Positions 1 to 64,000 of a stretch of DNA of 64,000 bases are shown here, piece after piece. Every line of letters starts with the position of its first letter. Position 1 is the stretch's first letter. A model generated the notes under the pieces. That model made no database searches. It was not told where the DNA came from and saw only the letters and a list, made by a program, of their open reading frames with translations. Source of the DNA: Candidatus Levyibacteriota bacterium (GTDB lineage Bacteria > Patescibacteriota > Microgenomatia > Levybacterales > UBA12049). Location: the NCBI GenBank assembly GCA_963790825.1, contig CAWBPM010000002.1:4721-68720 (forward strand), written 5' to 3'. A program made the translations under genes and the position numbers.

Positions 1-1013
1 AAAAAATTGTTTTTACAAATCATACACTTGTCGTAGCGGGACAGGAGGTATTTAGTAACGACCTAATAGCCTTACTTCTGGACTCATATGTAAGCCGCGA
101 GCTTGAAGTTCCACTTTCGGAAATAATAGCAGATGGCTTAGTTGAAGAGTCGAGTATGTTTTCTATGACAATGTTCGCACTTCGGATGACTGATAAAATA
201 AATGCTGTAAGTCAGCTGCACAGTAGGAAAGCTGCAATGATTTGGACACACCATCCAATGCGGGCAATTACAAATGGCATTCATCTTCCCACATGGGACC
301 GTGTCAATGAAAAAATAAATATGCGGGAGAAACATAGAGAAAACAAAAAACTGCTGATTGAGAAGGTAAACCTGAAAACCAAACAAAACTGGAATGAAAA
401 TGATCTGATTCTCGGATGGGCAAGAAGAATGGTTCGCTATAAAAGACCCCTGGCGCTGGTTGGTGATCTGGAGCGGTTTGTTGCTATTGCTAAAAAGAAG
501 AACCAACCGGTGAGAGTTGTCTTCGCAGGCGTTTCTCATCCGGGAGATGATGAAGGAGTAGAGCTTTTAGAAGCACTAAAAGCCATGATCGAAGGTGATT
601 TAAAAGGCATTGCTGTATATTTACCAAGCTATGGCATAGAGCTTGCGAAGCTTCTGATTAGCGGATGTGATATCTGGCTGAATACGCCGGCAGTAGGGTT
701 TGAAGCGTGCGGAACAAGCGGAATGAAAGCTGCATTAAACGGTGTTCTTCCTTGCTCGACAATTGACGGTTGGATTGACGAAGTGGATCTTGCAAATATC
801 GGCTGGACATTAGATGCAAATCACATTCATCGAAGCGTCTTAGATACGCTTGAGAATCAGATTGTCCCCCTCTATTATAAAAATCACAAAGAATCTTCTG
901 ATAACTGGTTAACATATATGCAAAATGCCAGAAATTTAATTATAGAACGCTTCAGTGCTACCAGAATGCTGAAAGAATATATTGAGCAAATGTATACTCC
1001 TTGTTTATCGTAA
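1..1013 (+). CDS. glgP: alpha-glucan (glycogen/maltodextrin) phosphorylase, 5'-truncated at window edge
   Basis: Translating upstream of the listed M at 156, the frame stays open back to nt 3, so the gene continues left of the window. It carries an FTNHTL block and the PLP-lysine block EACGTSGMKAALNG characteristic of GT35 phosphorylases. Confidence 0.7.
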   Translation, partial: KIVFTNHTLVVAGQEVFSNDLIALLLDSYVSRELEVPLSEIIADGLVEESSMFSMTMFALRMTDKINAVSQLHSRKAAMIWTHHPMRAITNGIHLPTWDRVNEKINMREKHRENKKLLIEKVNLKTKQNWNENDLILGWARRMVRYKRPLALVGDLERFVAIAKKKNQPVRVVFAGVSHPGDDEGVELLEALKAMIEGDLKGIAVYLPSYGIELAKLLISGCDIWLNTPAVGFEACGTSGMKAALNGVLPCSTIDGWIDEVDLANIGWTLDANHIHRSVLDTLENQIVPLYYKNHKESSDNWLTYMQNARNLIIERFSATRMLKEYIEQMYTPCLS

Positions 1014-1040
1014 AGTTAAAAAAACCTTTATAATTATTTT

Positions 1041-2051
1041 ATGTCTCTACTGAAAAAACGAAACATAGGAACTCTTATATTAATTGTAGTTGTCTATGTT
1101 TGGTTTTTTCTTTTTCAGCAGCGTCCCCAGCAAAATCCGGTCAATGTTTTAGGAGCTAACACCGATGTTTCACTTTTTGAAGAGCCGAAGGATGGTAGAG
1201 AGCCGATTCTCAATGCTATTACAGATGCGAAGAAAGAAGTTTTGCTTGAAGTGTATCTTTTATCGGATAAGCAAATTATTCAGGCCTTGGAAGATGCAAG
1301 ATCGAGAGGGATTACGGTAGATGTAATGCTCGAAGAGCATCCTTTTGGAGGGGGAAGTCTGAACCAAACCACGGAAAAAAAACTTATTGCATCGGGAATT
1401 TCCGTTGAATGGTCAAGTCCCTCTTTTGCCTTAACTCATGAAAAGGCAGTGGTTATTGATTCAAGTGAAGTATTCGTACTCAGCCAAAATCTGACTGCCA
1501 GTTCATTTAGCAAGAATCGTGAATATGATGTTTTAGACACAGATCTGAAAGATGTTTCCGAGGTGCGGGCAATTTTTATTGACGATTGGGAAAGAAAGTC
1601 TTTTACTCCGACGAATTCGCATTTGATTGTCAGTCCGGATAATTCCCGCTCCGGCATAACAGGACTTATCGAAAGCTCAACAAAAACAATCGATATAGAA
1701 ATAGAAGATATAAACGATCCTCAAATTGTCTCACTCCTTTCCCAAGACGGGAAAAAAATGCAGGTGCGGCTTATTACACCGACGCTTTCGCAAGTTAGCT
1801 CAAATGCCGAAGCGCTTAAAACCTTAAAAAAAGAAGGAGTTTTGGTGAGAACTCTTTCTTCTCCTTATATGCACGCAAAATTAATTCTCGTCGATGATAC
1901 CAAAGCGTATGTCGGCTCTGTTAATTTATCAACACAAAGTATGGACAAAAACCGCGAACTTGGTATACTGCTTTCGCAAAGTGATGGCATAACAATGCTC
2001 TCGCAAACTTTCAAACAGGATTGGAGCAGCGCAACAGACTTTCATGAATGA
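1041..2051 (+). CDS. phospholipase D / cardiolipin-synthase-like protein with N-terminal membrane anchor
   Basis: Two HKD motifs are present (HEKAVVIDS and HAKLILVDD...GSVNLS). The N-terminus has a hydrophobic helix. Confidence 0.7.
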   Translation: MSLLKKRNIGTLILIVVVYVWFFLFQQRPQQNPVNVLGANTDVSLFEEPKDGREPILNAITDAKKEVLLEVYLLSDKQIIQALEDARSRGITVDVMLEEHPFGGGSLNQTTEKKLIASGISVEWSSPSFALTHEKAVVIDSSEVFVLSQNLTASSFSKNREYDVLDTDLKDVSEVRAIFIDDWERKSFTPTNSHLIVSPDNSRSGITGLIESSTKTIDIEIEDINDPQIVSLLSQDGKKMQVRLITPTLSQVSSNAEALKTLKKEGVLVRTLSSPYMHAKLILVDDTKAYVGSVNLSTQSMDKNRELGILLSQSDGITMLSQTFKQDWSSATDFHE

Positions 2052-2063
2052 TAAAATAATTAT

Positions 2064-2573
2064 ATGCAACTGGTTATACCATCATTACAATACAAAGATG
2101 CTTATCTTCAAGCTTTAGAAGAAGCGAAAAATGAAACAGGAGAAACGCAGTTAAACAAACCCGAGGACGGTCAATCTTTTGCAGAGTTTGTACAAAAACT
2201 AAAAGACAATGCAGAGGGAATAAATCTACCGCCGGGATATGTACCGGCAACAATGCTTTGGCTTATTGATAATGATGATTTGATTGGCAGAGTACATATT
2301 CGGCATACATTAACAGAAGATTTAATGCAGCATGGAGGACATATCGGTTATTATGTTCGTCCAACAAAAAGAAAAAAGGGGTATGGTAAGAGAATGCTTG
2401 AATTGGCGCTGAAGGAAGCAAGGAAACTGGGGTTAGTAAAGGTACTAATTACTTGCGATGATAATAATATTGGTTCGATAAAAATTATTGAAGCAAATGG
2501 TGGAATACTGGAAAATATTCTTGATACAAAAGGGGTAAAACACAAAACGCGTCGATACTGGATAAATCTGTAG
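2064..2573 (+). CDS. GNAT family N-acetyltransferase
   Basis: Acetyl-CoA binding motif A (R/KKKGYGKRMLELALKEARKLG) and a GNAT-like size of 169 aa. Confidence 0.6.
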   Translation: MQLVIPSLQYKDAYLQALEEAKNETGETQLNKPEDGQSFAEFVQKLKDNAEGINLPPGYVPATMLWLIDNDDLIGRVHIRHTLTEDLMQHGGHIGYYVRPTKRKKGYGKRMLELALKEARKLGLVKVLITCDDNNIGSIKIIEANGGILENILDTKGVKHKTRRYWINL

Positions 2574-2587
2574 GTATTTAAAAATAT

Positions 2588-3130
2588 TTATTTCCGGTTT
2601 TCCCATTCCTCTTGTAAATGTGCATAACCTTTGCGGATTGGAGTAGCATCCTGTAGACCAAGTTTTATTCGTAATACTTCTATCTCTTTTTCATTCCCTT
2701 CAATTTCTAAAAATGTTCCAAACCGTAATTTATCAATTGCAATTTTTAGATTGCCTAGGATATAGCTCATCCTGATTTTTTCTATATAAATTCGTTTTTT
2801 AAACCTAATAGCAAGAAGAATTTTTTGCATAATCTCAAAATTAGCGACTTCAGTCTCATATTCTTCTCGGATCTTATGTCCATCACTATTAAATTTGGGG
2901 CTGCCTTTATATGTTAAAAAGACATGACGAGAAGTAGCTGTCTGTTCATCTCGAATTCTAAGAGCTTCATCTGTCTTCGCAAAATCAAAATACGTGGAGT
3001 TAAAGAGATAATCTTTTTGTCTGCTTTTTCCTTCGAAAGTTGCTCCAAGTTTTAGTAACAACTTCCTAATTCTTTGCTTGTCTTTCTTGTTAATTGTTAC
3101 CTTTAATTCGATCTCTTCTGTTTTATGCAT
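2588..3130 (-). CDS. CYTH-domain protein (class IV adenylate cyclase / triphosphatase fold)
   Basis: N-terminal EIELK (ExExK) signature of CYTH domains and a size of about 180 aa. Confidence 0.55.
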   Translation of the reverse strand: MHKTEEIELKVTINKKDKQRIRKLLLKLGATFEGKSRQKDYLFNSTYFDFAKTDEALRIRDEQTATSRHVFLTYKGSPKFNSDGHKIREEYETEVANFEIMQKILLAIRFKKRIYIEKIRMSYILGNLKIAIDKLRFGTFLEIEGNEKEIEVLRIKLGLQDATPIRKGYAHLQEEWENRK

Positions 3131-3150
3131 AGGATTATTCTCATTTGGAG

Positions 3151-3528
3151 TTATCGAATGCTTGATCCGGCCGGAGCGTCAGATGCGGTAAGTAAAATTG
3201 GTTTATCAGTATCGGTTGCCAAAATCATACCTTCCGAATCTTCTCCCATTAATTTTCGGGGTTCTATGTTAAATGCAAAAATATATGATTTGCCAATAAG
3301 TTCCTCGGGTGTGTACCAAGGGGCAATTCCGGTCAGAATATTTCGTTCACCATCTATTCCGAAATTAACTTTTAACCGCAAAAGTTTTTCGGATCCTTCT
3401 TTAGGTTCACATTGAATTATTTTACCAACCCGAAAATCAAGTTTGGCAAAATCATCATAAGTTACCAGCGGCTTCATAAAAGGTATTGTAGCATATTGGC
3501 GGGGTTGATTAAAGTTATAAATTAACAA
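3151..3528 (-). CDS. stand-alone tRNA-binding (Myf/CsaA/Trbp111-like) domain protein
   Basis: The DFRVGKI...E block is typical of the EMAP/MetRS C-terminal tRNA-binding fold. The true start may be the internal Met (MKPLVTYDD...) at about 3477. Confidence 0.55.
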   Translation of the reverse strand: MLIYNFNQPRQYATIPFMKPLVTYDDFAKLDFRVGKIIQCEPKEGSEKLLRLKVNFGIDGERNILTGIAPWYTPEELIGKSYIFAFNIEPRKLMGEDSEGMILATDTDKPILLTASDAPAGSSIR

Positions 3529-3932
3529 AATTGAATAGTATCACCGGGTGAAGTTTTTGTTTTCACTATAGTTCCTTCCGGTAATTCTAAGACATGGTCA
3601 AACTTTGGGTTCCAAAGGAAAATCTTATTAGGCGACAATCTCTTCTTATTTATTACAACTGTATTTTTATTGTCCAATATAAGAACATCAATCGGAAAAG
3701 AAAGTCCGAATGTATGGATACCCCAGCGAGTTTTAAAAATAAGCGGTTTGGCTTCGCTTTTTCCGATAAGACCGATAGATTTACTGATGATATCTGTCAC
3801 ATTTACCGCTTCCTGTGCGATAAGAGTACGCCTCGTCTTATTTTTAATCTGCATGAAGATAGTATGACAGAGAAGTAAAAAACTTACCAGAAAATAAATG
3901 CTATACTTAAGTTTATGACTGGAAGAACACAT
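3522..3932 (-). CDS. DUF192-like secreted protein
   Basis: RRTLIAQE...GLIGK...PIDVLILD resembles the DUF192 (COG1430) pattern, preceded by a hydrophobic signal-like segment. The listed ORF extends to 3986 and would overlap the divergent gene; the start is more likely an internal Met (3932 or 3854). Confidence 0.4.
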   Translation of the reverse strand: MCSSSHKLKYSIYFLVSFLLLCHTIFMQIKNKTRRTLIAQEAVNVTDIISKSIGLIGKSEAKPLIFKTRWGIHTFGLSFPIDVLILDNKNTVVINKKRLSPNKIFLWNPKFDHVLELPEGTIVKTKTSPGDTIQFC

Positions 3933-4493
3933 GATCTGGCAGCATTTACCACACTTGGTTTTGTAGTAGTAACCCAGCCAATACACCCAATGACTCTTGC
4001 AACCGGGCTTGTTGCAGTAGTTTCCAATTTAATTGGGGGGATAACACCGGATATTGACCAGCCGACTGCCCCTTTCTGGCGGAATCTTCCTGTTGGAGGA
4101 GTAGTTGGTAGACTTTTTGATCCCCTTTTAGGTGGTCACAGATTTATTTCTCACTCAATTGCCGGAGCAGTGATCTTCGGCTTTGCCTGGCATTATCTAC
4201 TTGTTGTACTGAAGCCAAGCTTTCCCCATCTCGATATGAATGTAATTTGGTGGGCATTTATGATTGGCTATATTTCTCATTTGGTTATGGATACAATTAC
4301 TCGCGAAGGAGTTCCCTGGCTTCTCCCGATTCCCATAAAATTTGCCTTCCCCCCCATTAAGTCGCTTCGTGTGCAAACCGGAGGACTGGTTGAAAGGTTT
4401 ATTATTTTCCCAATTTTACTAGTTATAAACGGTTATATGTACTACTCAAATTATCATGTTGTTTTGCTATTTCTCAAGCACCTCGTAAAGTAG
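3915..4493 (+). CDS. membrane-bound metal-dependent hydrolase (YdjM/DUF457-like)
   Basis: N-terminal THD, a HRxxSHS block, an H..MD block and several TM helices. Confidence 0.5.
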   Translation: MTGRTHDLAAFTTLGFVVVTQPIHPMTLATGLVAVVSNLIGGITPDIDQPTAPFWRNLPVGGVVGRLFDPLLGGHRFISHSIAGAVIFGFAWHYLLVVLKPSFPHLDMNVIWWAFMIGYISHLVMDTITREGVPWLLPIPIKFAFPPIKSLRVQTGGLVERFIIFPILLVINGYMYYSNYHVVLLFLKHLVK

Positions 4494-4526
4494 AGAAATC
4501 CCTGGAGAACAGGTATAATACAGATC

Positions 4527-5744
4527 ATGTGGCAAGAGTTTAAAAATAGCTACCATCTGCTCCAAGGAGTAATTGCTAATCTGTACTATGGTTTTCCCGG
4601 TAAAGATATGACAATAATCGGTGTGACCGGAACTGATGGGAAAACGACAACTGTTAGCCTTATTTATCACATATTAGAGAGTTCGGGTAAAAAAGCATCA
4701 CTCCTTTCTACGCTGTCGGCAGTCATTAACGGTAAATCTTATGACACTGGCTTTCATGTCACGACTCCAAGCGCTTGGTCGGTGCAAAAATATTTAAAAA
4801 AAGCCAAAGATGCCGGTTCTGAATATTTTGTGATGGAAGTTACATCTCATGGTCTGGATCAAAACCGGGTATGGGGAATACCGTTCGCAATCGGCGTGTT
4901 AACAAATATTACTCATGAGCATCTGGATTACCATAAAACATACGAAAGGTATGTTTTAGCAAAAACTAAATTACTGAAAAATGCGCATATTGCGATTATT
5001 AACAAAGACGATGAAACCTATAAGAATTTAGAATCTATAATTCAAAATTCAAAATTCAAAGGAAAAAAATTGATTACCTATGGATTAAGCGACAAATCGG
5101 ACGTGAGTCCTAAAACATTTCCGTTTGAAACGAAGTTATTTGGCGAATTTAATCTCTACAATTGCCTGGCAGCGATTGGTACTTGTATGGAGCTTGGCAT
5201 TAGCGAAAAAGAAATCAGAACAGCAATTATTACGTTTACACCACCTGTGGGTAGAGAAGAAATTGTCTACGATAAAGATTTTAAAGTTATGATCGATTTC
5301 GCCCATACACCCAATAGTATTGAAAAATTACTGCAATCAATTAAAAAGGAAATGAAACCAAAAGGAAGGATTATTCATGTGTTTGGTAGTGCGGGACGAA
5401 GAGATTCATCAAAACGTTCGCTCATGGGAAAGGCATCAGATAAATATGCCGACATCATAATTTTGACTGCGGAAGATCCGCGGGATGAGAAGATTGAAGC
5501 AATTATAAAACAGATAAATGAAGGAATATTGGCTAAACATTTTGATGAGACACTTTTTGAAATACCTGATCGGCAAGAGGCGATTAATAAAGCAGTTGCG
5601 CTTGTGCAAAAAAATGATATTGTTGTCATCACCGGAAAAGGACACGAGCGGTCGTTGAATCTAGGTCATGGAGAAGTTCCCTGGAGTGACCATGAAGCTG
5701 TGAAAAAAGCATTAGAACTTCGAAACAATGATACAGAAAAATAA
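4527..5744 (+). CDS. murE: Mur ligase, UDP-MurNAc-L-Ala-D-Glu:diamino acid ligase (MurE-like, short N-terminal domain)
   Basis: P-loop GVTGTDGKTTT, a C-terminal DNPR-like EDPRDE motif and GKGHE followed by W-SD, as in MurE. The N-terminal UDP-binding domain is much shorter than usual. Confidence 0.65.
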   Translation: MWQEFKNSYHLLQGVIANLYYGFPGKDMTIIGVTGTDGKTTTVSLIYHILESSGKKASLLSTLSAVINGKSYDTGFHVTTPSAWSVQKYLKKAKDAGSEYFVMEVTSHGLDQNRVWGIPFAIGVLTNITHEHLDYHKTYERYVLAKTKLLKNAHIAIINKDDETYKNLESIIQNSKFKGKKLITYGLSDKSDVSPKTFPFETKLFGEFNLYNCLAAIGTCMELGISEKEIRTAIITFTPPVGREEIVYDKDFKVMIDFAHTPNSIEKLLQSIKKEMKPKGRIIHVFGSAGRRDSSKRSLMGKASDKYADIIILTAEDPRDEKIEAIIKQINEGILAKHFDETLFEIPDRQEAINKAVALVQKNDIVVITGKGHERSLNLGHGEVPWSDHEAVKKALELRNNDTEK

Positions 5745-6471
5745 CGCGGGTGTTTACCAATTTAGTGAATTTAGCTCATTGGGAATAGTTAATGGTTTTT
5801 CCTCAAAAACACTTGGCAATATGCGAACGCATGGAGAGAAAAAAACAAGCGATATTTCTCAATTTGCTCACGAATTAAAAATTGAACCGGGGCATATCGT
5901 TGGCATGAGTCAGGTACATGGTAACGCAGTTGAACTCGTAACGCAAAAACAAAGAGGAACAATTATCTTCAAATGCGACGGACTTGAAACACTGGAGAAG
6001 GAAACATTTCTCTACGCTACATTTGCCGACTGTGTACCCCTATTATTCTTTGATAAAGAAACGAGGTTAATTGGCCTCTGTCATGCCGGATGGCGGGGGA
6101 TTTACAAGGAAATTGTTCCACGAATGCTTATATCCATATTTGATCAGGGAGCAAAAGTAGAGAATGTACTTGTCGGCATTGGTCCATCGATCCGCTCATG
6201 CTGTTATGAAGTTTCAGAGGGACTCGCAAATGATTTTGCAGAAAAATTTAGAAAAGAAGAGAAGTACATTGTCAAAAGAGGGAATAAAATATTTTTAAGC
6301 TTACAAGATTTAATTTGCTTGCAGCTCTTAGGGCAAGGTGTTCTAAAAAAGCATATAATTAACAGTATGTTATGTACAAATGATCTGCAGTCAGAGTTTT
6401 ATTCATATCGTAATCGGACAGACAAAAACAAAAATGAAGTATTTGCAGCGATTATCGGAAGATATGCGTAA
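5728..6471 (+). CDS. pgeF: peptidoglycan editing factor PgeF (YfiH/DUF152 laccase-domain protein)
   Basis: ADCVP and CHAGWRG blocks plus a C-terminal Cys ligand region. It overlaps the murE stop and the murC start. Confidence 0.7.
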   Translation: MIQKNNAGVYQFSEFSSLGIVNGFSSKTLGNMRTHGEKKTSDISQFAHELKIEPGHIVGMSQVHGNAVELVTQKQRGTIIFKCDGLETLEKETFLYATFADCVPLLFFDKETRLIGLCHAGWRGIYKEIVPRMLISIFDQGAKVENVLVGIGPSIRSCCYEVSEGLANDFAEKFRKEEKYIVKRGNKIFLSLQDLICLQLLGQGVLKKHIINSMLCTNDLQSEFYSYRNRTDKNKNEVFAAIIGRYA

Positions 6472-7897
6472 TATACAATCAATTCATTTTGTCGGTTTAA
6501 AGGGCGTGGGTATGACACCTCTGGCAATTATTGCGAAAGAAGCAGGAATCAAAGTGACTGGGTCAGATCTTGGCAGGGAATTTATTACCGACATTTCATT
6601 AAAAAAAGCAGGAATCATTCCGTTTGTTGGTTTTTCTCCGGAGCATGTCGGAGATGTTGATTTGGTTATTACGACAGGCGCACACGGAGGATTTGATAAT
6701 GTTGAAGTAAAAAGAGCAAGACAGAAAAATATTCCGGTTTTGACGCAGGGAGAAGCAGTCGGAGAATTTATGAAGGGGGAAATTTTTGGCAGAAAATTCA
6801 GCGGAATCAGCGTGACCGGCTCACATGGAAAGACTACGACTACTGCAATGATTGCAACAATTCTTTCCGAAAATGGGTATCAGCCTTCCTTTTTAATCGG
6901 TACGGGAGACGTAACATCTCTCGGGAGCGCGGGGCGTTTCGGATCAGGCGAGTATTTTGTCGCGGAAGCTGATGAGTATATGACTGAACCTAAATATGAC
7001 TCAACAGCGAAACTTCTTTGGCAGCATCCGAAAATTGCGGTAATTACAAATATTGACCTCGATCATCCCGATGTCTATGCGAACATTGAGGGAGTGCGGG
7101 AAACGTTTTTACGATTTGCCAGGCAGTTAGCAAATGATGGAGTATTAGTTATTTACGGTGATGATTTACAGGCAAAAAAGCTACTATCTGACTATGAAGG
7201 TAAATCAGTCACATATGGATTTGGGAAAGAAAATGACTACATTTTACACTCGATTATTACAAAAAAATCGCACACAACATTTCAAGTTTTACATAACGGT
7301 AAGGAGTTAGGAGAATTTGTACTCAATATAAGCGGGGAGCATAATGTTTTAAATGCCACTGCTGCAATTATTGTTTCATTGCAAAGTGATTTAACCCTTA
7401 CAGAAATAAAAAATGGACTTTTGGCATTTCGAGGTTCAAAAAGAAGAATGGAATATCTAGGAAAACTGCAATCAGGAGCTCAACTCTTTGACGATTACGC
7501 GCACCATCCGACTGAAATTCGAAAAACTCTGCATGCATTTCGCGAAAAGTACAGAGAGAAAAAAATTATTTGTATTTTTCAACCGCACACCTATTCACGA
7601 ACAAAAAAACTATTCGATGAGTTTGTCGGTTCATTTTTTGACGTTGATGAAGTTATTCTAACCGACATCTATGCCTCACTCAGGGAAAAACCTGACACTT
7701 CTATTTCTTCGGAAATGCTCATAAACGAAATTGCAAAAAAACAAAAGAACGTTCTTTATCTGCCTAATTTAGTTGATGTGACGAATTACCTAAAAGAGGA
7801 ACAATTCGGCGAAAACACGGTGATTATTACAATGGGTGCCGGGGATATCTATACGATTTGTAAGGATTTAGAATTCAAAATAGATAATTGGAACTAA
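6434..7897 (+). CDS. murC: UDP-N-acetylmuramate--L-alanine ligase
   Basis: HFVGxxGxGM Rossmann N-terminus, P-loop GSHGKTTTT and a DHPD block. The listed ORF begins at 6380 inside pgeF; the start is probably 6434 or 6464. Confidence 0.8.
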   Translation: MKYLQRLSEDMRNIQSIHFVGLKGVGMTPLAIIAKEAGIKVTGSDLGREFITDISLKKAGIIPFVGFSPEHVGDVDLVITTGAHGGFDNVEVKRARQKNIPVLTQGEAVGEFMKGEIFGRKFSGISVTGSHGKTTTTAMIATILSENGYQPSFLIGTGDVTSLGSAGRFGSGEYFVAEADEYMTEPKYDSTAKLLWQHPKIAVITNIDLDHPDVYANIEGVRETFLRFARQLANDGVLVIYGDDLQAKKLLSDYEGKSVTYGFGKENDYILHSIITKKSHTTFQVLHNGKELGEFVLNISGEHNVLNATAAIIVSLQSDLTLTEIKNGLLAFRGSKRRMEYLGKLQSGAQLFDDYAHHPTEIRKTLHAFREKYREKKIICIFQPHTYSRTKKLFDEFVGSFFDVDEVILTDIYASLREKPDTSISSEMLINEIAKKQKNVLYLPNLVDVTNYLKEEQFGENTVIITMGAGDIYTICKDLEFKIDNWN

Positions 7898-8207
7898 TTG
7901 AGAAGTTAAAAGTCGCTAAATGTCATATATCTCTTCAAATTAATTTAAGAGCTATGCTGCAATAAAATATTCAGGATTCATATTATGCCAATCAATGTAG
8001 TTGTAGCGCTTAGCATCTTTATAAATAGTGTCTTATTTGTAATTTCGACCCCAAAAAGACCAAATAGTGTTTATTTTTACCAGGTACATCGCATTATAAA
8101 AAATTCTTACATAGCTCGTTAATGCCGGGCAAATTCAAATCATTTTTAAAGAATACCCCCTGCCTTGTTATTATCTGCATCTCTGTGCTATGATTTCCCA
8201 AATAACT

Positions 8208-9185
8208 ATGAGTAATATTTTACAAAAACTGGAAACAGAATTAGGCAAAAACAAAATCCATGTAAATGAACCGATGGTAGATCGAACGACATTTAAATCC
8301 GGGGGGAGCGCCGAGTTTTTTATCGAGATTGATCAAATAGCAGAATTAATCAAGGCAATTCGTTTGGCACAAAGTCTGGGTATGCAATTTTTCATCTTAG
8401 GATCGGGTACAACTTGTGTAATACCTGAAAAAGGTATCGCTGGGCTCGTTATTAAAAATAACTGCAGAAGATTTGAAATTATGAGCATGAAGGGCAGAAT
8501 TATAAGGGGCCAAATCGATATGAGTGGCGCCGCAGTATACACAGAAAGCGGAGTACTTACGAATCAATTGGTACGTTATGCAGCAGAACAGGGATTTGGC
8601 GGACTTGAACATTTTTTAGGACTTCCGGGAACAATAGGTGGTGCACTATTTGTGAATGCAAATTATCCCAAAAATAATGCAATGCTGGGAGATGCACTAA
8701 CAAGTGCAAAAATTCTAACTCGTGAAGGAGAGGTACAGGATGTTACGGGAAGCTATCTCCAGTTTTCTCCCGATTCAAGCTATTTACAAACATCGGGTGA
8801 AATACTCTTATCAGCAGTCTTTAAATTAACGCCAATGGAAACAAGCAAATTATGGGAAAGAGGAATGGAAGCAGCAGAATATCGAAGTAAAATGCTGCCA
8901 ATTGAGCACGTCGCCGGATACACGTATCGAAATATTTATATACCGGTAGGGATTCCTGAAAGAAAAAAATATACGTCCAATATTGAAACGATACTTAAAA
9001 AAGCAGGAGTGATTGGTATTCCAATTGCTAATGTCATATTATCCGAAAAGAATCCTAACTTTATCATCAGGATTGGATATGCTACATCAGAAGATCTTGA
9101 AGAGGTAGTTCGCAAAGTAAAAAAAGAAGTGTTAACGCAGTTCGGCTTCCAACTTCTCTATAAGCCATATACAATTGGAAATTAG
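8208..9185 (+). CDS. murB: UDP-N-acetylenolpyruvoylglucosamine reductase
   Basis: TTFKSGG and FxILGxGT FAD-binding blocks. The start is taken at MSNIL (8208); an alternative start is 8190. Confidence 0.75.
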   Translation: MSNILQKLETELGKNKIHVNEPMVDRTTFKSGGSAEFFIEIDQIAELIKAIRLAQSLGMQFFILGSGTTCVIPEKGIAGLVIKNNCRRFEIMSMKGRIIRGQIDMSGAAVYTESGVLTNQLVRYAAEQGFGGLEHFLGLPGTIGGALFVNANYPKNNAMLGDALTSAKILTREGEVQDVTGSYLQFSPDSSYLQTSGEILLSAVFKLTPMETSKLWERGMEAAEYRSKMLPIEHVAGYTYRNIYIPVGIPERKKYTSNIETILKKAGVIGIPIANVILSEKNPNFIIRIGYATSEDLEEVVRKVKKEVLTQFGFQLLYKPYTIGN

Positions 9186-9216
9186 TCAACTACTTGAGCT
9201 ATAATAACAAAGTAGT

Positions 9217-10542
9217 ATGGAAAAATTTATTATTCGAGGTGGTAAAAAACTTTCAGGCAGTGTTTCCGTATCGGGAGCAAAAAACGTTTCTTTAAAAACA
9301 CTCGTCGCAGCATGTCTGACCGAAGAAGAAGTAATTATTCACAATATCCCTCTCATTTCGGATTTTTTAGTCATGGTTGATATTATTAAAGAACTCGGGG
9401 GAACTGTTCGAATAGAGGACCATACAGCCCGGATACAAATTAAAAAATTCAGTCAACACAGAATTTCCTTAGATGACGCGTCGCATATCAGGACATCTTC
9501 GATGTTCATTTCTCCACTTCTTGTGCGGTGCGGAGAAGCAATTATTCCAAACCCTGGAGGTTGCAGGATCGGTGCGCGTCCGATTGATAGGATAATCGAA
9601 GGGCTTGAGAAAATGGGAGCAGATATCGTCTATCACAGTGAAGATGGTTACTTCCATGCAAAAACCTCAGGACTACACGCCGCAACCTATCATTTTGAAA
9701 AAAGTACTCATACGGGAACAGAGACACTCCTTATTGCTGCGGTTTTAGCAAAAGGGAAAACAATTTTAGAAAACGCCGCCCTAGAACCCGAAATTGACGA
9801 ACTTATTGATCTGCTTTGCCAAATGGGAGCCAAGATTAAGAGAACAAAAGAGCGGCGAATCGAGATTGATGGAGTTAGTAGTCTTCATGGTACTGAATTT
9901 ACCATTCAGCCTGACAGAAATGAGATTGTTACGTTTGCTATAGCAGCTCTCATGACGGAGGGGGATATTTTTGTCAAAGGGGCGAAAAAAGCAGCAATTG
10001 GTGCATTTATCAATACCCTTGAAAAAACAGGAGGAGGATATGAGGAAAAAAACGGAGGACTGCGATTTTTTTATAAAGGTCCACTTAAACCAACTACGAT
10101 TATTACAAGTCCTCATCCCGGATTTATGACTGATTGGCATGCGCCATGGGCAGTTCTGATGACAAAAGCAGACGGTGTATCCACGCTTCACGAAACAGTG
10201 TTTGAAAATAAATTCGGGTATGTCGAGGAACTGCGAAAGATGGGAGCCAAAATTACGCTCTTCAATCCTGAAATAACAGATCCCAAAGCTGTCTATAACT
10301 TTAATATTGAAGATGATAATGGTTATAAACACGCAGCGAAAATTTATGGGAATACCAGGCTACATGAAGCGGTGATGACAATTTCCGATCTGCGTGCAGG
10401 AGCATCCTTAGTTCTGGCAGCATTGTCAGCTCGGGGGGAAAGTATCATTCACGGAGTAGCGCTGGTAGATAGGGGGTATGAGAAATTTGATAAACGATTA
10501 CAACATTTAGGTGCAGATATTGAAAGGATAAAAGATGAATAA
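9217..10542 (+). CDS. murA: UDP-N-acetylglucosamine 1-carboxyvinyltransferase
   Basis: Active-site loop PGGCRIGARPID (catalytic Cys) and EPT-family blocks. Length is 441 aa. Confidence 0.85.
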   Translation: MEKFIIRGGKKLSGSVSVSGAKNVSLKTLVAACLTEEEVIIHNIPLISDFLVMVDIIKELGGTVRIEDHTARIQIKKFSQHRISLDDASHIRTSSMFISPLLVRCGEAIIPNPGGCRIGARPIDRIIEGLEKMGADIVYHSEDGYFHAKTSGLHAATYHFEKSTHTGTETLLIAAVLAKGKTILENAALEPEIDELIDLLCQMGAKIKRTKERRIEIDGVSSLHGTEFTIQPDRNEIVTFAIAALMTEGDIFVKGAKKAAIGAFINTLEKTGGGYEEKNGGLRFFYKGPLKPTTIITSPHPGFMTDWHAPWAVLMTKADGVSTLHETVFENKFGYVEELRKMGAKITLFNPEITDPKAVYNFNIEDDNGYKHAAKIYGNTRLHEAVMTISDLRAGASLVLAALSARGESIIHGVALVDRGYEKFDKRLQHLGADIERIKDE

Positions 10543-11308
10543 TACTGCAACTACTACTTTTACATCACTTGGCTCTATCATCCTCGCCGGTGGGAAAGGA
10601 AAACGAATGGGTCTTACGGAAACGAATAAAGTTACGCTTATTCTGGGAAATAAACCGATCATTCAACACATCGTTCATTTCATGAAAAACATCGGACTTG
10701 AAAAAATTATAGTAGTTGTGGGGCACGCAAAAGAATCAGTAATGAATACATTGCAGGGAGAACGGGTATTATTTGCCGAACAAACAGAACAACTCGGTAC
10801 CGGACATGCAGTTGCGATTGCACTGGAAAAGTTAGCAAAAGAAGTTACCGATGTCTTTGTCGTGTATGGCGATGACGCGGTTATTTATATTGACGATCAT
10901 ATTTCAATTATCCGATCACTATTCGAAAAACATTTTCAAATGCACGCCGCATTAACGTTTCTTACCATTAATGTTTCAAACCCACAAGGGCTTGGAAGAA
11001 TTGTTCGAGACGTAAACGACGAAGTTCTGGCAATTGTTGAAGAAAAGGACGCAACTAATGCGCAGAGGAAAATTTGTGAAATTAATCCCGGATGTTTTGT
11101 ATTTAATGTCGAATTCTTGAAGAATTATCTTCCCAAAGTTAAAAAAAGTCCGGTTACAGGAGAGTATTATTTAACCAGTCTTATTGATATGGCAATTGAA
11201 AATAAGGAAATTGTAGAAACAGTAAAGGGTGGACGGCTAGCTTGGCGGGGTGTAAATACACCCGATGAGCTAAAAGAAGCAGAGCAATTCTTTACGAAAG
11301 GTTATTAA
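10535..11308 (+). CDS. sugar-1-phosphate nucleotidyltransferase (GlmU N-terminal-like, no hexapeptide acetyltransferase domain)
   Basis: LAGGKGKRM signature followed by GTGHA. At 257 aa it ends before any left-handed beta-helix repeats would begin. Confidence 0.6.
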   Translation: MNNTATTTFTSLGSIILAGGKGKRMGLTETNKVTLILGNKPIIQHIVHFMKNIGLEKIIVVVGHAKESVMNTLQGERVLFAEQTEQLGTGHAVAIALEKLAKEVTDVFVVYGDDAVIYIDDHISIIRSLFEKHFQMHAALTFLTINVSNPQGLGRIVRDVNDEVLAIVEEKDATNAQRKICEINPGCFVFNVEFLKNYLPKVKKSPVTGEYYLTSLIDMAIENKEIVETVKGGRLAWRGVNTPDELKEAEQFFTKGY

Positions 11309-11311
11309 TGT

Positions 11312-11758
11312 ATGCAAGGTAATATCGTGGTTGAACAAGTGAAGACATTTTCTCCGCAGATTGCAGAATCAATCCGTAAACTCACCAAGCAACTAGATGA
11401 TCAATTTGAACCGTTATCCGATGAAGAGATAGAAGTAATGATAACATCGTCTTGCAATCATCTATTTGTCGCTCGTCACTCTGACAGTGACCTAATTATA
11501 GGAATGGTAACATTAATCCTATACAGAATACCTTATACAAAAAAAGGGATTGTCGAAGATTTAGTGGTAGATACATCATTTCGGGGACAAGGAATTGCCA
11601 AGAAGCTAATTAGTAGAGTTCTTAAAAAGGCCCAGGAAGAAGAAGTATATTATGTAGATTTAACCTCACAACCAATGCGTGAATCAGCCAATATTCTCTA
11701 CAAACAACTGGGGTTTGAGGAACGGAATACCAATTCCTATCGACTGAAATTACGATAA
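11312..11758 (+). CDS. GNAT family N-acetyltransferase (candidate glucosamine-phosphate N-acetyltransferase by context)
   Basis: Motif A RGQGIAKKLISRVL. Length is 148 aa. The proposed function is inferred from operon context only. Confidence 0.5.
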   Translation: MQGNIVVEQVKTFSPQIAESIRKLTKQLDDQFEPLSDEEIEVMITSSCNHLFVARHSDSDLIIGMVTLILYRIPYTKKGIVEDLVVDTSFRGQGIAKKLISRVLKKAQEEEVYYVDLTSQPMRESANILYKQLGFEERNTNSYRLKLR

Positions 11759-12234
11759 TGGACATGAGAAAAGTTGTTTTATTTGATATAGACTATACAC
11801 TTTTTGACACAGATACATTTAAAAAGTCAGGCTTGGAGATGTATGCGCTTTACGAAGAAGTGATACCTGTTCTGGTAGAAATTGGGAAAATAGCAAAGTT
11901 GGGTATTTTCTCTGAAGGTGATGAGGATTTTCAACAAACAAAGCTCATAAAAACCAATTTACAGAAGTATTTTCCAAAAGAATATATCCATATCGCTCAG
12001 AAAAAAACAGATATCTTGGAAAAAATGTTAAAAGAATATACAGACCAACAGCTTTTTCTTGTTGATGATAAGTTACCTGTGCTGTATGACGCGAGCAGGA
12101 AACGGCCGGGACTATATACTATCTGGATTAAGCGCGGAAAATATGCTACAGTGCAGCAGGAAATTGCTGGATTTATACCCAACGCGACAATATTGAATTT
12201 GAAGGAAATAATCCCGATTATTACAGGTATCTAA
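11758..12234 (+). CDS. small HAD-superfamily hydrolase
   Basis: Motif I FDIDYTLFD (DxDxT), a S/T motif GIFSEG, and a DD motif LVDDK. Confidence 0.55.
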   Translation: MDMRKVVLFDIDYTLFDTDTFKKSGLEMYALYEEVIPVLVEIGKIAKLGIFSEGDEDFQQTKLIKTNLQKYFPKEYIHIAQKKTDILEKMLKEYTDQQLFLVDDKLPVLYDASRKRPGLYTIWIKRGKYATVQQEIAGFIPNATILNLKEIIPIITGI

Positions 12235-12284
12235 TATGTATGGAATTTTTGGAGCGGAGCGAATGAAATGAGTGAGCTCGCTTG

Positions 12285-12388
12285 CAAGCAAAGCGCAGAC
12301 AAGCGTGGGACGGAAGACGAAGTCTGAGTCCGCCTGCGATCCTGAGTTTCGAAGGATCAACAGGGGGTGGAGATGGGGAAGTAAAATT
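12285..12388 (+). ncRNA. glmS ribozyme: candidate glmS ribozyme / structured GC-rich leader of glmS
   Basis: A GC-rich non-coding stretch lies immediately 5' of the GlmS Met-Cys start. Its order A|GCGC ... GACGAAG ... CGAAGGAUCAACAGGGGGUGGAG parallels the B. subtilis glmS leader as I recall it (GACGAGG ... AAGGAU ... CAAGGGGGUGA), giving matches GACGARG, AAGGAU and AGGGGGUG. An ORF translation of this region would add 39 residues ahead of the obligatory Cys2 nucleophile, which is implausible. Confidence 0.5.
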
Positions 12389-14149
12389 ATGTGTGGAATT
12401 TTCGGATACGTCGGAAAACAGAATGATGCTGCCCAAATAATCCTTAAGGGACTAAAACTTCTCGAATACAGAGGTTATGATTCGTGGGGAATCGCGGTTA
12501 AAGAAGCAGGCAAATTAACCTTAGAAAAGCACGTTGGGAAAATTGGTAATGCCGAGACGGTCCTTCCTCAAAGTAGGCTGGGAATTGGACATACCAGATG
12601 GGCAACACATGGGGGCGTAACTGTTGCTAACGCGCATCCGCACCTGGATTGTACGAAAACAATTGCAGTTGTCCATAATGGTATTATTGAGAACTTTCAA
12701 GAATTAAAAGACGATTTGCTGAAAAAAGGACATGTATTTCTTTCAGAAACTGATACAGAAATATTACCGCATTTGATTGAAGAAAATTTAAAGAAAGAAG
12801 GTTTTGCCTCTGCAGTCAGAGATACGTTTAATACACTTCACGGTATGAACGCAATAGTCGCCCTCTTTGCTCCCTCCCAGGAAATTATTGCTGCAAAAAA
12901 CGGATCACCAATGGTGGTGGGAATTGGAAAAAATGAATTATTTGTTGCTTCGGATGTCTCAGGAATTATTCAACATACCCGCGACGTTTTATTTCTCAAA
13001 GATCACGAAATGGTAATTTTAGGTAAAGACATGCAACTGCTTAAACTTCCAAATGGTGAAAAATTATCGCCAAATATTGAAACAGCTGACTGGAAAATAG
13101 AAGACAGCCAAAAAGATGATTTCCCACATTTTATGATTAAGGAAATTAACGAGCAGCCGAGAATTATGCGCAATATTGCCGGAAATTACCTAGACCAAAT
13201 CACAAGAATAAGTGAGACGATAAAATCTTCCAGAGGAACTTTTTTCATTGGTGCAGGTACGGCATTTCATGCTTGTCTGGCCGGAACATATCTTTTTTCC
13301 AAGATTTCACATGTTCACGTGAATACTGCTGTAGCATCGGAATTTAATTATCTGGAGGATTTTCTAACCAAGGAGAGTTTGGTTATTGCACTGTCTCAGT
13401 CGGGAGAAACGATCGATGTCATTGAACCGTTGAATAGAGCGAGAGAAAAAGGCAGCAGGATTGTGGCGATTGTGAATGCGCTTGGATCGAGTATTTATCG
13501 GATGTCTGATGATAGACTTCTTCTTAATGCCGGTACTGAGAAAGCTGTTGCCTCGACTAAAGCGTATATTGCAAAGCTAACTGTCTTACTACTTCTCTCA
13601 TACGCGATGATAGGAAAAGTAAATGAGGCGGCTGCTCTTGTTATGCGGGCGGCGGATGAAATAGAGAAACTATTAGAAGAGGAGAGTCTGGAAAAGCTGA
13701 AAAATATTGTCAAAGTACTCAGTAAATCTGAACACATCTATGTTATTGGCCGAGGGATGTCATATGCATCCTCACTTGAAGCAGCCCTGAAGATAAAGGA
13801 AGTAAGCTACATTCATACCGAAGGACTGGCAGGCGGAGAACTAAAGCACGGAACCATCGCATTAATTTCCGAGGGTACTCCTTGCATTGTTTTTGCACCG
13901 TCCGATGAAACCTATGATGCTATGATTTCAAATGCCACAGAAATTAAAGCTCGTGGAGGAATTATCATCGGCATTGGTACGAAAAAATCTGCAGTATTTG
14001 ACTACTGGATAGAAATTGCAAACTTAAAAGATGCAAATATTCTCAGTCAAATTATTCCCGCTCAGCTCTTAGCCTACTACTTAGCGACTCGAAAAGGTCT
14101 TGATCCGGACAAACCAAGAAATCTAGCCAAAAGTGTTACGGTAAAGTGA
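12389..14149 (+). CDS. glmS: glutamine--fructose-6-phosphate aminotransferase (isomerizing)
   Basis: MCGIFGY N-terminal nucleophile, two SIS domains and a C-terminal KSVTVK... ending. GGAG lies 14 nt upstream. The listed ORF start at 12272 is an in-frame read-through of the leader. Confidence 0.9.
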   Translation: MCGIFGYVGKQNDAAQIILKGLKLLEYRGYDSWGIAVKEAGKLTLEKHVGKIGNAETVLPQSRLGIGHTRWATHGGVTVANAHPHLDCTKTIAVVHNGIIENFQELKDDLLKKGHVFLSETDTEILPHLIEENLKKEGFASAVRDTFNTLHGMNAIVALFAPSQEIIAAKNGSPMVVGIGKNELFVASDVSGIIQHTRDVLFLKDHEMVILGKDMQLLKLPNGEKLSPNIETADWKIEDSQKDDFPHFMIKEINEQPRIMRNIAGNYLDQITRISETIKSSRGTFFIGAGTAFHACLAGTYLFSKISHVHVNTAVASEFNYLEDFLTKESLVIALSQSGETIDVIEPLNRAREKGSRIVAIVNALGSSIYRMSDDRLLLNAGTEKAVASTKAYIAKLTVLLLLSYAMIGKVNEAAALVMRAADEIEKLLEEESLEKLKNIVKVLSKSEHIYVIGRGMSYASSLEAALKIKEVSYIHTEGLAGGELKHGTIALISEGTPCIVFAPSDETYDAMISNATEIKARGGIIIGIGTKKSAVFDYWIEIANLKDANILSQIIPAQLLAYYLATRKGLDPDKPRNLAKSVTVK

Positions 14150-14191
14150 AAAAATCTTTCCCCTGCCCTTCTATTTTTCTGATTCAATGGT

Positions 14192-15385
14192 ATGAGTACG
14201 CTTGTTACTTTCATTAGTATTGCGTTTTTTATATGGATACTGCGAAGTATTTTGTTTTGGGTAACCATTTGGCAAAAAAGCAATTACCACCTGCGTGAAT
14301 TTTTTACCTTTGAAAAACGTTATCATCTACGGTCGAAAATTTCCGTCTATTTCTCTTACTTAAAATTATTATTAATCGCCGGATATGGCATCGTTGTTTT
14401 TCACGATAACTTACTTCTTTCTTATCAAATCCTGGTAACAAGTGTAATCTTGCTGCAATTACTTTTCATATTTCGCGAGATAATTTCCGGGACATTTACT
14501 TTCCCCAAACTTACACTGAAAACCATAACGATTTCTTTGCTTACCTTCATTATTATTTATGGTTTGTTCTCTCTCTATTTAGTTGAACAATTTTTCTTCT
14601 TTTTACTTCTTGACAGAATGGTTCCAATTCTTGTCATGATGTTTGTGTTTCTCTTCTCATTCCCATCTGAGATATATGAAGATGTAGAACTGGAACAAGC
14701 GGCAAAAAGAATCCAAAAAAATCCGGATTTAATACGAGTACTAATCGTTGGAGAAGGGTTTGGGATAAGAGAATATCTGACCCAAATGCTGGAAACAAAA
14801 TTCTCAATTTTATCACTGTCATCAAAAGAAAACTCTCTGCTTGATATAGCGCGAATTATTTTAAAAAAAATAGATATATCTCTTAAAATTTGTCTTATCG
14901 AAACGAAAACAGACCCTAAAGATACTCTAACTGCGTTAATAGAAATTCTTAATCCGCAAATCGTCGTTTTCGCAGATTGCAGAACAGAAAAAGAGTATGA
15001 TGAGTTTAAAGTACTGCTCCGCACATTACCTCGCAATAGTGAGATTCTCTTTAATGGGACGAATACTAGACTTTTTAAGCTCTATATCAAAACACGTCGG
15101 TTTTTAGGCAAACAGAGAAACATTATTTATACATTTACCGAGGACAAAACAAAAGCTATGTATGCATTACCCGCAAAAGTTCCCGGGCTTTTCGCATATC
15201 GCTTTCTGAATAAAAAAAGGAAAACATACGTAAAAATGGTAAAGAACACTAAAAGTACCCAATTAATATTACCAAGTAGCGACAGGGAGGAGGTGGAAAA
15301 GATACTTCCGGTTATTTTTATCGCAGACTATCTGGGAATCAGCCGGGAAGAGATTGAAAAAAATATAACCTCACTACTATCCTAA
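14192..15385 (+). CDS. hypothetical membrane protein (about 5 N-terminal TM helices plus a ~230 aa soluble C-terminal domain)
   Basis: Hydrophobic N-terminal third; no recognisable motifs. It sits between glmS and mraY, where murF is usually found. Confidence 0.5.
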   Translation: MSTLVTFISIAFFIWILRSILFWVTIWQKSNYHLREFFTFEKRYHLRSKISVYFSYLKLLLIAGYGIVVFHDNLLLSYQILVTSVILLQLLFIFREIISGTFTFPKLTLKTITISLLTFIIIYGLFSLYLVEQFFFFLLLDRMVPILVMMFVFLFSFPSEIYEDVELEQAAKRIQKNPDLIRVLIVGEGFGIREYLTQMLETKFSILSLSSKENSLLDIARIILKKIDISLKICLIETKTDPKDTLTALIEILNPQIVVFADCRTEKEYDEFKVLLRTLPRNSEILFNGTNTRLFKLYIKTRRFLGKQRNIIYTFTEDKTKAMYALPAKVPGLFAYRFLNKKRKTYVKMVKNTKSTQLILPSSDREEVEKILPVIFIADYLGISREEIEKNITSLLS

Positions 15386-15447
15386 ATTTGTTTCAATAAA
15401 GCTCTTCTATTTGAATAAAAAAAGGCGGAAGAGTATAATAATAACCT

Positions 15448-16455
15448 ATGGCAGAAATTCTGGGACTTATTATCATGTCCTGCTTCATTTCAGCAATTCT
15501 TTTCGTACCATTTATTGACTTTCTCTATAAAATTAAGCTCAGGCGGCAAAAACAACAAACCCGCGATATGTTTGATAAGAGAACTCCGCTTTTTGATAAA
15601 TATAATTCATGGAAAGTCGGTACGCCATTTGGTGGAGGTATACTGATCATCCTCCTGGTAACGATACTTTCTTTCTGGGCCTACGGAATTTTTGCCATAA
15701 AAGCTAATCCATGGGAAATGTTTGTCATTTTTTTCTCATTTATTAGCTTCGGTTTACTGGGACTTTATGATGATTTGAGAAAATTGGTAAACAATAGGAA
15801 GAATCCTTTCTGGGGCTTGCGCTTCAGACATAAGTTTTTTATCCAGTGGATACTTGCTTTTATCGTCGCTTCAGCTCTCTTTTTCCAACTCCACATCTCG
15901 TTTATTAATATTCACTGGATCGGGAAAATAGAAATTGGCATGCTTTTTATACCGTTTGCTGCTTTTATCATCGTGGCATTTGTCAACGCATTCAATATTA
16001 CTGATGGCCTGGATGGCTTGGCCTCTGGCGTTCTACTTATTTGTTTAACTGCATTTTTACTTATCACGCAATTTCTTGATCCCACGCTTGGAGTATTTAT
16101 CGCAGTACTTCTTGGTTCAATCATAGCATTTCTTTACTTTAATATTTATAAAGCCAGGTTATGGTTGGGTGACGTAGGATCACTATCGCTGGGTGCTGCG
16201 CTTGCGGTTATCGGACTGTTAACCGGAAAGACCCTAGCTTTAGGTGTAATCGGCGGCGTATTTGTCCTGGAAGTAGCATCTTCCTTAATGCAGCTTATGT
16301 CTAAGAAATATCTGGGAAGAAAAATTATACCGGCAGCGCCTCTCCATTTATATTTTCTGAAACGAGGGTGGGAAGAGCCGAAAATAGTCATGCGTACTTG
16401 GTTAATTGGAATTTTTTTCGCAATAATCGGTTTATATACCGCTCTCGCCAGTTAA
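15448..16455 (+). CDS. mraY: phospho-N-acetylmuramoyl-pentapeptide transferase
   Basis: NAFNITDGLDGLASG and DDxxK blocks of the MraY/WecA family. Placed before ftsW-murG in the cluster. Confidence 0.8.
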   Translation: MAEILGLIIMSCFISAILFVPFIDFLYKIKLRRQKQQTRDMFDKRTPLFDKYNSWKVGTPFGGGILIILLVTILSFWAYGIFAIKANPWEMFVIFFSFISFGLLGLYDDLRKLVNNRKNPFWGLRFRHKFFIQWILAFIVASALFFQLHISFINIHWIGKIEIGMLFIPFAAFIIVAFVNAFNITDGLDGLASGVLLICLTAFLLITQFLDPTLGVFIAVLLGSIIAFLYFNIYKARLWLGDVGSLSLGAALAVIGLLTGKTLALGVIGGVFVLEVASSLMQLMSKKYLGRKIIPAAPLHLYFLKRGWEEPKIVMRTWLIGIFFAIIGLYTALAS

Positions 16456-16475
16456 CAGCAGTTAACGCCAGTTAA
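16446..16475. repeat. 3 x 10-bp tandem repeat (GCCAGTTAAC / AGCAGTTAAC / GCCAGTTAAT) spanning the mraY stop codon
   Basis: Read directly from the sequence. Each unit contains TAA, so stops are present in all three forward frames. Confidence 0.8.
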
Positions 16476-16563
16476 TCTTCCAATATTTTGCATCTTCGTT
16501 ATAATCAAAACAAAAGCACAGTAATGAAAATAATCGTAATTTCTTATACAATAGATACTAACT

Positions 16564-17658
16564 ATGAAACGAATTGACCACCTGTTAATCTTAACAATTG
16601 TCATACTGACTGTATTTGGCTTGCTAATGGTCTATAATGCGTCATCGGTTATCGCTTTCAGAAATTTCGGAGACAAATACCATTTTATTAAAGATCAATC
16701 TGTCTATGCTGCATTGGGATTTGTCTCACTTATTTTCTTTTCATTTTTCGACTATAGAAAATTGCACAAATTTTCTCTTCCGATATTTATTACTGCTATC
16801 GTTCTTTTGGCTCTTGTATTTATTCCTGGTATCGGTATTAAGGTCTTAGGGGCGCACCGGTGGGTAAATATGGGTCTGTTTATTATCCAGCCTACAGAGT
16901 TTGCGAAGCTCAGCTTGGCTATCTATATGGCTGCCTGGTTTTCTAAGAAAAATAAAGGCAGGCTTTTTTCTTTTGGGCTTTTAACAGGATTAGTATTACT
17001 GCTGATTATGGCCGAGCCGGATATGGGCACTGCTTCAATTATTTTGTTTGAGGCAATCGTTATCTATTTTCTTTCAGGTGCGGGTATCGGCCAGTTTGTT
17101 CTTATGACGCCTATTATTGCTATATTTGGCATTGTCTTTATTATTTTGGAACCATATCGTCTTTCTCGACTCACCACGTTTCTTAACTTGGGCCAATCTT
17201 TTCAAGGTGCGTCATATCAAGTAAGACAAGTACTTATCGGGATCGGATCGGGAGGCATTTTTGGAGTAGGACTCGGCAATTCTTTGCAAAAATATTCCTA
17301 CCTGCCGGAAATCTCAACCGATTCGATATTTGCGGTAATTGCCGAGGAGTTGGGTTTTATCGGGTCAACAATTCTAATTATCGCTTTTATGATAATTATT
17401 TGGCGGGGATTTTATATTGCTTCCCGTTCTTCAGACACATTTGGTAAGCTTCTCGCTGGGGGAATTACATCATTTTTGGGCATTCAAATGGTAATTAATC
17501 TTGCTGCGATGACAGCTCTCCTGCCCTTAACAGGCGTTCCTCTGCCTTTTATTTCTTACGGGGGTTCATCACTGGTTATTGATTTAAGCTCGATTGGTAT
17601 TCTTCTTAGTATTTCGCGAATACATACAAAACAAATGAAGCAAATAAGAAAAAAATGA
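16564..17658 (+). CDS. ftsW: SEDS family peptidoglycan glycosyltransferase FtsW
   Basis: 10-TM FtsW/RodA fold with conserved C-terminal PLPFISYGGSS. Located in the dcw cluster before murG. Confidence 0.8.
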   Translation: MKRIDHLLILTIVILTVFGLLMVYNASSVIAFRNFGDKYHFIKDQSVYAALGFVSLIFFSFFDYRKLHKFSLPIFITAIVLLALVFIPGIGIKVLGAHRWVNMGLFIIQPTEFAKLSLAIYMAAWFSKKNKGRLFSFGLLTGLVLLLIMAEPDMGTASIILFEAIVIYFLSGAGIGQFVLMTPIIAIFGIVFIILEPYRLSRLTTFLNLGQSFQGASYQVRQVLIGIGSGGIFGVGLGNSLQKYSYLPEISTDSIFAVIAEELGFIGSTILIIAFMIIIWRGFYIASRSSDTFGKLLAGGITSFLGIQMVINLAAMTALLPLTGVPLPFISYGGSSLVIDLSSIGILLSISRIHTKQMKQIRKK

Positions 17659-18776
17659 AAATTGCAATAATAGGCGGACATCTCGCGCCGGCTTTAGCAG
17701 TGATCGACGCATTACCGATTGATACGGAAATAGTTTTTATCGGTAGAAAATATGTCTTTGAAGCGGATAAAACCATTTCTTTGGAATATCAAACTATAAC
17801 CGACAGAAAAATTCCTTTTGAGATACTAAATACTGGAAGACTTCAGCGAAAGATCACGAAATATACAGTCCTGTCTTTGCTTAAATTGCCGATTGGCTTA
17901 CCACAAGCTATACGAATCCTAACAAGACATAAGCCCGATATCGTTTTAGGATTTGGTGGCTATCTATCAGTGCCCGTTATCACTGCGGCATATCTTATGC
18001 AGATTCCCTCAGTTATTCATGAGCAAACGTTAGGAGCAGGACTGGCAAATAAACTGATAGCGGTTTTTGCCAGGAAGATATGCATATCGTGGGAAAGTTC
18101 ACGAAAATTTTTCCCAGCCGCAAAAACTATTTTAACCGGGAATCCGGTACGGAAAGAAATTATAGAAGCTGAAAAACGAGAAAAGGAGGAACATGGGGAA
18201 AATGTCCTACCGACAATTTATATTACCGGCGGAAGCAGCGGATCTCATGCGATCAATATGCTGCTTCTGGGTTCGGCTGAGAAGCTTTTACAGAAGTACC
18301 ATCTTGTTCATCAAACAGGAGATGCCCAAAAATTCCAGGATTTCCAAAAGCTCGAGGAGCTTAAAAATACTTTACCTGAGAAAATGAGAGCAGACTATAC
18401 GATCCGAAAATTTATTGCACCTTCCGAAGTAGCAGAAAGAATTGCAAACGCCGATCTCGTAATATCGCGTTCAGGAATAAATACGGTTACCGAGTTATTA
18501 TATCTTAAGAAACCGGCGCTTCTCATCCCATTGCCTTTCAGTCAGAATAATGAACAGCTGGAGAATGCAAACTTTCTCAGAAAAGTCGGCCTGGCAGAAG
18601 TATATATACAGTCTTCGCTCACACAGGATATTTTCACAGATGTTGTTGAGCGGATGATGCAAGAAAGAAAACAATATACAATAAAAGAAGAGCTTGCTCT
18701 GCATAGAGACGCAACAGAAAAAATCATTGAGGTAATACTGCATGTGGCAAAGGAAAAGAAAAGTAAAACTTCGTAG
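17655..18776 (+). CDS. murG: UDP-GlcNAc:undecaprenyl-PP-MurNAc-pentapeptide GlcNAc transferase
   Basis: GT28 N-terminus IAIIGGH and a GGSSGSHAIN (GGSxGA) block. Has an ATGA overlap with ftsW. Confidence 0.8.
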   Translation: MKIAIIGGHLAPALAVIDALPIDTEIVFIGRKYVFEADKTISLEYQTITDRKIPFEILNTGRLQRKITKYTVLSLLKLPIGLPQAIRILTRHKPDIVLGFGGYLSVPVITAAYLMQIPSVIHEQTLGAGLANKLIAVFARKICISWESSRKFFPAAKTILTGNPVRKEIIEAEKREKEEHGENVLPTIYITGGSSGSHAINMLLLGSAEKLLQKYHLVHQTGDAQKFQDFQKLEELKNTLPEKMRADYTIRKFIAPSEVAERIANADLVISRSGINTVTELLYLKKPALLIPLPFSQNNEQLENANFLRKVGLAEVYIQSSLTQDIFTDVVERMMQERKQYTIKEELALHRDATEKIIEVILHVAKEKKSKTS

Positions 18777-19185
18777 ACAAACGCAAAAAAAACATCGTTT
18801 TACTCTGCCAATTATTCTGGCTGTCATTGTTCTGCTTATTGGCAGTATGATCTATGCAGTTTTTTATTTACTTAATAAACCGCTTTTTGTGAGTCCTGTC
18901 GGAATTCTGACAATGAATCATCCGGAGCCTCAGGAACAGAAAAGCGTAGATAGGGTCAAACATTTATTGAAACAAAACAAAATAGCGTTCAAATCGATAA
19001 AACTTAGCTCGCAAAATACTGTTATAATAAGCTTGAGAGATCAAGGAGAAGTAATCTTAAACAGTAAAGGGAATATAGAGGCGCAAATCTCCTCTTTACA
19101 ATACATCCTTACTCGTCTTACAATGGAAGGTAAGCGCTTTTCACGACTTGATATGGAATTTAATAAACCTATAATAAATTTTTAG
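18742..19185 (+). CDS. ftsQ: short FtsQ/DivIB-like cell-division protein (TM anchor plus POTRA-like region only)
   Basis: Basic N-terminus, a single TM helix and a small periplasmic domain. Its position between murG and ftsA supports the call. Confidence 0.45.
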   Translation: MWQRKRKVKLRRQTQKKHRFTLPIILAVIVLLIGSMIYAVFYLLNKPLFVSPVGILTMNHPEPQEQKSVDRVKHLLKQNKIAFKSIKLSSQNTVIISLRDQGEVILNSKGNIEAQISSLQYILTRLTMEGKRFSRLDMEFNKPIINF

Positions 19186-19186
19186 C

Positions 19187-20494
19187 ATGGCAAATATGAA
19201 TGACGCAAAAATAATTGTCGGTATTGACGTGGGAACATATAAAATTGCCACTGTTATTGCCAAAATTGACGAATCAGTCAATATCCTCGGCGTATCTGAA
19301 ATAAAATCAGCAGGGATTCGAAAAGGTCAGATTGTGGATATAGAGGAAGCGGTTAGCGCAATCAATGCGTCCCTTGAAGCATCTGAGCGCATGGCAGGCT
19401 ATAATGTCTCACGTGTTACCGCATCAATTGGCGGAAACCAGATAGAAAGTCTGAACTCACGTGGTGTCGTAGCAGTTTCCACGCCTCAAGGAGAAATATC
19501 GCCTGAAGATTTAGTACGCGTTATTGATGCCGCAAAGGCGATTTCAATGCCCTCGACCCGAGAAATAATTCACGTATTGCCAAGAAATTACATCGTCGAC
19601 GGACAAGAGGGGATTAAAGATCCGATCGGAATGTCGGGAGTAAGACTTGAAGTTGATACCCATATAATCTCTGCCAACAGTATTTCAGTACGGAACTTGG
19701 ATAAAGCATTTTCCCAAGTCGGAGTTGATGTCGAAAACTTCGTTTTCAGTGGTTATGCAAGTTCTCTCGCGGTATTGTCAGACACTGAGAAAGAATTAGG
19801 CGTCGTACTGGTAGATGTTGGTGCGGGAACCACGGATATCTCAATCTACACAGAAGGATCAGTGTCGTACTCGTCGGTTTTGGCAATTGGTGCGCGTCAC
19901 ATCACGAACGATTTGGCGATTGGTCTTCGTATTTCTCTGGAAAGTGCTGAAAAAATTAAACTCTTTCTTTCTCAAAATTACGGCATGAAGCATGTACTTC
20001 GTCCTGAAGAAGACGGTGAAAAGACCAAAGAGCATAAGCCATCTGATGAAATCGACTTAAGCTCTTTAAGTCTACCTGAAGAACTCAGAAAAGTTTCACA
20101 AAAGACGCTGGTAGAAGGTATCATCAGGCCAAGGTTGAATGAAATTTTCACTATGGTAGGACTTGAAATTAAAAAGAGTGGGTTTGGCGGACAAACGCCG
20201 GCAGGGCTGGTCATAACAGGAGGAGGAGCATTAACAGTTGGCATTAAAGACTCCGCAAAACGAATGCTCGCGATGCCTGTTCGGGTGGGAAGTCCGGTAA
20301 ATATTAAAGGAATTATTGACGAAGTACAGAATCCGGCTTTTTCGACAGTTGTCGGACTCACCATGTATGGAGCTAGAAACAGCGAAGAAACAAGACCTGG
20401 AAAATTCGCTGTTTCACTACCGGGATTTCTCGGTAATAGTAGCGGAAAAGTACTCAGAAAACTGTTTGAACTCATAAAATCGTTTATTCCCTGA
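19187..20494 (+). CDS. ftsA: cell division protein FtsA
   Basis: Actin-fold blocks IVGIDVGT and VVLVDVGAGTTDIS. Lies immediately upstream of ftsZ. Confidence 0.9.
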   Translation: MANMNDAKIIVGIDVGTYKIATVIAKIDESVNILGVSEIKSAGIRKGQIVDIEEAVSAINASLEASERMAGYNVSRVTASIGGNQIESLNSRGVVAVSTPQGEISPEDLVRVIDAAKAISMPSTREIIHVLPRNYIVDGQEGIKDPIGMSGVRLEVDTHIISANSISVRNLDKAFSQVGVDVENFVFSGYASSLAVLSDTEKELGVVLVDVGAGTTDISIYTEGSVSYSSVLAIGARHITNDLAIGLRISLESAEKIKLFLSQNYGMKHVLRPEEDGEKTKEHKPSDEIDLSSLSLPEELRKVSQKTLVEGIIRPRLNEIFTMVGLEIKKSGFGGQTPAGLVITGGGALTVGIKDSAKRMLAMPVRVGSPVNIKGIIDEVQNPAFSTVVGLTMYGARNSEETRPGKFAVSLPGFLGNSSGKVLRKLFELIKSFIP

Positions 20495-20546
20495 TACTTA
20501 GAAACTTGCAAAAGGAGCATCTTTCTGCTACGATCTGGCGTGACAT

Positions 20547-21707
20547 ATGCTAATAAAACCCCAGTCTGATAACTTCGCAAAAATTCGCGTGATCGGTGTT
20601 GGTGGCGGTGGAGGAAACGCAATCGGTTCTATGATTTCAACGAGTACGATTCAGGGTGTTGATTTCATCGCAATCAATACCGACGCTCAAGCGCTTCTTC
20701 GCAATAAAGCAGATACAAAAATTCAAATCGGTGAGAATCTAACCAAGGGTCTGGGTAGCGGTGGCGATCCAGAGATTGGTCGTCAAGCGGCGGAGGAATC
20801 AGCAGAGAAAATTAAACACATGCTGGAAGGATCGGATATGGTATTCCTGACAGCAGGAATGGGTGGAGGTACGGGAAGCGGGGCCACATCAGTCGTCGCA
20901 TCAATTGCAAAAGAAGTCGGAGCATTAACTGTCGCAGTAGTCACAAAACCGTTTTCATTTGAAGGTACTCGTAGAATGGTAGCAGCTGAGGATGGAATAG
21001 ATAGCGTTAAAGATAAAGTAGATACCCTTATAGTTATTCCAAACCAAAGAATTCTCGATGTTGTTGACCGGAAACTTTCGCTTATGGATGCATTTAAAGT
21101 AGCGGATTCAGTTCTTACCCAAGGTGTTCAGGGAATTTCGGAAATTATTACCCGTCCGGGACTGATCAATGTCGACTTTGCGGATGTTCGGACGATTATG
21201 TCCAGCGCTGGATCTGCCTTAATGGGTATCGGCACCGGAATTGGCGAAAATCGGGCTCAAGCGGCAGCAAGAAGTGCGATCTCATCCCCACTTCTTGAAA
21301 TATCAATGGATGGAGCTAGGGGAGTGCTGTTTAATATTGTCGGTGGTCCAGATCTCACAATGACAGAGGTTGATGAGGCAGCAAAGATTATCGCTTCTGC
21401 AGCAGATCCTGATGCGAATATTATTTTCGGCGCAACAATTGATGAAAATATGCATGACCAGATCCGGCTTACCGTAGTTGCAACGGGTTTTGACCAGACC
21501 AAACAGAGGCTTCGGGAATTTATGCCAACTCCTAGACAAACAATCCCGACTACGACATCTTCACCGTCACAAAATATACAAGATCCGTCTCAACCACAAC
21601 AAGCAGGAAATACACTTAATCCGACAAATAACCAATCAAATAAACCCAGCGAGCCGGAAGCTGAAGACGAATGGGACATCCCCGCGTTTCTAAGACAGAA
21701 AAATTAA
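20547..21707 (+). CDS. ftsZ: cell division GTPase FtsZ
   Basis: GVGGGGGNA and GGGTGSGA tubulin signature, plus a C-terminal DIPAFLR tail. Confidence 0.95.
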
Positions 21708-21769
21708 CAATAGATTGCCTTTTGGTTCTTTTAAGATAGTACAATTTTATCTATAATAGTAACATAATT

Positions 21770-22342
21770 GTGAAAGCCAGTATGGAAGAGTACGTAGTTT
21801 TAGTGAATGAAAAAAATGAAGTTGTGGGGACGCAGGAGAAGATGTCTGCACATAGCGCCCAGACGCCGCTTCACCGGGGAATATCAGTGTTTCTTTTCGA
21901 TAAAAAAGGCAACTTTCTACTCCAGCAAAGAAGTAATAAGAAAAAAACATGGCCACTGGTCTGGTCAAACAGTTGTTGCGGTCACCCAAAATTGAATGAG
22001 ACAAGTATTGATACGGCTAAAAGACGACTTGCATATGAATTGGGCATAACTGATGCAAAGATCACTGTCGTTTTGCCCGACTACCGCTACCGGTTTACAA
22101 TACAAGGTGTTTGGGAAAATGAATTTTGTCCAGTTATGGTGGGTTTTACAGATCAAAAGCCTACGATTAATACTGACGAAGTTGAAGCAGTAAAATGGAT
22201 AACATGGAAAGAGTGGTTAAGTGAGGTACAAAAAAATCCTGATAAATATTCTCAGTGGTGTATTGAAGAAACAAACCTGCTTACGAAAAACAAAAGTTTT
22301 CGCGATCTTCTTGAGCAAGTTGATAAAAAATCTATATTTTGA
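21770..22342 (+). CDS. idi: isopentenyl-diphosphate delta-isomerase, type 1 (Nudix)
   Basis: WSNSCCGHP active-site block and Nudix-like glutamates. Confidence 0.75.
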   Translation: MKASMEEYVVLVNEKNEVVGTQEKMSAHSAQTPLHRGISVFLFDKKGNFLLQQRSNKKKTWPLVWSNSCCGHPKLNETSIDTAKRRLAYELGITDAKITVVLPDYRYRFTIQGVWENEFCPVMVGFTDQKPTINTDEVEAVKWITWKEWLSEVQKNPDKYSQWCIEETNLLTKNKSFRDLLEQVDKKSIF

Positions 22343-22473
22343 AAACAAAAAATAGTTTATCTAAGTTATTTCATGTGTTAAAAGATGAAGCGTGCAGTAT
22401 TCTTGCAGCAGGAAAATTAATTACCAACTTTTAGAATAAAGAATATATCTCAACTATTTGCTATGATAGACTC

Positions 22474-23346
22474 ATGCGGATAGAGGTAAAAAGGGTTAGA
22501 TGGGGAAGAACATCACTATTGGTAATACTATTTCTTTGTTTACTTTTTATCCTCGGAGGCCTTCTAGGACGCAAAATTATAAAAACAGAACTGCCACTGT
22601 CGCCACCACGACCACTAAATGTATTATTTATTGGTAACAGCTATACTTCTGTCAATTCTCTCCCAACCATCTTTCAGGAAATAGCAGTTAGTGCCGGACA
22701 GACTAGCCCTGTTGTTGATTCTTATACACCCGGTGGATATACTCTTACGCAACATCTGGCTGATGCAAAAGTTCGCTCATTACTCGAAAGTGAATCACCA
22801 AACGGTGAGCATTGGGACGCGGTAGTTCTACAGGAGCAAAGTACTACACCTGCGTATGCCCAAGTAAACCAGAATATACATGACACATCTCTGGCAAGCG
22901 CTTCCGGATTATATACATTAATTAAAAATACCAATCCGAATACCCATGTCATTTTGTATGAAACTTGGGCTCGGAAAGCAAATTTATGGGGTACCAGCAG
23001 CATTGATCCGCTAGGATTTGGCGCTGATCCTCAGGAGATGCAAAGGAGAATTCAGGTTTGGTATGAAGAAGCTAAGGAAATTATGGACCAGCTGGGCGGA
23101 CCTGAGGTTACTATCGCACGTGTGGGAGAGTATTGGCAAATGAATAATCAATCGACAAGCCCTATTCAACTATTTGCTTCCGATGGATCTCATCCAGATT
23201 TCGCCGGTTCATATCTTGCGGGTCTTGTTATTTTTTCAACAATTTATAATGTTTCGCCAAGTGTTGTAAGCTACATCGGATCTTTGCCTACTGCCGATGC
23301 AGCGCGGCTTAAGGGATTGACCAGTAACTTACCAAACGCGAAATAA
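22474..23346 (+). CDS. secreted SGNH/GDSL-like hydrolase
   Basis: Signal/TM helix, a FIGNSYT block (GDS-like) and a C-terminal DGSHP block (DxxH). Confidence 0.5.
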   Translation: MRIEVKRVRWGRTSLLVILFLCLLFILGGLLGRKIIKTELPLSPPRPLNVLFIGNSYTSVNSLPTIFQEIAVSAGQTSPVVDSYTPGGYTLTQHLADAKVRSLLESESPNGEHWDAVVLQEQSTTPAYAQVNQNIHDTSLASASGLYTLIKNTNPNTHVILYETWARKANLWGTSSIDPLGFGADPQEMQRRIQVWYEEAKEIMDQLGGPEVTIARVGEYWQMNNQSTSPIQLFASDGSHPDFAGSYLAGLVIFSTIYNVSPSVVSYIGSLPTADAARLKGLTSNLPNAK

Positions 23347-23396
23347 CTATGTAACACCAGAATCTTGTGCTATAGTTAATAAGTTAATTGTAATAC

Positions 23397-24017
23397 ATGA
23401 GAAGCATACTCGTCGAGGAAATTTTAAATAGTATTACTCATGGAATCGGAGTATTGCTAAGTCTTTTAGGATTAATAATTCTTCTTATCATCGCATTTAA
23501 CACACACAACATCTGGAAAATTACCGGTTTTAGTATTTTCGGGATTTCGTTACTACTTGTCTATTTTTTCTCGACATTATTCCACAGTCTAATTTTTAGC
23601 AAAGCAAAAAAAGTATTTCTAATACTTGATCAATCATCAATATTTCTCCTCATTGCCGGGACATATACACCATTATTACTATTGTTTTTTCGCAACTGGT
23701 TTGGCTGGATACTGCTCGTCATCATTTGGAGCATATCGATTATAGGAATTATCTTAAAGTCAATTAATCTCAAAGAAAACGGAAAAATGTGGGTATATTT
23801 ATATCTTGGTCTTGGCTGGATGAGTCTAATAATTTTAAAACCGCTCGTATCTGTATTGCCGCTGCAAAGTATTTTATTGTTATTCTTAGGGGGAATGTGC
23901 TATACGCTCGGAGTATTATTCTACCTCTTTAAAAAACTTCCTTTTACCCATGCTATCTGGCATATTTTTGTTATATTTGGGAGTACCTGTCATTTCTTAA
24001 TGCTCTATCGTTTGTAA
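23397..24017 (+). CDS. hemolysin III / PAQR family membrane protein
   Basis: 7-TM topology, an FHS block and a C-terminal HAIWHIFVIFGSTCH motif. Confidence 0.65.
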   Translation: MRSILVEEILNSITHGIGVLLSLLGLIILLIIAFNTHNIWKITGFSIFGISLLLVYFFSTLFHSLIFSKAKKVFLILDQSSIFLLIAGTYTPLLLLFFRNWFGWILLVIIWSISIIGIILKSINLKENGKMWVYLYLGLGWMSLIILKPLVSVLPLQSILLLFLGGMCYTLGVLFYLFKKLPFTHAIWHIFVIFGSTCHFLMLYRL

Positions 24018-24082
24018 AAAGAAGACCGACCATTATTACTGCATTTTTTCAAAACCAGTGCTATAATCTGATGTAGTAAGAT

Positions 24083-25012
24083 ATGGTAACAGAACGAGAA
24101 GCCGTTCATAATGCCCTGCCGACCGATCTGACACTTACTTCGGAAACACCTTTTAATTACCAAGCAGGGGTCAGATTAACCCATGTGTACCACGAAACAG
24201 ATAGGGTCTTTCGTATTGCCGCCAAACAAAATGCTCATAGACTATCCCGATCAATTTATCAAGACAACAACAACCAGCAAATTGCATTAACGCCAGCAAC
24301 AGTTTACCAGGGACTTCGCGAAATCTATTTCTACGGTTCTCTTCAGAGTGAGTGGGGACGAGACGGAGAAGCGATAGAAAGTCTTTATGCGATGATGTCA
24401 AAAAAATTAAAAGAGGTATCTTCACCGGGTTCAATCAGCAAACCTACGCAACTGATAGATATTGTAAAAACCACCAAAACTCTAAGTCGTGCGCCTATTG
24501 AAGAAAAAAGTATGGTGCTTGAAAAAATTGGACGGGATAAGATCAATAACCTTGATCCGGGAGAGCAAATTGCGACATCAACCCGATTAAGCGCAATCGA
24601 TACAGCATTAACGACGGGCTCAGGTGCTGTTGTAATGATCTATGCGGGAGGGCATCTCACTCTCAGTGGAAACATCCTGCAAGACGTACTATTGGCTCTT
24701 TCGTCTGAAGTAATCAGTCTCGGTCTTCTTCCGTTTGTAGCCAAGCAGCATGAGAATCTTATCAAAAAAAAGGGAACCTGCCAAAATGCAGTAGTAACGA
24801 TACTGCATTATTTGGGAATTGACAAGCCAGTTCTGGGAACAATGTCTGCTCAGGTTGCTATTGATGCTGCTCTATCCGTTCTCCTGTTTTTCAATGTGGG
24901 TCGCGCAGCATACTTGGCCGGACGCGGAGTGAATGCACTTAACAGCCTAGGTCTTCTTGCTTTTAATAAGTGGTGGCTTAATAAAAAAGAAAATGAGTCC
25001 CAGACAAAATAA
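24083..25012 (+). CDS. hypothetical protein (no recognisable domain)
   Basis: A 309 aa ORF with good coding periodicity. Its local GC content is higher than that of its neighbours. Confidence 0.5.
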   Translation: MVTEREAVHNALPTDLTLTSETPFNYQAGVRLTHVYHETDRVFRIAAKQNAHRLSRSIYQDNNNQQIALTPATVYQGLREIYFYGSLQSEWGRDGEAIESLYAMMSKKLKEVSSPGSISKPTQLIDIVKTTKTLSRAPIEEKSMVLEKIGRDKINNLDPGEQIATSTRLSAIDTALTTGSGAVVMIYAGGHLTLSGNILQDVLLALSSEVISLGLLPFVAKQHENLIKKKGTCQNAVVTILHYLGIDKPVLGTMSAQVAIDAALSVLLFFNVGRAAYLAGRGVNALNSLGLLAFNKWWLNKKENESQTK

Positions 25013-25212
25013 AATTTCTCTAATTATTCTCAAGAATATTAGAATAAGTCATCAGTGTTGTGGGTTGAGTATATTCTAATATCATGACAAGTTAAGTTTA
25101 TAGTAAAAGGATTTACCAATCGCCGGCAAATTAAAATAACTTAACTTTTAGAGAATAAGTAGGAACTTTCGGTTCAGGATATTGCAAAGAAGGTGAAGGA
25201 AAATAGGAGAAC

Positions 25213-26331
25213 CTAAGACAAGAGAGATAATTTTCTTCTCGTTTTCCTAACGACCAGCCTCCCTTGCCGGTAACGGTTAACCGGTCCTTCAATAAATAAT
25301 ATTAGTAGCAGTGATAGGAAAAGGATAGTGGTGATCGTTATAATGGTAAAAAGTTCTGACTGCTTCTGGTGTAAATTCGCTAAAACGTCCATAACAAATT
25401 GATGGCAAATATACATTGGATAAGAAAACAGACCAAAAATTCTATCGACTCTACTCGTCTTAGTCAACTGAAAAACAAACGGGATACCAATGAATAATAA
25501 TCCAAAATACGTAAGCTGCATAATATCGATACCACGTTCCGGATCTCCGGGAAGGAAACTATAAAATATGGTAAAAAGAATAAGAAGAAAAAACATGATA
25601 AGAGAAAAGATAGGATATTTTTTCTTCATTTTCCATTTGTATATCCGATACGAGAAGATGCCGGCTAAAAAAAACAGTAGCTCCGTCGGGAAAAATCTAT
25701 TCGTCCACGGTTCTTGGTGTAGGCCAATTTTATATAAATACATGCGAAGTAGTAAGCTCAAAAGCGCGAGAACCACAAGAAACCGGAGTTTTCTTTTTAG
25801 CAAAAAAGGAGCAAGGAGGTAGAAGACAAATTCAAGACTCAGTGTCCATGCTTGTGGGATGAAAAGGAAATCGTATAAAAGAGGATGTGTCGTTAAGTAA
25901 TTATTTGTGAAGAAAAACGTACCGTGTGTCACGTTGAGCCCCAGAAACATCACGAAATCCATCCCAACAATAAAAAGATTGACAAAAACTAAATACCCAA
26001 GCGTTAAAGGATTTAATGCGTTACTATTATGGATATAAATATCCAGTTTGCTTACCTGTCCGAAATGTAAGAAAAGATATGAAGTAAGTAGAGATAAAAT
26101 AAGGATAACAAGATAGGTTGGGTAAATACGAAGGATACGATTCGTTAGGAAAAGTTTATATGAGCTATTTTCTCCGACATATTTTTTATCAAGAATAAGA
26201 GAAATATAAAACCCGGAGAATATAAAAAAGGCTTGCACTGCCATTTTTCCGCCAATAAGTGTAGTTCCGAAAAATTGACCGGTATGGACACTGATGACAC
26301 TGAGAGAAAAAAGGAACCTAAGCAGTCCCAT
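25213..26331 (-). CDS. acyltransferase family 3 (OafA/OatA-like) membrane O-acyltransferase
   Basis: N-terminal VHTGQFFG...AVQAFFIFSGFY block and a 10-TM pattern. It is a paralogue of 56204..57274. Confidence 0.7.
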   Translation of the reverse strand: MGLLRFLFSLSVISVHTGQFFGTTLIGGKMAVQAFFIFSGFYISLILDKKYVGENSSYKLFLTNRILRIYPTYLVILILSLLTSYLFLHFGQVSKLDIYIHNSNALNPLTLGYLVFVNLFIVGMDFVMFLGLNVTHGTFFFTNNYLTTHPLLYDFLFIPQAWTLSLEFVFYLLAPFLLKRKLRFLVVLALLSLLLRMYLYKIGLHQEPWTNRFFPTELLFFLAGIFSYRIYKWKMKKKYPIFSLIMFFLLILFTIFYSFLPGDPERGIDIMQLTYFGLLFIGIPFVFQLTKTSRVDRIFGLFSYPMYICHQFVMDVLANLHQKQSELFTIITITTILFLSLLLILFIEGPVNRYRQGRLVVRKTRRKLSLLS

Positions 26332-26420
26332 ATCATTATACTATAAAGAAAATAAGTAAGTTTGTCACTTCTTTATTGGTGAAAGGTTGGGGTTAAATTC
26401 CTAAATACGAAAAATGTTTT

Positions 26421-26747
26421 TTACCTATTTTTATGCTTTCCCCTTTCTTTCGTGAAATTGAAAGCATCGAGAATAAATGGCTCAATGCGGGGGAAGTCGT
26501 CTATGCCTATAACTTCTGTTTGTGCCCATGTTTTTCCAAAATCAAATTTCTCAAATCCCGTTTCAAGTGACATTTCAAAACAATCAGGGGATAAAATCAA
26601 CCATATAACGACTATCTCATTATCTACGGCTTTGTATCCGCCAAATAAATTCTTTCCCGTATACATGCAGATCCAGCCGAAAGAATTGGAGAACCGAACC
26701 TGGCCAATTCTATTTGTATAATCCAAAAGCATTTCTTCAAGATTCAT
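26421..26747 (-). CDS. small TfoX-N-terminal-like / YjbR-like protein
   Basis: A NLFGGYKAV block resembling the MFGGY core of TfoX_N. Weak support. Confidence 0.3.
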   Translation of the reverse strand: MNLEEMLLDYTNRIGQVRFSNSFGWICMYTGKNLFGGYKAVDNEIVVIWLILSPDCFEMSLETGFEKFDFGKTWAQTEVIGIDDFPRIEPFILDAFNFTKERGKHKNR

Positions 26748-26785
26748 ACAGAATAAATTCTAGCAGATTTCTGTAAATACAGATT

Positions 26786-27331
26786 ATGATTCACCATATT
26801 TACCAATTAAAGCACACTGCTTGCGTAATGATAAGTGTATGTGTAAAAATAAATAGAGTGAAACGTTTTACACAGCTTATTTTTTTTATCCTCGGCTGCG
26901 AACTGGTGGGATTCCTGGCAACACCATTTACCCTCTCAGCCATCCCTACCTGGTACGTGGGACTTAACAAACCTTTTTTCAGCCCGCCAAACTGGGTATT
27001 TGGTCCGGTCTGGACGACACTCTATTTTCTCATGGGCATTTCCGCCTATCTCATTTGGCAAGAGGGATATAAAAAGAAAAAAGTGCGCACTGCACTGCGT
27101 TTGTTTACTATTCAATTAACACTTAACTTCCTCTGGTCTTTGTTTTTCTTCGGTCTTCATTCGACTATTCTGGGACTTTTAGATATTGGAGCACTTTTGT
27201 ATTACATCATCTTATCAATCACTGCCTTTTATAAACTATCGAAAACCGCTGCGAATCTTCTTCTCCCATATCTGCTTTGGGTCAGCTTCGCCTCACTTCT
27301 CAATATTGCAATCGTTCTTCTTAATTCATAA
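26786..27331 (+). CDS. tspO: TspO/MBR family tryptophan-rich sensory protein
   Basis: FFSPPNWVFGPVWTTLYFLMGIS block and a 5-TM fold. The start may be the internal Met at about 26828. Confidence 0.65.
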   Translation: MIHHIYQLKHTACVMISVCVKINRVKRFTQLIFFILGCELVGFLATPFTLSAIPTWYVGLNKPFFSPPNWVFGPVWTTLYFLMGISAYLIWQEGYKKKKVRTALRLFTIQLTLNFLWSLFFFGLHSTILGLLDIGALLYYIILSITAFYKLSKTAANLLLPYLLWVSFASLLNIAIVLLNS

Positions 27332-27379
27332 TCAAAAATACCTTGCAAAAATAATGTATACTATAGTGTAATTACGCGT

Positions 27380-28114
27380 ATGGAAATAAAAGATAAGGTT
27401 GTTATTATTACCGGGGCGTCTTCAGGTATCGGAGAAGCAACAGCTAAACTGTTTGCAAAAAAAGGTGCGAAGGTCGTTCTCGCTTCCCGCTCAAGAAAGA
27501 AACTCGAAATACTTTCCCGGAAACTTCCCAATTCTTTCGTTATTCAGACTAACATGACGAAAGAAAACGAAATAAAAGAAATGGTAAAAAAAACACTGGG
27601 CCGATTTGGCAGAATAGATATCCTGATTAATAATGCCGGACAGGGATACGACAGCCCGGTTGAGTTGATTAATATAAATACATTTCACAAAATATTTGAT
27701 CTTGATGTTCTGGGCACCGTAATTGCCATGCAGCAGGTAATCCCACTGATGAGAAAACAGGGAAAGGGAGTTATCGTCAATATCAGCTCGGGTACGGCGC
27801 TCATGATTTTACCCGGTATGAGTGCATATGCAGGCTTGAAGCAGGCACTGGCGAAAATCAGTTTGACTGCTCGGGAAGAATTAAAAAAAGATAATATCAG
27901 TGTCAGTGTAGTGTATCCTTATATCACGGAGACGGATTTTGAGAAAAACACAATCAGAGAATCGAAACGAAAAAATTGGGATCGAGGAGGAGACAGCGGA
28001 TATCGACCGCCTCCTGCCGATCCGCCCGAGTTTGTTGCCGGAAAGATTCTTGAGGCAGTAGAAAGCGAAGCAGCAGAAATAGTCGTCCATGATTGGATGA
28101 AAAACAGAGGTTAA
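27380..28114 (+). CDS. short-chain dehydrogenase/reductase (SDR)
   Basis: VVIITGASSGIGEATAK Rossmann motif, an NNAG block and a YxxxK motif (YAGLK). Confidence 0.8.
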   Translation: MEIKDKVVIITGASSGIGEATAKLFAKKGAKVVLASRSRKKLEILSRKLPNSFVIQTNMTKENEIKEMVKKTLGRFGRIDILINNAGQGYDSPVELININTFHKIFDLDVLGTVIAMQQVIPLMRKQGKGVIVNISSGTALMILPGMSAYAGLKQALAKISLTAREELKKDNISVSVVYPYITETDFEKNTIRESKRKNWDRGGDSGYRPPPADPPEFVAGKILEAVESEAAEIVVHDWMKNRG

Positions 28115-28240
28115 CTAAAGAAATAAATCATTCCGAGCAAAATTGAAAAATAATACTTAGTCGACCTAAAAAACTTCTCGAACAACAAGAAATTTAATAC
28201 TCCTGATTACTTTTTTACGAAAATGGTACAATAACGGAAG

Positions 28241-28912
28241 ATGAAATTTTTAGTCTCACTCATTTTTATAGCTATAATTGCACTGACAGTTTATAGGTAT
28301 ATGTCTAAGGAAGTAAATCGAACGAAAAAACAAAAACATTTGAAAATATACCGCAAGCCATTAGTAGTGACAGGTATAGTTGTAATTGTACTTCTGGGAT
28401 TTCTAGCTTTCCTGATGTATAGAGCTGGAACTGTTCCGGATACCCAGTGTACAACAGTACATGCATTAACGTCGAATCCTCCGGTAAGTCTAAACTCTGC
28501 GCTGGATTATTTTCTAGAGGGGAACTACGACTATGACAGTGGAAATTGTCGGAAGGCAATCGCCGACTACGGAACGTCCATCAGGCTTAACCCTAATTAT
28601 CCCGAAGCATACAATAATCGCGCATACACCTATATGCGAATGCAAAATTATCAAGCAGCCTTATTGGATTTAAATAAAGCACTGGTGTTAAACCCTGATT
28701 ATATACAAGCCTTAATGAACAGGGGAGATATTCATAATTATTATTTTGCCATCGATAGGCAAAGTGCAATTTTTGATTATAAGAAAGTTATTGCCCTCAA
28801 TGGTGCGCAGGGTACAAGTGTCTGTGGACATTTATTTTTGGCAGAACATAACGGCTGGAATCTAGGAACAATCTTAGACTTTCCAAGAGTAGTTTTCAGT
28901 ATGTGTAAATGA
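28241..28912 (+). CDS. membrane-anchored TPR-repeat protein
   Basis: Two N-terminal TM helices followed by TPR repeats (NPNYPEAYNNRAYTY..., NPDYIQALMNRG). Confidence 0.6.
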   Translation: MKFLVSLIFIAIIALTVYRYMSKEVNRTKKQKHLKIYRKPLVVTGIVVIVLLGFLAFLMYRAGTVPDTQCTTVHALTSNPPVSLNSALDYFLEGNYDYDSGNCRKAIADYGTSIRLNPNYPEAYNNRAYTYMRMQNYQAALLDLNKALVLNPDYIQALMNRGDIHNYYFAIDRQSAIFDYKKVIALNGAQGTSVCGHLFLAEHNGWNLGTILDFPRVVFSMCK

Positions 28913-28937
28913 ATTTAGCGAAATACAATTATTTATT

Positions 28938-29639
28938 ATGCAAGACACGGCTGTAGTTATTCCGGCATTTAATGAGAGCGAGAACTTAACAATTCTTGTC
29001 AGGAAGATTATTGAAAATATTCCGCGGGGGAAAATATTCATTGTCGATGATTCTTCAGGAGACGAAAGATTAAAACTCGAAAAGATAATTGCACCGTATA
29101 AAGATAGTATACGGTTATTATCCCGAAACGAAAAAGGAGGAAGAGGAAGTGCGGTACTGCTGGGATTTAAGGAGGCACTCAAAGACAAAAAAATAAAATA
29201 TTTTTTTGAGATGGATGCGGACCTAGCGCATAATCCTAAAGAAATTAATAAATTTTTAGGTTTGTCTGAAAAATTTGATGTCATAATTGGTTCTCGATAT
29301 AAAAGCGGGAGTAAAATAACTAAATGGCCGCTAAGAAGACTAATTACCAGCAGAATAATAAATATTTTCCTTAATCTTTTATTTGGACTTAAGCTTAGCG
29401 ATTATACAAATGGGTTTCGGTTTTATAACAAAAAGGCCGTTGAATTTTTAATGACTTCAAAGTTAAAAGAGACAGGTTTTATAGCTCTTTCGGAAAGCGT
29501 CTATAAGTTAAAAAGAGCGGGGTATAAAATTGGAGAAATAGCGACAAGCTTTACTGATAGAAAATACGGGAAATCAAATGCCGGTATAGCCGAGCACCTG
29601 AGAGCTTTGTACGGGATGGTAAGAATTAGATTATCATAA
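28938..29639 (+). CDS. GT2 polyprenol-phosphate glycosyltransferase (DPM1-like)
   Basis: VVIPAFNESENL, IVDDSSGD and GSRY/GFRFY blocks. Length is 233 aa. Confidence 0.75.
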   Translation: MQDTAVVIPAFNESENLTILVRKIIENIPRGKIFIVDDSSGDERLKLEKIIAPYKDSIRLLSRNEKGGRGSAVLLGFKEALKDKKIKYFFEMDADLAHNPKEINKFLGLSEKFDVIIGSRYKSGSKITKWPLRRLITSRIINIFLNLLFGLKLSDYTNGFRFYNKKAVEFLMTSKLKETGFIALSESVYKLKRAGYKIGEIATSFTDRKYGKSNAGIAEHLRALYGMVRIRLS

Positions 29640-29655
29640 TCGTATGTTAAATAGT

Positions 29656-31284
29656 TTATCTAAAAATAAGAATTGATCCTCCGACTAAATCTGCCGGTTT
29701 CCGATTTTTCAAAGCTTGATCAGTGTAATAACCACAAAAATACCAGCAGGTAACGCTGATTGCTAGGGTGTGACCCCTTAGTTGCATTGGCACTATCTTC
29801 TTTTGATCACTCATACTGCGATCTTTTATACGTTCATAATGTATGCCGTATTTGGTCGGCAGCGCTGTACCCATATAAGCAAGCTGCAAATTATTTATCT
29901 TTTGTGTTTGTTGGTAACTCGCCAGATCAATTAGTCCCTGTCCCAGGTCCATATTTCCTTCTGCTAAATATTTGTACCCGTTTTCACTGCCGCCGACCAA
30001 CTCGTTAAAATAAGATAGATAATGAGGATACACTGACAATGTTCCTAACATATACCAAATAGTAAAAACAAAAAGTATATATGAAAAATATTTTTTTCTT
30101 TGCACTATATTTATTATTTGACTCGTGTAAATGATTATCAGAGGATAAATAGAAAGAATATAACGAAGTACCAACAGTACGTGAGTAAATAAAGTAGAAG
30201 CCAATATAACGCCTAGTGGTATAAGAAGCAGTAAGTTTTCTCTATTTTTGTTTCGAAAATACAAAAGACTAAAGATAAAAAAAATTATTAAGGGCAAAGG
30301 TGTCTTAATAAGAAATACCGGCAAGAGAAAAAATCCGTAAAATCCATTTTTTGAATAATTGCCCCAAAACACAGACTCTTTTACAAAATCGGTGGTATAA
30401 TTAGTTCGCGAATCCTCCTTGATTGTGCTTATATAACTGCCTAAAGGTATCGGTTGATTTAAGGCAAAGTTAATTATGGTGTTATGTTTGGCCAACCTTA
30501 AGGCTTCCCTTTGTGGATCAAATCTATATCCCAAAGCCGGTTCAAAAGTAAAAAAATATGTAGACCATAAGGAAAAAAAAGTAACGGATATAAAAATAAG
30601 TATAGTTATAACTTTACCTCTCCAATATCTGGTCCTAAATAAAGCCTTTTTTTTGTCCAAAACGAGAAACAGTCCTAATGTGAAAAAAAGATAGATAAAA
30701 TTGGTAAACTTAGCTGCCAATGTTAACCCTGCCACAAGAGAAAAAAGTATCAATTTTTTATAAGTCATCCGTTTCCTAAAAAGAAAATATAAAAATAATG
30801 TTAATATGAAAAAAAATGTGGAGATCAGGTCTGTCATGGCGTAGTGGCCCTGCGCTAATATCTCCGGCTCGAAAACATATAATAATAATGCAAATAAACC
30901 CGGCCTAACTCCGTAAAGTTTTTTGGCAAATATATAAACAAGTATCCCCAAACAAAGTGTAAAGAAGACTACAATTAGACGGGGAAGCAAGAGTATTTTA
31001 TCATTTAAGACGTTTTGCTGAAAAAGCATCGGGAATGCAACAAGTTCTCGAGTGAAAGGAGGACTAAAAGGTTCCGCGCGGAAATCATGATTAGTTAGAA
31101 ACGAAAAACCAGCCGGAACATGAATTAATTCGTCAAATACCGGTGATTCGCGGTAAATACTGCTTAGCAAAAGGAAGGCCAAAACAATACTACAAATTGC
31201 AACGACAATATATTCAAGCGGAATAGATAGTATGCGTTTATTAAATAATTTATCTTTTGTAGGTTTCCTTGTAGTAGATGCCAT
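29656..31284 (-). CDS. GT-C polytopic glycosyltransferase (ArnT/PMT family)
   Basis: More than 10 TM helices, with a DE motif in the first loop (PVFDELIH). It is paired with the adjacent DPM1-like GT2. Confidence 0.6.
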   Translation of the reverse strand: MASTTRKPTKDKLFNKRILSIPLEYIVVAICSIVLAFLLLSSIYRESPVFDELIHVPAGFSFLTNHDFRAEPFSPPFTRELVAFPMLFQQNVLNDKILLLPRLIVVFFTLCLGILVYIFAKKLYGVRPGLFALLLYVFEPEILAQGHYAMTDLISTFFFILTLFLYFLFRKRMTYKKLILFSLVAGLTLAAKFTNFIYLFFTLGLFLVLDKKKALFRTRYWRGKVITILIFISVTFFSLWSTYFFTFEPALGYRFDPQREALRLAKHNTIINFALNQPIPLGSYISTIKEDSRTNYTTDFVKESVFWGNYSKNGFYGFFLLPVFLIKTPLPLIIFFIFSLLYFRNKNRENLLLLIPLGVILASTLFTHVLLVLRYILSIYPLIIIYTSQIINIVQRKKYFSYILFVFTIWYMLGTLSVYPHYLSYFNELVGGSENGYKYLAEGNMDLGQGLIDLASYQQTQKINNLQLAYMGTALPTKYGIHYERIKDRSMSDQKKIVPMQLRGHTLAISVTCWYFCGYYTDQALKNRKPADLVGGSILIFR

Positions 31285-31396
31285 GAGTAGAGTATAGCAC
31301 TTATAGGATGTATCGCGACTTATTTATTCATTTATTCATAGAACTTACTTATCGTTTCTCATCACTCAATTCACTAAATTTTTTTTATTATCTCTC

Positions 31397-31425
31397 TTGA
31401 CAAGGAAATAAGTAATCTCTACTAT
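31397..31425 (+). promoter_or_regulatory. sigma70-like promoter (TTGACA, 17 nt spacer, TACTAT) giving a near-leaderless transcript
   Basis: Read directly from the sequence; the -10 box ends 6 nt before the ATG at 31432. Confidence 0.35.
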
Positions 31426-31431
31426 AGAAAT

Positions 31432-32031
31432 ATGGACGATATTCCTGCCCAATCTGATCCAAACGCTCCGGTAATTCCACCGCCTGTTACCACTAGTTCA
31501 ACGGCTCCTGTTCCCCAAGTTCCGACGAGTATGAATATGAAACCTTCTATAGCTGCTTCCTCCAGTAGTATGTGGGATGCTTTTGAGCACATTTTGCTTT
31601 TTATCAGTCTTTATGTGATGGCGATGTCTATCGCACTTGTTTTGCATTATTTTGCAGACAAATGGTCACCGGGCATACCGACCCACCCAGAATACTCATC
31701 AGTAACGAATTCATTTCAAGATACGATGTTTCGGGGGTATTTGGCAGCACTTATCGTTTCAACGCCCTTGTTTTCCTTATTTTTTCTTCTGGTTTCGAAG
31801 CGAACGTTTGCTAATCCAGGTATAAAAAATCTTCGATCACGAAAAATACTTATTTATCTAACGCTTATTATCACGTTTCTCATTATGCTTTCAAATATCA
31901 TTGTTTTGGTGTTCGATTTTTTAAACGGTAATGTCACGTTGAATTTCGTCATTCATTTTTTGATTACCGGACTGGTAAGCGGAATCGTATTTTACTATTA
32001 TCTTTTACAAATTCTGTCCGACAGAAAATAA
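31432..32031 (+). CDS. hypothetical membrane protein (Pro/Ser-rich N-terminus plus 4 TM helices)
   Basis: Compositional and hydropathy features only. Confidence 0.5.
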   Translation: MDDIPAQSDPNAPVIPPPVTTSSTAPVPQVPTSMNMKPSIAASSSSMWDAFEHILLFISLYVMAMSIALVLHYFADKWSPGIPTHPEYSSVTNSFQDTMFRGYLAALIVSTPLFSLFFLLVSKRTFANPGIKNLRSRKILIYLTLIITFLIMLSNIIVLVFDFLNGNVTLNFVIHFLITGLVSGIVFYYYLLQILSDRK

Positions 32032-32032
32032 C

Positions 32033-32893
32033 ATGCGTAAATATTATGTTTTTATTGCTTTACTCAGTATTTTCGCTCTCATTCTTGTTGTGATTGGCTT
32101 CCTCATCGTTGGCACACCATTCTCTCAACGTGATATTCAGCTCGATACATCTAGATTAACCAGCTTTAGTGCGATTTCTACTGCTATCACCACCTACCAG
32201 GAGGAAAATAACGGAACTTTGCCGACTGATTTAAGTAAACTGCCCATTAACGGTGGAATACTTTCTCTCAACGATCCTGAAACTAATAAACCGTATGATT
32301 ATAAAGTTATATCATCACAAACCTATGAACTTTGTACGACATTTAGTACAGATTCGTCAAAAACGAACACTACCCCTACGTATTCATATTATGCAGTGAA
32401 AACAGATCACCCGAAAGGATATGCTTGTATCACGTATAAAGGCCAAGATTACAACAATTATATCTATAATAATCCAACTCCAATACCTCCTCAACCAGTA
32501 ACACCAGTAACAGATATAAAGATATTGTCACCAAAACTGAATGAAGTCCTTTGTATGGGTAGTTCGTATCAAATCCAATATGAAGCAACGACTGATATTG
32601 AGGGTATCGGGTTTGATATAAAAGGTCCGGCAAGTTTTATGACACAAATATCAACAGATTTTTCCCCGGTAAAAAATCAACCAGCACCTGGATTAACCGG
32701 ATATAATAAAGGTTCATACGCTTGGACTGTCGGTCAAACAATTTCAAAAGTCGGACTTAATCCCGGATTCGGTTATCAACTTGAAGTAATTGCATCCACG
32801 GGCGGTTCATCCGACAAGTTTTTTTACAGCGATTTATTCACCATTTCTAATTCCTGCAATTCTTCAACAACCGGAACAAAAACAACGCAGTAA
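32033..32893 (+). CDS. hypothetical N-terminally anchored exported protein
   Basis: N-terminal TM helix and a Ser/Thr/Tyr-rich extracytoplasmic domain. Start is tightly coupled to the upstream gene. Confidence 0.5.
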   Translation: MRKYYVFIALLSIFALILVVIGFLIVGTPFSQRDIQLDTSRLTSFSAISTAITTYQEENNGTLPTDLSKLPINGGILSLNDPETNKPYDYKVISSQTYELCTTFSTDSSKTNTTPTYSYYAVKTDHPKGYACITYKGQDYNNYIYNNPTPIPPQPVTPVTDIKILSPKLNEVLCMGSSYQIQYEATTDIEGIGFDIKGPASFMTQISTDFSPVKNQPAPGLTGYNKGSYAWTVGQTISKVGLNPGFGYQLEVIASTGGSSDKFFYSDLFTISNSCNSSTTGTKTTQ

Positions 32894-33370
32894 CGACGGT
32901 ACCTCGTGTAATCTATACAATTCTTCTCAGTATATTTCTGGCATTTTTCATCGGGTCGGGAATTAACACCTTTTATTCGCAGCCAATCTATCAAATGCCT
33001 GCTACCTGCATGGCGCCGGCAGGGAAAATAGGTCCCAACTCTGCTGACCAGCGGAAATGCCAGAAAGCACAGGAATTTTTGCAAGTAAAGAATAATTTTT
33101 ATTCTCAGATCGTTTCGTTACTTGCACTGATAGAGGTAGTCATATATTTTACGATAAGTTTTATCGTTTTTCGCAATCAACTAATTTTTTCCTAGGATTT
33201 TTATTTGGCAGTATGTTTACGCTTTTATACAGCCTGCTTCGGAGTTTTAATAGTAATCAGTCCTCAATTTTCATTTCTGATTGTTGTTATTTCACTTATA
33301 CTGGTTATGATAATTGTTTATCTTCGTTTTATCAAGCCGGAAACTCCCCTGGAAAATAATCTTTTCTTTT

Positions 33371-34639
33371 TTATGGTTTTCCGATAACTAAACATGTATT
33401 AATTCCACCAAAGCCAAAGGAATTGTTTACTCCTACATCAACTTGAGGGAGATATTGCGCCTCATTTGCTACTACATTATAGCCTTCAATTGACGGGTCA
33501 GGGTCTTCAAGGTGTAAGGTTGGAGGTACATTGCCGGTGAGAAGCGCCTTAATAGTTACGATTGTTTCAATTACGCCAGATGCTCCCATGGTATGACCCA
33601 GGGAACTCTTTGGGGCAGTTATTGCAACTCTGTCTGGTTTAGGAAAAACTTCACGTATACCTTCCATTTCCGTATCATCCCCTTTAAGAGTACTGGTTGC
33701 ATGTGCCTTCACAAGATAATAGTTATCTTCTCCTGTCATTCCGGCCATTCCCAAAGCTTTTCTCATCGCACTTACAGAACCTACTCCACTTGGCTCAGTT
33801 GCTTTATATGCATCGGCTGTTGCTCCATAACCAAGGATTCTACCGAGAATAGGAGCATGTAATTTTTTTGCGAGTGCTTCTGTAGCTAAAAAAATTACTC
33901 CCGCCCCTTCACTCATAACAAATCCATTCCTTTTTCTATCAAATGGCCGACTGGCTCTATCCGGGTCGGTTTCAGGAGACAATGCATGTATAGACTCAAA
34001 ATATTTGTACACTTGTGAAACCAAAGAGGCCTCTGTGCCTCCGGCTATCATGCCATCAGCTTGATCTAAGCGAATTATGTCGACTGCTCGTATGAGTGCG
34101 TCAAGACCCGTTGCACAAGCTGCAACGTTAGTCGAGAGAGGGCCTTCTGCTTTTACGAGAATACTTAAAGCTGTAGAAACAGTTTCGGGTTGGATCTTAA
34201 GCACTGCAGTACCTAGGCTTCCACCTTCTAACATTTTTTTATAGTCAGGACCGATCCCGGATGTTCCTCCTCCTCCTGTCCCGATCTGCGTCCCAATTCT
34301 TTCCCTATACTCAGGAAGGATCTTATTATCAGAACCTAAAACATTAGCTTGATATAAAGCCGGAAAAGCAGCAGCCAATCCCAATTGCGTTGCTCTGGCA
34401 TAACGATCATCTAATTTCTTAAGTTCTTTCTCATTCAATATTCCGCGGAAAACTTCAGAGGGGTTAAAATCAGTAATCTGTCCGGCAACTTTTATGTTTG
34501 AATATTCAGGACTGACAGAAGATATGCCCGTTTTACCGTTAAGTGCATTTTGCCACATCACTTCAACCCCAATACCATTTGGTGTTACTACACCCATTCC
34601 GGCTATAACAATACTTCTTGACTCAACAGCTGGTAACAT
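33371..34639 (-). CDS. fabF: 3-oxoacyl-[acyl-carrier-protein] synthase II (KAS II)
   Basis: Active-site blocks ACATG (Cys), HATSTLKGD (His) and GHTMGASG (His). Length is 422 aa. Confidence 0.85.
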   Translation of the reverse strand: MLPAVESRSIVIAGMGVVTPNGIGVEVMWQNALNGKTGISSVSPEYSNIKVAGQITDFNPSEVFRGILNEKELKKLDDRYARATQLGLAAAFPALYQANVLGSDNKILPEYRERIGTQIGTGGGGTSGIGPDYKKMLEGGSLGTAVLKIQPETVSTALSILVKAEGPLSTNVAACATGLDALIRAVDIIRLDQADGMIAGGTEASLVSQVYKYFESIHALSPETDPDRASRPFDRKRNGFVMSEGAGVIFLATEALAKKLHAPILGRILGYGATADAYKATEPSGVGSVSAMRKALGMAGMTGEDNYYLVKAHATSTLKGDDTEMEGIREVFPKPDRVAITAPKSSLGHTMGASGVIETIVTIKALLTGNVPPTLHLEDPDPSIEGYNVVANEAQYLPQVDVGVNNSFGFGGINTCLVIGKP

Positions 34640-34777
34640 ACTATTTCTTATTGTATCACTTTATATACCAGAATACGAGCAGAAAATTTTACAGATATCT
34701 ATCATTTGTGTTAGCCGATTGACAGTCAGAATATTGCTATTGTATTATTTCTAAAAAAGCAAGACACATGATAATAT

Positions 34778-36277
34778 ATGATACTAAATAATATGCCAAA
34801 TAAAATCCGGCTAAAAAAAATTACAAAGAATACAAAAATACTTTGGCTTATCAGTATACTATCCATTATTTTTTCTCTGGCAATTGGCCTGGACATTTCA
34901 CCTTTTCTGCGTGGACCGGCGCCGTACTTTCCGGATTGGCGCTGGACATATCAATTCACCAATACACTTACGAAGTTATGGTTTCCTCTTGTGGTATTTG
35001 CTGGCATACTTTTCTATACAAATAATTTAGAAAAAAAATCTGAACAAAATCTAAGAAAGCACGAGAAAAAATACCTGCTACTCTTATTGATTCTTTCATT
35101 TTTATTCCAAATCTCAGTTATTTATTACAGTCGGGCAGGACTTGGGGTATTTCTTCATCGCATTATTACTCCGGGAATCAGCGGCTATTTTTCTACTTCG
35201 TTACCCATTAAAAATATTTCTGTGTTTTTGTCTCTCTATCAGCAAAATGTCGGCAGTTATCCTATGTATGCACGGTTTCATCCGCCGGGATCAATATTGA
35301 TTTTCTACTTTTTCGAACAAATTATTCGTTTATTTCCCAGCATAGACTTTGTGACATATATTACAATTCGTCATACTGACGTGAACACAATCTGGAATAG
35401 TCTTTTGCCCTACCAAAAGATAGCAGGACTTTCTTCAGGATTCCTGATCTCTTTTCTTTCAGGGTTAACGATCATCCCTCTTTATTATTTAAGTAAATTA
35501 ATCTATTCTACGAAAACTGCGATTCGGGCAGGTATTCTATTTATCCTTATCCCAAGTGTGACCTTATTCCTCCCTCTCAATGATTGCTTCTTCCCGCTAT
35601 TTTCTGCAGTCTCATTATTCTTCTTTCTCAAAGGAATCAAAGAAAAAAATAAGATAGACATTGGTATTTCAGGAATAATCTTGTTTTTAGGAGTGTTTTT
35701 TACATTAACGTCACTATCTCTGTTATTTGCTTTTTTTATCATCTATCTTTTATCTGCCCGGAAGAAAAATCTAAAAATTATATACTTTCTGCCAGTCGTA
35801 TTATATTTTAGCTTTGGTTTTCTCTTGCTTCCGATATTATTTTATTTTATTTATCACTTTAACAGTATTACAGTTATGCAAACACTACTTGCCTATCACA
35901 ATCATGTGCAATCGTCCCGTAATAATCCGTTATGGCTGATTTATAATTATTATGATTTTTTTGTTTTTATTGGCCTGCCGCTGGCGGTACTATTTTTTAT
36001 CATGTTAAAAGACGAATTACAAAAAATTTATTTTAGACAAAAAATTGACACACTATTTATTTCGTTTTGTCTTATGACAATAATAATTGATATCATGGGA
36101 ACGACAAATGCTGAGGTAGGAAGAATTTGGCTGCCGTTTTTCCCGCTCATTTTACTACCACTGGTAAATTTCTTAACAAATCGACTTAAATTTACCAGGT
36201 CTGATTATTTAATTTTTTTACTATTACAGGGAATTCAGGTAATTATTTTACAAACCTTTTGGGTGACGGTTTGGTAG
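34778..36277 (+). CDS. polytopic membrane protein (GT-C-like, about 12 TM helices)
   Basis: Hydropathy pattern only, in a glycosyltransferase-rich context. Confidence 0.45.
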   Translation: MILNNMPNKIRLKKITKNTKILWLISILSIIFSLAIGLDISPFLRGPAPYFPDWRWTYQFTNTLTKLWFPLVVFAGILFYTNNLEKKSEQNLRKHEKKYLLLLLILSFLFQISVIYYSRAGLGVFLHRIITPGISGYFSTSLPIKNISVFLSLYQQNVGSYPMYARFHPPGSILIFYFFEQIIRLFPSIDFVTYITIRHTDVNTIWNSLLPYQKIAGLSSGFLISFLSGLTIIPLYYLSKLIYSTKTAIRAGILFILIPSVTLFLPLNDCFFPLFSAVSLFFFLKGIKEKNKIDIGISGIILFLGVFFTLTSLSLLFAFFIIYLLSARKKNLKIIYFLPVVLYFSFGFLLLPILFYFIYHFNSITVMQTLLAYHNHVQSSRNNPLWLIYNYYDFFVFIGLPLAVLFFIMLKDELQKIYFRQKIDTLFISFCLMTIIIDIMGTTNAEVGRIWLPFFPLILLPLVNFLTNRLKFTRSDYLIFLLLQGIQVIILQTFWVTVW

Positions 36278-36337
36278 GAAATATTCTCTTATCTCAGTCT
36301 CTGCAAGTTTCTCCCTTTTCCTTTATAATAAAGAAAA

Positions 36338-37867
36338 ATGAAAAAGTGGTTGATTGCCATTTGTATTTTACTTTTTGCTCTCTCGCTTAGGCTATGGAAT
36401 TTGAATATGATGGGAAGATGGTGGGACGAAGGATGGTACGTAGAGAAGGGCTACCATTTTATTCAAGACATCAAAATGGGAAATTTTTCCGACCCGTTTT
36501 GGTATACGGACGGAACGGATCACCCGCCATTGTCAAGCTATTTTTACGGGATAGCGTCGTACAATAATTTTATCAGATATGATCCAAATACTATAAATAA
36601 TTTTCCCAGTTGGCCGAAAGGATCGCCTATTTTCCACTATGATCTAACATCCCCGCGTTTGGTATCTGTTTTTGTTTCCTGCCTTGCAATATTATTAGTC
36701 TTTTTTATGGCAACCTCATATTTCTCTTTATTTGTTGGTATAGTCTCTGCGGTAATCCTCGCCATGCTCCCTCATTTTCTAGGATTTTCACAATTAGTAG
36801 ATTTGGAAAGCTGGATTATGCTTTTTTTTACTGCTTGTGTTTATTCCTATTTACTCTATTTGGAAACCAGAAAACGATCCTTTTTACTCCTAACCGGAAT
36901 CCTAACCGGCTTAAGCCTTGCAGTCAAACAATCTGATATTCTTATTTTCTTTTTCTATCTCGGCGTATTTTTTATCTGGAAAAAAATGAGCAAAAATAAG
37001 ACAGTTTCATTTTCCCATCTACTCCCAATTATTCTTTTAAGCATGTTAACATTTTTTCTTGTCTGTCCCATACCGTGGTTTCACCCAAAAGAATTTTTGC
37101 AGTATACTTATCAGTTATGGTTTCAGAATGAAGGCCTTATTCCGGAGTTAATTTTTGGTAAGTCTATGGGTGCCCATTTTTTCTATTATATTCTGGCTTT
37201 TTTAATCACCACGCCAATTATTGTCCTGCTCTTAACAGGTGTCGGTCTATTCGTTGCAAAAAAACAAAAAAACTGGCATTCCTCAGCTGTAATTATATGG
37301 TTTCTGGTTCCGTTCTTGATGACGTTCTTTCACGAGCGGCAAAATATGGTGCGCTACGTTATTGAAGTATATGCTCCGCTATCAATTCTTGCTGCTATTG
37401 GACTCGAGTTTGTTATGCATAAATTCAGCAAAAATGCAGTAGTTACATATGCAGGGCTTATTTTCGTCGGCGGGTATCTTTTTCTTATTTTATTGCAAAT
37501 CACGCCGTATTATTTAGATTATTATAACGAGTTAGTCGGAGGGACAAAAAATGTGTACGAAAAACAGCTATTCTTCATCGGCTGGTTCGGAGAAGGACTT
37601 CGCGGTCCCGGTCTCTATATTGCAATTCATGCCCATCCACACTCCCGGATCGGTATGGCATTAGATCCTGTGCAAACCCTATATACTGTTCCGACATTAC
37701 ATTATGAATTATTCGACTCTCAGAAAAAGTACGACTACGTTGTAGTCAATGCGTTTAACATCACACGAATGGGATTTAAGGAAAATATACTGCTAAAAAA
37801 ATACAGACTTGTGTATACGGAAAAAGCCGGTGGGGCAGATATTGCCCATGTTTACAAACATATATAG
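36338..37867 (+). CDS. GT-C glycosyltransferase (GT39/GT83-like, ArnT/PMT family)
   Basis: N-terminal WDEGWY (DE motif) after the first TM helix, followed by a polytopic membrane domain. Confidence 0.6.
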   Translation: MKKWLIAICILLFALSLRLWNLNMMGRWWDEGWYVEKGYHFIQDIKMGNFSDPFWYTDGTDHPPLSSYFYGIASYNNFIRYDPNTINNFPSWPKGSPIFHYDLTSPRLVSVFVSCLAILLVFFMATSYFSLFVGIVSAVILAMLPHFLGFSQLVDLESWIMLFFTACVYSYLLYLETRKRSFLLLTGILTGLSLAVKQSDILIFFFYLGVFFIWKKMSKNKTVSFSHLLPIILLSMLTFFLVCPIPWFHPKEFLQYTYQLWFQNEGLIPELIFGKSMGAHFFYYILAFLITTPIIVLLLTGVGLFVAKKQKNWHSSAVIIWFLVPFLMTFFHERQNMVRYVIEVYAPLSILAAIGLEFVMHKFSKNAVVTYAGLIFVGGYLFLILLQITPYYLDYYNELVGGTKNVYEKQLFFIGWFGEGLRGPGLYIAIHAHPHSRIGMALDPVQTLYTVPTLHYELFDSQKKYDYVVVNAFNITRMGFKENILLKKYRLVYTEKAGGADIAHVYKHI

Positions 37868-37988
37868 CAAGACTCTACTGATTTGGACGGAACTTTTCCT
37901 AAAAATAGAATTGACTCTTCTGCCAATAACTTATTTTCTTGCAATACGCAGCTGCACTTGTTACGATTTTATAGTACCGAAGTTACAT

Positions 37989-39308
37989 ATGGAAGAAATA
38001 GAAGAAAAAGCGAAAGAAGAAGTTGTAGAAGTAAAACAGGAATTTAATAAATTCCTCCGCATTATGGGACCGGGACTGATTACCGGTGCTGCCGATGATG
38101 ATCCTTCGGGTATCGCGACGTATTCACAAACCGGTGCGGAGTTTGGCTACGGACAGCTCTGGACTGCGCTTTTTATGCTTCCCATTCAGGCAGCGACGCA
38201 AGAAGCTTGTGCGCGCATTGGTGCGGTAACAGGTAAGGGACTCGTCGCAGTTATTAAAGAAAACTATAGTAAAAAAATTGTTTACGCTGCGGTGATACTG
38301 GTACTTATTGCCAACACAATTAATATTGGCGCAGACCTGGGCGCGATGGCGGCGGCGACACAGCTTCTCATTCCCATTGACTTTGCTTTTCTTGCTCTTT
38401 TGTATACGGCATTTGTGCTTCTACTCGAAGTGTTTACGTCATATAAAATTTATGCCCGAATTCTGAAATGGTTAGCACTCGCGCTCCTATCCTACCCTCT
38501 AACCATGTTTATCATTCATGAGCCATGGATGACAATTCTAAAAGCGACATTTGTTCCTCATTTTGAGCTTAATTTTGCCTTCCTATTTATCATTACCGGA
38601 GTATTGGGCACTACTATTTCACCGTATATGTTTTTCTGGCAAGCATCGGAAGAAGTAGAAGAAGAAAAAGAGATTGGGTTAAGAAAGGTAGATGGAAAAC
38701 CAAAGCTTTCAAAGAGGTTTATTCGTAATTTGCGCTTAGATAATTTTTTGGGTATGCTGGCTTCTGAAGTTGGAACCTGGAGTATTATTATTGTTGCGGC
38801 GACGGTACTTCACGCGCATGGAGTCACGAACATTGCTACTTCTTCGGATGCGGCAAAAGCACTTGAGCCGCTAGTTCATACATTTCCAAATGCCGGATAT
38901 TTAGCAAAAGTTATTTTTGCAATCGGTATTATCGGACTTGGACTGCTTTCTGTTCCCGTGCTTTCCGGTTCTGCATCATATGCGGTTTCTGAAGCATTTA
39001 ATTGGAAAGAGGGTCTCAATCTGAAATTGAAAAAAGCTCATGGATTTTATGGTGTTATTACAATCGCGACTTTGATCGGGCTTTTAATAAATTTTATCGG
39101 TATTGATCCGGTTAAAGCGCTTGTTTTTACAGCGGTTATTAATGGAGTTGTTGCTGTACCGCTTCTTTTTCTAATCGGGAGAATTGCCCAAAATGAAAAA
39201 ATTATGGGAGTACATAAAAGCGGAAAATTATCCAAAACACTTGTTTGGATTACCTTTGCCGGTATGGGGACTGCCGCTATTGCTATGTTTCTAACTCTTT
39301 GGCATTAA
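37989..39308 (+). CDS. mntH: NRAMP-family divalent metal (Mn2+/Fe2+) transporter
   Basis: GPGLITGAADDDPSGIATYSQTGAEFGYGQLW block. Start reassigned to MEEIEEK (37989); the listed ORF at 37809 overlaps the previous gene. Confidence 0.8.
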   Translation: MEEIEEKAKEEVVEVKQEFNKFLRIMGPGLITGAADDDPSGIATYSQTGAEFGYGQLWTALFMLPIQAATQEACARIGAVTGKGLVAVIKENYSKKIVYAAVILVLIANTINIGADLGAMAAATQLLIPIDFAFLALLYTAFVLLLEVFTSYKIYARILKWLALALLSYPLTMFIIHEPWMTILKATFVPHFELNFAFLFIITGVLGTTISPYMFFWQASEEVEEEKEIGLRKVDGKPKLSKRFIRNLRLDNFLGMLASEVGTWSIIIVAATVLHAHGVTNIATSSDAAKALEPLVHTFPNAGYLAKVIFAIGIIGLGLLSVPVLSGSASYAVSEAFNWKEGLNLKLKKAHGFYGVITIATLIGLLINFIGIDPVKALVFTAVINGVVAVPLLFLIGRIAQNEKIMGVHKSGKLSKTLVWITFAGMGTAAIAMFLTLWH

Positions 39309-39317
39309 CTATTTTTT

Positions 39318-40004
39318 TTAAAAATTAGTTCCTATAATAACCTCTCTCCAAAGTAGTTTCAGAAATAATAATCCTGTCGGTATGGCACGAGCTGTGCTTT
39401 GTCCTCCGATTCTATTACTTTCAATTGTTGGAAATTCTGTAATCTTTGCGTTTAATTTTAAAGCCCGGATTGTCATTTGAAACTCTATTGCAAAACCCGT
39501 CGCATCCAAACTAAGCGCATTAAATAACTCTTTATCAATTCCCCGGTATCCGTTAATGCTATCTGTTACCCGACCATGCCAGATGGTATTTACAAGAAGA
39601 GTAAATAATTGATTCGCTATCTTCCTAAATTTAAATATACTGTCGTCCTCCTCGTTTCTCGAACCTTTCATAAACCGTGATGCGATAACTAACTTACCGT
39701 TTTTTTTAATATGCTTTACAATTTTTTTTATATCTGCCGGATCTTCATTGCCGTCAGGACTGAAAAAGATTAAATATTTTCCTCGGGCTTTTTTTGCAGC
39801 CAATTTAAACGCTTCGCCTCTTCCCGGTTTCTTCTGTTTAATAACGGGAACATGATGTTTACGAAAAAACTCGACTGTGCCATCTGTGGAATTGTAATCT
39901 ACTGCAAAAAATTCATCAACTGCTTGAAAAGGAATTTTTTTAATAAGCGACTTCATGCCATTTATTTCATTTCGTGTTAAAATAATAAGTGTTGTTTCTG
40001 TCAT
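39318..40004 (-). CDS. GT2 family glycosyltransferase (small)
   Basis: ILTRNE, DYNSTDGT and DGNED blocks. Confidence 0.65.
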   Translation of the reverse strand: MTETTLIILTRNEINGMKSLIKKIPFQAVDEFFAVDYNSTDGTVEFFRKHHVPVIKQKKPGRGEAFKLAAKKARGKYLIFFSPDGNEDPADIKKIVKHIKKNGKLVIASRFMKGSRNEEDDSIFKFRKIANQLFTLLVNTIWHGRVTDSINGYRGIDKELFNALSLDATGFAIEFQMTIRALKLNAKITEFPTIESNRIGGQSTARAIPTGLLFLKLLWREVIIGTNF

Positions 40005-40155
40005 AATTTTTAAAATTTACGCAGGTTGATTGTATCACATAGTGCTTTTTTGTTGACTATTAAGATCAAATATTAGTATCAAATTAAAATTAGACGAGTT
40101 ATTGACAACAGGTAATAGAGACGATACGCTTATTAAAGGTAAATACTGTGGTAAA

Positions 40156-41517
40156 ATGCAAAAAATTAAATTTCTGGGAGCGTCAGGAGATGTAACCGGC
40201 TCTTCTTATCTTTTAACTGCCAGCGATAACACTGAAGTGCTTATCGATTTTGGCATGTTTCAAGGTCCGAAGAAAATCGATAATCTTAATTATCAACCCT
40301 TACAGTTTTCCCCGTCTCGTATTAAAGGCGTACTTTTGACTCATGCTCACCTGGATCATTGTGGAAGGTTGCCGCTTCTCGTATTTAACGGTTATTTCGC
40401 TAAGATATACATGACTGCGCCAACGCGTGCACTTGTCGAAGTTGTGCTTCGTGATGCTGCGAAAGTAGCTGAGAATGAATTTAAGCGTACACCGCTTTAT
40501 GGCATCGATGAGGTGGAGAAAGTTCTTCAAATGATAGAAGTAATAAATTATGACCAGGAATTTAGAATCGGAAGCTTTGCAGTTACCTATAAAGACGCGG
40601 GTCATATTTTAGGATCAGCAAGTATTGAAATTATAGATACAAGCTCCAAAAATAAAGATAAAATTGTATTCAGTGGAGACCTGGGTAACAGTCCGGAAGA
40701 TATTGTCAAACCTACAGAATATATTGATGCTTCTGATTTCGTCGTGATGGAAACGACCTATGGCGATAAGATACACCCGAAAGAAAATGCGACGCGAATT
40801 ATTCAAGAGGAAATAAATATAGTAGAAAAAACAGGGGGAGTGCTTCTTGTTCCCGCTTTTTCAATTGAACGTACGCAAGAACTTTTACACCACATCAATC
40901 ATTTAAAAAAAGATGGACTGGTACGTAGTGATACGCCGGTATTTTTAGACAGTCCTATGGGAATTTTAATAACGGAGATTTTTAAAGACTTTAAAAGCTT
41001 TTATAATGACGAGCTGTTGACACATACAGATAATCCATTTGGGTTTGAGGGGTTGGTTATTACAGAAGAAGCCCGGGATAGCAAAGAAATTATTCAGGCA
41101 ATGAATCCTAAGGTTATCATTGCCGGATCGGGAATGATGAATGGCGGGAGAATAATTCACCACGTAGTGAATTATATATCGAGGGACACGACCCGGGTAC
41201 TTTTTGTGGGTTTCCAGGCGGAAGAAACATTGGGCAGAAGAATTTTGGAAGGAGCGAGGAATATTTGGATCGATAAAACGCAGGTAAAAGTACGTGCGAA
41301 GATACGCGAAATTGCTTCAATGAGTTCGCATGCCGACCAACTAAATCTTCTCAAATGGCTTATCCATATTCGCGGTGTCAAGAAAGTATTTCTGACACAT
41401 GGTGAGGAGAAGCCGAGGAAGATATTTGCAGAAAAAATAAAGCAGGCTAATATGATGCCTGCTGTTTTTCTGCCTGAAATCGGACAGGAACTTCCACTCC
41501 AAATTCAATATCGCTGA
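40156..41517 (+). CDS. beta-CASP family metallo-beta-lactamase ribonuclease
   Basis: HAHLDHCG (HxHxDH) motif, beta-CASP motifs and a C-terminal His (SSHAD). Start taken at MQKIKFLGASGDV. Confidence 0.7.
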   Translation: MQKIKFLGASGDVTGSSYLLTASDNTEVLIDFGMFQGPKKIDNLNYQPLQFSPSRIKGVLLTHAHLDHCGRLPLLVFNGYFAKIYMTAPTRALVEVVLRDAAKVAENEFKRTPLYGIDEVEKVLQMIEVINYDQEFRIGSFAVTYKDAGHILGSASIEIIDTSSKNKDKIVFSGDLGNSPEDIVKPTEYIDASDFVVMETTYGDKIHPKENATRIIQEEINIVEKTGGVLLVPAFSIERTQELLHHINHLKKDGLVRSDTPVFLDSPMGILITEIFKDFKSFYNDELLTHTDNPFGFEGLVITEEARDSKEIIQAMNPKVIIAGSGMMNGGRIIHHVVNYISRDTTRVLFVGFQAEETLGRRILEGARNIWIDKTQVKVRAKIREIASMSSHADQLNLLKWLIHIRGVKKVFLTHGEEKPRKIFAEKIKQANMMPAVFLPEIGQELPLQIQYR

Positions 41518-42152
41518 TTTGAGGGTCTCCACATAAATATGTGCTCCTGAGCCTTATGGGGTGTCTCTTCCGAAATGATTTCAGCTTTGGGGGCGAGACG
41601 CCTGCAAAGTTCCAACACCCTTTCTGTGTCATATTCAAAAATATCCGGATCTTTCAACAGTTCCGGAGTTAAAAAGTTAAATACCAACCCAGTTCGAGTT
41701 AGACTCCACATTCTTTTAATCATCGCTTCAAGAAAAACATAATTATCCCCTTGCATATTCAGCGATAATGCTCCGGAGCAAAAAACGAAATCATAGTTAG
41801 TTTTTATATGATTTTGCAAAATATCTCCCTGAATAAAGTGTTCAGCTGGATAATTAGCTCGTGCTATATTAAGTGATGGACGATAGATATCGATTCCTGT
41901 ATACTTTTTTATACCATTCTGTCTTAAAACTGCCGACAAATCAGCCGTTCCACAACCTACATCTAAACAACTTTTTCCTGCCAATGTACTATCTGCATAG
42001 TCTGCAATTCTAAGCATGATAGTAAAATTTTCGTTCTGGTTTCCCGGAAGCCAGCCATTTTTCATGCCCATTTGAAAAAACTGGTCATAAATATTCGCAT
42101 TACGAATTAAATCTGTTTCCGATAACCATTTAAACTTTTTTGTAAAAAACAT
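41505..42152 (-). CDS. class I SAM-dependent methyltransferase
   Basis: LDVGCGTADLS motif I. Overlaps the RNase gene by 13 nt at its 3' end. Confidence 0.65.
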   Translation of the reverse strand: MFFTKKFKWLSETDLIRNANIYDQFFQMGMKNGWLPGNQNENFTIMLRIADYADSTLAGKSCLDVGCGTADLSAVLRQNGIKKYTGIDIYRPSLNIARANYPAEHFIQGDILQNHIKTNYDFVFCSGALSLNMQGDNYVFLEAMIKRMWSLTRTGLVFNFLTPELLKDPDIFEYDTERVLELCRRLAPKAEIISEETPHKAQEHIFMWRPSNQRY

Positions 42153-42354
42153 ATTCTTGATTATATATAATTTGTAAAGTTATTAATATAGTAAAAATTG
42201 TGAACGAGTAAATAAAGTATACAATAATTTAATAAAGTATTCAAGAAGGTTGCTATATTGTCTCTGGATTGAACAATTAAAACAATAAATATCGCTGATT
42301 TGGATTTCTTCAATTCGCTTGAAGTAGAAAAGAATTTCAGTTACAATTAATGCC

Positions 42355-45300
42355 ATGTTCAAACCGGTAGATCCGAAAGTTGATTTTTCTGCTCTCGAGC
42401 GCGATTTGCTTAAAAAGTGGTACGAGAAAGGAATTGTAGACCATTATCTCCACAAGAATGATTTAGCAAAAAAGAAGTTCTCCTTTTTAGACGGCCCAAT
42501 TACCGCCAATAATCCGATGGGAGTTCATCATGCATGGGGAAGAACGTATAAAGATCTTTGGCAGAGGTTTCACAACATGCGCGGCTATAGACAGCGCTTG
42601 CAAAACGGTTTTGACTGTCAGGGATTATGGGTTGAAGTAGAAGTTGAAAAAGAATTGGGATTAAGATTTAAGAAAGACATTGAGAACATTGTCCCGGGAG
42701 ACAGAAAAGCCAGTATTGCCAAATTTGTTAAGCTTTGTAAAGAACGTGTCCTCAAATACAGCCAAATTCAAACAGAGCAAAGTAAAAGGCTGGGAAATTT
42801 CATGGATTGGGACCGCTCATATTACACTATGTCAGATGAAAATAATTATATGATTTGGCATTTTCTCAAAACATGTTTTGAGAAAGGCTGGATTTATAAA
42901 GGCAAAGACAGCGTTCCGTGGTGTCCGCGTTGCGAGACCGCGATTTCTCAACATGAAATGTTGACCGAGGATTATAAAGAAGTAGTACATGAATCAATTT
43001 ATATTGAATTTCCGGTTGTAGGGAGTAAAAACGAGTATCTATTAGTCTGGACGACAACTCCCTGGACAATTCCGGGAAATATTGCAGTTGCAGTTGATAA
43101 AAAAATGGATTATTCGTTAGTCGAAGGGAAAACAGGTGATCTTTATTGGATTGCGCAGGAGAGAGTTGAGCCGGTATTTAAAAAGAATTATAAAAGAGTT
43201 GTTAAAACTGTAAAAGGAAAAGATCTGGTTGGTTTAAAGTATCAGGGTCCTTTTGACGAGATCGAGGGAGTTGCTGAAGTGGCTAAGGCAAATCCCGATA
43301 CGTTTCATACGGTAATTGAGACAGATGATTTAATCATGCCGATATCTACTGTCGAAGGAACAGGACTGGTGCACACTGCTGTTTCCGCCGGTTCTGAAGA
43401 TTTCAGATTGGGGAAGAAATTAGGATTACCGATTATTCCCCTGATTGAAGACAATGCTGATTATTTGCCCGGCTTAGATTTTCTGTCGGGTAAAAATGCA
43501 AAAAAGCATCCGGAAATGATTTTCGATTTTCTTAAAGAAAGGGAAGAAAAAGGAGAAAATTGGATATTTTTGATTGAAAGATATAAGCATCGATATCCTG
43601 CTTGCTGGCGATGCAGAACTGAACTGGTTTGGAAAGTTGCTGACGAATGGTACGTTGCAATGGATCGGACCGAGCGAGAGCGAGGGAGATCGCCTGCGAG
43701 CGTCAGCGAGACAGGGGTGGATCAGACCGAGCAATCGAAAGCAGAGGTAAAGGGGAAAGGGAAAACTCTGAGGGAGCAAATGATTGATACGGCAAAAATG
43801 ATTGAATGGCATCCGGAATTCGGTTTGGATCGCGAGCTGGATTGGCTTAGGAACATGCATGATTGGCTGATCAGTAAGAAGAATCGCTATTGGGGACTCG
43901 CATTGCCTATCTTTGAATGCAAAAAATGTGGCAATTTTGAAGTTATAGGCAGTAAAGAAGAACTGAAGGAAAGGGCAGTTGCGGGCTGGAAAGAATTTGA
44001 AGGCCATTCTCCACATAAGCCGTACATTGACGAAGTAAAAATGAAATGCCGGAAGTGCGGTGAAATTGTTTCGAGAATTGAAGACGTCGGAAATGTCTGG
44101 CTTGATGCCGGAATTGTTCCTTTCTCAACCTATATTGACCCGGTCACGAAAGAACTTAGCTATACCACTGACAAGAAATATTGGAAAGAATGGTTTCCGC
44201 CTGATTTTATTACAGAATCATTCCCGGGACAATTTAAAAACTGGTTTTATTCAATGATTGCCATGTCTACAGTTCTGGAAAAGCGCAATCCGTTCAAAAA
44301 AATCTTTGGCTACGGTTCTGTTTTAGCAGAAGACGGTAGGCCAATGCATAAATCGTGGGGTAATGCAATTGAATTTAATGAGGGTGCAGACAAAATCGGC
44401 GTTGACGTCATGCGATGGATGTATGTAAGTAATGATCCGGAGCAAAATCTTTTGTTCGGATATAAAAAGGCAGATGAAACAAGACGCAGATTTCATTTAA
44501 TGCTGTGGAATATTTATAATTTTTTCGTCACATATATAAATATTGATAATTGGGAAATAGAAAATAGGAAATGGAAAATGGGAGACAAGAAAAATATTTT
44601 GGACAAATGGATTCTAAGTCGATTACAAAATACTATTTTGATCGTTACTGGTTCACTAGAAGAACTAAAACCACAAAGATCAACGGAGGCAATCGAGAAT
44701 TTCGTCAACGATTTGTCACTTTGGTACATTAGAAGAAGTCGGGACAGAGTAGGATCGACAGCAACAGACGAACAAGATAAGCAAGCATTTTACGAAACGT
44801 GCTTTAGTGTTTTAATTACACTTTGTAAATTACTGGCCCCCTTCACACCGTTTTTAGCCGATGAAATATATCAAAACTTAACCGGCGAAGAATCTGTTCA
44901 TCTCTCAGACTGGCCGGAAGTACAAGAGAAATTAATAGATGACGCATTAGAAAGCCAGATGATTATGGTAAGAGATGTAGTAGCATCAGGATTATCCGTA
45001 AGAAAAAACCTTGGCATCAAAGTAAGACAGCCGCTTGGGCAGTTATGGTTTGCTGGTTTTCTTGCTAAGGAACAGAAAGTATGGAAGCCTTTTGAACAAC
45101 TAATCAGAGACGAATTGAATGTTAAAGAAATTTGTTATTCCTATGCCGAAGAAATTTGGAAAAATAAAAATAATATAGAACTATTGACAGCCCAGGATAA
45201 AAAAGTAGGTACCAATAGTGGACAATATTTGAATATTGAAATTACACCGGAACTAAAAGCAGAAGGGGAAGCGCGGGATATTATACGGAAAATTCAGGAA

Positions 45301-45447
45301 GAGCGGAAAAAATTAGGTACCAAAATGGATGAAAAAATTGATGTTGTTTTGCCTGATTATCCGGAGGAATTTACAATATATATTAAAAAACAAGCATTAA
45401 TCCGCAACCTGACGAAAGGGAATATCTTCGAATTAATCCGTTTATGA
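42355..45447 (+). CDS. ileS: class I aminoacyl-tRNA synthetase, most likely isoleucyl-tRNA synthetase (type 2-like)
   Basis: LDGPITANNPMGVHHAWG (HIGH-like), a WCPRCETAIS editing-domain block, DWLISKKNRYWG, MHKSWGN (KMSKS-like). Length is 1030 aa. Discrimination from ValRS is by the N-terminal hDGPP pattern only. Confidence 0.55.
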   Translation: MFKPVDPKVDFSALERDLLKKWYEKGIVDHYLHKNDLAKKKFSFLDGPITANNPMGVHHAWGRTYKDLWQRFHNMRGYRQRLQNGFDCQGLWVEVEVEKELGLRFKKDIENIVPGDRKASIAKFVKLCKERVLKYSQIQTEQSKRLGNFMDWDRSYYTMSDENNYMIWHFLKTCFEKGWIYKGKDSVPWCPRCETAISQHEMLTEDYKEVVHESIYIEFPVVGSKNEYLLVWTTTPWTIPGNIAVAVDKKMDYSLVEGKTGDLYWIAQERVEPVFKKNYKRVVKTVKGKDLVGLKYQGPFDEIEGVAEVAKANPDTFHTVIETDDLIMPISTVEGTGLVHTAVSAGSEDFRLGKKLGLPIIPLIEDNADYLPGLDFLSGKNAKKHPEMIFDFLKEREEKGENWIFLIERYKHRYPACWRCRTELVWKVADEWYVAMDRTERERGRSPASVSETGVDQTEQSKAEVKGKGKTLREQMIDTAKMIEWHPEFGLDRELDWLRNMHDWLISKKNRYWGLALPIFECKKCGNFEVIGSKEELKERAVAGWKEFEGHSPHKPYIDEVKMKCRKCGEIVSRIEDVGNVWLDAGIVPFSTYIDPVTKELSYTTDKKYWKEWFPPDFITESFPGQFKNWFYSMIAMSTVLEKRNPFKKIFGYGSVLAEDGRPMHKSWGNAIEFNEGADKIGVDVMRWMYVSNDPEQNLLFGYKKADETRRRFHLMLWNIYNFFVTYINIDNWEIENRKWKMGDKKNILDKWILSRLQNTILIVTGSLEELKPQRSTEAIENFVNDLSLWYIRRSRDRVGSTATDEQDKQAFYETCFSVLITLCKLLAPFTPFLADEIYQNLTGEESVHLSDWPEVQEKLIDDALESQMIMVRDVVASGLSVRKNLGIKVRQPLGQLWFAGFLAKEQKVWKPFEQLIRDELNVKEICYSYAEEIWKNKNNIELLTAQDKKVGTNSGQYLNIEITPELKAEGEARDIIRKIQEERKKLGTKMDEKIDVVLPDYPEEFTIYIKKQALIRNLTKGNIFELIRL

Positions 45448-46526
45448 TAAGACATCGACTGCTCACTATCGATTGGTGGCTTCTAACACCGGTTATTGTT
45501 CTGGTTAGCGTCAGTCTTACCGTACTTTTTTCACTCAGTAGTGAGTTTTTTACCTCGCAGCTGGTAGCACTTTTTCTGTCAGTTATTATTTTCCTTTTTA
45601 TTTCTCAGATGGATATTACGAGATTTAAGCCTTTTGCAAATATAATTTACTTTGCGTCTCTTATTTTTTTGACCATAGTGCTTATTATCGGTATAGAAAG
45701 TCACGGAGCGGTGCGTTGGGTATCGATTTTCGGAATTCAGCTTCAATTTTCTGAGATTTGTAAACCATTTCTTGCTCTATCCCTCGCTGCATTTCTGTCT
45801 GAGCGGAGCAATATGTCGGCGAAATCATTCTTAACAAGTATTTGTTTTCTCATTCCGGTAATTCTTCTTCTTTTTCTTCAGCCAGACCTAGGTAACACGG
45901 TTATTTATATTTGCGTCGCGCTGTCTACACTTCTCGTCTTTGGTTTTCCAACCCTTTGGTTTTTCTTGGGAATGATTCCGCTTATTGTAATTTCCCCATT
46001 TATTTGGAGCTTACTCCATGATTATCAGAGGCAGCGAATTATGACATTTATTCATCCCTCACACGATCCTTTGGGAAAATCTTATAACGTTATTCAAGCA
46101 ATTATCGCAGTTGGGTCGGGGATGTTTCTGGGAAAAGGACTGGGAGAAGGCAGCCAGTCGGGACTTAGATTTCTGCCTGAGCGACAAACCGATTTTATCT
46201 TCGCGACACTTTCTGAAAAATTAGGTTTTTTAGGGTCACTAATTATACTTTTTGCTTTCTTCTTTTTGTGTTATCGTATTCTTATTATCATACGCAGAAC
46301 TGATGATATTTTTTCAAAAATTCTGGCAACTTCGGCTTTTTGTTTTATTATTATCCATTTCTTTACCAATATAGGCATGAATCTGGGGCTAGTTCCCGTT
46401 GTCGGTATTACATTACCCTTTGTTTCCTTCGGAGGAAGCTCACTTTTATCAAATTTTATTTTAATCGGTTTTGTGTCCAATATCAGTACATCTATACAAA
46501 ACAACAAGGTGCTTGAAATTCATTGA
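45444..46526 (+). CDS. rodA: SEDS family peptidoglycan glycosyltransferase RodA
   Basis: FtsW/RodA fold with C-terminal LPFVSFGGSS. It is the second SEDS paralogue in the window. Confidence 0.7.
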   Translation: MIRHRLLTIDWWLLTPVIVLVSVSLTVLFSLSSEFFTSQLVALFLSVIIFLFISQMDITRFKPFANIIYFASLIFLTIVLIIGIESHGAVRWVSIFGIQLQFSEICKPFLALSLAAFLSERSNMSAKSFLTSICFLIPVILLLFLQPDLGNTVIYICVALSTLLVFGFPTLWFFLGMIPLIVISPFIWSLLHDYQRQRIMTFIHPSHDPLGKSYNVIQAIIAVGSGMFLGKGLGEGSQSGLRFLPERQTDFIFATLSEKLGFLGSLIILFAFFFLCYRILIIIRRTDDIFSKILATSAFCFIIIHFFTNIGMNLGLVPVVGITLPFVSFGGSSLLSNFILIGFVSNISTSIQNNKVLEIH

Positions 46527-46600
46527 CTCTTAGACCTAATCTTGATTATTCTGTGTCTTGTCCCAAGCTTTCCAGTTTGCTATAATAAACTCATTAATCT

Positions 46601-46999
46601 ATGAAATATGCAGTTATTCAAACCGGTGGTAAACAATATCGTGTCTCAGAAGGGGATATTTTAGAAGTTGAGAGATTACCTTACGATCCGGATAGACAGT
46701 TTGGTCTAGACGTTCTTTTGTATAATGCTGACGGTGATTTACAAATTGGTAAACCGTTTGTCGATGGTATTTTGGTCCAGGCAACAGTTTTGGCAGATAC
46801 GAAGGGACAAAAACTCAGGGTTTCTAAGTTTAAGTCAAAAGTACGGTTCAGAAGAGTAACCGGACACAGACAATATCTCTCGCAAATTAAAATTGACCAT
46901 ATCGGAGAAAAGGTGAATGAAGCAAAAAGAGGTGTTTCTGTGAGCGTAGAGGAGCAAGCAAAAGTAAAAACTACAGTGAAACAAGCTAAAAAGAATTAA
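46601..46999 (+). CDS. rplU: 50S ribosomal protein L21
   Basis: MKYAVIQTGGKQYRVSEGD N-terminus. Confidence 0.9.
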   Translation: MKYAVIQTGGKQYRVSEGDILEVERLPYDPDRQFGLDVLLYNADGDLQIGKPFVDGILVQATVLADTKGQKLRVSKFKSKVRFRRVTGHRQYLSQIKIDHIGEKVNEAKRGVSVSVEEQAKVKTTVKQAKKN

Positions 47000-47002
47000 G
47001 CT

Positions 47003-47046
47003 TGACATTTGTGAAAAGTGACGATAGAATAAGGGTAATTTTCACA
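47003..47046 (+). promoter_or_regulatory. sigma70-like promoter (TTGACA, 17 nt, TAGAAT) bracketed by an 8-bp inverted repeat TGTGAAAA/TTTTCACA
   Basis: Read directly from the sequence between rplU and rpmA. Confidence 0.35.
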
Positions 47047-47053
47047 ACAAACT

Positions 47054-47305
47054 ATGGCACACACAAAAGCACAAGGTTCGGTAAAAGGTAATCGCGATTC
47101 GATAGCAAAACGTTTAGGTATAAAGATTTATGGCGGAGCAAAAGTCCAGCCGGGGCATATCATCGTCAGACAAAAAGGAACGAAATTTTTTGCCGGAGAC
47201 GGGGTTTCAATGGGGAATGATTATACATTATTTGCGCTGCGTAACGGCACTGTAAATTTTAAAACATTGCGAGGTAAACAATATATCGAGGTAATCAATG
47301 GATAA
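47054..47305 (+). CDS. rpmA: 50S ribosomal protein L27
   Basis: MAHTKAQGSVKGNRDS...IIVRQKGTKF. There is no N-terminal propeptide. Confidence 0.9.
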   Translation: MAHTKAQGSVKGNRDSIAKRLGIKIYGGAKVQPGHIIVRQKGTKFFAGDGVSMGNDYTLFALRNGTVNFKTLRGKQYIEVING

Positions 47306-48122
47306 TCCTATCGATAAAATTTACGAGCTGGAAACGAACCAGTTACAGTCAAATCCTCTTCAACCGCGAGGTGTTATTACTCAGGACTCTCTTACCGATC
47401 TCGTAGAATCAATACGTGAACAAGGAATTCTGGAACCGATTGTGGTTGCCGAGACTCCCGCCGGATATCAAATTATTGCCGGTGAGAGAAGATGGCGGGC
47501 GGCGAAATTGGCAGGTCTTCAGAAAGTGCCGGTAGTGGTTCGAAAAACTACCCCGCAGGGAATGCTGGAAATGGCAATTGTTGAAAATGTTCAGCGCGAA
47601 GACCTAAATCCGATCGAAAGGGCACTTGCGTATAAGAGGTTGATTGATGAATTCGGACTCGGAACAAACGAGGTAGCGAGACGTGTCGGAAAAAGTGCTC
47701 CGACGGTCTCAAATACGATTCGTCTCTTATCTCTTCCGGATGCGATAAAAGATGCATTGGTTGCGAATGTTATCACAGAAGGCCATGTTCGACCTCTTAT
47801 TTCTCTTGGAGATCCGAAGATAATGCTTGAGATTTTTAAGAAAATTCTGAGAGATAATTGTACAGTCCGCCAGACAGAAGAAATGGCTCGTCAAGCAAAA
47901 AGCGGAATTCAAGATCATGAGCCTAAAAAAATAAATTCTATTGTCTACATACCGGAACAAGACTCGATGGCGAAAGAAATTCAGGAAAAATATATGTTTT
48001 CTAGAGTGAGAATTCATCAATCAGGAAGACTGGCAAGAGTTATTATCGAAATTAAAGGAGAGCCGGAAACAACGACAGAACGGTTAAAACTTCTCTACCG
48101 TATCCTAACGGAATCGGAATAA
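47298..48122 (+). CDS. parB: ParB/Spo0J family partition/nucleoid protein
   Basis: GERRWRAAKLAGL ParB box II and a helix-turn-helix region. Confidence 0.8.
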   Translation: MDNPIDKIYELETNQLQSNPLQPRGVITQDSLTDLVESIREQGILEPIVVAETPAGYQIIAGERRWRAAKLAGLQKVPVVVRKTTPQGMLEMAIVENVQREDLNPIERALAYKRLIDEFGLGTNEVARRVGKSAPTVSNTIRLLSLPDAIKDALVANVITEGHVRPLISLGDPKIMLEIFKKILRDNCTVRQTEEMARQAKSGIQDHEPKKINSIVYIPEQDSMAKEIQEKYMFSRVRIHQSGRLARVIIEIKGEPETTTERLKLLYRILTESE

Positions 48123-48123
48123 A

Positions 48124-48693
48124 TTAGTTCCCAAAAGGATTTTTCACTGTCCTCATATGATTTACCGGCCAATACACGAAAAATGATCTCCCGATAATAG
48201 CAGATCTCTGTAAAAGTCCCCATTCCCTAGAATCAGAACTGTACGGCCTGTTGTCCCCCATGACAAGATATTCGTTTTGAGGTATCTGAACAGGCACATC
48301 TTCTTTCATAAATGCGCCTCCATAGGTTCGAATATCACTTTTCAAATATACGCTTTCATCAAGTTTCTTTCCGTTAATATTAACAAACCCATTCATAAGA
48401 GTCACCGTCTCTCCCGGAAGACCGATGACCCGCTTAATGTAATCTTTTTCCCTATCAACCGGTGCGATAAACACTATTACATCCCCTCGTTTCGGATCAT
48501 CAAATCTGAGACTAATGAGATTAGTTAAAATATACTCACCATTTTTGAACGTCGGATACATAGAGTCTCCACTTACCTGAAAGGGCCGGAAGAAAAAAAT
48601 ATAAATAACGAGAAAAATTGATGCGGCGAGGAGAAGGGTTTGGATCGTGTCTACAAAAAAGCTATAAATGTATTTAACAACAGATAAAAACAT
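48124..48693 (-). CDS. lepB: signal peptidase I
   Basis: VSGDSMYPT (catalytic Ser), KRVIGLPGE (catalytic Lys region) and GDNR blocks. Confidence 0.85.
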   Translation of the reverse strand: MFLSVVKYIYSFFVDTIQTLLLAASIFLVIYIFFFRPFQVSGDSMYPTFKNGEYILTNLISLRFDDPKRGDVIVFIAPVDREKDYIKRVIGLPGETVTLMNGFVNINGKKLDESVYLKSDIRTYGGAFMKEDVPVQIPQNEYLVMGDNRPYSSDSREWGLLQRSAIIGRSFFVYWPVNHMRTVKNPFGN

Positions 48694-48777
48694 GCTTATC
48701 TATTATTTTAGATTTGGCTCCGTTTGTCAATCGGAAAAGTTTTTGTTAAGATAGAGAAGAACGTTATGTATTTTTCT

Positions 48778-48851
48778 GGCCGGTTAGCTCAGTTGGTTAG
48801 AGCGTTGCATTCACATTGCAAATGTCGGAGGTTCGAATCCCTCACCGGCCA
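48778..48851 (+). tRNA. tRNA-Val (anticodon CAC)
   Basis: Manual cloverleaf fold. Acceptor GGCCGGT/ACCGGCC; D stem GCTC/GAGC; anticodon stem TTGCA/TGCAA with loop TTCACAT; T stem GGAGG/CCCTC with loop TTCGAAT. CCA is not encoded. Confidence 0.85.
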
Positions 48852-49057
48852 CGAAAATAACGTCACCGTTAATTTCTCATACCCTTATCCGCTTTAGGTA
48901 TTTGGTAAACTATTCGTTTCTAAAAAAATCTGAACCCCCAACCTCATATTAAATAAAAATTCAAAGAGGTACTCAAGTAGGTTAGAAACTTGTTATAAAA
49001 AGTATTATAAAATTAGTACGTACTTACGAGAAGACTAAATTGTTACATCTACATAAA

Positions 49058-50302
49058 CTATTTCAAATTTTTCGGATAAACAACACGTTTCTTAAGAATT
49101 GATTCTGATCGTTTAGTGACGGCAGAATTGTTTATCGCATGTTCTATTAGGTAAAAGCTTATATATGCTATCGGTAAGTAAATCAATATAAGCTTGGGGT
49201 AAAAAGCCATTGAAAGCATGTTTAGCATATTTGCAATTACAACATATCCCAGCAGTTCTTCCTTATGATAATGAGCGGCTAACAAAAATACGCCAAGTAT
49301 TAAAGAAATAAAAGCAGGATAAGAATATCTAAAGCTAGATACCATTATCCACGGCTGATTTGTTGTGGGGAACGAGAGAAACCATAAAATGGTGAATAAA
49401 CCCAGTAGAAATAATTTATCTACCCCGTAAATATTTTGTTGCTTTTTGAGAATAAACTTACTAAACAGTGAGGCAATTGCAATAAGTGGAGAGAATAACC
49501 AAAGTTTATATTCGCCAAAGCCTGCATCAAACATTTGTAAAGGGTGTAGAAGTGTTTCTTTCCATACAGTGTCATAAGAAGCTGGGATAGGCCCATGAAA
49601 TCCAAGTAGGGTTACAGGATAAAATGGATCGTTGGTGGCTAGGTAATTTCTCAAATACCAAAACAATCCAAATAATGAGAGTGGTATTAAAAATACAATG
49701 ACTCTGAAAATATTTAAAGCAGGGAATACTTTTCTTATAGAGAAAACTAATAAAATGAGCATAAACATAGGTGCTGAATACTTTGAACCAATCAACATCC
49801 CAAGAACGAAACCAAGTTTGGCAAAATAACGAATACTCCTTTCGGGATTTTCCAATAGGATAATGCTTAAGACATAAAATACTGCCACCCAAACATCTAT
49901 ACTGACAGCATTAAACCACCGCATAATGACGTTTAGAGAAAAAATAGTTATAGCAAACAGGAGTGCATTGTAATACTTAAGTCTAAAAATTAATCCAAGT
50001 TTCCAACAACAAAAAAATAGAATAACTGCAGCGAATAAATTAGAGAGTGTCAGAGGAATATGAAAAAAAAGAAAAATAGAGTTAATAGCCTCAGAGGAGC
50101 CGGGGAAATACCATTTTGGATATTTAAAATGTGCAGCATTTAGAAAATGACCATCAAGAATTGATTGTGAAATAGGAATATGATAATCGTAACTGTCTCC
50201 AAGTGCAGGAATAGGATTTAATAAACCGGCATAACAATAATAAACAAAATAATAAATAGCAATAAGAAGTGCGATTTTTGTAAGTGTGACAACTTTTATC
50301 AT
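49058..50302 (-). CDS. polytopic membrane protein (GT-C-like)
   Basis: About 12 TM helices. An N-terminal GDSYDYH block resembles the GDLxxH block of the 57370 and 59125 proteins. Confidence 0.45.
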   Translation of the reverse strand: MIKVVTLTKIALLIAIYYFVYYCYAGLLNPIPALGDSYDYHIPISQSILDGHFLNAAHFKYPKWYFPGSSEAINSIFLFFHIPLTLSNLFAAVILFFCCWKLGLIFRLKYYNALLFAITIFSLNVIMRWFNAVSIDVWVAVFYVLSIILLENPERSIRYFAKLGFVLGMLIGSKYSAPMFMLILLVFSIRKVFPALNIFRVIVFLIPLSLFGLFWYLRNYLATNDPFYPVTLLGFHGPIPASYDTVWKETLLHPLQMFDAGFGEYKLWLFSPLIAIASLFSKFILKKQQNIYGVDKLFLLGLFTILWFLSFPTTNQPWIMVSSFRYSYPAFISLILGVFLLAAHYHKEELLGYVVIANMLNMLSMAFYPKLILIYLPIAYISFYLIEHAINNSAVTKRSESILKKRVVYPKNLK

Positions 50303-50682
50303 TAAAACTATTTTAACAAGTTTTTATTATTTTATACAGTTTATATAAACTATTCGATTTCGTACATGAGTTTAGGTGACTTATTATCTAACACGAATAC
50401 AATCACTGGCATGAAGGAGAAACAGGCGATGCTACTGGTCCAAACGTGCATTTTCAAATAAACCTGTACAAAATACCGATAAACCCGAGGATATTTTTGT
50501 CAGGGAATCCATGATATTGCCTTTTTCTTATACCCTAAAATGTGTATAATAAGAGTATTGTTTCTTAAAAAAACAATATTTAAAAGCCTTAGTAAACAGT
50601 AAGCTTTTAAGAGTAAAAAATACTTTCGCTTATGTTATTTTAGCAACGTTTGTAGTTACTTACTAATAAGAATTCAATAATT

Positions 50683-51684
50683 ATGACAGTCAATGTTGTT
50701 TCCGAAGCAGAATTCTTTTCCAAGGATCATGGTGTTTACACAGCGTATATTAATCAGGTCGAAATGCTGCGAAAAAAACAAATTCATGTCATCATTAATT
50801 CCCGCCGTCAAGCCGACATTCTACATTTCCATACGCTCGGGCCGTTTAGCCTTGTTAAACTGCTTACTTCTCGTGTTCCGACTGTTGTCTCAGCTCATAT
50901 CATTCCCGATTCGTTTAAAGGCAGCCTGAAGGGGGAGAAGTACTGGGGCGGTATATCCTCACGTTATTTACGGTTTTTTTATAATAAAGCAGATTTAGTA
51001 CTGGCTGTCGCGCCGCAGGTTAAGAAACAGCTTTTGGACTTGGGTGTAAAAAGCAGAATTGAAATTTTCCCGAATCCCATTAACGAAGACATATTTAAAA
51101 AAGATCCCAAGTGCCGCAGTACCGGAAGAAAGTTACTGGAAATAACAGAAAACGATATACTTCTTCTTGGAGCAGGCCAGGTTCAGCCTAGAAAGGGCAT
51201 AGAGGATTTTATTTTAATTGCCAAAGCACTTCCGCAGTATAAATTCCGCTGGATTGGCGGTAAGCCGTTTAAAGGTCTTACTGCGGAAAACAGTAAGCTA
51301 AACGAATTGATTGAAAATAAACCCGATAATTTTGATTTTGCAGGACCATTTAGCTATTCGGATATGCCAAGTATCTATAACGGCGCCGATATTTTCCTTT
51401 TTCCTTCTCTTCAGGAAAACGCACCCATGGCAATTATTGAAGCAGCCGCGTGCGGCCTGCCGTTACTTCTTAAAAACTTACCGGAATACAAATTGTTATA
51501 CGTAAAAGGCTACTTATCTGCAGATAGTGTAGATGACTACGAAAAGCTTATTAAAAAACTAATTGAGGATGGCCGGTTCTATAAAGATTCGGTTACGGGA
51601 AGCAAGTATATTGCGGAGAAATTTTCCACAGATGCATTGGGAGATACATTAATAAATTATTATCAATCTTTGTTGACAAGCTAA
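50683..51684 (+). CDS. GT4 family glycosyltransferase
   Basis: C-terminal NAPMAIIEAAACGLPLL block (E-x7-E region of GT-B retaining transferases). Confidence 0.75.
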   Translation: MTVNVVSEAEFFSKDHGVYTAYINQVEMLRKKQIHVIINSRRQADILHFHTLGPFSLVKLLTSRVPTVVSAHIIPDSFKGSLKGEKYWGGISSRYLRFFYNKADLVLAVAPQVKKQLLDLGVKSRIEIFPNPINEDIFKKDPKCRSTGRKLLEITENDILLLGAGQVQPRKGIEDFILIAKALPQYKFRWIGGKPFKGLTAENSKLNELIENKPDNFDFAGPFSYSDMPSIYNGADIFLFPSLQENAPMAIIEAAACGLPLLLKNLPEYKLLYVKGYLSADSVDDYEKLIKKLIEDGRFYKDSVTGSKYIAEKFSTDALGDTLINYYQSLLTS

Positions 51685-51711
51685 GACCATTTCGGGTTTA
51701 AAAATTCCCTT

Positions 51712-52761
51712 ATGAAAATTCTGTTTTTCTGCAGACTATTTTATCCCCATATTGGCGGCGTAGAAAAGCACGTCTTGGAACTTTCCAAAGAATTAAGTAA
51801 AAAAGGAAACGAAATTGTCATTGTTACAGAACAGATTTCTGAAAATGACAAAACTGCCGAACAACTCGAAATACCCGAAAGTAAGACAAAAATTCAAATT
51901 TATCGAATTCCTGTAGGGAAAGACGATTATTTTAAAAAATTAAGAATATGGAAGTGGTTCTGGCAGCACAGAAATCTGCTGCAAAATGCCGATATTATTC
52001 ATATCCACGATGTATTCTTCTGGTATTTGCCATTTCGGTTTCTAAGCCCTCTTAAACGGGTCTACGTGACCTTCCACGGATATGAGAGCTATCCGATTCG
52101 GAAAAAAGCAATAATGGTAAGAAAAATTGCCGAGAAGTTATCATGGGGAAATATCTGTATCGGGGATTTTATTACGAAATGGTATATGACAAAGCCTACA
52201 TTTGTGTCTTACGGCGCGGTGGATACCGGGCAAAATATTCTCAAAATTCAAAAGGTAAAAAATGAGTCAGCCGTCTTTATCGGCCGGCTTGATGAACAAA
52301 CGGGCATACTTGAATATATAAAAGCGGTTAAAACCATAAAAAAGAAATATCCACAATTTGAGTTATTGGTCGTAGGGGACGGAAAATATAGAGAATTAGT
52401 GAAGGGAAATAGTAAAATAATAGGTTTCCGAAATAATCCTGAGCAATATTTTGCAACTTATCATTTTGCTTTTGCTTCCAGATACCTCTCGATACTTGAA
52501 GCCTTGTCTGCCAAACGATTGGTTTTTGCACTCTTCGATAACCCGGTGAAAGAAGATTATCTGCGAATGGCGCCGTTTGCACCATTTATTATTATCAAAA
52601 AAGACCCGGAAAAATTAGCAGAAAAAGTGGAATATTTCTTAGGACATCCCGAAAAAGAAAAAGAGAATATTGAAAAGGGCTACGAATGGGTGAAAGGGGA
52701 GACTTGGAGAAAAATGGCCCAAATTTATTTACAATTATGGAAAGAAAACAAACTCGAATAA
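51712..52761 (+). CDS. GT4-like glycosyltransferase
   Basis: N-terminal KILFFCRLFYPHIGGVEKHV block typical of the GT4 N-domain. The C-terminal domain is divergent. Confidence 0.55.
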   Translation: MKILFFCRLFYPHIGGVEKHVLELSKELSKKGNEIVIVTEQISENDKTAEQLEIPESKTKIQIYRIPVGKDDYFKKLRIWKWFWQHRNLLQNADIIHIHDVFFWYLPFRFLSPLKRVYVTFHGYESYPIRKKAIMVRKIAEKLSWGNICIGDFITKWYMTKPTFVSYGAVDTGQNILKIQKVKNESAVFIGRLDEQTGILEYIKAVKTIKKKYPQFELLVVGDGKYRELVKGNSKIIGFRNNPEQYFATYHFAFASRYLSILEALSAKRLVFALFDNPVKEDYLRMAPFAPFIIIKKDPEKLAEKVEYFLGHPEKEKENIEKGYEWVKGETWRKMAQIYLQLWKENKLE

Positions 52762-52832
52762 GTAAATCTATGTTGTAAATTTCCCTTTAGAATAGAATCA
52801 TATATAATATGACTGAGAGTTGCAATAAATAG

Positions 52833-53312
52833 ATGAGTGACGCTATAAAAATTATAAATAATTGTAAAATAGGTAAAAATACGAAAGTATATAATTTCGC
52901 TAATCTTTATGGTTGCGAAATAGGAGAGAATTGTAGAATTGGTTCATTTGTTGAAATCCAAAAGGGAGTCAAAATAGGCAATAGAGTAAAAATAGAGTCT
53001 CATACTTTTATTTGTGAAGGCGTGACGATTGAAGATGACGTTTTTATCGGACACCATGTAGTTTTTATTAACGATAAATATCCCCATGCGAGTAAACGTT
53101 CAAAAGAATTACAAACTGAAGAAGATTGGAAAATACTCCGGACTCTAATTGGTAAAGGTGCATCTATCGGTTCAAATGCTACCATCCTTGGCGGAATAAC
53201 GATTAGCGATTATGCTATGGTTGGAGCAGGTTCCGTTGTTACGAAAGATATTCTGCCATATACAGTTGTTATCGGTAATCCCGCGAAAATAATACGTAAA
53301 TTACATCCTTAA
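52833..53312 (+). CDS. hexapeptide-repeat (left-handed beta-helix) sugar N-acetyltransferase
   Basis: Repeated [LIV]G.... hexapeptides (IGENCRIGSFVEI, IGNRVKIES, IGSNATILGGITI). Length is 159 aa. Confidence 0.7.
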   Translation: MSDAIKIINNCKIGKNTKVYNFANLYGCEIGENCRIGSFVEIQKGVKIGNRVKIESHTFICEGVTIEDDVFIGHHVVFINDKYPHASKRSKELQTEEDWKILRTLIGKGASIGSNATILGGITISDYAMVGAGSVVTKDILPYTVVIGNPAKIIRKLHP

Positions 53313-53999
53313 GCGGAGAAAAACAATATCCCTGAGTGATGAAACCACTAATTTGAGATTACCCCCCGAACTTTTTCTTTTTATCCGTTTGCTGAAATCA
53401 ATAGGTACACTTGCGATTTTCTTTCCATTTTTAGCCGCGCGAATAATCATTTCGGCTTCAAAAAAAACGCTTTTTGACACAAGCGGGAATGAATGAATTA
53501 GTTCTCGCTTGATAACTTTTATGCTCCCTGCATCAATAGTTCTAGTTTGAAATAGGATATATGGTAAAAAATTATAAAAAAATGAAACAATTTTTCTATA
53601 GAACGAATAATCGGAATAGGTTCTTTTACCAATCACAATATCTGCTTGATTTTTATCTGCAAAAAGTAACAATTTTTTGATATCTTGAGGATTCCAATCT
53701 CCATCTACACTAAAAAGAACGATATAAGCATATCCGGCAGTTTTATAAAGGTTTAATATTGTTTTTGCAATTCCTTGATTTTGTTTATTGAAGATAAGTT
53801 TAAAACAACGATTATACATAAAATGCTTTTTTAAGATTGAACGTGAACCATCGGTACTTTTATCATCACAAACAATTATTTCGTATTTAGCGCATATACT
53901 CTTCATGACCTTTTCGCATTCTTTTAGTTGTAAAACTGCAGTTTTTTCATTATTAAAAAGGGGAATGACGAGCGATGCTTCAGATAAAAAAGATTTCAT
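53301..53999 (-). CDS. GT2 family glycosyltransferase
   Basis: IPLFNNEK and CDDKSTDGS blocks. Confidence 0.65.
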   Translation of the reverse strand: MKSFLSEASLVIPLFNNEKTAVLQLKECEKVMKSICAKYEIIVCDDKSTDGSRSILKKHFMYNRCFKLIFNKQNQGIAKTILNLYKTAGYAYIVLFSVDGDWNPQDIKKLLLFADKNQADIVIGKRTYSDYSFYRKIVSFFYNFLPYILFQTRTIDAGSIKVIKRELIHSFPLVSKSVFFEAEMIIRAAKNGKKIASVPIDFSKRIKRKSSGGNLKLVVSSLRDIVFLRLRM

Positions 54000-54997
54000 A
54001 GAATGATTTCCCGGTGGGTTATAAGTGCTTGCTCTATTTTTTCCAGTAAAGTTACTACTTTTAATCCTTCCTGCCCATCAGTCAAGGGCTCTTTATTTGC
54101 TGCGATACACTCTATGAAATGTATAAGCTCGGTAGATAACGCTTCTTTTTGTTCCAAGTGGGGAATAATAATATCTCCACTTCTATACGCAGGAGAAAAA
54201 GGAGTGACAGACAGAGGAGAAGGAATAACCCCCTTATCATAAAGTTTTATTTTTTCAGTCGGCTCAATATCATTATATACAATCATTTTTTTACTTCCTC
54301 CGATAAGAATAGAACGAATTTTTACCGGAGAGAGCCAACTTACATGAATGTGAGTTGATATATTATTTTCAAGTTGTAAAAAAATATGCGCAACTTCATA
54401 CTGATTACCAATGAATGCAGATCCAAAAGCTTGAATAGAAATAGGCCTTTCAGGGAAAAGGTGAGTAATAATTGACAGGTCGTGAGGGGCTAAATCCCAG
54501 ATAACGCTTGCATCCTTTTGAATTATTCCCAGATTAATTCTTGTACTGTCATAATAATAAATTTTTCCGAGTTCGTTATGAGTAATAAATTGTTTGATTT
54601 TTTTTATTGTCTCAGAATACACAAAGGTATGCCCAACCATTAATAATTTTCTCTGTTTTTTGGCAAGTTTAATTAACATACCTGCCTCATCGCTGGTTGC
54701 TGTCATCGGTTTCTCAATCAGCACATGCTTTTTTGCTTGTATTGCTTTCTTAGCTAGTTTAAAGTGAGTCTTAATTGGAGTTGCTATAATTACCGCATCA
54801 ATTGCAGAATTATTTAAAATTAAGGAATAATGTTGTGCCATCGATACATTCGGAAAGTCTTTTTTCAAGGCCTGCAGCCTTTCTTTTTTAATTTCGCAAC
54901 CATAAACTTGTGAAACCTGCGGAATATTAAGTAAATTTCTTACCAAATTCGGTCCCCAATATCCGAGTCCTATAACCGCAACATTTATTTTTTTCAT
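53996..54997 (-). CDS. Gfo/Idh/MocA family NAD-dependent sugar oxidoreductase (WbpB-like)
   Basis: VAVIGLGYWGPN Rossmann N-terminus and a EKP block. Transcribed divergently from the adjacent aminotransferase. Confidence 0.7.
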   Translation of the reverse strand: MKKINVAVIGLGYWGPNLVRNLLNIPQVSQVYGCEIKKERLQALKKDFPNVSMAQHYSLILNNSAIDAVIIATPIKTHFKLAKKAIQAKKHVLIEKPMTATSDEAGMLIKLAKKQRKLLMVGHTFVYSETIKKIKQFITHNELGKIYYYDSTRINLGIIQKDASVIWDLAPHDLSIITHLFPERPISIQAFGSAFIGNQYEVAHIFLQLENNISTHIHVSWLSPVKIRSILIGGSKKMIVYNDIEPTEKIKLYDKGVIPSPLSVTPFSPAYRSGDIIIPHLEQKEALSTELIHFIECIAANKEPLTDGQEGLKVVTLLEKIEQALITHREIIL

Positions 54998-55029
54998 TGT
55001 ATGGTAAAATTGTAACCGTAGTATACACT

Positions 55030-56169
55030 ATGCAAAATAATTTTGGAATAAAAATAAAAGTTCCATTTACCGATCTATCGGTAAAAGATCAGAAAATATT
55101 TTTAAAGAAAATAAATACTGTATTGAAAAGAGGAAATTTTGTTTTAGGCAAAGAAGTTGACATGTTTGAGCGGGAGTTCGCAGCGTATTTAGAGGTAAAG
55201 TACTGTGTCGGAGTGGCGTCGGGAACCGACGCAATTTTACTTGCGCTCAGAGCTTTAGATATTTCTCAGGACGATGAAGTCATTGTTCCCGCATTTACCT
55301 TTGTAGCAAGTGCGACACCAATTCTTATGCTTGGTGCTCGGGCGGTTTTTGTTGACATAAAACCAAATTTACCAATTATTGATGAGAACAAAGTTGAAAA
55401 AGCAATAACTAAAAAAACAAAGGCAATTATCGCTGTACATTTATATGGTTATCCATGCAATTTGCAGGAACTGCAATCAATTGCAAAAAAACACAGAATA
55501 GCTTTAGTAGAAGATGCATCTCAAGCGCACGGTTCGTTATATAAGAACAAAAAAATCGGATCTTTCGGAGATATCGCAACATTTTCTTTTTATCCAACGA
55601 AAAATCTTGGAGCTTTTGGTGATGCAGGTGCTATCGTGACATCCGACAAATTGTTCTATGAAAAATTACTTCTGCTTCGCAATCATGGACAGGCAACAAA
55701 ATATGCGTATAAAATTCTTGGATATAACAGTAGACTTGATTCTTTGCAGGCGGGAGTTCTTAGGCTAAAACTAAAATCTCTTGACACGGAAAACAGAAAG
55801 AAAAAAATCCTCGTGAATAAATACGTATCTAAATTATCTAATTTACCAACAAAAATATGTTTTATAGATAATAGAGTTGAAGCGCAGCCAGCCTTTCATC
55901 TTTTTGTCATTCGGACAAAAGAAAGAGATCGTCTTAAAGAATTTTTGCAAAAACGAGGAATTGTATGTGCAATTCACTACCCGACTGCGCTTCCCGACGA
56001 GTCAATTTTTAATTATAAAAAAAATAATAAATATTATCTCAACGCCAGGAGATTTGCCTCATCCGTTTTATCGCTTCCTCTGTTTCCCGGTATGTCTGAG
56101 AGACAACTGCAATTTGTTACGGATTCGATTATTGCATTCCTTCAAAATATTAAAACAGCATTAGTATAG
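55030..56169 (+). CDS. DegT/DnrJ/EryC1/StrS family PLP-dependent sugar aminotransferase (WbpE-like)
   Basis: The listed ORF uses a TTG at 54997; ATG at 55030 is preferred. Typical DegT blocks (GKEV..FE.EFA, SFYPTKNLGAFGDAGAI with the PLP Lys). Confidence 0.8.
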   Translation: MQNNFGIKIKVPFTDLSVKDQKIFLKKINTVLKRGNFVLGKEVDMFEREFAAYLEVKYCVGVASGTDAILLALRALDISQDDEVIVPAFTFVASATPILMLGARAVFVDIKPNLPIIDENKVEKAITKKTKAIIAVHLYGYPCNLQELQSIAKKHRIALVEDASQAHGSLYKNKKIGSFGDIATFSFYPTKNLGAFGDAGAIVTSDKLFYEKLLLLRNHGQATKYAYKILGYNSRLDSLQAGVLRLKLKSLDTENRKKKILVNKYVSKLSNLPTKICFIDNRVEAQPAFHLFVIRTKERDRLKEFLQKRGIVCAIHYPTALPDESIFNYKKNNKYYLNARRFASSVLSLPLFPGMSERQLQFVTDSIIAFLQNIKTALV

Positions 56170-56203
56170 ATATCTTATAACACTAATAATCTTTATACTT
56201 TTA

Positions 56204-57274
56204 TCAAGTATTCTTTTTCTTATTCGAAAGATACCGTTTGCTAAGCCCCTCAATTCTAATCTTTTCATTTTTTGTTTTTAACCTACTCTGTCTGTAACCT
56301 TCTATTGGCTTTTCAAAAAAGAAATAGATACAGAATGAAAATATAATGGTTGTAATAATAAAGAGAAGTGTTGAGAAACTTTGGTTTGGTTTGATTGAGA
56401 ATACCGTTAATAACACTGAAATAACTAATAGATGTGAAAGATAGATAGGATAAGACAGTTCACCAATAAGTCTGTCAAAAGGAATTCTTTTCGTCAACTT
56501 AAAAATAAAAGGTACAGCAAACATCATTAAGAAAATAAAAGACCACTCTTTTATGGGAAATATACTGGTAAGATGATAATCAATCGGTATAGCGGAATAG
56601 AAAATTATTAAAATAATAATAAAGGTGAATATCCCTATCAACAAACGTAAAGGAATATCCCTTTCCCTTATTAACAAATATATCCTATAGGATATTACAC
56701 CAAAAAGAAAATAAATGATAACCTCGGGAAAGAACCAATCTCCTATTGGTTCTTTCCCTAATCTAAGAATAATAAATACTAAAAAATGTGAACATAAAGC
56801 GATCACTGATAATTTGAATATAAATTTATTGCTTTTTTTAACTATGAATGGCGCCACCAAGTAAAAATATAATTCTAAGACGAGAGTATATGCCTGGGGT
56901 AAAGTCAATATTTGTCTATAATTCGTATTTATCTGTAGAACATCATTTCTAATGATTAACGTTATATCATTGATAATATTGAAAAAAGAATTATTCAAGA
57001 AATTTTTATGTAAAAAGAAGAAGTTAAACGCAAACGTTAGAAACAATATAAGCCAATAAGTAGGAAAAATACGGAAAAATCGATTCGTGATAAAAAGCAT
57101 ATATCCACCATTTTTACCAATATATTTCTCATTAAGAATAAGTGACATATAAAACCCTGATATGATATAAAAAGATCTAAGAGCCGGATCTCTACCCAAA
57201 AGCGTAATTCCGAAGAGTGGAAAAGAATGGTGGATTACGATGCTTAAAGCGAGAAGAGTTCTGATAAGTCCCAT
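56204..57274 (-). CDS. acyltransferase family 3 (OafA/OatA-like) membrane O-acyltransferase
   Basis: N-terminal IHHSFPLFG...RSFYIISGFYMS block, paralogous to 25213..26331. Confidence 0.7.
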   Translation of the reverse strand: MGLIRTLLALSIVIHHSFPLFGITLLGRDPALRSFYIISGFYMSLILNEKYIGKNGGYMLFITNRFFRIFPTYWLILFLTFAFNFFFLHKNFLNNSFFNIINDITLIIRNDVLQINTNYRQILTLPQAYTLVLELYFYLVAPFIVKKSNKFIFKLSVIALCSHFLVFIILRLGKEPIGDWFFPEVIIYFLFGVISYRIYLLIRERDIPLRLLIGIFTFIIILIIFYSAIPIDYHLTSIFPIKEWSFIFLMMFAVPFIFKLTKRIPFDRLIGELSYPIYLSHLLVISVLLTVFSIKPNQSFSTLLFIITTIIFSFCIYFFFEKPIEGYRQSRLKTKNEKIRIEGLSKRYLSNKKKNT

Positions 57275-57369
57275 ATAGGCAGTAAAAGTTTACCATAGTT
57301 TTAGCCTATCTGCCTATGGAAAAGGGTAAATTATTTTCAATTATTTAGTATAATAATATAGTGTAAACT

Positions 57370-59118
57370 ATGTCTGTATCACATCTTTTGGTAATTAATA
57401 GTATTCTTTATTCTGTTCTTTTGGGTATTGTGATTGTCTTTTATACGTATATATACCCGAAAAAGAAAATCTCATTACTTATCTTGCTTGTCCTTATAGC
57501 TCTTTTGCCTCTTCTGAGTATTATAAGATCGGGAACCTATGAAAGTGGCGATTTATCTACCCATATAATGGAATCAATATATTTTTTTAAGGTTCTTGCT
57601 CAGGGAAATTTATTTCCTATTTGGGGTGGGGAGATGAATGCTACCTATGGATATCCCGCCTTTCTTTTTACCTACCCCCTTCCATTTTATGTAACAACAG
57701 TTTTTCATTTAATGGGATTTTCTTTTATCAATAGCGTAAAGCTTTTATTAGCTGCAGCGTATCTGTCATCGGGCTTATTTATGTTTCTGTGGCTTAAAAA
57801 AGAAGTAAAAGAAAAAGCAGCCTTTGTCGGAGCGCTCTTTTATCTCTTTGCACCGTATCATTTGGTAGATCTTCATTTCAGAGCTGATGTCGGAGAAATA
57901 CTTGCATTCGTTTTTTTGCCACTTTCGCTCCTGGCAGCAAAAAATTTATTCCAAAGTGGATCGATCCGATGGTTCCTTCTTGAAGTTCTGGCACTTTCGG
58001 CACTCATACTTTCTCATCCTGCAATATCTATGGCAGGATTTCCTGTAATTCTGGTATATATTTTGGTGCTTATCGGGAATCAGCCTAAAAAGAGAAAAAT
58101 TATGTTGTTTGTGCAGGCACTTGGTTTTCTATCTGCTTTGCTCCTTACATCTTTTTATTTAGTTCCTGTGTTGGGAGAATTACGCTTTACCTTAAATCAC
58201 CACATACCAGGAAGCATTAGCTTTACTCCTTTTACAGAGCTTCTATACGCTCCTTGGCGATATGGGTTTCTTTTTCAAGGACCGAAAGGCCAACTTTCTT
58301 TTCTTTTAGGATATCCGAGTCTACTCGTTATATTTCTTGCAGTAGTCTTTCTTATTAAGAAAAAGATTTTACAATCTGAAAAAGCTCTATTCCTGGCATC
58401 ACTTGGAGTTGTCAGTGTTTCTATTTTTCTCATGCTGAATGTATCAAAACCTCTTTGGGACTTCATACCTTTATTAAAAAGTTTTCAGTTTAGTTACCGT
58501 TTATTGGGAATTACTATGTTTGCAGGATCTGTCTTAGCTGCTCTAGTAGTAAATAAGATGAAAAAAAAAGCGTTAATTTTTTGCTTATGTTTATTCGTCA
58601 TATTTTCAACGATTTTGAACTGGGGAAATAGAAAAAACATACCGGAGGTAACAGATACTATATTAGAAAATAAAATTCCTTTTACTGCAACAAACGGAGC
58701 AGGATTAGGGCAGGCTGTTCCGATGTGGGCTGATCCAAAAAATACTTGGGCAAGAGTGATTCCTACAAATCATCTTGAGGTTATACAAGGAAAGGGGTCA
58801 GTAAAAGAACTAGAGCGAGAAAATATATATCACCTCTATCAAGTTGACGCTCGCACAGAGTTACATCTTCGAGAAAACACCCAGTATTTTCCAGGCTGGA
58901 ATGTTTTCGTAGATCAAAAATTACAACAAATCCATATTCTTAACTCTTCCTCACCTAAGGGTTTGATTTCCTTCGTTGTTTCTAAAGGAAATCATAAAAT
59001 AAGTATTGTTTTTCAAGATACATTTATGGTACAAGTTGGGAAGATGATAAGTATCGGTACATTATTTTTACTTTTTATAGGAATTATCACTATACAGGTT
59101 GTGAAAATAAGAAAATAA
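57370..59118 (+). CDS. polytopic membrane protein with C-terminal extracytoplasmic domain (GT-C-like), tandem paralogue 1
   Basis: About 12 TM helices followed by a soluble domain. Shared blocks with the next gene: RSGTYESGDLSTH, APYHLVDLHFR and NTQYFPGW. Confidence 0.5.
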   Translation: MSVSHLLVINSILYSVLLGIVIVFYTYIYPKKKISLLILLVLIALLPLLSIIRSGTYESGDLSTHIMESIYFFKVLAQGNLFPIWGGEMNATYGYPAFLFTYPLPFYVTTVFHLMGFSFINSVKLLLAAAYLSSGLFMFLWLKKEVKEKAAFVGALFYLFAPYHLVDLHFRADVGEILAFVFLPLSLLAAKNLFQSGSIRWFLLEVLALSALILSHPAISMAGFPVILVYILVLIGNQPKKRKIMLFVQALGFLSALLLTSFYLVPVLGELRFTLNHHIPGSISFTPFTELLYAPWRYGFLFQGPKGQLSFLLGYPSLLVIFLAVVFLIKKKILQSEKALFLASLGVVSVSIFLMLNVSKPLWDFIPLLKSFQFSYRLLGITMFAGSVLAALVVNKMKKKALIFCLCLFVIFSTILNWGNRKNIPEVTDTILENKIPFTATNGAGLGQAVPMWADPKNTWARVIPTNHLEVIQGKGSVKELERENIYHLYQVDARTELHLRENTQYFPGWNVFVDQKLQQIHILNSSSPKGLISFVVSKGNHKISIVFQDTFMVQVGKMISIGTLFLLFIGIITIQVVKIRK

Positions 59119-59124
59119 TTTTAT

Positions 59125-60888
59125 ATGATTGAATTAAATAGTCCTTATCATCTCTCATATATTAATTTCTTTTTAGTTATAACCATTACCATTTGTCTCC
59201 TTATTTATCGCTTCATTTTCCCTAAAAGAAAAATACATATATTTGCGTTGCTCCTTATTATATCGGTGGTTCCTACACTCAGTATCTTTAGAGCAGGCAC
59301 GTATAGAAGTGGAGACTTAACCCCCCACTTTGTTCAATTAATTGATTTTTATAGAAATCTAAGTGAAGGGGTACTTATTCCTCGCTGGGCAGGAGATCTC
59401 TGTGGGGGTTACGGTTGTCCTGTTTATATTCTCGAATATATTTTGCCATATTATTTTGCTTCATTTTTTCACTTTATCGGGTTCTCATTTTTAACAAGTA
59501 TAAAACTTGTGTTAGTAGGTGCATTTATTACATCCGGAATAACTATGTATCTGTGGGCAAAAGAAGAATTCGGTAAAATCTCAGGATTTTTGGCAGCTAT
59601 TTTTTATCTGTTTGCACCATATCATTTAATTGATTTTCATTTTCGGGGTTCTGTTGGTGAAATTTTATCGTTTGTTTTTATCCCGATACTTTTTCTTTTT
59701 ACAAAAAAACTTATCGAGACGAATGCCAGGAAATATTTTTTTCTTGAAACATTAGCTGTTTTTTCTCTTATTCTTACACATTCAAGTACCACAATTATTT
59801 CTTTACCACTAGCTGTTTGTTATGCTGTAATTGTTTGGTTTAGAAAAAAAGATAAGTCAATAAAAGACATCGTTTTATTTTTTGCTTCTATAATCTATGG
59901 TATTTTACTTTCTACCTTTTATTGGCTTCCTGCTTTGAGAGAAGTACAATACACTTGGTGGGTTAATACAACTTTTGGTGACTTTAAGCCGATAGCAGAA
60001 TATCTCTACTCGCCTATTTTATATGGATTTTTATTTCAGGGACATCAAGGTGAATTCCGTCTGATTATTGGCTACTTTCATTTATTGGCAATTTTTTTGG
60101 CGATTTTCTTTCTTTTGAAAAATAAGATTGATAAAAATTTAAAATTTTTATTATTATTTTTACTGCTTTCTTTTTTTATTCTATTCTTTATGCTACTGTC
60201 TGTATCGAAACCGGTGTGGGAGCATATCTCGTTACTGCATACGTTTATTGTTGTCTGGCGGCTGCTTGTTCCAATTGCTTTTATTACCTCGGCGATAGCA
60301 GGCATTGTCGCGACAAAGATAAAAAATATCGTACTATTTACTCTCGTTTGTTTTCTGGTTATTGTCTCAACAATCCCTAATTGGGCTAATAGAAAAATGA
60401 TTCCTCCCCCAAAAGACCCCTTTATTCACGGGTCAGAGTTTTATACAGAATATTTTGAAAAGGGAAATCCTATTTTTGAAAAAAGTTTAAAAGAAAGTCA
60501 ATCATTAAAGATAAATAATGTTTCAAGTTCGCCTACTCAACCAATTGTATTTCTTAAAGGCGAAGGGGAGTTTGCTCAGCTAAAAAGAAAACAAATCCAA
60601 CATGAATATGTTTTATATGCAAAGAAAGATGTTGTGATTCGGGAAAATACCAATTATTTTCCCGGCTGGAAAGTAGTGGCAAATAATAAAAATATTGCTA
60701 TTAATTATAAAGATATACATAATTTAGGTAAAATTACATTCAAATTAAAAAAAGGTATTTACAAAATTGATGTGCTTTTCGTTGACACACCAGTTATTAG
60801 AACTTCTCAAGAAATAAGTGCAATAGCTTTCATAATCGGGTTATTATTTTGTATACCGATTGTAAAAACGGCTATAATAAAAAAGTAG
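59125..60888 (+). CDS. polytopic membrane protein with C-terminal extracytoplasmic domain (GT-C-like), tandem paralogue 2
   Basis: Same architecture and blocks as the previous gene (RAGTYRSGDLTPH, APYHLIDFHFR, NTNYFPGW). Confidence 0.5.
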   Translation: MIELNSPYHLSYINFFLVITITICLLIYRFIFPKRKIHIFALLLIISVVPTLSIFRAGTYRSGDLTPHFVQLIDFYRNLSEGVLIPRWAGDLCGGYGCPVYILEYILPYYFASFFHFIGFSFLTSIKLVLVGAFITSGITMYLWAKEEFGKISGFLAAIFYLFAPYHLIDFHFRGSVGEILSFVFIPILFLFTKKLIETNARKYFFLETLAVFSLILTHSSTTIISLPLAVCYAVIVWFRKKDKSIKDIVLFFASIIYGILLSTFYWLPALREVQYTWWVNTTFGDFKPIAEYLYSPILYGFLFQGHQGEFRLIIGYFHLLAIFLAIFFLLKNKIDKNLKFLLLFLLLSFFILFFMLLSVSKPVWEHISLLHTFIVVWRLLVPIAFITSAIAGIVATKIKNIVLFTLVCFLVIVSTIPNWANRKMIPPPKDPFIHGSEFYTEYFEKGNPIFEKSLKESQSLKINNVSSSPTQPIVFLKGEGEFAQLKRKQIQHEYVLYAKKDVVIRENTNYFPGWKVVANNKNIAINYKDIHNLGKITFKLKKGIYKIDVLFVDTPVIRTSQEISAIAFIIGLLFCIPIVKTAIIKK

Positions 60889-60905
60889 CAATTTATGAAT
60901 AATAA

Positions 60906-61835
60906 ATGAAAAGAAAAAAATTATTTACAGTCAATTGTCATTTATGTGGTAAAAATAGCTATAAGGTTTTAATTCAATCTACCCTTCTTGATAGCGATTT
61001 TAGCCATGATATAATCAAATCTGAGTTAAAAAACACACTTGCAGACTATAAAAAACATAGTAGAATAGTCAAATGTAATTACTGTGGCCTTGTTTATACG
61101 AACCCGATGGAAAATCCTCTTTCCTTGATTGAAGGATATGAAGATGTTATTGATGAAGAATACTTACTGACTGAAAAATATCGAAAAATATTATTGACCC
61201 AGCACTTACAAAATATTGAAATGTTTAAAAAAAATGGTAAAATTCTTGACATTGGTTGTTTTGCGGGATACTTTCTTGAATTGGCAAAAGAAAGAAAATG
61301 GGAAGCATACGGTATCGAGCCTTCTAAATGGGCAAGAGAACTTGCAAAAAAAAGAAAAGTAAAAATTATTTCAAAAAGTATCGAGAATGCAAAACTACCG
61401 AAAGATTATTATGATGCAATCACGATGTGGGATGTAATAGAACATTTACCGAATCCGAAAGAAGTTTTACACAAGTGTTATGAGTCGCTAAACAAGGAAG
61501 GCATTATAGCTTTAGGAACTCCCAATATTGAGTGTTTGGTAGCGAAAATAATGGGAAGCAATTATCCCTATATTCTTAGAATGCATCATGTTCTTTATTC
61601 TCCCAAAACATTGAATACTTTACTTGAGCAGATTGGTTTTAGAGCGTTAAAGGTTTATTCTTACGGAAGAACTTTCCCTATATCCTACATTATGGACAGA
61701 TTAAGAATTAATAACCCCTTGTATAATATGGGTAAAAGCATTATTAAAGCATCACCAAAAATTGCAAATCACACTATTCATTTAAACATTGGCGATTCTT
61801 TTGTTATAATTGCCAAAAAACAGATAACAGGATAA
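60906..61835 (+). CDS. class I SAM-dependent methyltransferase with N-terminal Cys4 zinc ribbon
   Basis: CHLCG...CNYCG ribbon, then motif I ILDIGCFAGYF. Confidence 0.65.
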   Translation: MKRKKLFTVNCHLCGKNSYKVLIQSTLLDSDFSHDIIKSELKNTLADYKKHSRIVKCNYCGLVYTNPMENPLSLIEGYEDVIDEEYLLTEKYRKILLTQHLQNIEMFKKNGKILDIGCFAGYFLELAKERKWEAYGIEPSKWARELAKKRKVKIISKSIENAKLPKDYYDAITMWDVIEHLPNPKEVLHKCYESLNKEGIIALGTPNIECLVAKIMGSNYPYILRMHHVLYSPKTLNTLLEQIGFRALKVYSYGRTFPISYIMDRLRINNPLYNMGKSIIKASPKIANHTIHLNIGDSFVIIAKKQITG

Positions 61836-61845
61836 ATTTGATTTT

Positions 61846-62559
61846 ATGAAAAAACATGCAAATAAATCACCTCTCGTCACTATAATGATAGCTGCCCTTA
61901 ACGAAGAAAAGAATATTAAGAAAGTGGTTGATGAATGCTTAAAATTAAAAGATATCCGATTGGAAGTCCTTGTTATTCTCGATAGTAAAACTACTGATAA
62001 AACAAAAGAAGTTGCAGAAAAAGCCGGAGCACGAGTAATCAACACCGGCAGATGGAGAGGAAAAGGAGCAGCATTGCGACTTGCACAAAAATATATAAAG
62101 GGAGATTACACAGTGCAAATAGACGCTGATTATCAATTTCTTCCTCGGGATATTCCAAAATTTATCAAAGCACTTCAGGATAAATATGACGTTGTATTAG
62201 GAAGTCGATATGAAAAAGGAGCAAAAGTGGACAAGGGTTCGGTAACTCGATTGCGTCAATTCGGTATTCACTTTCTTTCTGCAGTTACGTCTCTTGCTTG
62301 TGGTCAACGTATTACTGATATGCCTGCAGGATTCAAAGCATTTAAAACAGACGTTTTGAAGGATATTAACTTATCTGTTGACCATTATGGATATGAAGCT
62401 GAAGAAATAATAAAGGCAGCAAAAAAAGGATACAAAATAACCAATGTGCCGATCGAATATAAAAAGAGAATTGAAGGAGATTCCAAACTTACTCCTTTTA
62501 AAGATGGGTTGTTATTTCTTGACACAATTATTAAGACCAGATTTTCAAGTAATCTTTAA
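61846..62559 (+). CDS. GT2 polyprenol-phosphate glycosyltransferase (DPM1-like)
   Basis: IMIAALNEEKNI, QIDADYQF and GSRY blocks. Length is 237 aa. Confidence 0.7.
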   Translation: MKKHANKSPLVTIMIAALNEEKNIKKVVDECLKLKDIRLEVLVILDSKTTDKTKEVAEKAGARVINTGRWRGKGAALRLAQKYIKGDYTVQIDADYQFLPRDIPKFIKALQDKYDVVLGSRYEKGAKVDKGSVTRLRQFGIHFLSAVTSLACGQRITDMPAGFKAFKTDVLKDINLSVDHYGYEAEEIIKAAKKGYKITNVPIEYKKRIEGDSKLTPFKDGLLFLDTIIKTRFSSNL

Positions 62560-62561
62560 AT

Positions 62562-63509
62562 ATGAAGAAAATATTAATTACAGGGGGTGCTGGTTTCTTA
62601 GGAAGTTCATTAACACGAGAACTTGTCAGGATGGGTTATCCCATTTCAGTTTTTGATAATGAGTACCGTGGTAAAGTAGACCGTTTGAAGGATATCAAAG
62701 GTGAATTTGAATTCATAAAAGGCGATATTCGAGACTTAGCAAGTGTTAGTAAAGCATGCAAAGATAAAGATATAATTTTTCACTTGGCGTATATTAATGG
62801 TACCGAATTTTTCTATACTAAACCGGAGCTTGTGCTTGAAGTCGGGTTAAAAGGAATGGTGAATGTTCTTGATGCCTGTCTCAAACATAATGTTCCAGAA
62901 ATTTTTCTTGCTTCTAGCTCAGAAGTATACAATCAACCGACAGTCATTCCAACTCCGGAAAATGTGCCGCTAATCATTCCTGATCCAAAAAATCCCCGAT
63001 TCTCTTATGGAGGGGGGAAGATTATTAGTGAATTATTGGTTCTCAATTACGGAAAGAAATATTTTAAGAGAGCAATTATTTTTCGTCCACATAACGTCTA
63101 TGGTCCAGATATGGGATTTGAACATGTCGTCCCACAATTCACTTTGAGAATGAAAAAATTGAAAAAAAAATATGGAAAATCATTTGAGTTCCCTATTCAG
63201 GGAAATGGTAAAGAAACACGGGCATACATATATATCGATGATTTTATCAAAGGACTTAGCATTCTTCTTAATAAAGGTAAACATTTGGAAATTTATAATA
63301 TAGGAACAACGAAAGAAACAAGAGTCGAATCGCTTGCATATAAAATTGGAGCACTCTTAAATTGTAAGATCAAAATTAAAACTAGTAATGTCCTTCCTGG
63401 TAGTACGACACGTCGTTGTGCTGATATCATAAAAATTACAAAACTAGGATTTAAAATAAATATTTCAATAGACGAAGGCCTTAAAAAAACAGTTGAGTGG
63501 TATGTTTAA
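62562..63509 (+). CDS. NAD-dependent nucleotide-sugar epimerase/dehydratase (extended SDR, UXS/GalE-like)
   Basis: ILITGGAGFLGS Rossmann motif and a YGGGK (YxxxK) catalytic dyad region. Confidence 0.75.
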   Translation: MKKILITGGAGFLGSSLTRELVRMGYPISVFDNEYRGKVDRLKDIKGEFEFIKGDIRDLASVSKACKDKDIIFHLAYINGTEFFYTKPELVLEVGLKGMVNVLDACLKHNVPEIFLASSSEVYNQPTVIPTPENVPLIIPDPKNPRFSYGGGKIISELLVLNYGKKYFKRAIIFRPHNVYGPDMGFEHVVPQFTLRMKKLKKKYGKSFEFPIQGNGKETRAYIYIDDFIKGLSILLNKGKHLEIYNIGTTKETRVESLAYKIGALLNCKIKIKTSNVLPGSTTRRCADIIKITKLGFKINISIDEGLKKTVEWYV

Positions 63510-63552
63510 TATAGACAAAGTAATACATTTATTATATAAATAATACGGTCAT

Positions 63553-64000
63553 ATGAAAGATAATTTACCATACGCATTTGGAGACGGTAGCAGTGTCGTA
63601 GTCACTTCATGTCAAATTTGTCAAAATACAAATCTCCATTCAATACTTTTTCTCGGATATATGCCACCGGTTAATTCTATGCCCAAAATAAGAACTAAAC
63701 CCCAGGAACAACCAAGTTACCCAGCAGAATTATTATATTGCAACAATTGTCATCTTGTGCAAATCGGTCTTATCGTCGATCCAAAAATTTTATTTTCTAC
63801 AGAGTATCCCTACACAAGTAGTACGACAAAAGTGCTGCGGGATAATTTTGCTGAACTTTATGAGGAATGTTCTAAGCTGATCTCCTTAAAAGAGACAGAT
63901 CTTGTTATTGATATTGGTTCAAATGACGGAAATCTTTTAAAAAATTTTAAAGAGAAACATAAAGTGTTAGGAATTACTCCTGAGGATATTGGTAAGCTTG
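63553..64000 (+). CDS. Zn-ribbon SAM-dependent (C-)methyltransferase, 3'-truncated at window edge
   Basis: ATG at 63553. CQICQN...CNNCHLVQ zinc ribbon followed by VIDIGSNDGNLL motif I. The frame is open to the end of the window. Confidence 0.55.
   Translation, partial: MKDNLPYAFGDGSSVVVTSCQICQNTNLHSILFLGYMPPVNSMPKIRTKPQEQPSYPAELLYCNNCHLVQIGLIVDPKILFSTEYPYTSSTTKVLRDNFAELYEECSKLISLKETDLVIDIGSNDGNLLKNFKEKHKVLGITPEDIGKL

Follow-up and report, generated by a model that had tools for sequence, protein, structure and literature searches.

Introduction

In ordinary bacteria, glucosamine phosphate is N-acetylated by the hexapeptide (left-handed beta-helix, LbH) half of GlmU. Archaeal-type GlmU enzymes act on GlcN-1-P. 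The first enzyme to consume UDP-GlcNAc is MurA. According to passages of a recent preprint, GlmU is not universal in bacteria, and in species with only the GlmU N-domain the acetyltransferase has hence not been identified (Fong et al., bioRxiv 2026, 10.64898/2026.06.23.733835). GNAT enzymes have been recruited to GlcN-6-P acetylation more than once, the apicomplexan GNA1 of C. parvum having evolved independently (PMC5838249, PMC7587441).

Here we describe a four-gene run from a small-genome Patescibacteria/CPR bacterium, encoding a uridylyltransferase (NT), a GNAT, a HAD protein and GlmS. All four genes lie on the + strand within the cell-wall (dcw) cluster of the window, as we call the whole 64-kb stretch of DNA analysed. 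We propose that this module is probably the UDP-GlcNAc supply line of the Patescibacteria cell-wall cluster, built on a "split GlmU".

Results

The module and its upstream neighbour comprise the following features.

9217..10542, + strand: murA; its end runs 8 nt into the uridylyltransferase gene (ORF list, junction sequence)
10535..11308, + strand: NT, stand-alone GlmU-type N-acetylglucosamine-1-phosphate uridylyltransferase, 257 aa (TIGR01173, PDB matches)
11312..11758, + strand: GNAT N-acetyltransferase, 148 aa, candidate glucosamine-phosphate N-acetyltransferase (Pfam, AF2 model, Foldseek and PDB profile searches, GNA1 alignment, synteny)
11758..12234, + strand: HAD-superfamily phosphotransferase, cap-less, 158 aa (homologue alignment, AF2 model, PDB searches)
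12235..12388, + strand: non-coding spacer, 154 nt (repeats, translation, Rfam, folding, relatives)
12389..14149, + strand: glmS, glutamine--fructose-6-phosphate aminotransferase, 586 aa (TIGR01135, NF001484, Pfam)

ORF coordinates and family matches agreed that the four genes proposed in the initial annotation are real and lie where it had placed them. The junction sequence showed an 8-nt overlap between murA and NT, a gap of 3 nt between NT and GNAT, and a 1-nt overlap between GNAT and HAD (TAATG). The module genes are translationally coupled, HAD to GNAT included. Levybacteria, Saccharimonadales and other Patescibacteria repeat the order murA-NT-GNAT-HAD-(glmS)-murF-mraY-ftsW-murG, and murA was followed by NT in all related loci. 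This conserved synteny bears out the earlier view of an amino-sugar cassette inside the cell-wall cluster.

NT matched TIGR01173 (glmU) at 196 bits over model positions 4-237 of 452, in line with the earlier description of a GlmU-like protein that ends before the hexapeptide repeats. The next gene begins 3 nt past the NT stop codon, which leaves no space for a hexapeptide domain. In the PDB search, the best 17 matches were all GlmU N-domains (residues ~5-245, 102-134 bits), and the next family scored 35 bits. The alternative that NT is an RmlA/GalU-type enzyme thus found no support in either set of matches, both of which clearly point to the GlmU N-domain. Judged by its sequence, NT is a genuine uridylyltransferase of the GlmU type that lacks the LbH domain. 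More than 1,811 homologues were found, the best 120 of which are all ~250 aa (59-69% identity); the short, N-domain-only GlmU is the norm in Patescibacteria.

The GNAT matched Pfam Acetyltransf_1/7/10 and gave an AF2 model with a pLDDT of 91; its key residues are Glu82-Asp83, Thr118, Arg123, Tyr130 and Arg144. The closest superpositions of the model (Foldseek) were GNA1 of C. parvum, T. brucei and A. thaliana (TM 0.77-0.82, rmsd 2.2-2.3 Å). When its family profile was run against the PDB, the top match was 1z4e, a GNAT without known function (66 bits). C. parvum GNA1 was matched along its full length (50 bits). Canonical GNA1s scored 30-37 bits, not above Naa30 or polyamine acetyltransferases. 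GNA1 is the nearest match in structure, but in sequence no specific affinity to GNA1 over other GNATs was seen. In alignment with GNA1s, the GNAT retains the catalytic Tyr and two features that bind the substrate in GNA1. One is the Glu-Asp pair, which contacts the sugar 3-OH/4-OH in C. elegans GNA1; the other is the C-terminal Arg, which binds the phosphate (PMC3413214, PMC7587441). In the alignment and the profile search, the GNAT did not conserve the Lys with which canonical GNA1 binds phosphate, nor Arg113/His81 of the C. parvum enzyme. The active-site features that it has in common with GNA1 are only generic and partial, and at the sequence level the GNAT and eukaryotic GNA1 are not orthologues.

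We scored the gene directly downstream of the short NT in 27 non-redundant loci anchored on it. This slot held a GNAT in 14 loci, an archaeal-GlmU-type LbH acetyltransferase in four (L045, L046, L055, L058), and mraY or yvcK in nine, so that one third of the loci had no adjoining acetyltransferase. LbH proteins in the slot matched the C-half of TIGR03992 (165 and 135 bits). A single slot of one pathway operon is filled by either of two unrelated acetyltransferase folds, and this swap most strongly supports the view that the activity lost from GlmU is supplied by the GNAT.

An alternative is that the GNAT acetylates proteins, as RimI does, or detoxifies small molecules by acetylation, and is merely sited in the dcw operon, with the real acetyltransferase encoded elsewhere. 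Its NCBIfam matches would suit such an enzyme, being generic, not family-specific and far under cut-offs (ArsN1a 36, RimI 32, AAC(3)-I 31 bits), as would the nine loci without an adjacent acetyltransferase. The GNAT family comprises 494 representative clusters at E<=1e-30. Members in Acidimicrobiales, Bacteroidales, Akkermansiaceae and Thermoleophilia have no hexosamine genes near them; relatives outside Patescibacteria sit in unrelated contexts, adjoining NUDIX, thioesterase, sulfatase or FeoB genes. The family is thus not intrinsically a hexosamine enzyme. Several observations nevertheless make a bystander role improbable. The GNAT keeps its place between NT and HAD/glmS across lineages whose GNATs are just 38-50% identical, its gene overlaps or abuts its neighbours, and a GlmU-type LbH acetyltransferase occupies its slot in other relatives. 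Its linkage to glmS persists outside the dcw cluster, in a locus where GNAT, HAD and glmS lie together without NT, adjoining a CofD/YvcK-family gene (L004). The GNAT is, on sequence evidence, a strong candidate for replacing the missing GlmU acetyltransferase domain, the role suggested by the initial annotation; conserved synteny and the LbH swap in the same slot support this candidacy.

As had been predicted, a minimal HAD protein follows the GNAT; its 158 aa form a core without a cap. Alignment with long and short homologues identified the motifs DxDxT (Asp10/Asp12), Ser52, Lys83 and Asp103-Asp104 and no cap domain, and the AF2 model (pLDDT 93) likewise consists of the core only. PDB searches gave no family-level match for the HAD; the top match was 2p11, a protein without known function. 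We consider a hexosamine-phosphate phosphatase, acting as an overflow valve or in repair of a dead-end sugar phosphate, to have about an even chance of being the right assignment. A role as the pathway's phosphomutase is doubtful, and some other function is less likely again.

If the HAD were a new kind of hexosamine phosphomutase, the four genes would cover the whole four-step route between fructose-6-P and UDP-GlcNAc independently of GlmM, in the order glmS, HAD, acetyltransferase, NT, which is the gene order reversed. A "self-contained" cassette requires this assignment, which we regard as tentative at best. In its favour, acetyltransferase, HAD and glmS travel as a unit (three genes, three steps): loci with NT alone lack all three, and L004 has all three without NT. 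The HAD gene comes next after the acetyltransferase in 18 of 20 loci with a GNAT and enough sequence and in two of three with an LbH protein, and P0249 is a single protein with an in-frame LbH-HAD fusion. At least 232 short-form homologues share the catalytic motifs, and the HAD family profile weakly matches beta-phosphoglucomutase, a member of the HAD superfamily (E ~1e-3). Eukaryotic phosphomannomutase is another HAD-fold mutase. Neither the 64-kb window nor any of 113 related loci showed an alpha-D-phosphohexomutase signature; glmM is normally unlinked to glmU, so its absence at related loci tells little.

Known HAD mutases enclose the substrate with a cap domain, however, and this is missing from the window's HAD and from the whole clade of ~158-aa homologues. 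The nearest neighbours in structure and sequence (2p11, NANP, phosphoglycolate phosphatase, MDP-1) either are phosphatases or have no known function, and some cassettes lack the HAD gene (L009, L035, L058). Moreover, a conventional mutase is not necessarily missing from Patescibacteria, because an archaeal-type phosphoglucosamine mutase has been reported in most Parcubacteria (PMC4508563).

glmS matched TIGR01135 (637 bits), NF001484 (653 bits) and Pfam GATase_6/7 with two SIS domains. Its start is the ATG at 12389 (MCGIFGY), because Cys1 must be N-terminal, and not the GTG at 12272 of the ORF-finder list; the stop is at 14149. The 154-nt spacer before it had been read as a ribozyme-like leader. 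It is non-coding, has a G+C content above its surroundings and lies directly upstream of glmS, as a divergent glmS ribozyme or other cis-regulatory RNA would. We found no glmS ribozyme at the Rfam gathering score in the whole window and no Rfam match at E<=10 with lax filters in 12100-12500; 11 related loci likewise had no such ribozyme. The folding energy of the spacer was no better than that of shuffled sequences (z = +0.35), and its sequence is single-copy in the window. Relatives have a HAD-glmS gap of 1-40 nt, or an overlap, and the spacer is specific to the source genome. It carries a decoy 11-codon ORF (MYGIFGAERMK, then stop). Direct repeats of 19 nt, imperfect copies of the glmS start at 12235-12253 and 12388-12406, flank the spacer and mark it as an insertion into a HAD-glmS junction that was once tight. 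We therefore rejected a ribozyme-like leader at 12235-12388, and a regulatory RNA of any kind here is very improbable. The spacer is a lineage-specific insertion or duplication scar without a regulatory RNA signature.

Discussion

In the pathway that we propose, GlmS would provide GlcN-6-P, the GNAT would N-acetylate a glucosamine phosphate with acetyl-CoA, a 6-to-1 phosphomutase step would intervene, and NT would convert GlcNAc-1-P and UTP to UDP-GlcNAc for MurA and MurG, encoded alongside. The acceptor of the GNAT is presumably a glucosamine phosphate, GlcN-6-P (the eukaryote-like order) and GlcN-1-P being about equally probable. If anything, its exchange with a GlcN-1-P-type LbH acetyltransferase may favour the bacterial/archaeal order.

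The eukaryotic hexosamine pathway (GFA1, GNA1, AGM1, UAP1) resembles the module in using a stand-alone enzyme of the GNAT fold, with acetylation apart from uridylylation. It differs in that GNA1 is only 16-17% identical to the GNAT, NT is of the GlmU and not the UAP1 type, and the cassette has no AGM1 homologue. Among GNATs with a known small-molecule function, C. parvum GNA1 (PDB 6yug) matches best (50 bits, TM 0.80/0.82), its Thr117, Tyr127 and Arg141 corresponding to Thr118, Tyr130 and Arg144. In contrast, its His81, Arg113 and Glu119 are not kept (~23% identity); at the His81 position the GNAT has Asp, like canonical GNA1.

The HAD protein has the core and all four catalytic motifs of sugar-phosphate HAD enzymes. 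NANP (Neu5Ac-9-P phosphatase) and beta-phosphoglucomutase are weak profile matches of its family, and the structural neighbours of the protein include the cap-less MDP-1 and KdsC. Its long-form relatives keep a C1 cap, which the window's HAD has lost. GmhB of the heptose nucleotide-sugar pathway sets a precedent, being a cap-less HAD that works within a sugar-nucleotide route.

The passages of the preprint (10.64898/2026.06.23.733835) on NagU and "partial GlmU" bacteria differ in dealing with a UAP1-like uridyltransferase in Staphylococcaceae, the PVC group and Clostridia; they name no acetyltransferase and make no mention of Patescibacteria. Archaeal-type GlmU (TIGR03992; S. tokodaii ST0452-like) is approached by L046 and L058, where the short NT is followed by a stand-alone LbH protein in the GNAT position, and in L046 HAD and glmS come after, as in GNAT cassettes. 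Its beta-helix fold is, however, unrelated to GNAT. E. coli-type bifunctional GlmU has an orthologous uridylyltransferase domain, and the signature residues of GlmU structures align with NT (LAxGxGxRM, NKV, QxEQLGTGHA, YGD, EEKDA, EINPG, GEYY, GVN). Linkage to glmS is likewise found in canonical glmU-glmS loci (L078-L109). NT lacks both the C-terminal LbH acetyltransferase domain and the helical arm for trimerisation, and a separate GNAT-fold gene follows. Overall, the cassette reads as a variant of the known UDP-GlcNAc pathway in which the acetyltransferase half of GlmU has been lost.

Gene order and coupling at the locus

The module lies in the division and cell-wall (dcw) gene cluster of an organism whose G+C content is low, at about 38%. 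We observed the following gene order in this cluster:

4527-5744, plus strand, murE
5728-6471, plus strand, pgeF
6380-7897, plus strand, murC
8190-9185, plus strand, murB
9217-10542, plus strand, murA
10535-11308, plus strand, stand-alone GlmU-type uridylyltransferase (NT)
11312-11758, plus strand, GNAT-fold N-acetyltransferase (GNAT)
11758-12234, plus strand, HAD-superfamily protein (HAD)
12389-14149, plus strand, glmS
14192-15385, plus strand, divergent murF-like gene
After the murF-like gene, plus strand, mraY, ftsW, murG, ftsA and ftsZ, in this order

murA runs 8 nt into NT, a gap of 3 nt separates NT from GNAT, and one base is common to the GNAT stop and the HAD start (TAATG). Between the module genes, a consensus scan gave no terminator-like call, and its sole plus-strand call in 10535-14149 fell within the glmS coding sequence. 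The NT, GNAT, HAD and GlmS products were each singletons in the protein collection, all from a single contig of 751,017 bp, and their closest named relatives were from Patescibacteria, chiefly Candidatus Levybacteria. The four genes are present as the initial annotation described them, with the exception of the ribozyme-like leader that it placed before glmS.

The murC-murB gap (7898-8189) is unusually long (292 nt) and A+T-rich in a cluster that is otherwise tightly packed. A pair of promoter-like sites, each with a TG extension, was noted at 8145-8194, and this gap may be the start of a murB-murA-NT-GNAT-HAD transcription unit. At the murF position, the window encodes a 397-aa protein (14192-15385) with a hydrophobic N-terminal stretch of ~170 aa that scored just 20 bits to MurF models. 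Its homologue at the related locus L006 (530 aa) scored 229 bits to MurF and likewise carries an N-terminal extension. For the window copy, truncation or degeneration is possible, as is a highly divergent MurF anchored in the membrane.

NT is a GlmU uridylyltransferase without the hexapeptide domain

The 257-aa NT matched the bacterial GlmU model TIGR01173 at 196 bits over model positions 4-237 of 452, i.e. over the N-terminal half alone, and did not reach the full-model cut-off of 367 bits. The best 17 PDB matches were all GlmU (residues about 5-245; 102-134 bits), and the next family scored 35 bits. Residue-level alignments to the GlmU PDB entries showed that the conserved active-site motifs are present. 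RmlA and GalU models scored 37-71 bits on NT; together with the GlmU-only top matches, these scores excluded the alternative that the protein is really a glucose-1-phosphate thymidylyl- or uridylyltransferase. As initially annotated, NT stops before any hexapeptide repeats: it ends at model position ~237, the C-terminal left-handed beta-helix (LbH) acetyltransferase domain of GlmU is absent, and the GNAT reading frame starts 3 nt on.

More than 1,811 NT homologues were found at E ≤ 1e-10. The best 120 were 59-69% identical to NT and all about 250 aa long, so the shortness of NT is not a local truncation. On sequence grounds, NT is a predicted GlmU-type GlcNAc-1-P uridylyltransferase lacking the hexapeptide domain.

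Two acetyltransferase folds occupy the same slot in related operons

Related loci were collected from look-ups around GNAT and NT homologues, from a scan of GTDB species genomes with the GNAT alignment and from a metagenome scan with the NT alignment. All three sources agreed on the order murC-(murB)-murA-NT-GNAT-HAD-(glmS)-(murF)-mraY-ftsW-murG. This architecture was observed in Levybacteria, Saccharimonadales and further Patescibacteria, at GNAT identities of merely 38-51%. Several variants occurred. Four loci lack glmS and read NT-GNAT-HAD-mraY (L007, L034, L036 and L042), of which L007 is a Saccharimonadales locus; two lack HAD and read NT-GNAT-glmS (L009 and L035); one lies outside the dcw cluster and combines GNAT-HAD-glmS with a CofD/YvcK-family gene (L004); and nine run from NT directly into mraY or yvcK.

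To count what follows the short NT, we took the 27 non-redundant loci that were anchored on NT, an unbiased subset. The next gene was a GNAT in 14/27, an LbH acetyltransferase in 4/27 and neither (mraY or yvcK) in the remaining 9/27. Gene order was as follows at loci with other proteins in this slot:

L046, NT, then a 215-aa protein, a short HAD and glmS
L058, NT, then a small ORF, a 191-aa protein and glmS
L055, opening gene order as in L058
L045, 99-2103, short NT (249 aa), then directly a 421-aa protein, then a long HAD

The 215-aa and 191-aa proteins matched the C-terminal acetyltransferase half of TIGR03992, the archaeal-type GlmU model (165 and 135 bits, respectively). The 421-aa protein matched the same model end to end (266 bits) and is a full-length archaeal-type bifunctional nucleotidyltransferase/acetyltransferase. 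L045 has two nucleotidyltransferase genes in tandem, the short GlmU N-domain and the bifunctional type.

Operons that are otherwise equivalent thus hold either a GlmU-type beta-helix acetyltransferase or a GNAT after NT, a non-orthologous displacement in place. Because two folds swap in one slot, GNAT probably supplies the acetyltransferase activity lost from the short GlmU; this exchange is the strongest evidence at hand. It lends support to the possibility, raised in the initial annotation, that GNAT replaces the GlmU acetyltransferase domain, a support that does not extend to the ribozyme-like leader.

Further features were observed at the related loci. A YvcK/GlmR-type UDP-GlcNAc-binding protein is encoded between the short NT and mraY at L043 (6441-7427; TIGR01826, 339 bits) and also at L044, and a CofD-family gene follows glmS at L004 (4947-5945). 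These neighbours suggest GlmR-like control of GlmS in Patescibacteria. At L005, murG was called as two ORFs (10910-12012; 179 and 161 aa), which may reflect a frameshift or a true split gene. An APH-fold kinase gene (14992-15969) ends the L005 dcw cluster, which has a short NT and is without acetyltransferase, HAD and glmS. Six more distant short-NT loci (L062, L065, L071-L073 and L076) carry MurC-similar ORFs of 666-765 aa, about 200-300 aa longer than MurC, which may encode fusion proteins.

GNAT resembles GNA1 in fold and lies outside the GNA1 family

We assessed the 148-aa GNAT against GNA1, the eukaryotic GlcN-6-P N-acetyltransferase whose route the initial annotation had proposed as a parallel. 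Curated libraries gave only generic GNAT matches, all far under their cut-offs. The fold is clearly that of a GNAT (AF2 model, pLDDT 91), and Foldseek matched hundreds of GNATs, among which the C. parvum, T. brucei and A. thaliana GNA1 structures had the top TM-scores and lowest rmsd (TM 0.77-0.82; 2.2-2.3 Å). The likeness to GNA1 held for the fold but not for the sequence, which showed no affinity to GNA1 above that to other GNATs. Identity to the Sc, At and Af GNA1 proteins was 16-17%, and the family profile matched PDB entries in the following order:

Matches of the GNAT family profile to PDB entries
1z4e, uncharacterized B. halodurans GNAT, 66 bits
6wqc, two-domain N-terminal acetyltransferase, 51 bits
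6yug, C. parvum GNA1, full length, 50 bits
Polyamine acetyltransferase, 48 bits
Naa30, 46 bits
RimI, 33.5 bits
Canonical GNA1s, 30-37 bits

Yeast GNA1 used as the query retrieved GNA1 structures at E ≤ 3e-16, and one other GNAT alone passed 1e-5.

The Glu-Asp pair of the GNA1 active site is found in other GNATs too, e.g. SSAT. In the window GNAT, the near-invariant Glu82-Asp83 aligns with this pair of canonical GNA1, Tyr130 with the GNA1 catalytic Tyr, and Arg144 with the C-terminal Arg (C. elegans Arg164; C. parvum Arg141). All four residues are conserved in the family of the window GNAT, a pattern that is not diagnostic of GNA1. Thr118 aligns with C. parvum GNA1 Thr117. The position of the phosphate-binding Lys is variable in the family (Tyr/Thr/Ser/His/Lys), and C. 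parvum GNA1 Arg113 and His81 have no conserved counterpart. Arg72 (YRIPY) is nearly invariant and Arg123 (TSxPxR) is invariant. In C. elegans GNA1 the active site comprises Glu104, Asp105, Tyr149, Lys136 and Arg164; the Glu-Asp pair serves the sugar 3-OH/4-OH and the oxyanion, and the Lys and C-terminal Arg bind the 6-phosphate (PMC3413214). C. parvum Arg141 is essential (PMC3413214, PMC7587441).

GNAT thus plausibly works like GNA1 but does not belong to the GNA1 family. Candidate acceptors are GlcN-6-P, GlcN-1-P and, less likely, UDP-GlcN. GlcN-1-P is favoured on parsimony because GNAT swaps with a GlcN-1-P-type beta-helix enzyme. GlcN-6-P is favoured by the GNA1-like pocket residues and because GNATs have twice been recruited for GlcN-6-P acetylation (PMC5838249). 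We consider these two putative acceptors about equally probable.

The family of the window GNAT comprises 494 representative clusters at E ≤ 1e-30. It also has members in Acidimicrobiales, Thermoleophilia, Bacteroidales and Akkermansiaceae, and there the adjacent genes are unrelated to hexosamines. These mixed neighbours (NUDIX, thioesterase, FeoB, sulfatase, GH2) gave no lead to function. In two Acidimicrobiales loci (L018, 9222-10456; L031, 1828-3185), the GNAT relative directly follows a NUDIX hydrolase with a Nudix_N domain and keeps the strongly conserved motif DLTSRPSR...LY..LGF..R.TNVYR.

A hexapeptide acetyltransferase elsewhere in the window (52833-53312) was considered as the missing GlmU C-domain and rejected: its best scores were to NeuD/PglB-type sugar acetyltransferases, and it lies with genes for a DegT aminotransferase and a UDP-GlcNAc 3-dehydrogenase-like protein. 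We judged its product to be a putative nucleotide-sugar-modifying enzyme. It belongs to a second UDP-GlcNAc-consuming cluster (52833-56169), which encodes this 159-aa NeuD/PglB/VioB-like acetyltransferase, a DegT/PseC-type aminotransferase and, on the minus strand, a UDP-GlcNAc 3-dehydrogenase-like Gfo/Idh/MocA oxidoreductase. The cluster resembles a pathway for making a 2,3-diacetamido sugar.

HAD is a cap-less enzyme linked to the acetyltransferase

The 158-aa HAD carries the DxDxT, S/T, K and DD motifs of the superfamily on a Rossmannoid core, which is all that its AF2 model contains (pLDDT 93). Asp10, Asp12, Thr14, Ser52, Lys83 and Asp103-Asp104 were invariant or nearly so across 12 and 59 homologues. 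Its relatives comprise a long form (211-235 aa) and a short form (156-164 aa) to which the window protein belongs. Both retain every catalytic motif; some 65 residues between motifs I and II, corresponding to the C1 cap, are missing from the short form, whereas the long forms keep this cap. The short form is a well-conserved clade of at least 232 proteins, the best 120 of which are 46-60% identical to the window protein; the few with names are mostly labelled "hypothetical protein" or generic HAD phosphatase.

We observed that HAD follows the acetyltransferase in 18/20 GNAT loci and 2/3 LbH loci with enough sequence, and that NT-only loci lack it. P0249, a 233-aa protein from a 1,205-bp metagenome contig, joins the C-terminal end of an LbH acetyltransferase in frame with a short HAD of the window type; the contig ends within the protein, so that its N-terminus is missing. 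The genes for the acetyltransferase, HAD and GlmS appear to form a three-gene unit. A mutase role for HAD is attractive because such a unit would match the three steps from fructose-6-P to GlcNAc-1-P. However, known HAD mutases require a cap, and neither the window HAD nor its ~158-aa clade has a cap enclosing the substrate or specific similarity to beta-phosphoglucomutase (beta-PGM), which was a marginal profile match (E ~1e-3, N-terminal part only). Cassettes without HAD also occur, and a phosphoglucosamine mutase of the archaeal type has been reported for most Parcubacteria (PMC4508563).

The top match in both sequence and structure was 2p11, a protein of unknown function. Weaker matches included NANP, phosphoglycolate phosphatase, YfnB, beta-PGM, an HAD pyrophosphatase and the cap-less MDP-1 and KdsC, none of which assigns a function. 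We give a phosphatase role an even chance and regard a phosphomutase role as possible but doubtful and any other role as unlikely. As a phosphatase, HAD might serve for overflow or repair, e.g. by removing GlcNAc-6-P or excess GlcN-6-P in organisms that lack NagA/NagB.

glmS is preceded by a probably inserted spacer

The glmS product has the N-terminal Cys nucleophile (MCGIFGY), a class-II amidotransferase domain (GATase_6/7) and two SIS stretches (Pfam), and scored 637 bits to TIGR01135 (cut-off 418). Because the catalytic Cys must directly follow the initiator Met, the start was placed at ATG 12389. This leaves a non-coding spacer of 154 nt after the HAD stop; the apparently inserted DNA (153 nt) is richer in G+C than its surroundings. 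Among relatives, the HAD-glmS distance is 1-40 nt, or the genes overlap.

The spacer had initially been annotated as a ribozyme-like leader. At the gathering score, Rfam gave no match for the spacer and no glmS ribozyme (RF00234) anywhere in the window; a 401-nt search gave no glmS ribozyme at E ≤ 10, and none was found in 11 related loci. The predicted folding energy equalled that of shuffled sequence (z = +0.35). We therefore rejected a glmS ribozyme or other structured leader. Imperfect direct repeats of 19 nt bound the spacer at 12235-12253 and 12388-12406 and duplicate codons 1-6 of glmS; in the upstream copy, an 11-codon decoy ORF (MYGIFGAERMK, then a stop) begins 1 nt past the HAD stop. 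A repeated or mobile element was likewise rejected: no second copy was found within the window or L001-L004, and a 27-mer of the spacer had no exact match in viral contigs. The spacer reads as an insertion into a once-tight HAD-glmS junction.

A proposed split route to UDP-GlcNAc in Patescibacteria

Taken furthest, GNAT-HAD-glmS with the GlmU N-domain would form a complete UDP-GlcNAc pathway without GlmM or the GlmU C-domain. GNAT would be the third independently recruited glucosamine-phosphate N-acetyltransferase, and HAD, often cap-less and possibly capped by its acetyltransferase partner, would represent a new class of hexosamine phosphomutase. We regard this combined reading as rather unlikely. 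Neither alpha-D-phosphohexomutase signature, (T/S)xSHNP or DGDGDR, was found in the window or 113 related loci, a negative that carries little weight because glmM is normally unlinked. A mutase-free route through an anomeric kinase (APH/NahK/AmgK-like) gained no support: the sole APH-like gene seen, at L005, is weakly homoserine-kinase-like. If the combined reading were true, many Patescibacteria scored as unable to make UDP-GlcNAc would be self-sufficient for it. HAD, were it the mutase, would add a new class of enzyme at a central point in the making of cell-wall precursors.

GlmU is regarded as the universal, essential, bifunctional bacterial route to UDP-GlcNAc and is an antibiotic target. 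We found no description of the Patescibacteria GlmU/GNAT arrangement in the literature. According to a preprint of June 2026 on S. aureus NagU, some bacteria have the GlmU N-domain (the uridylyltransferase half) alone; its authors explicitly infer a glucosamine-phosphate acetyltransferase yet to be identified (10.64898/2026.06.23.733835). The window and about 20 related loci offer a concrete candidate for that enzyme, the GNAT right after the short GlmU. In relatives, this candidate trades places with a GlmU-type hexapeptide acetyltransferase. With a candidate named, the question comes down to a simple enzyme assay.

The split pathway also affects how Patescibacteria are scored in metabolic reconstructions. 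A transcriptome preprint on the Saccharibacteria strain TM7x states that UDP-GlcNAc synthesis is not encoded and that UDP-GlcNAc must come from the host (10.1101/2022.03.25.485537). A pipeline in which only a full-length GlmU counts could overlook such a split pathway and therefore overstate host dependence. Overall, the genomic context makes GNAT a testable candidate for the missing acetyltransferase, with a bearing on Patescibacteria metabolism. Compared with known systems, a split GlmU with a GNAT or beta-helix acetyltransferase and an HAD represents a variation on an established pathway, not a system of a new type.
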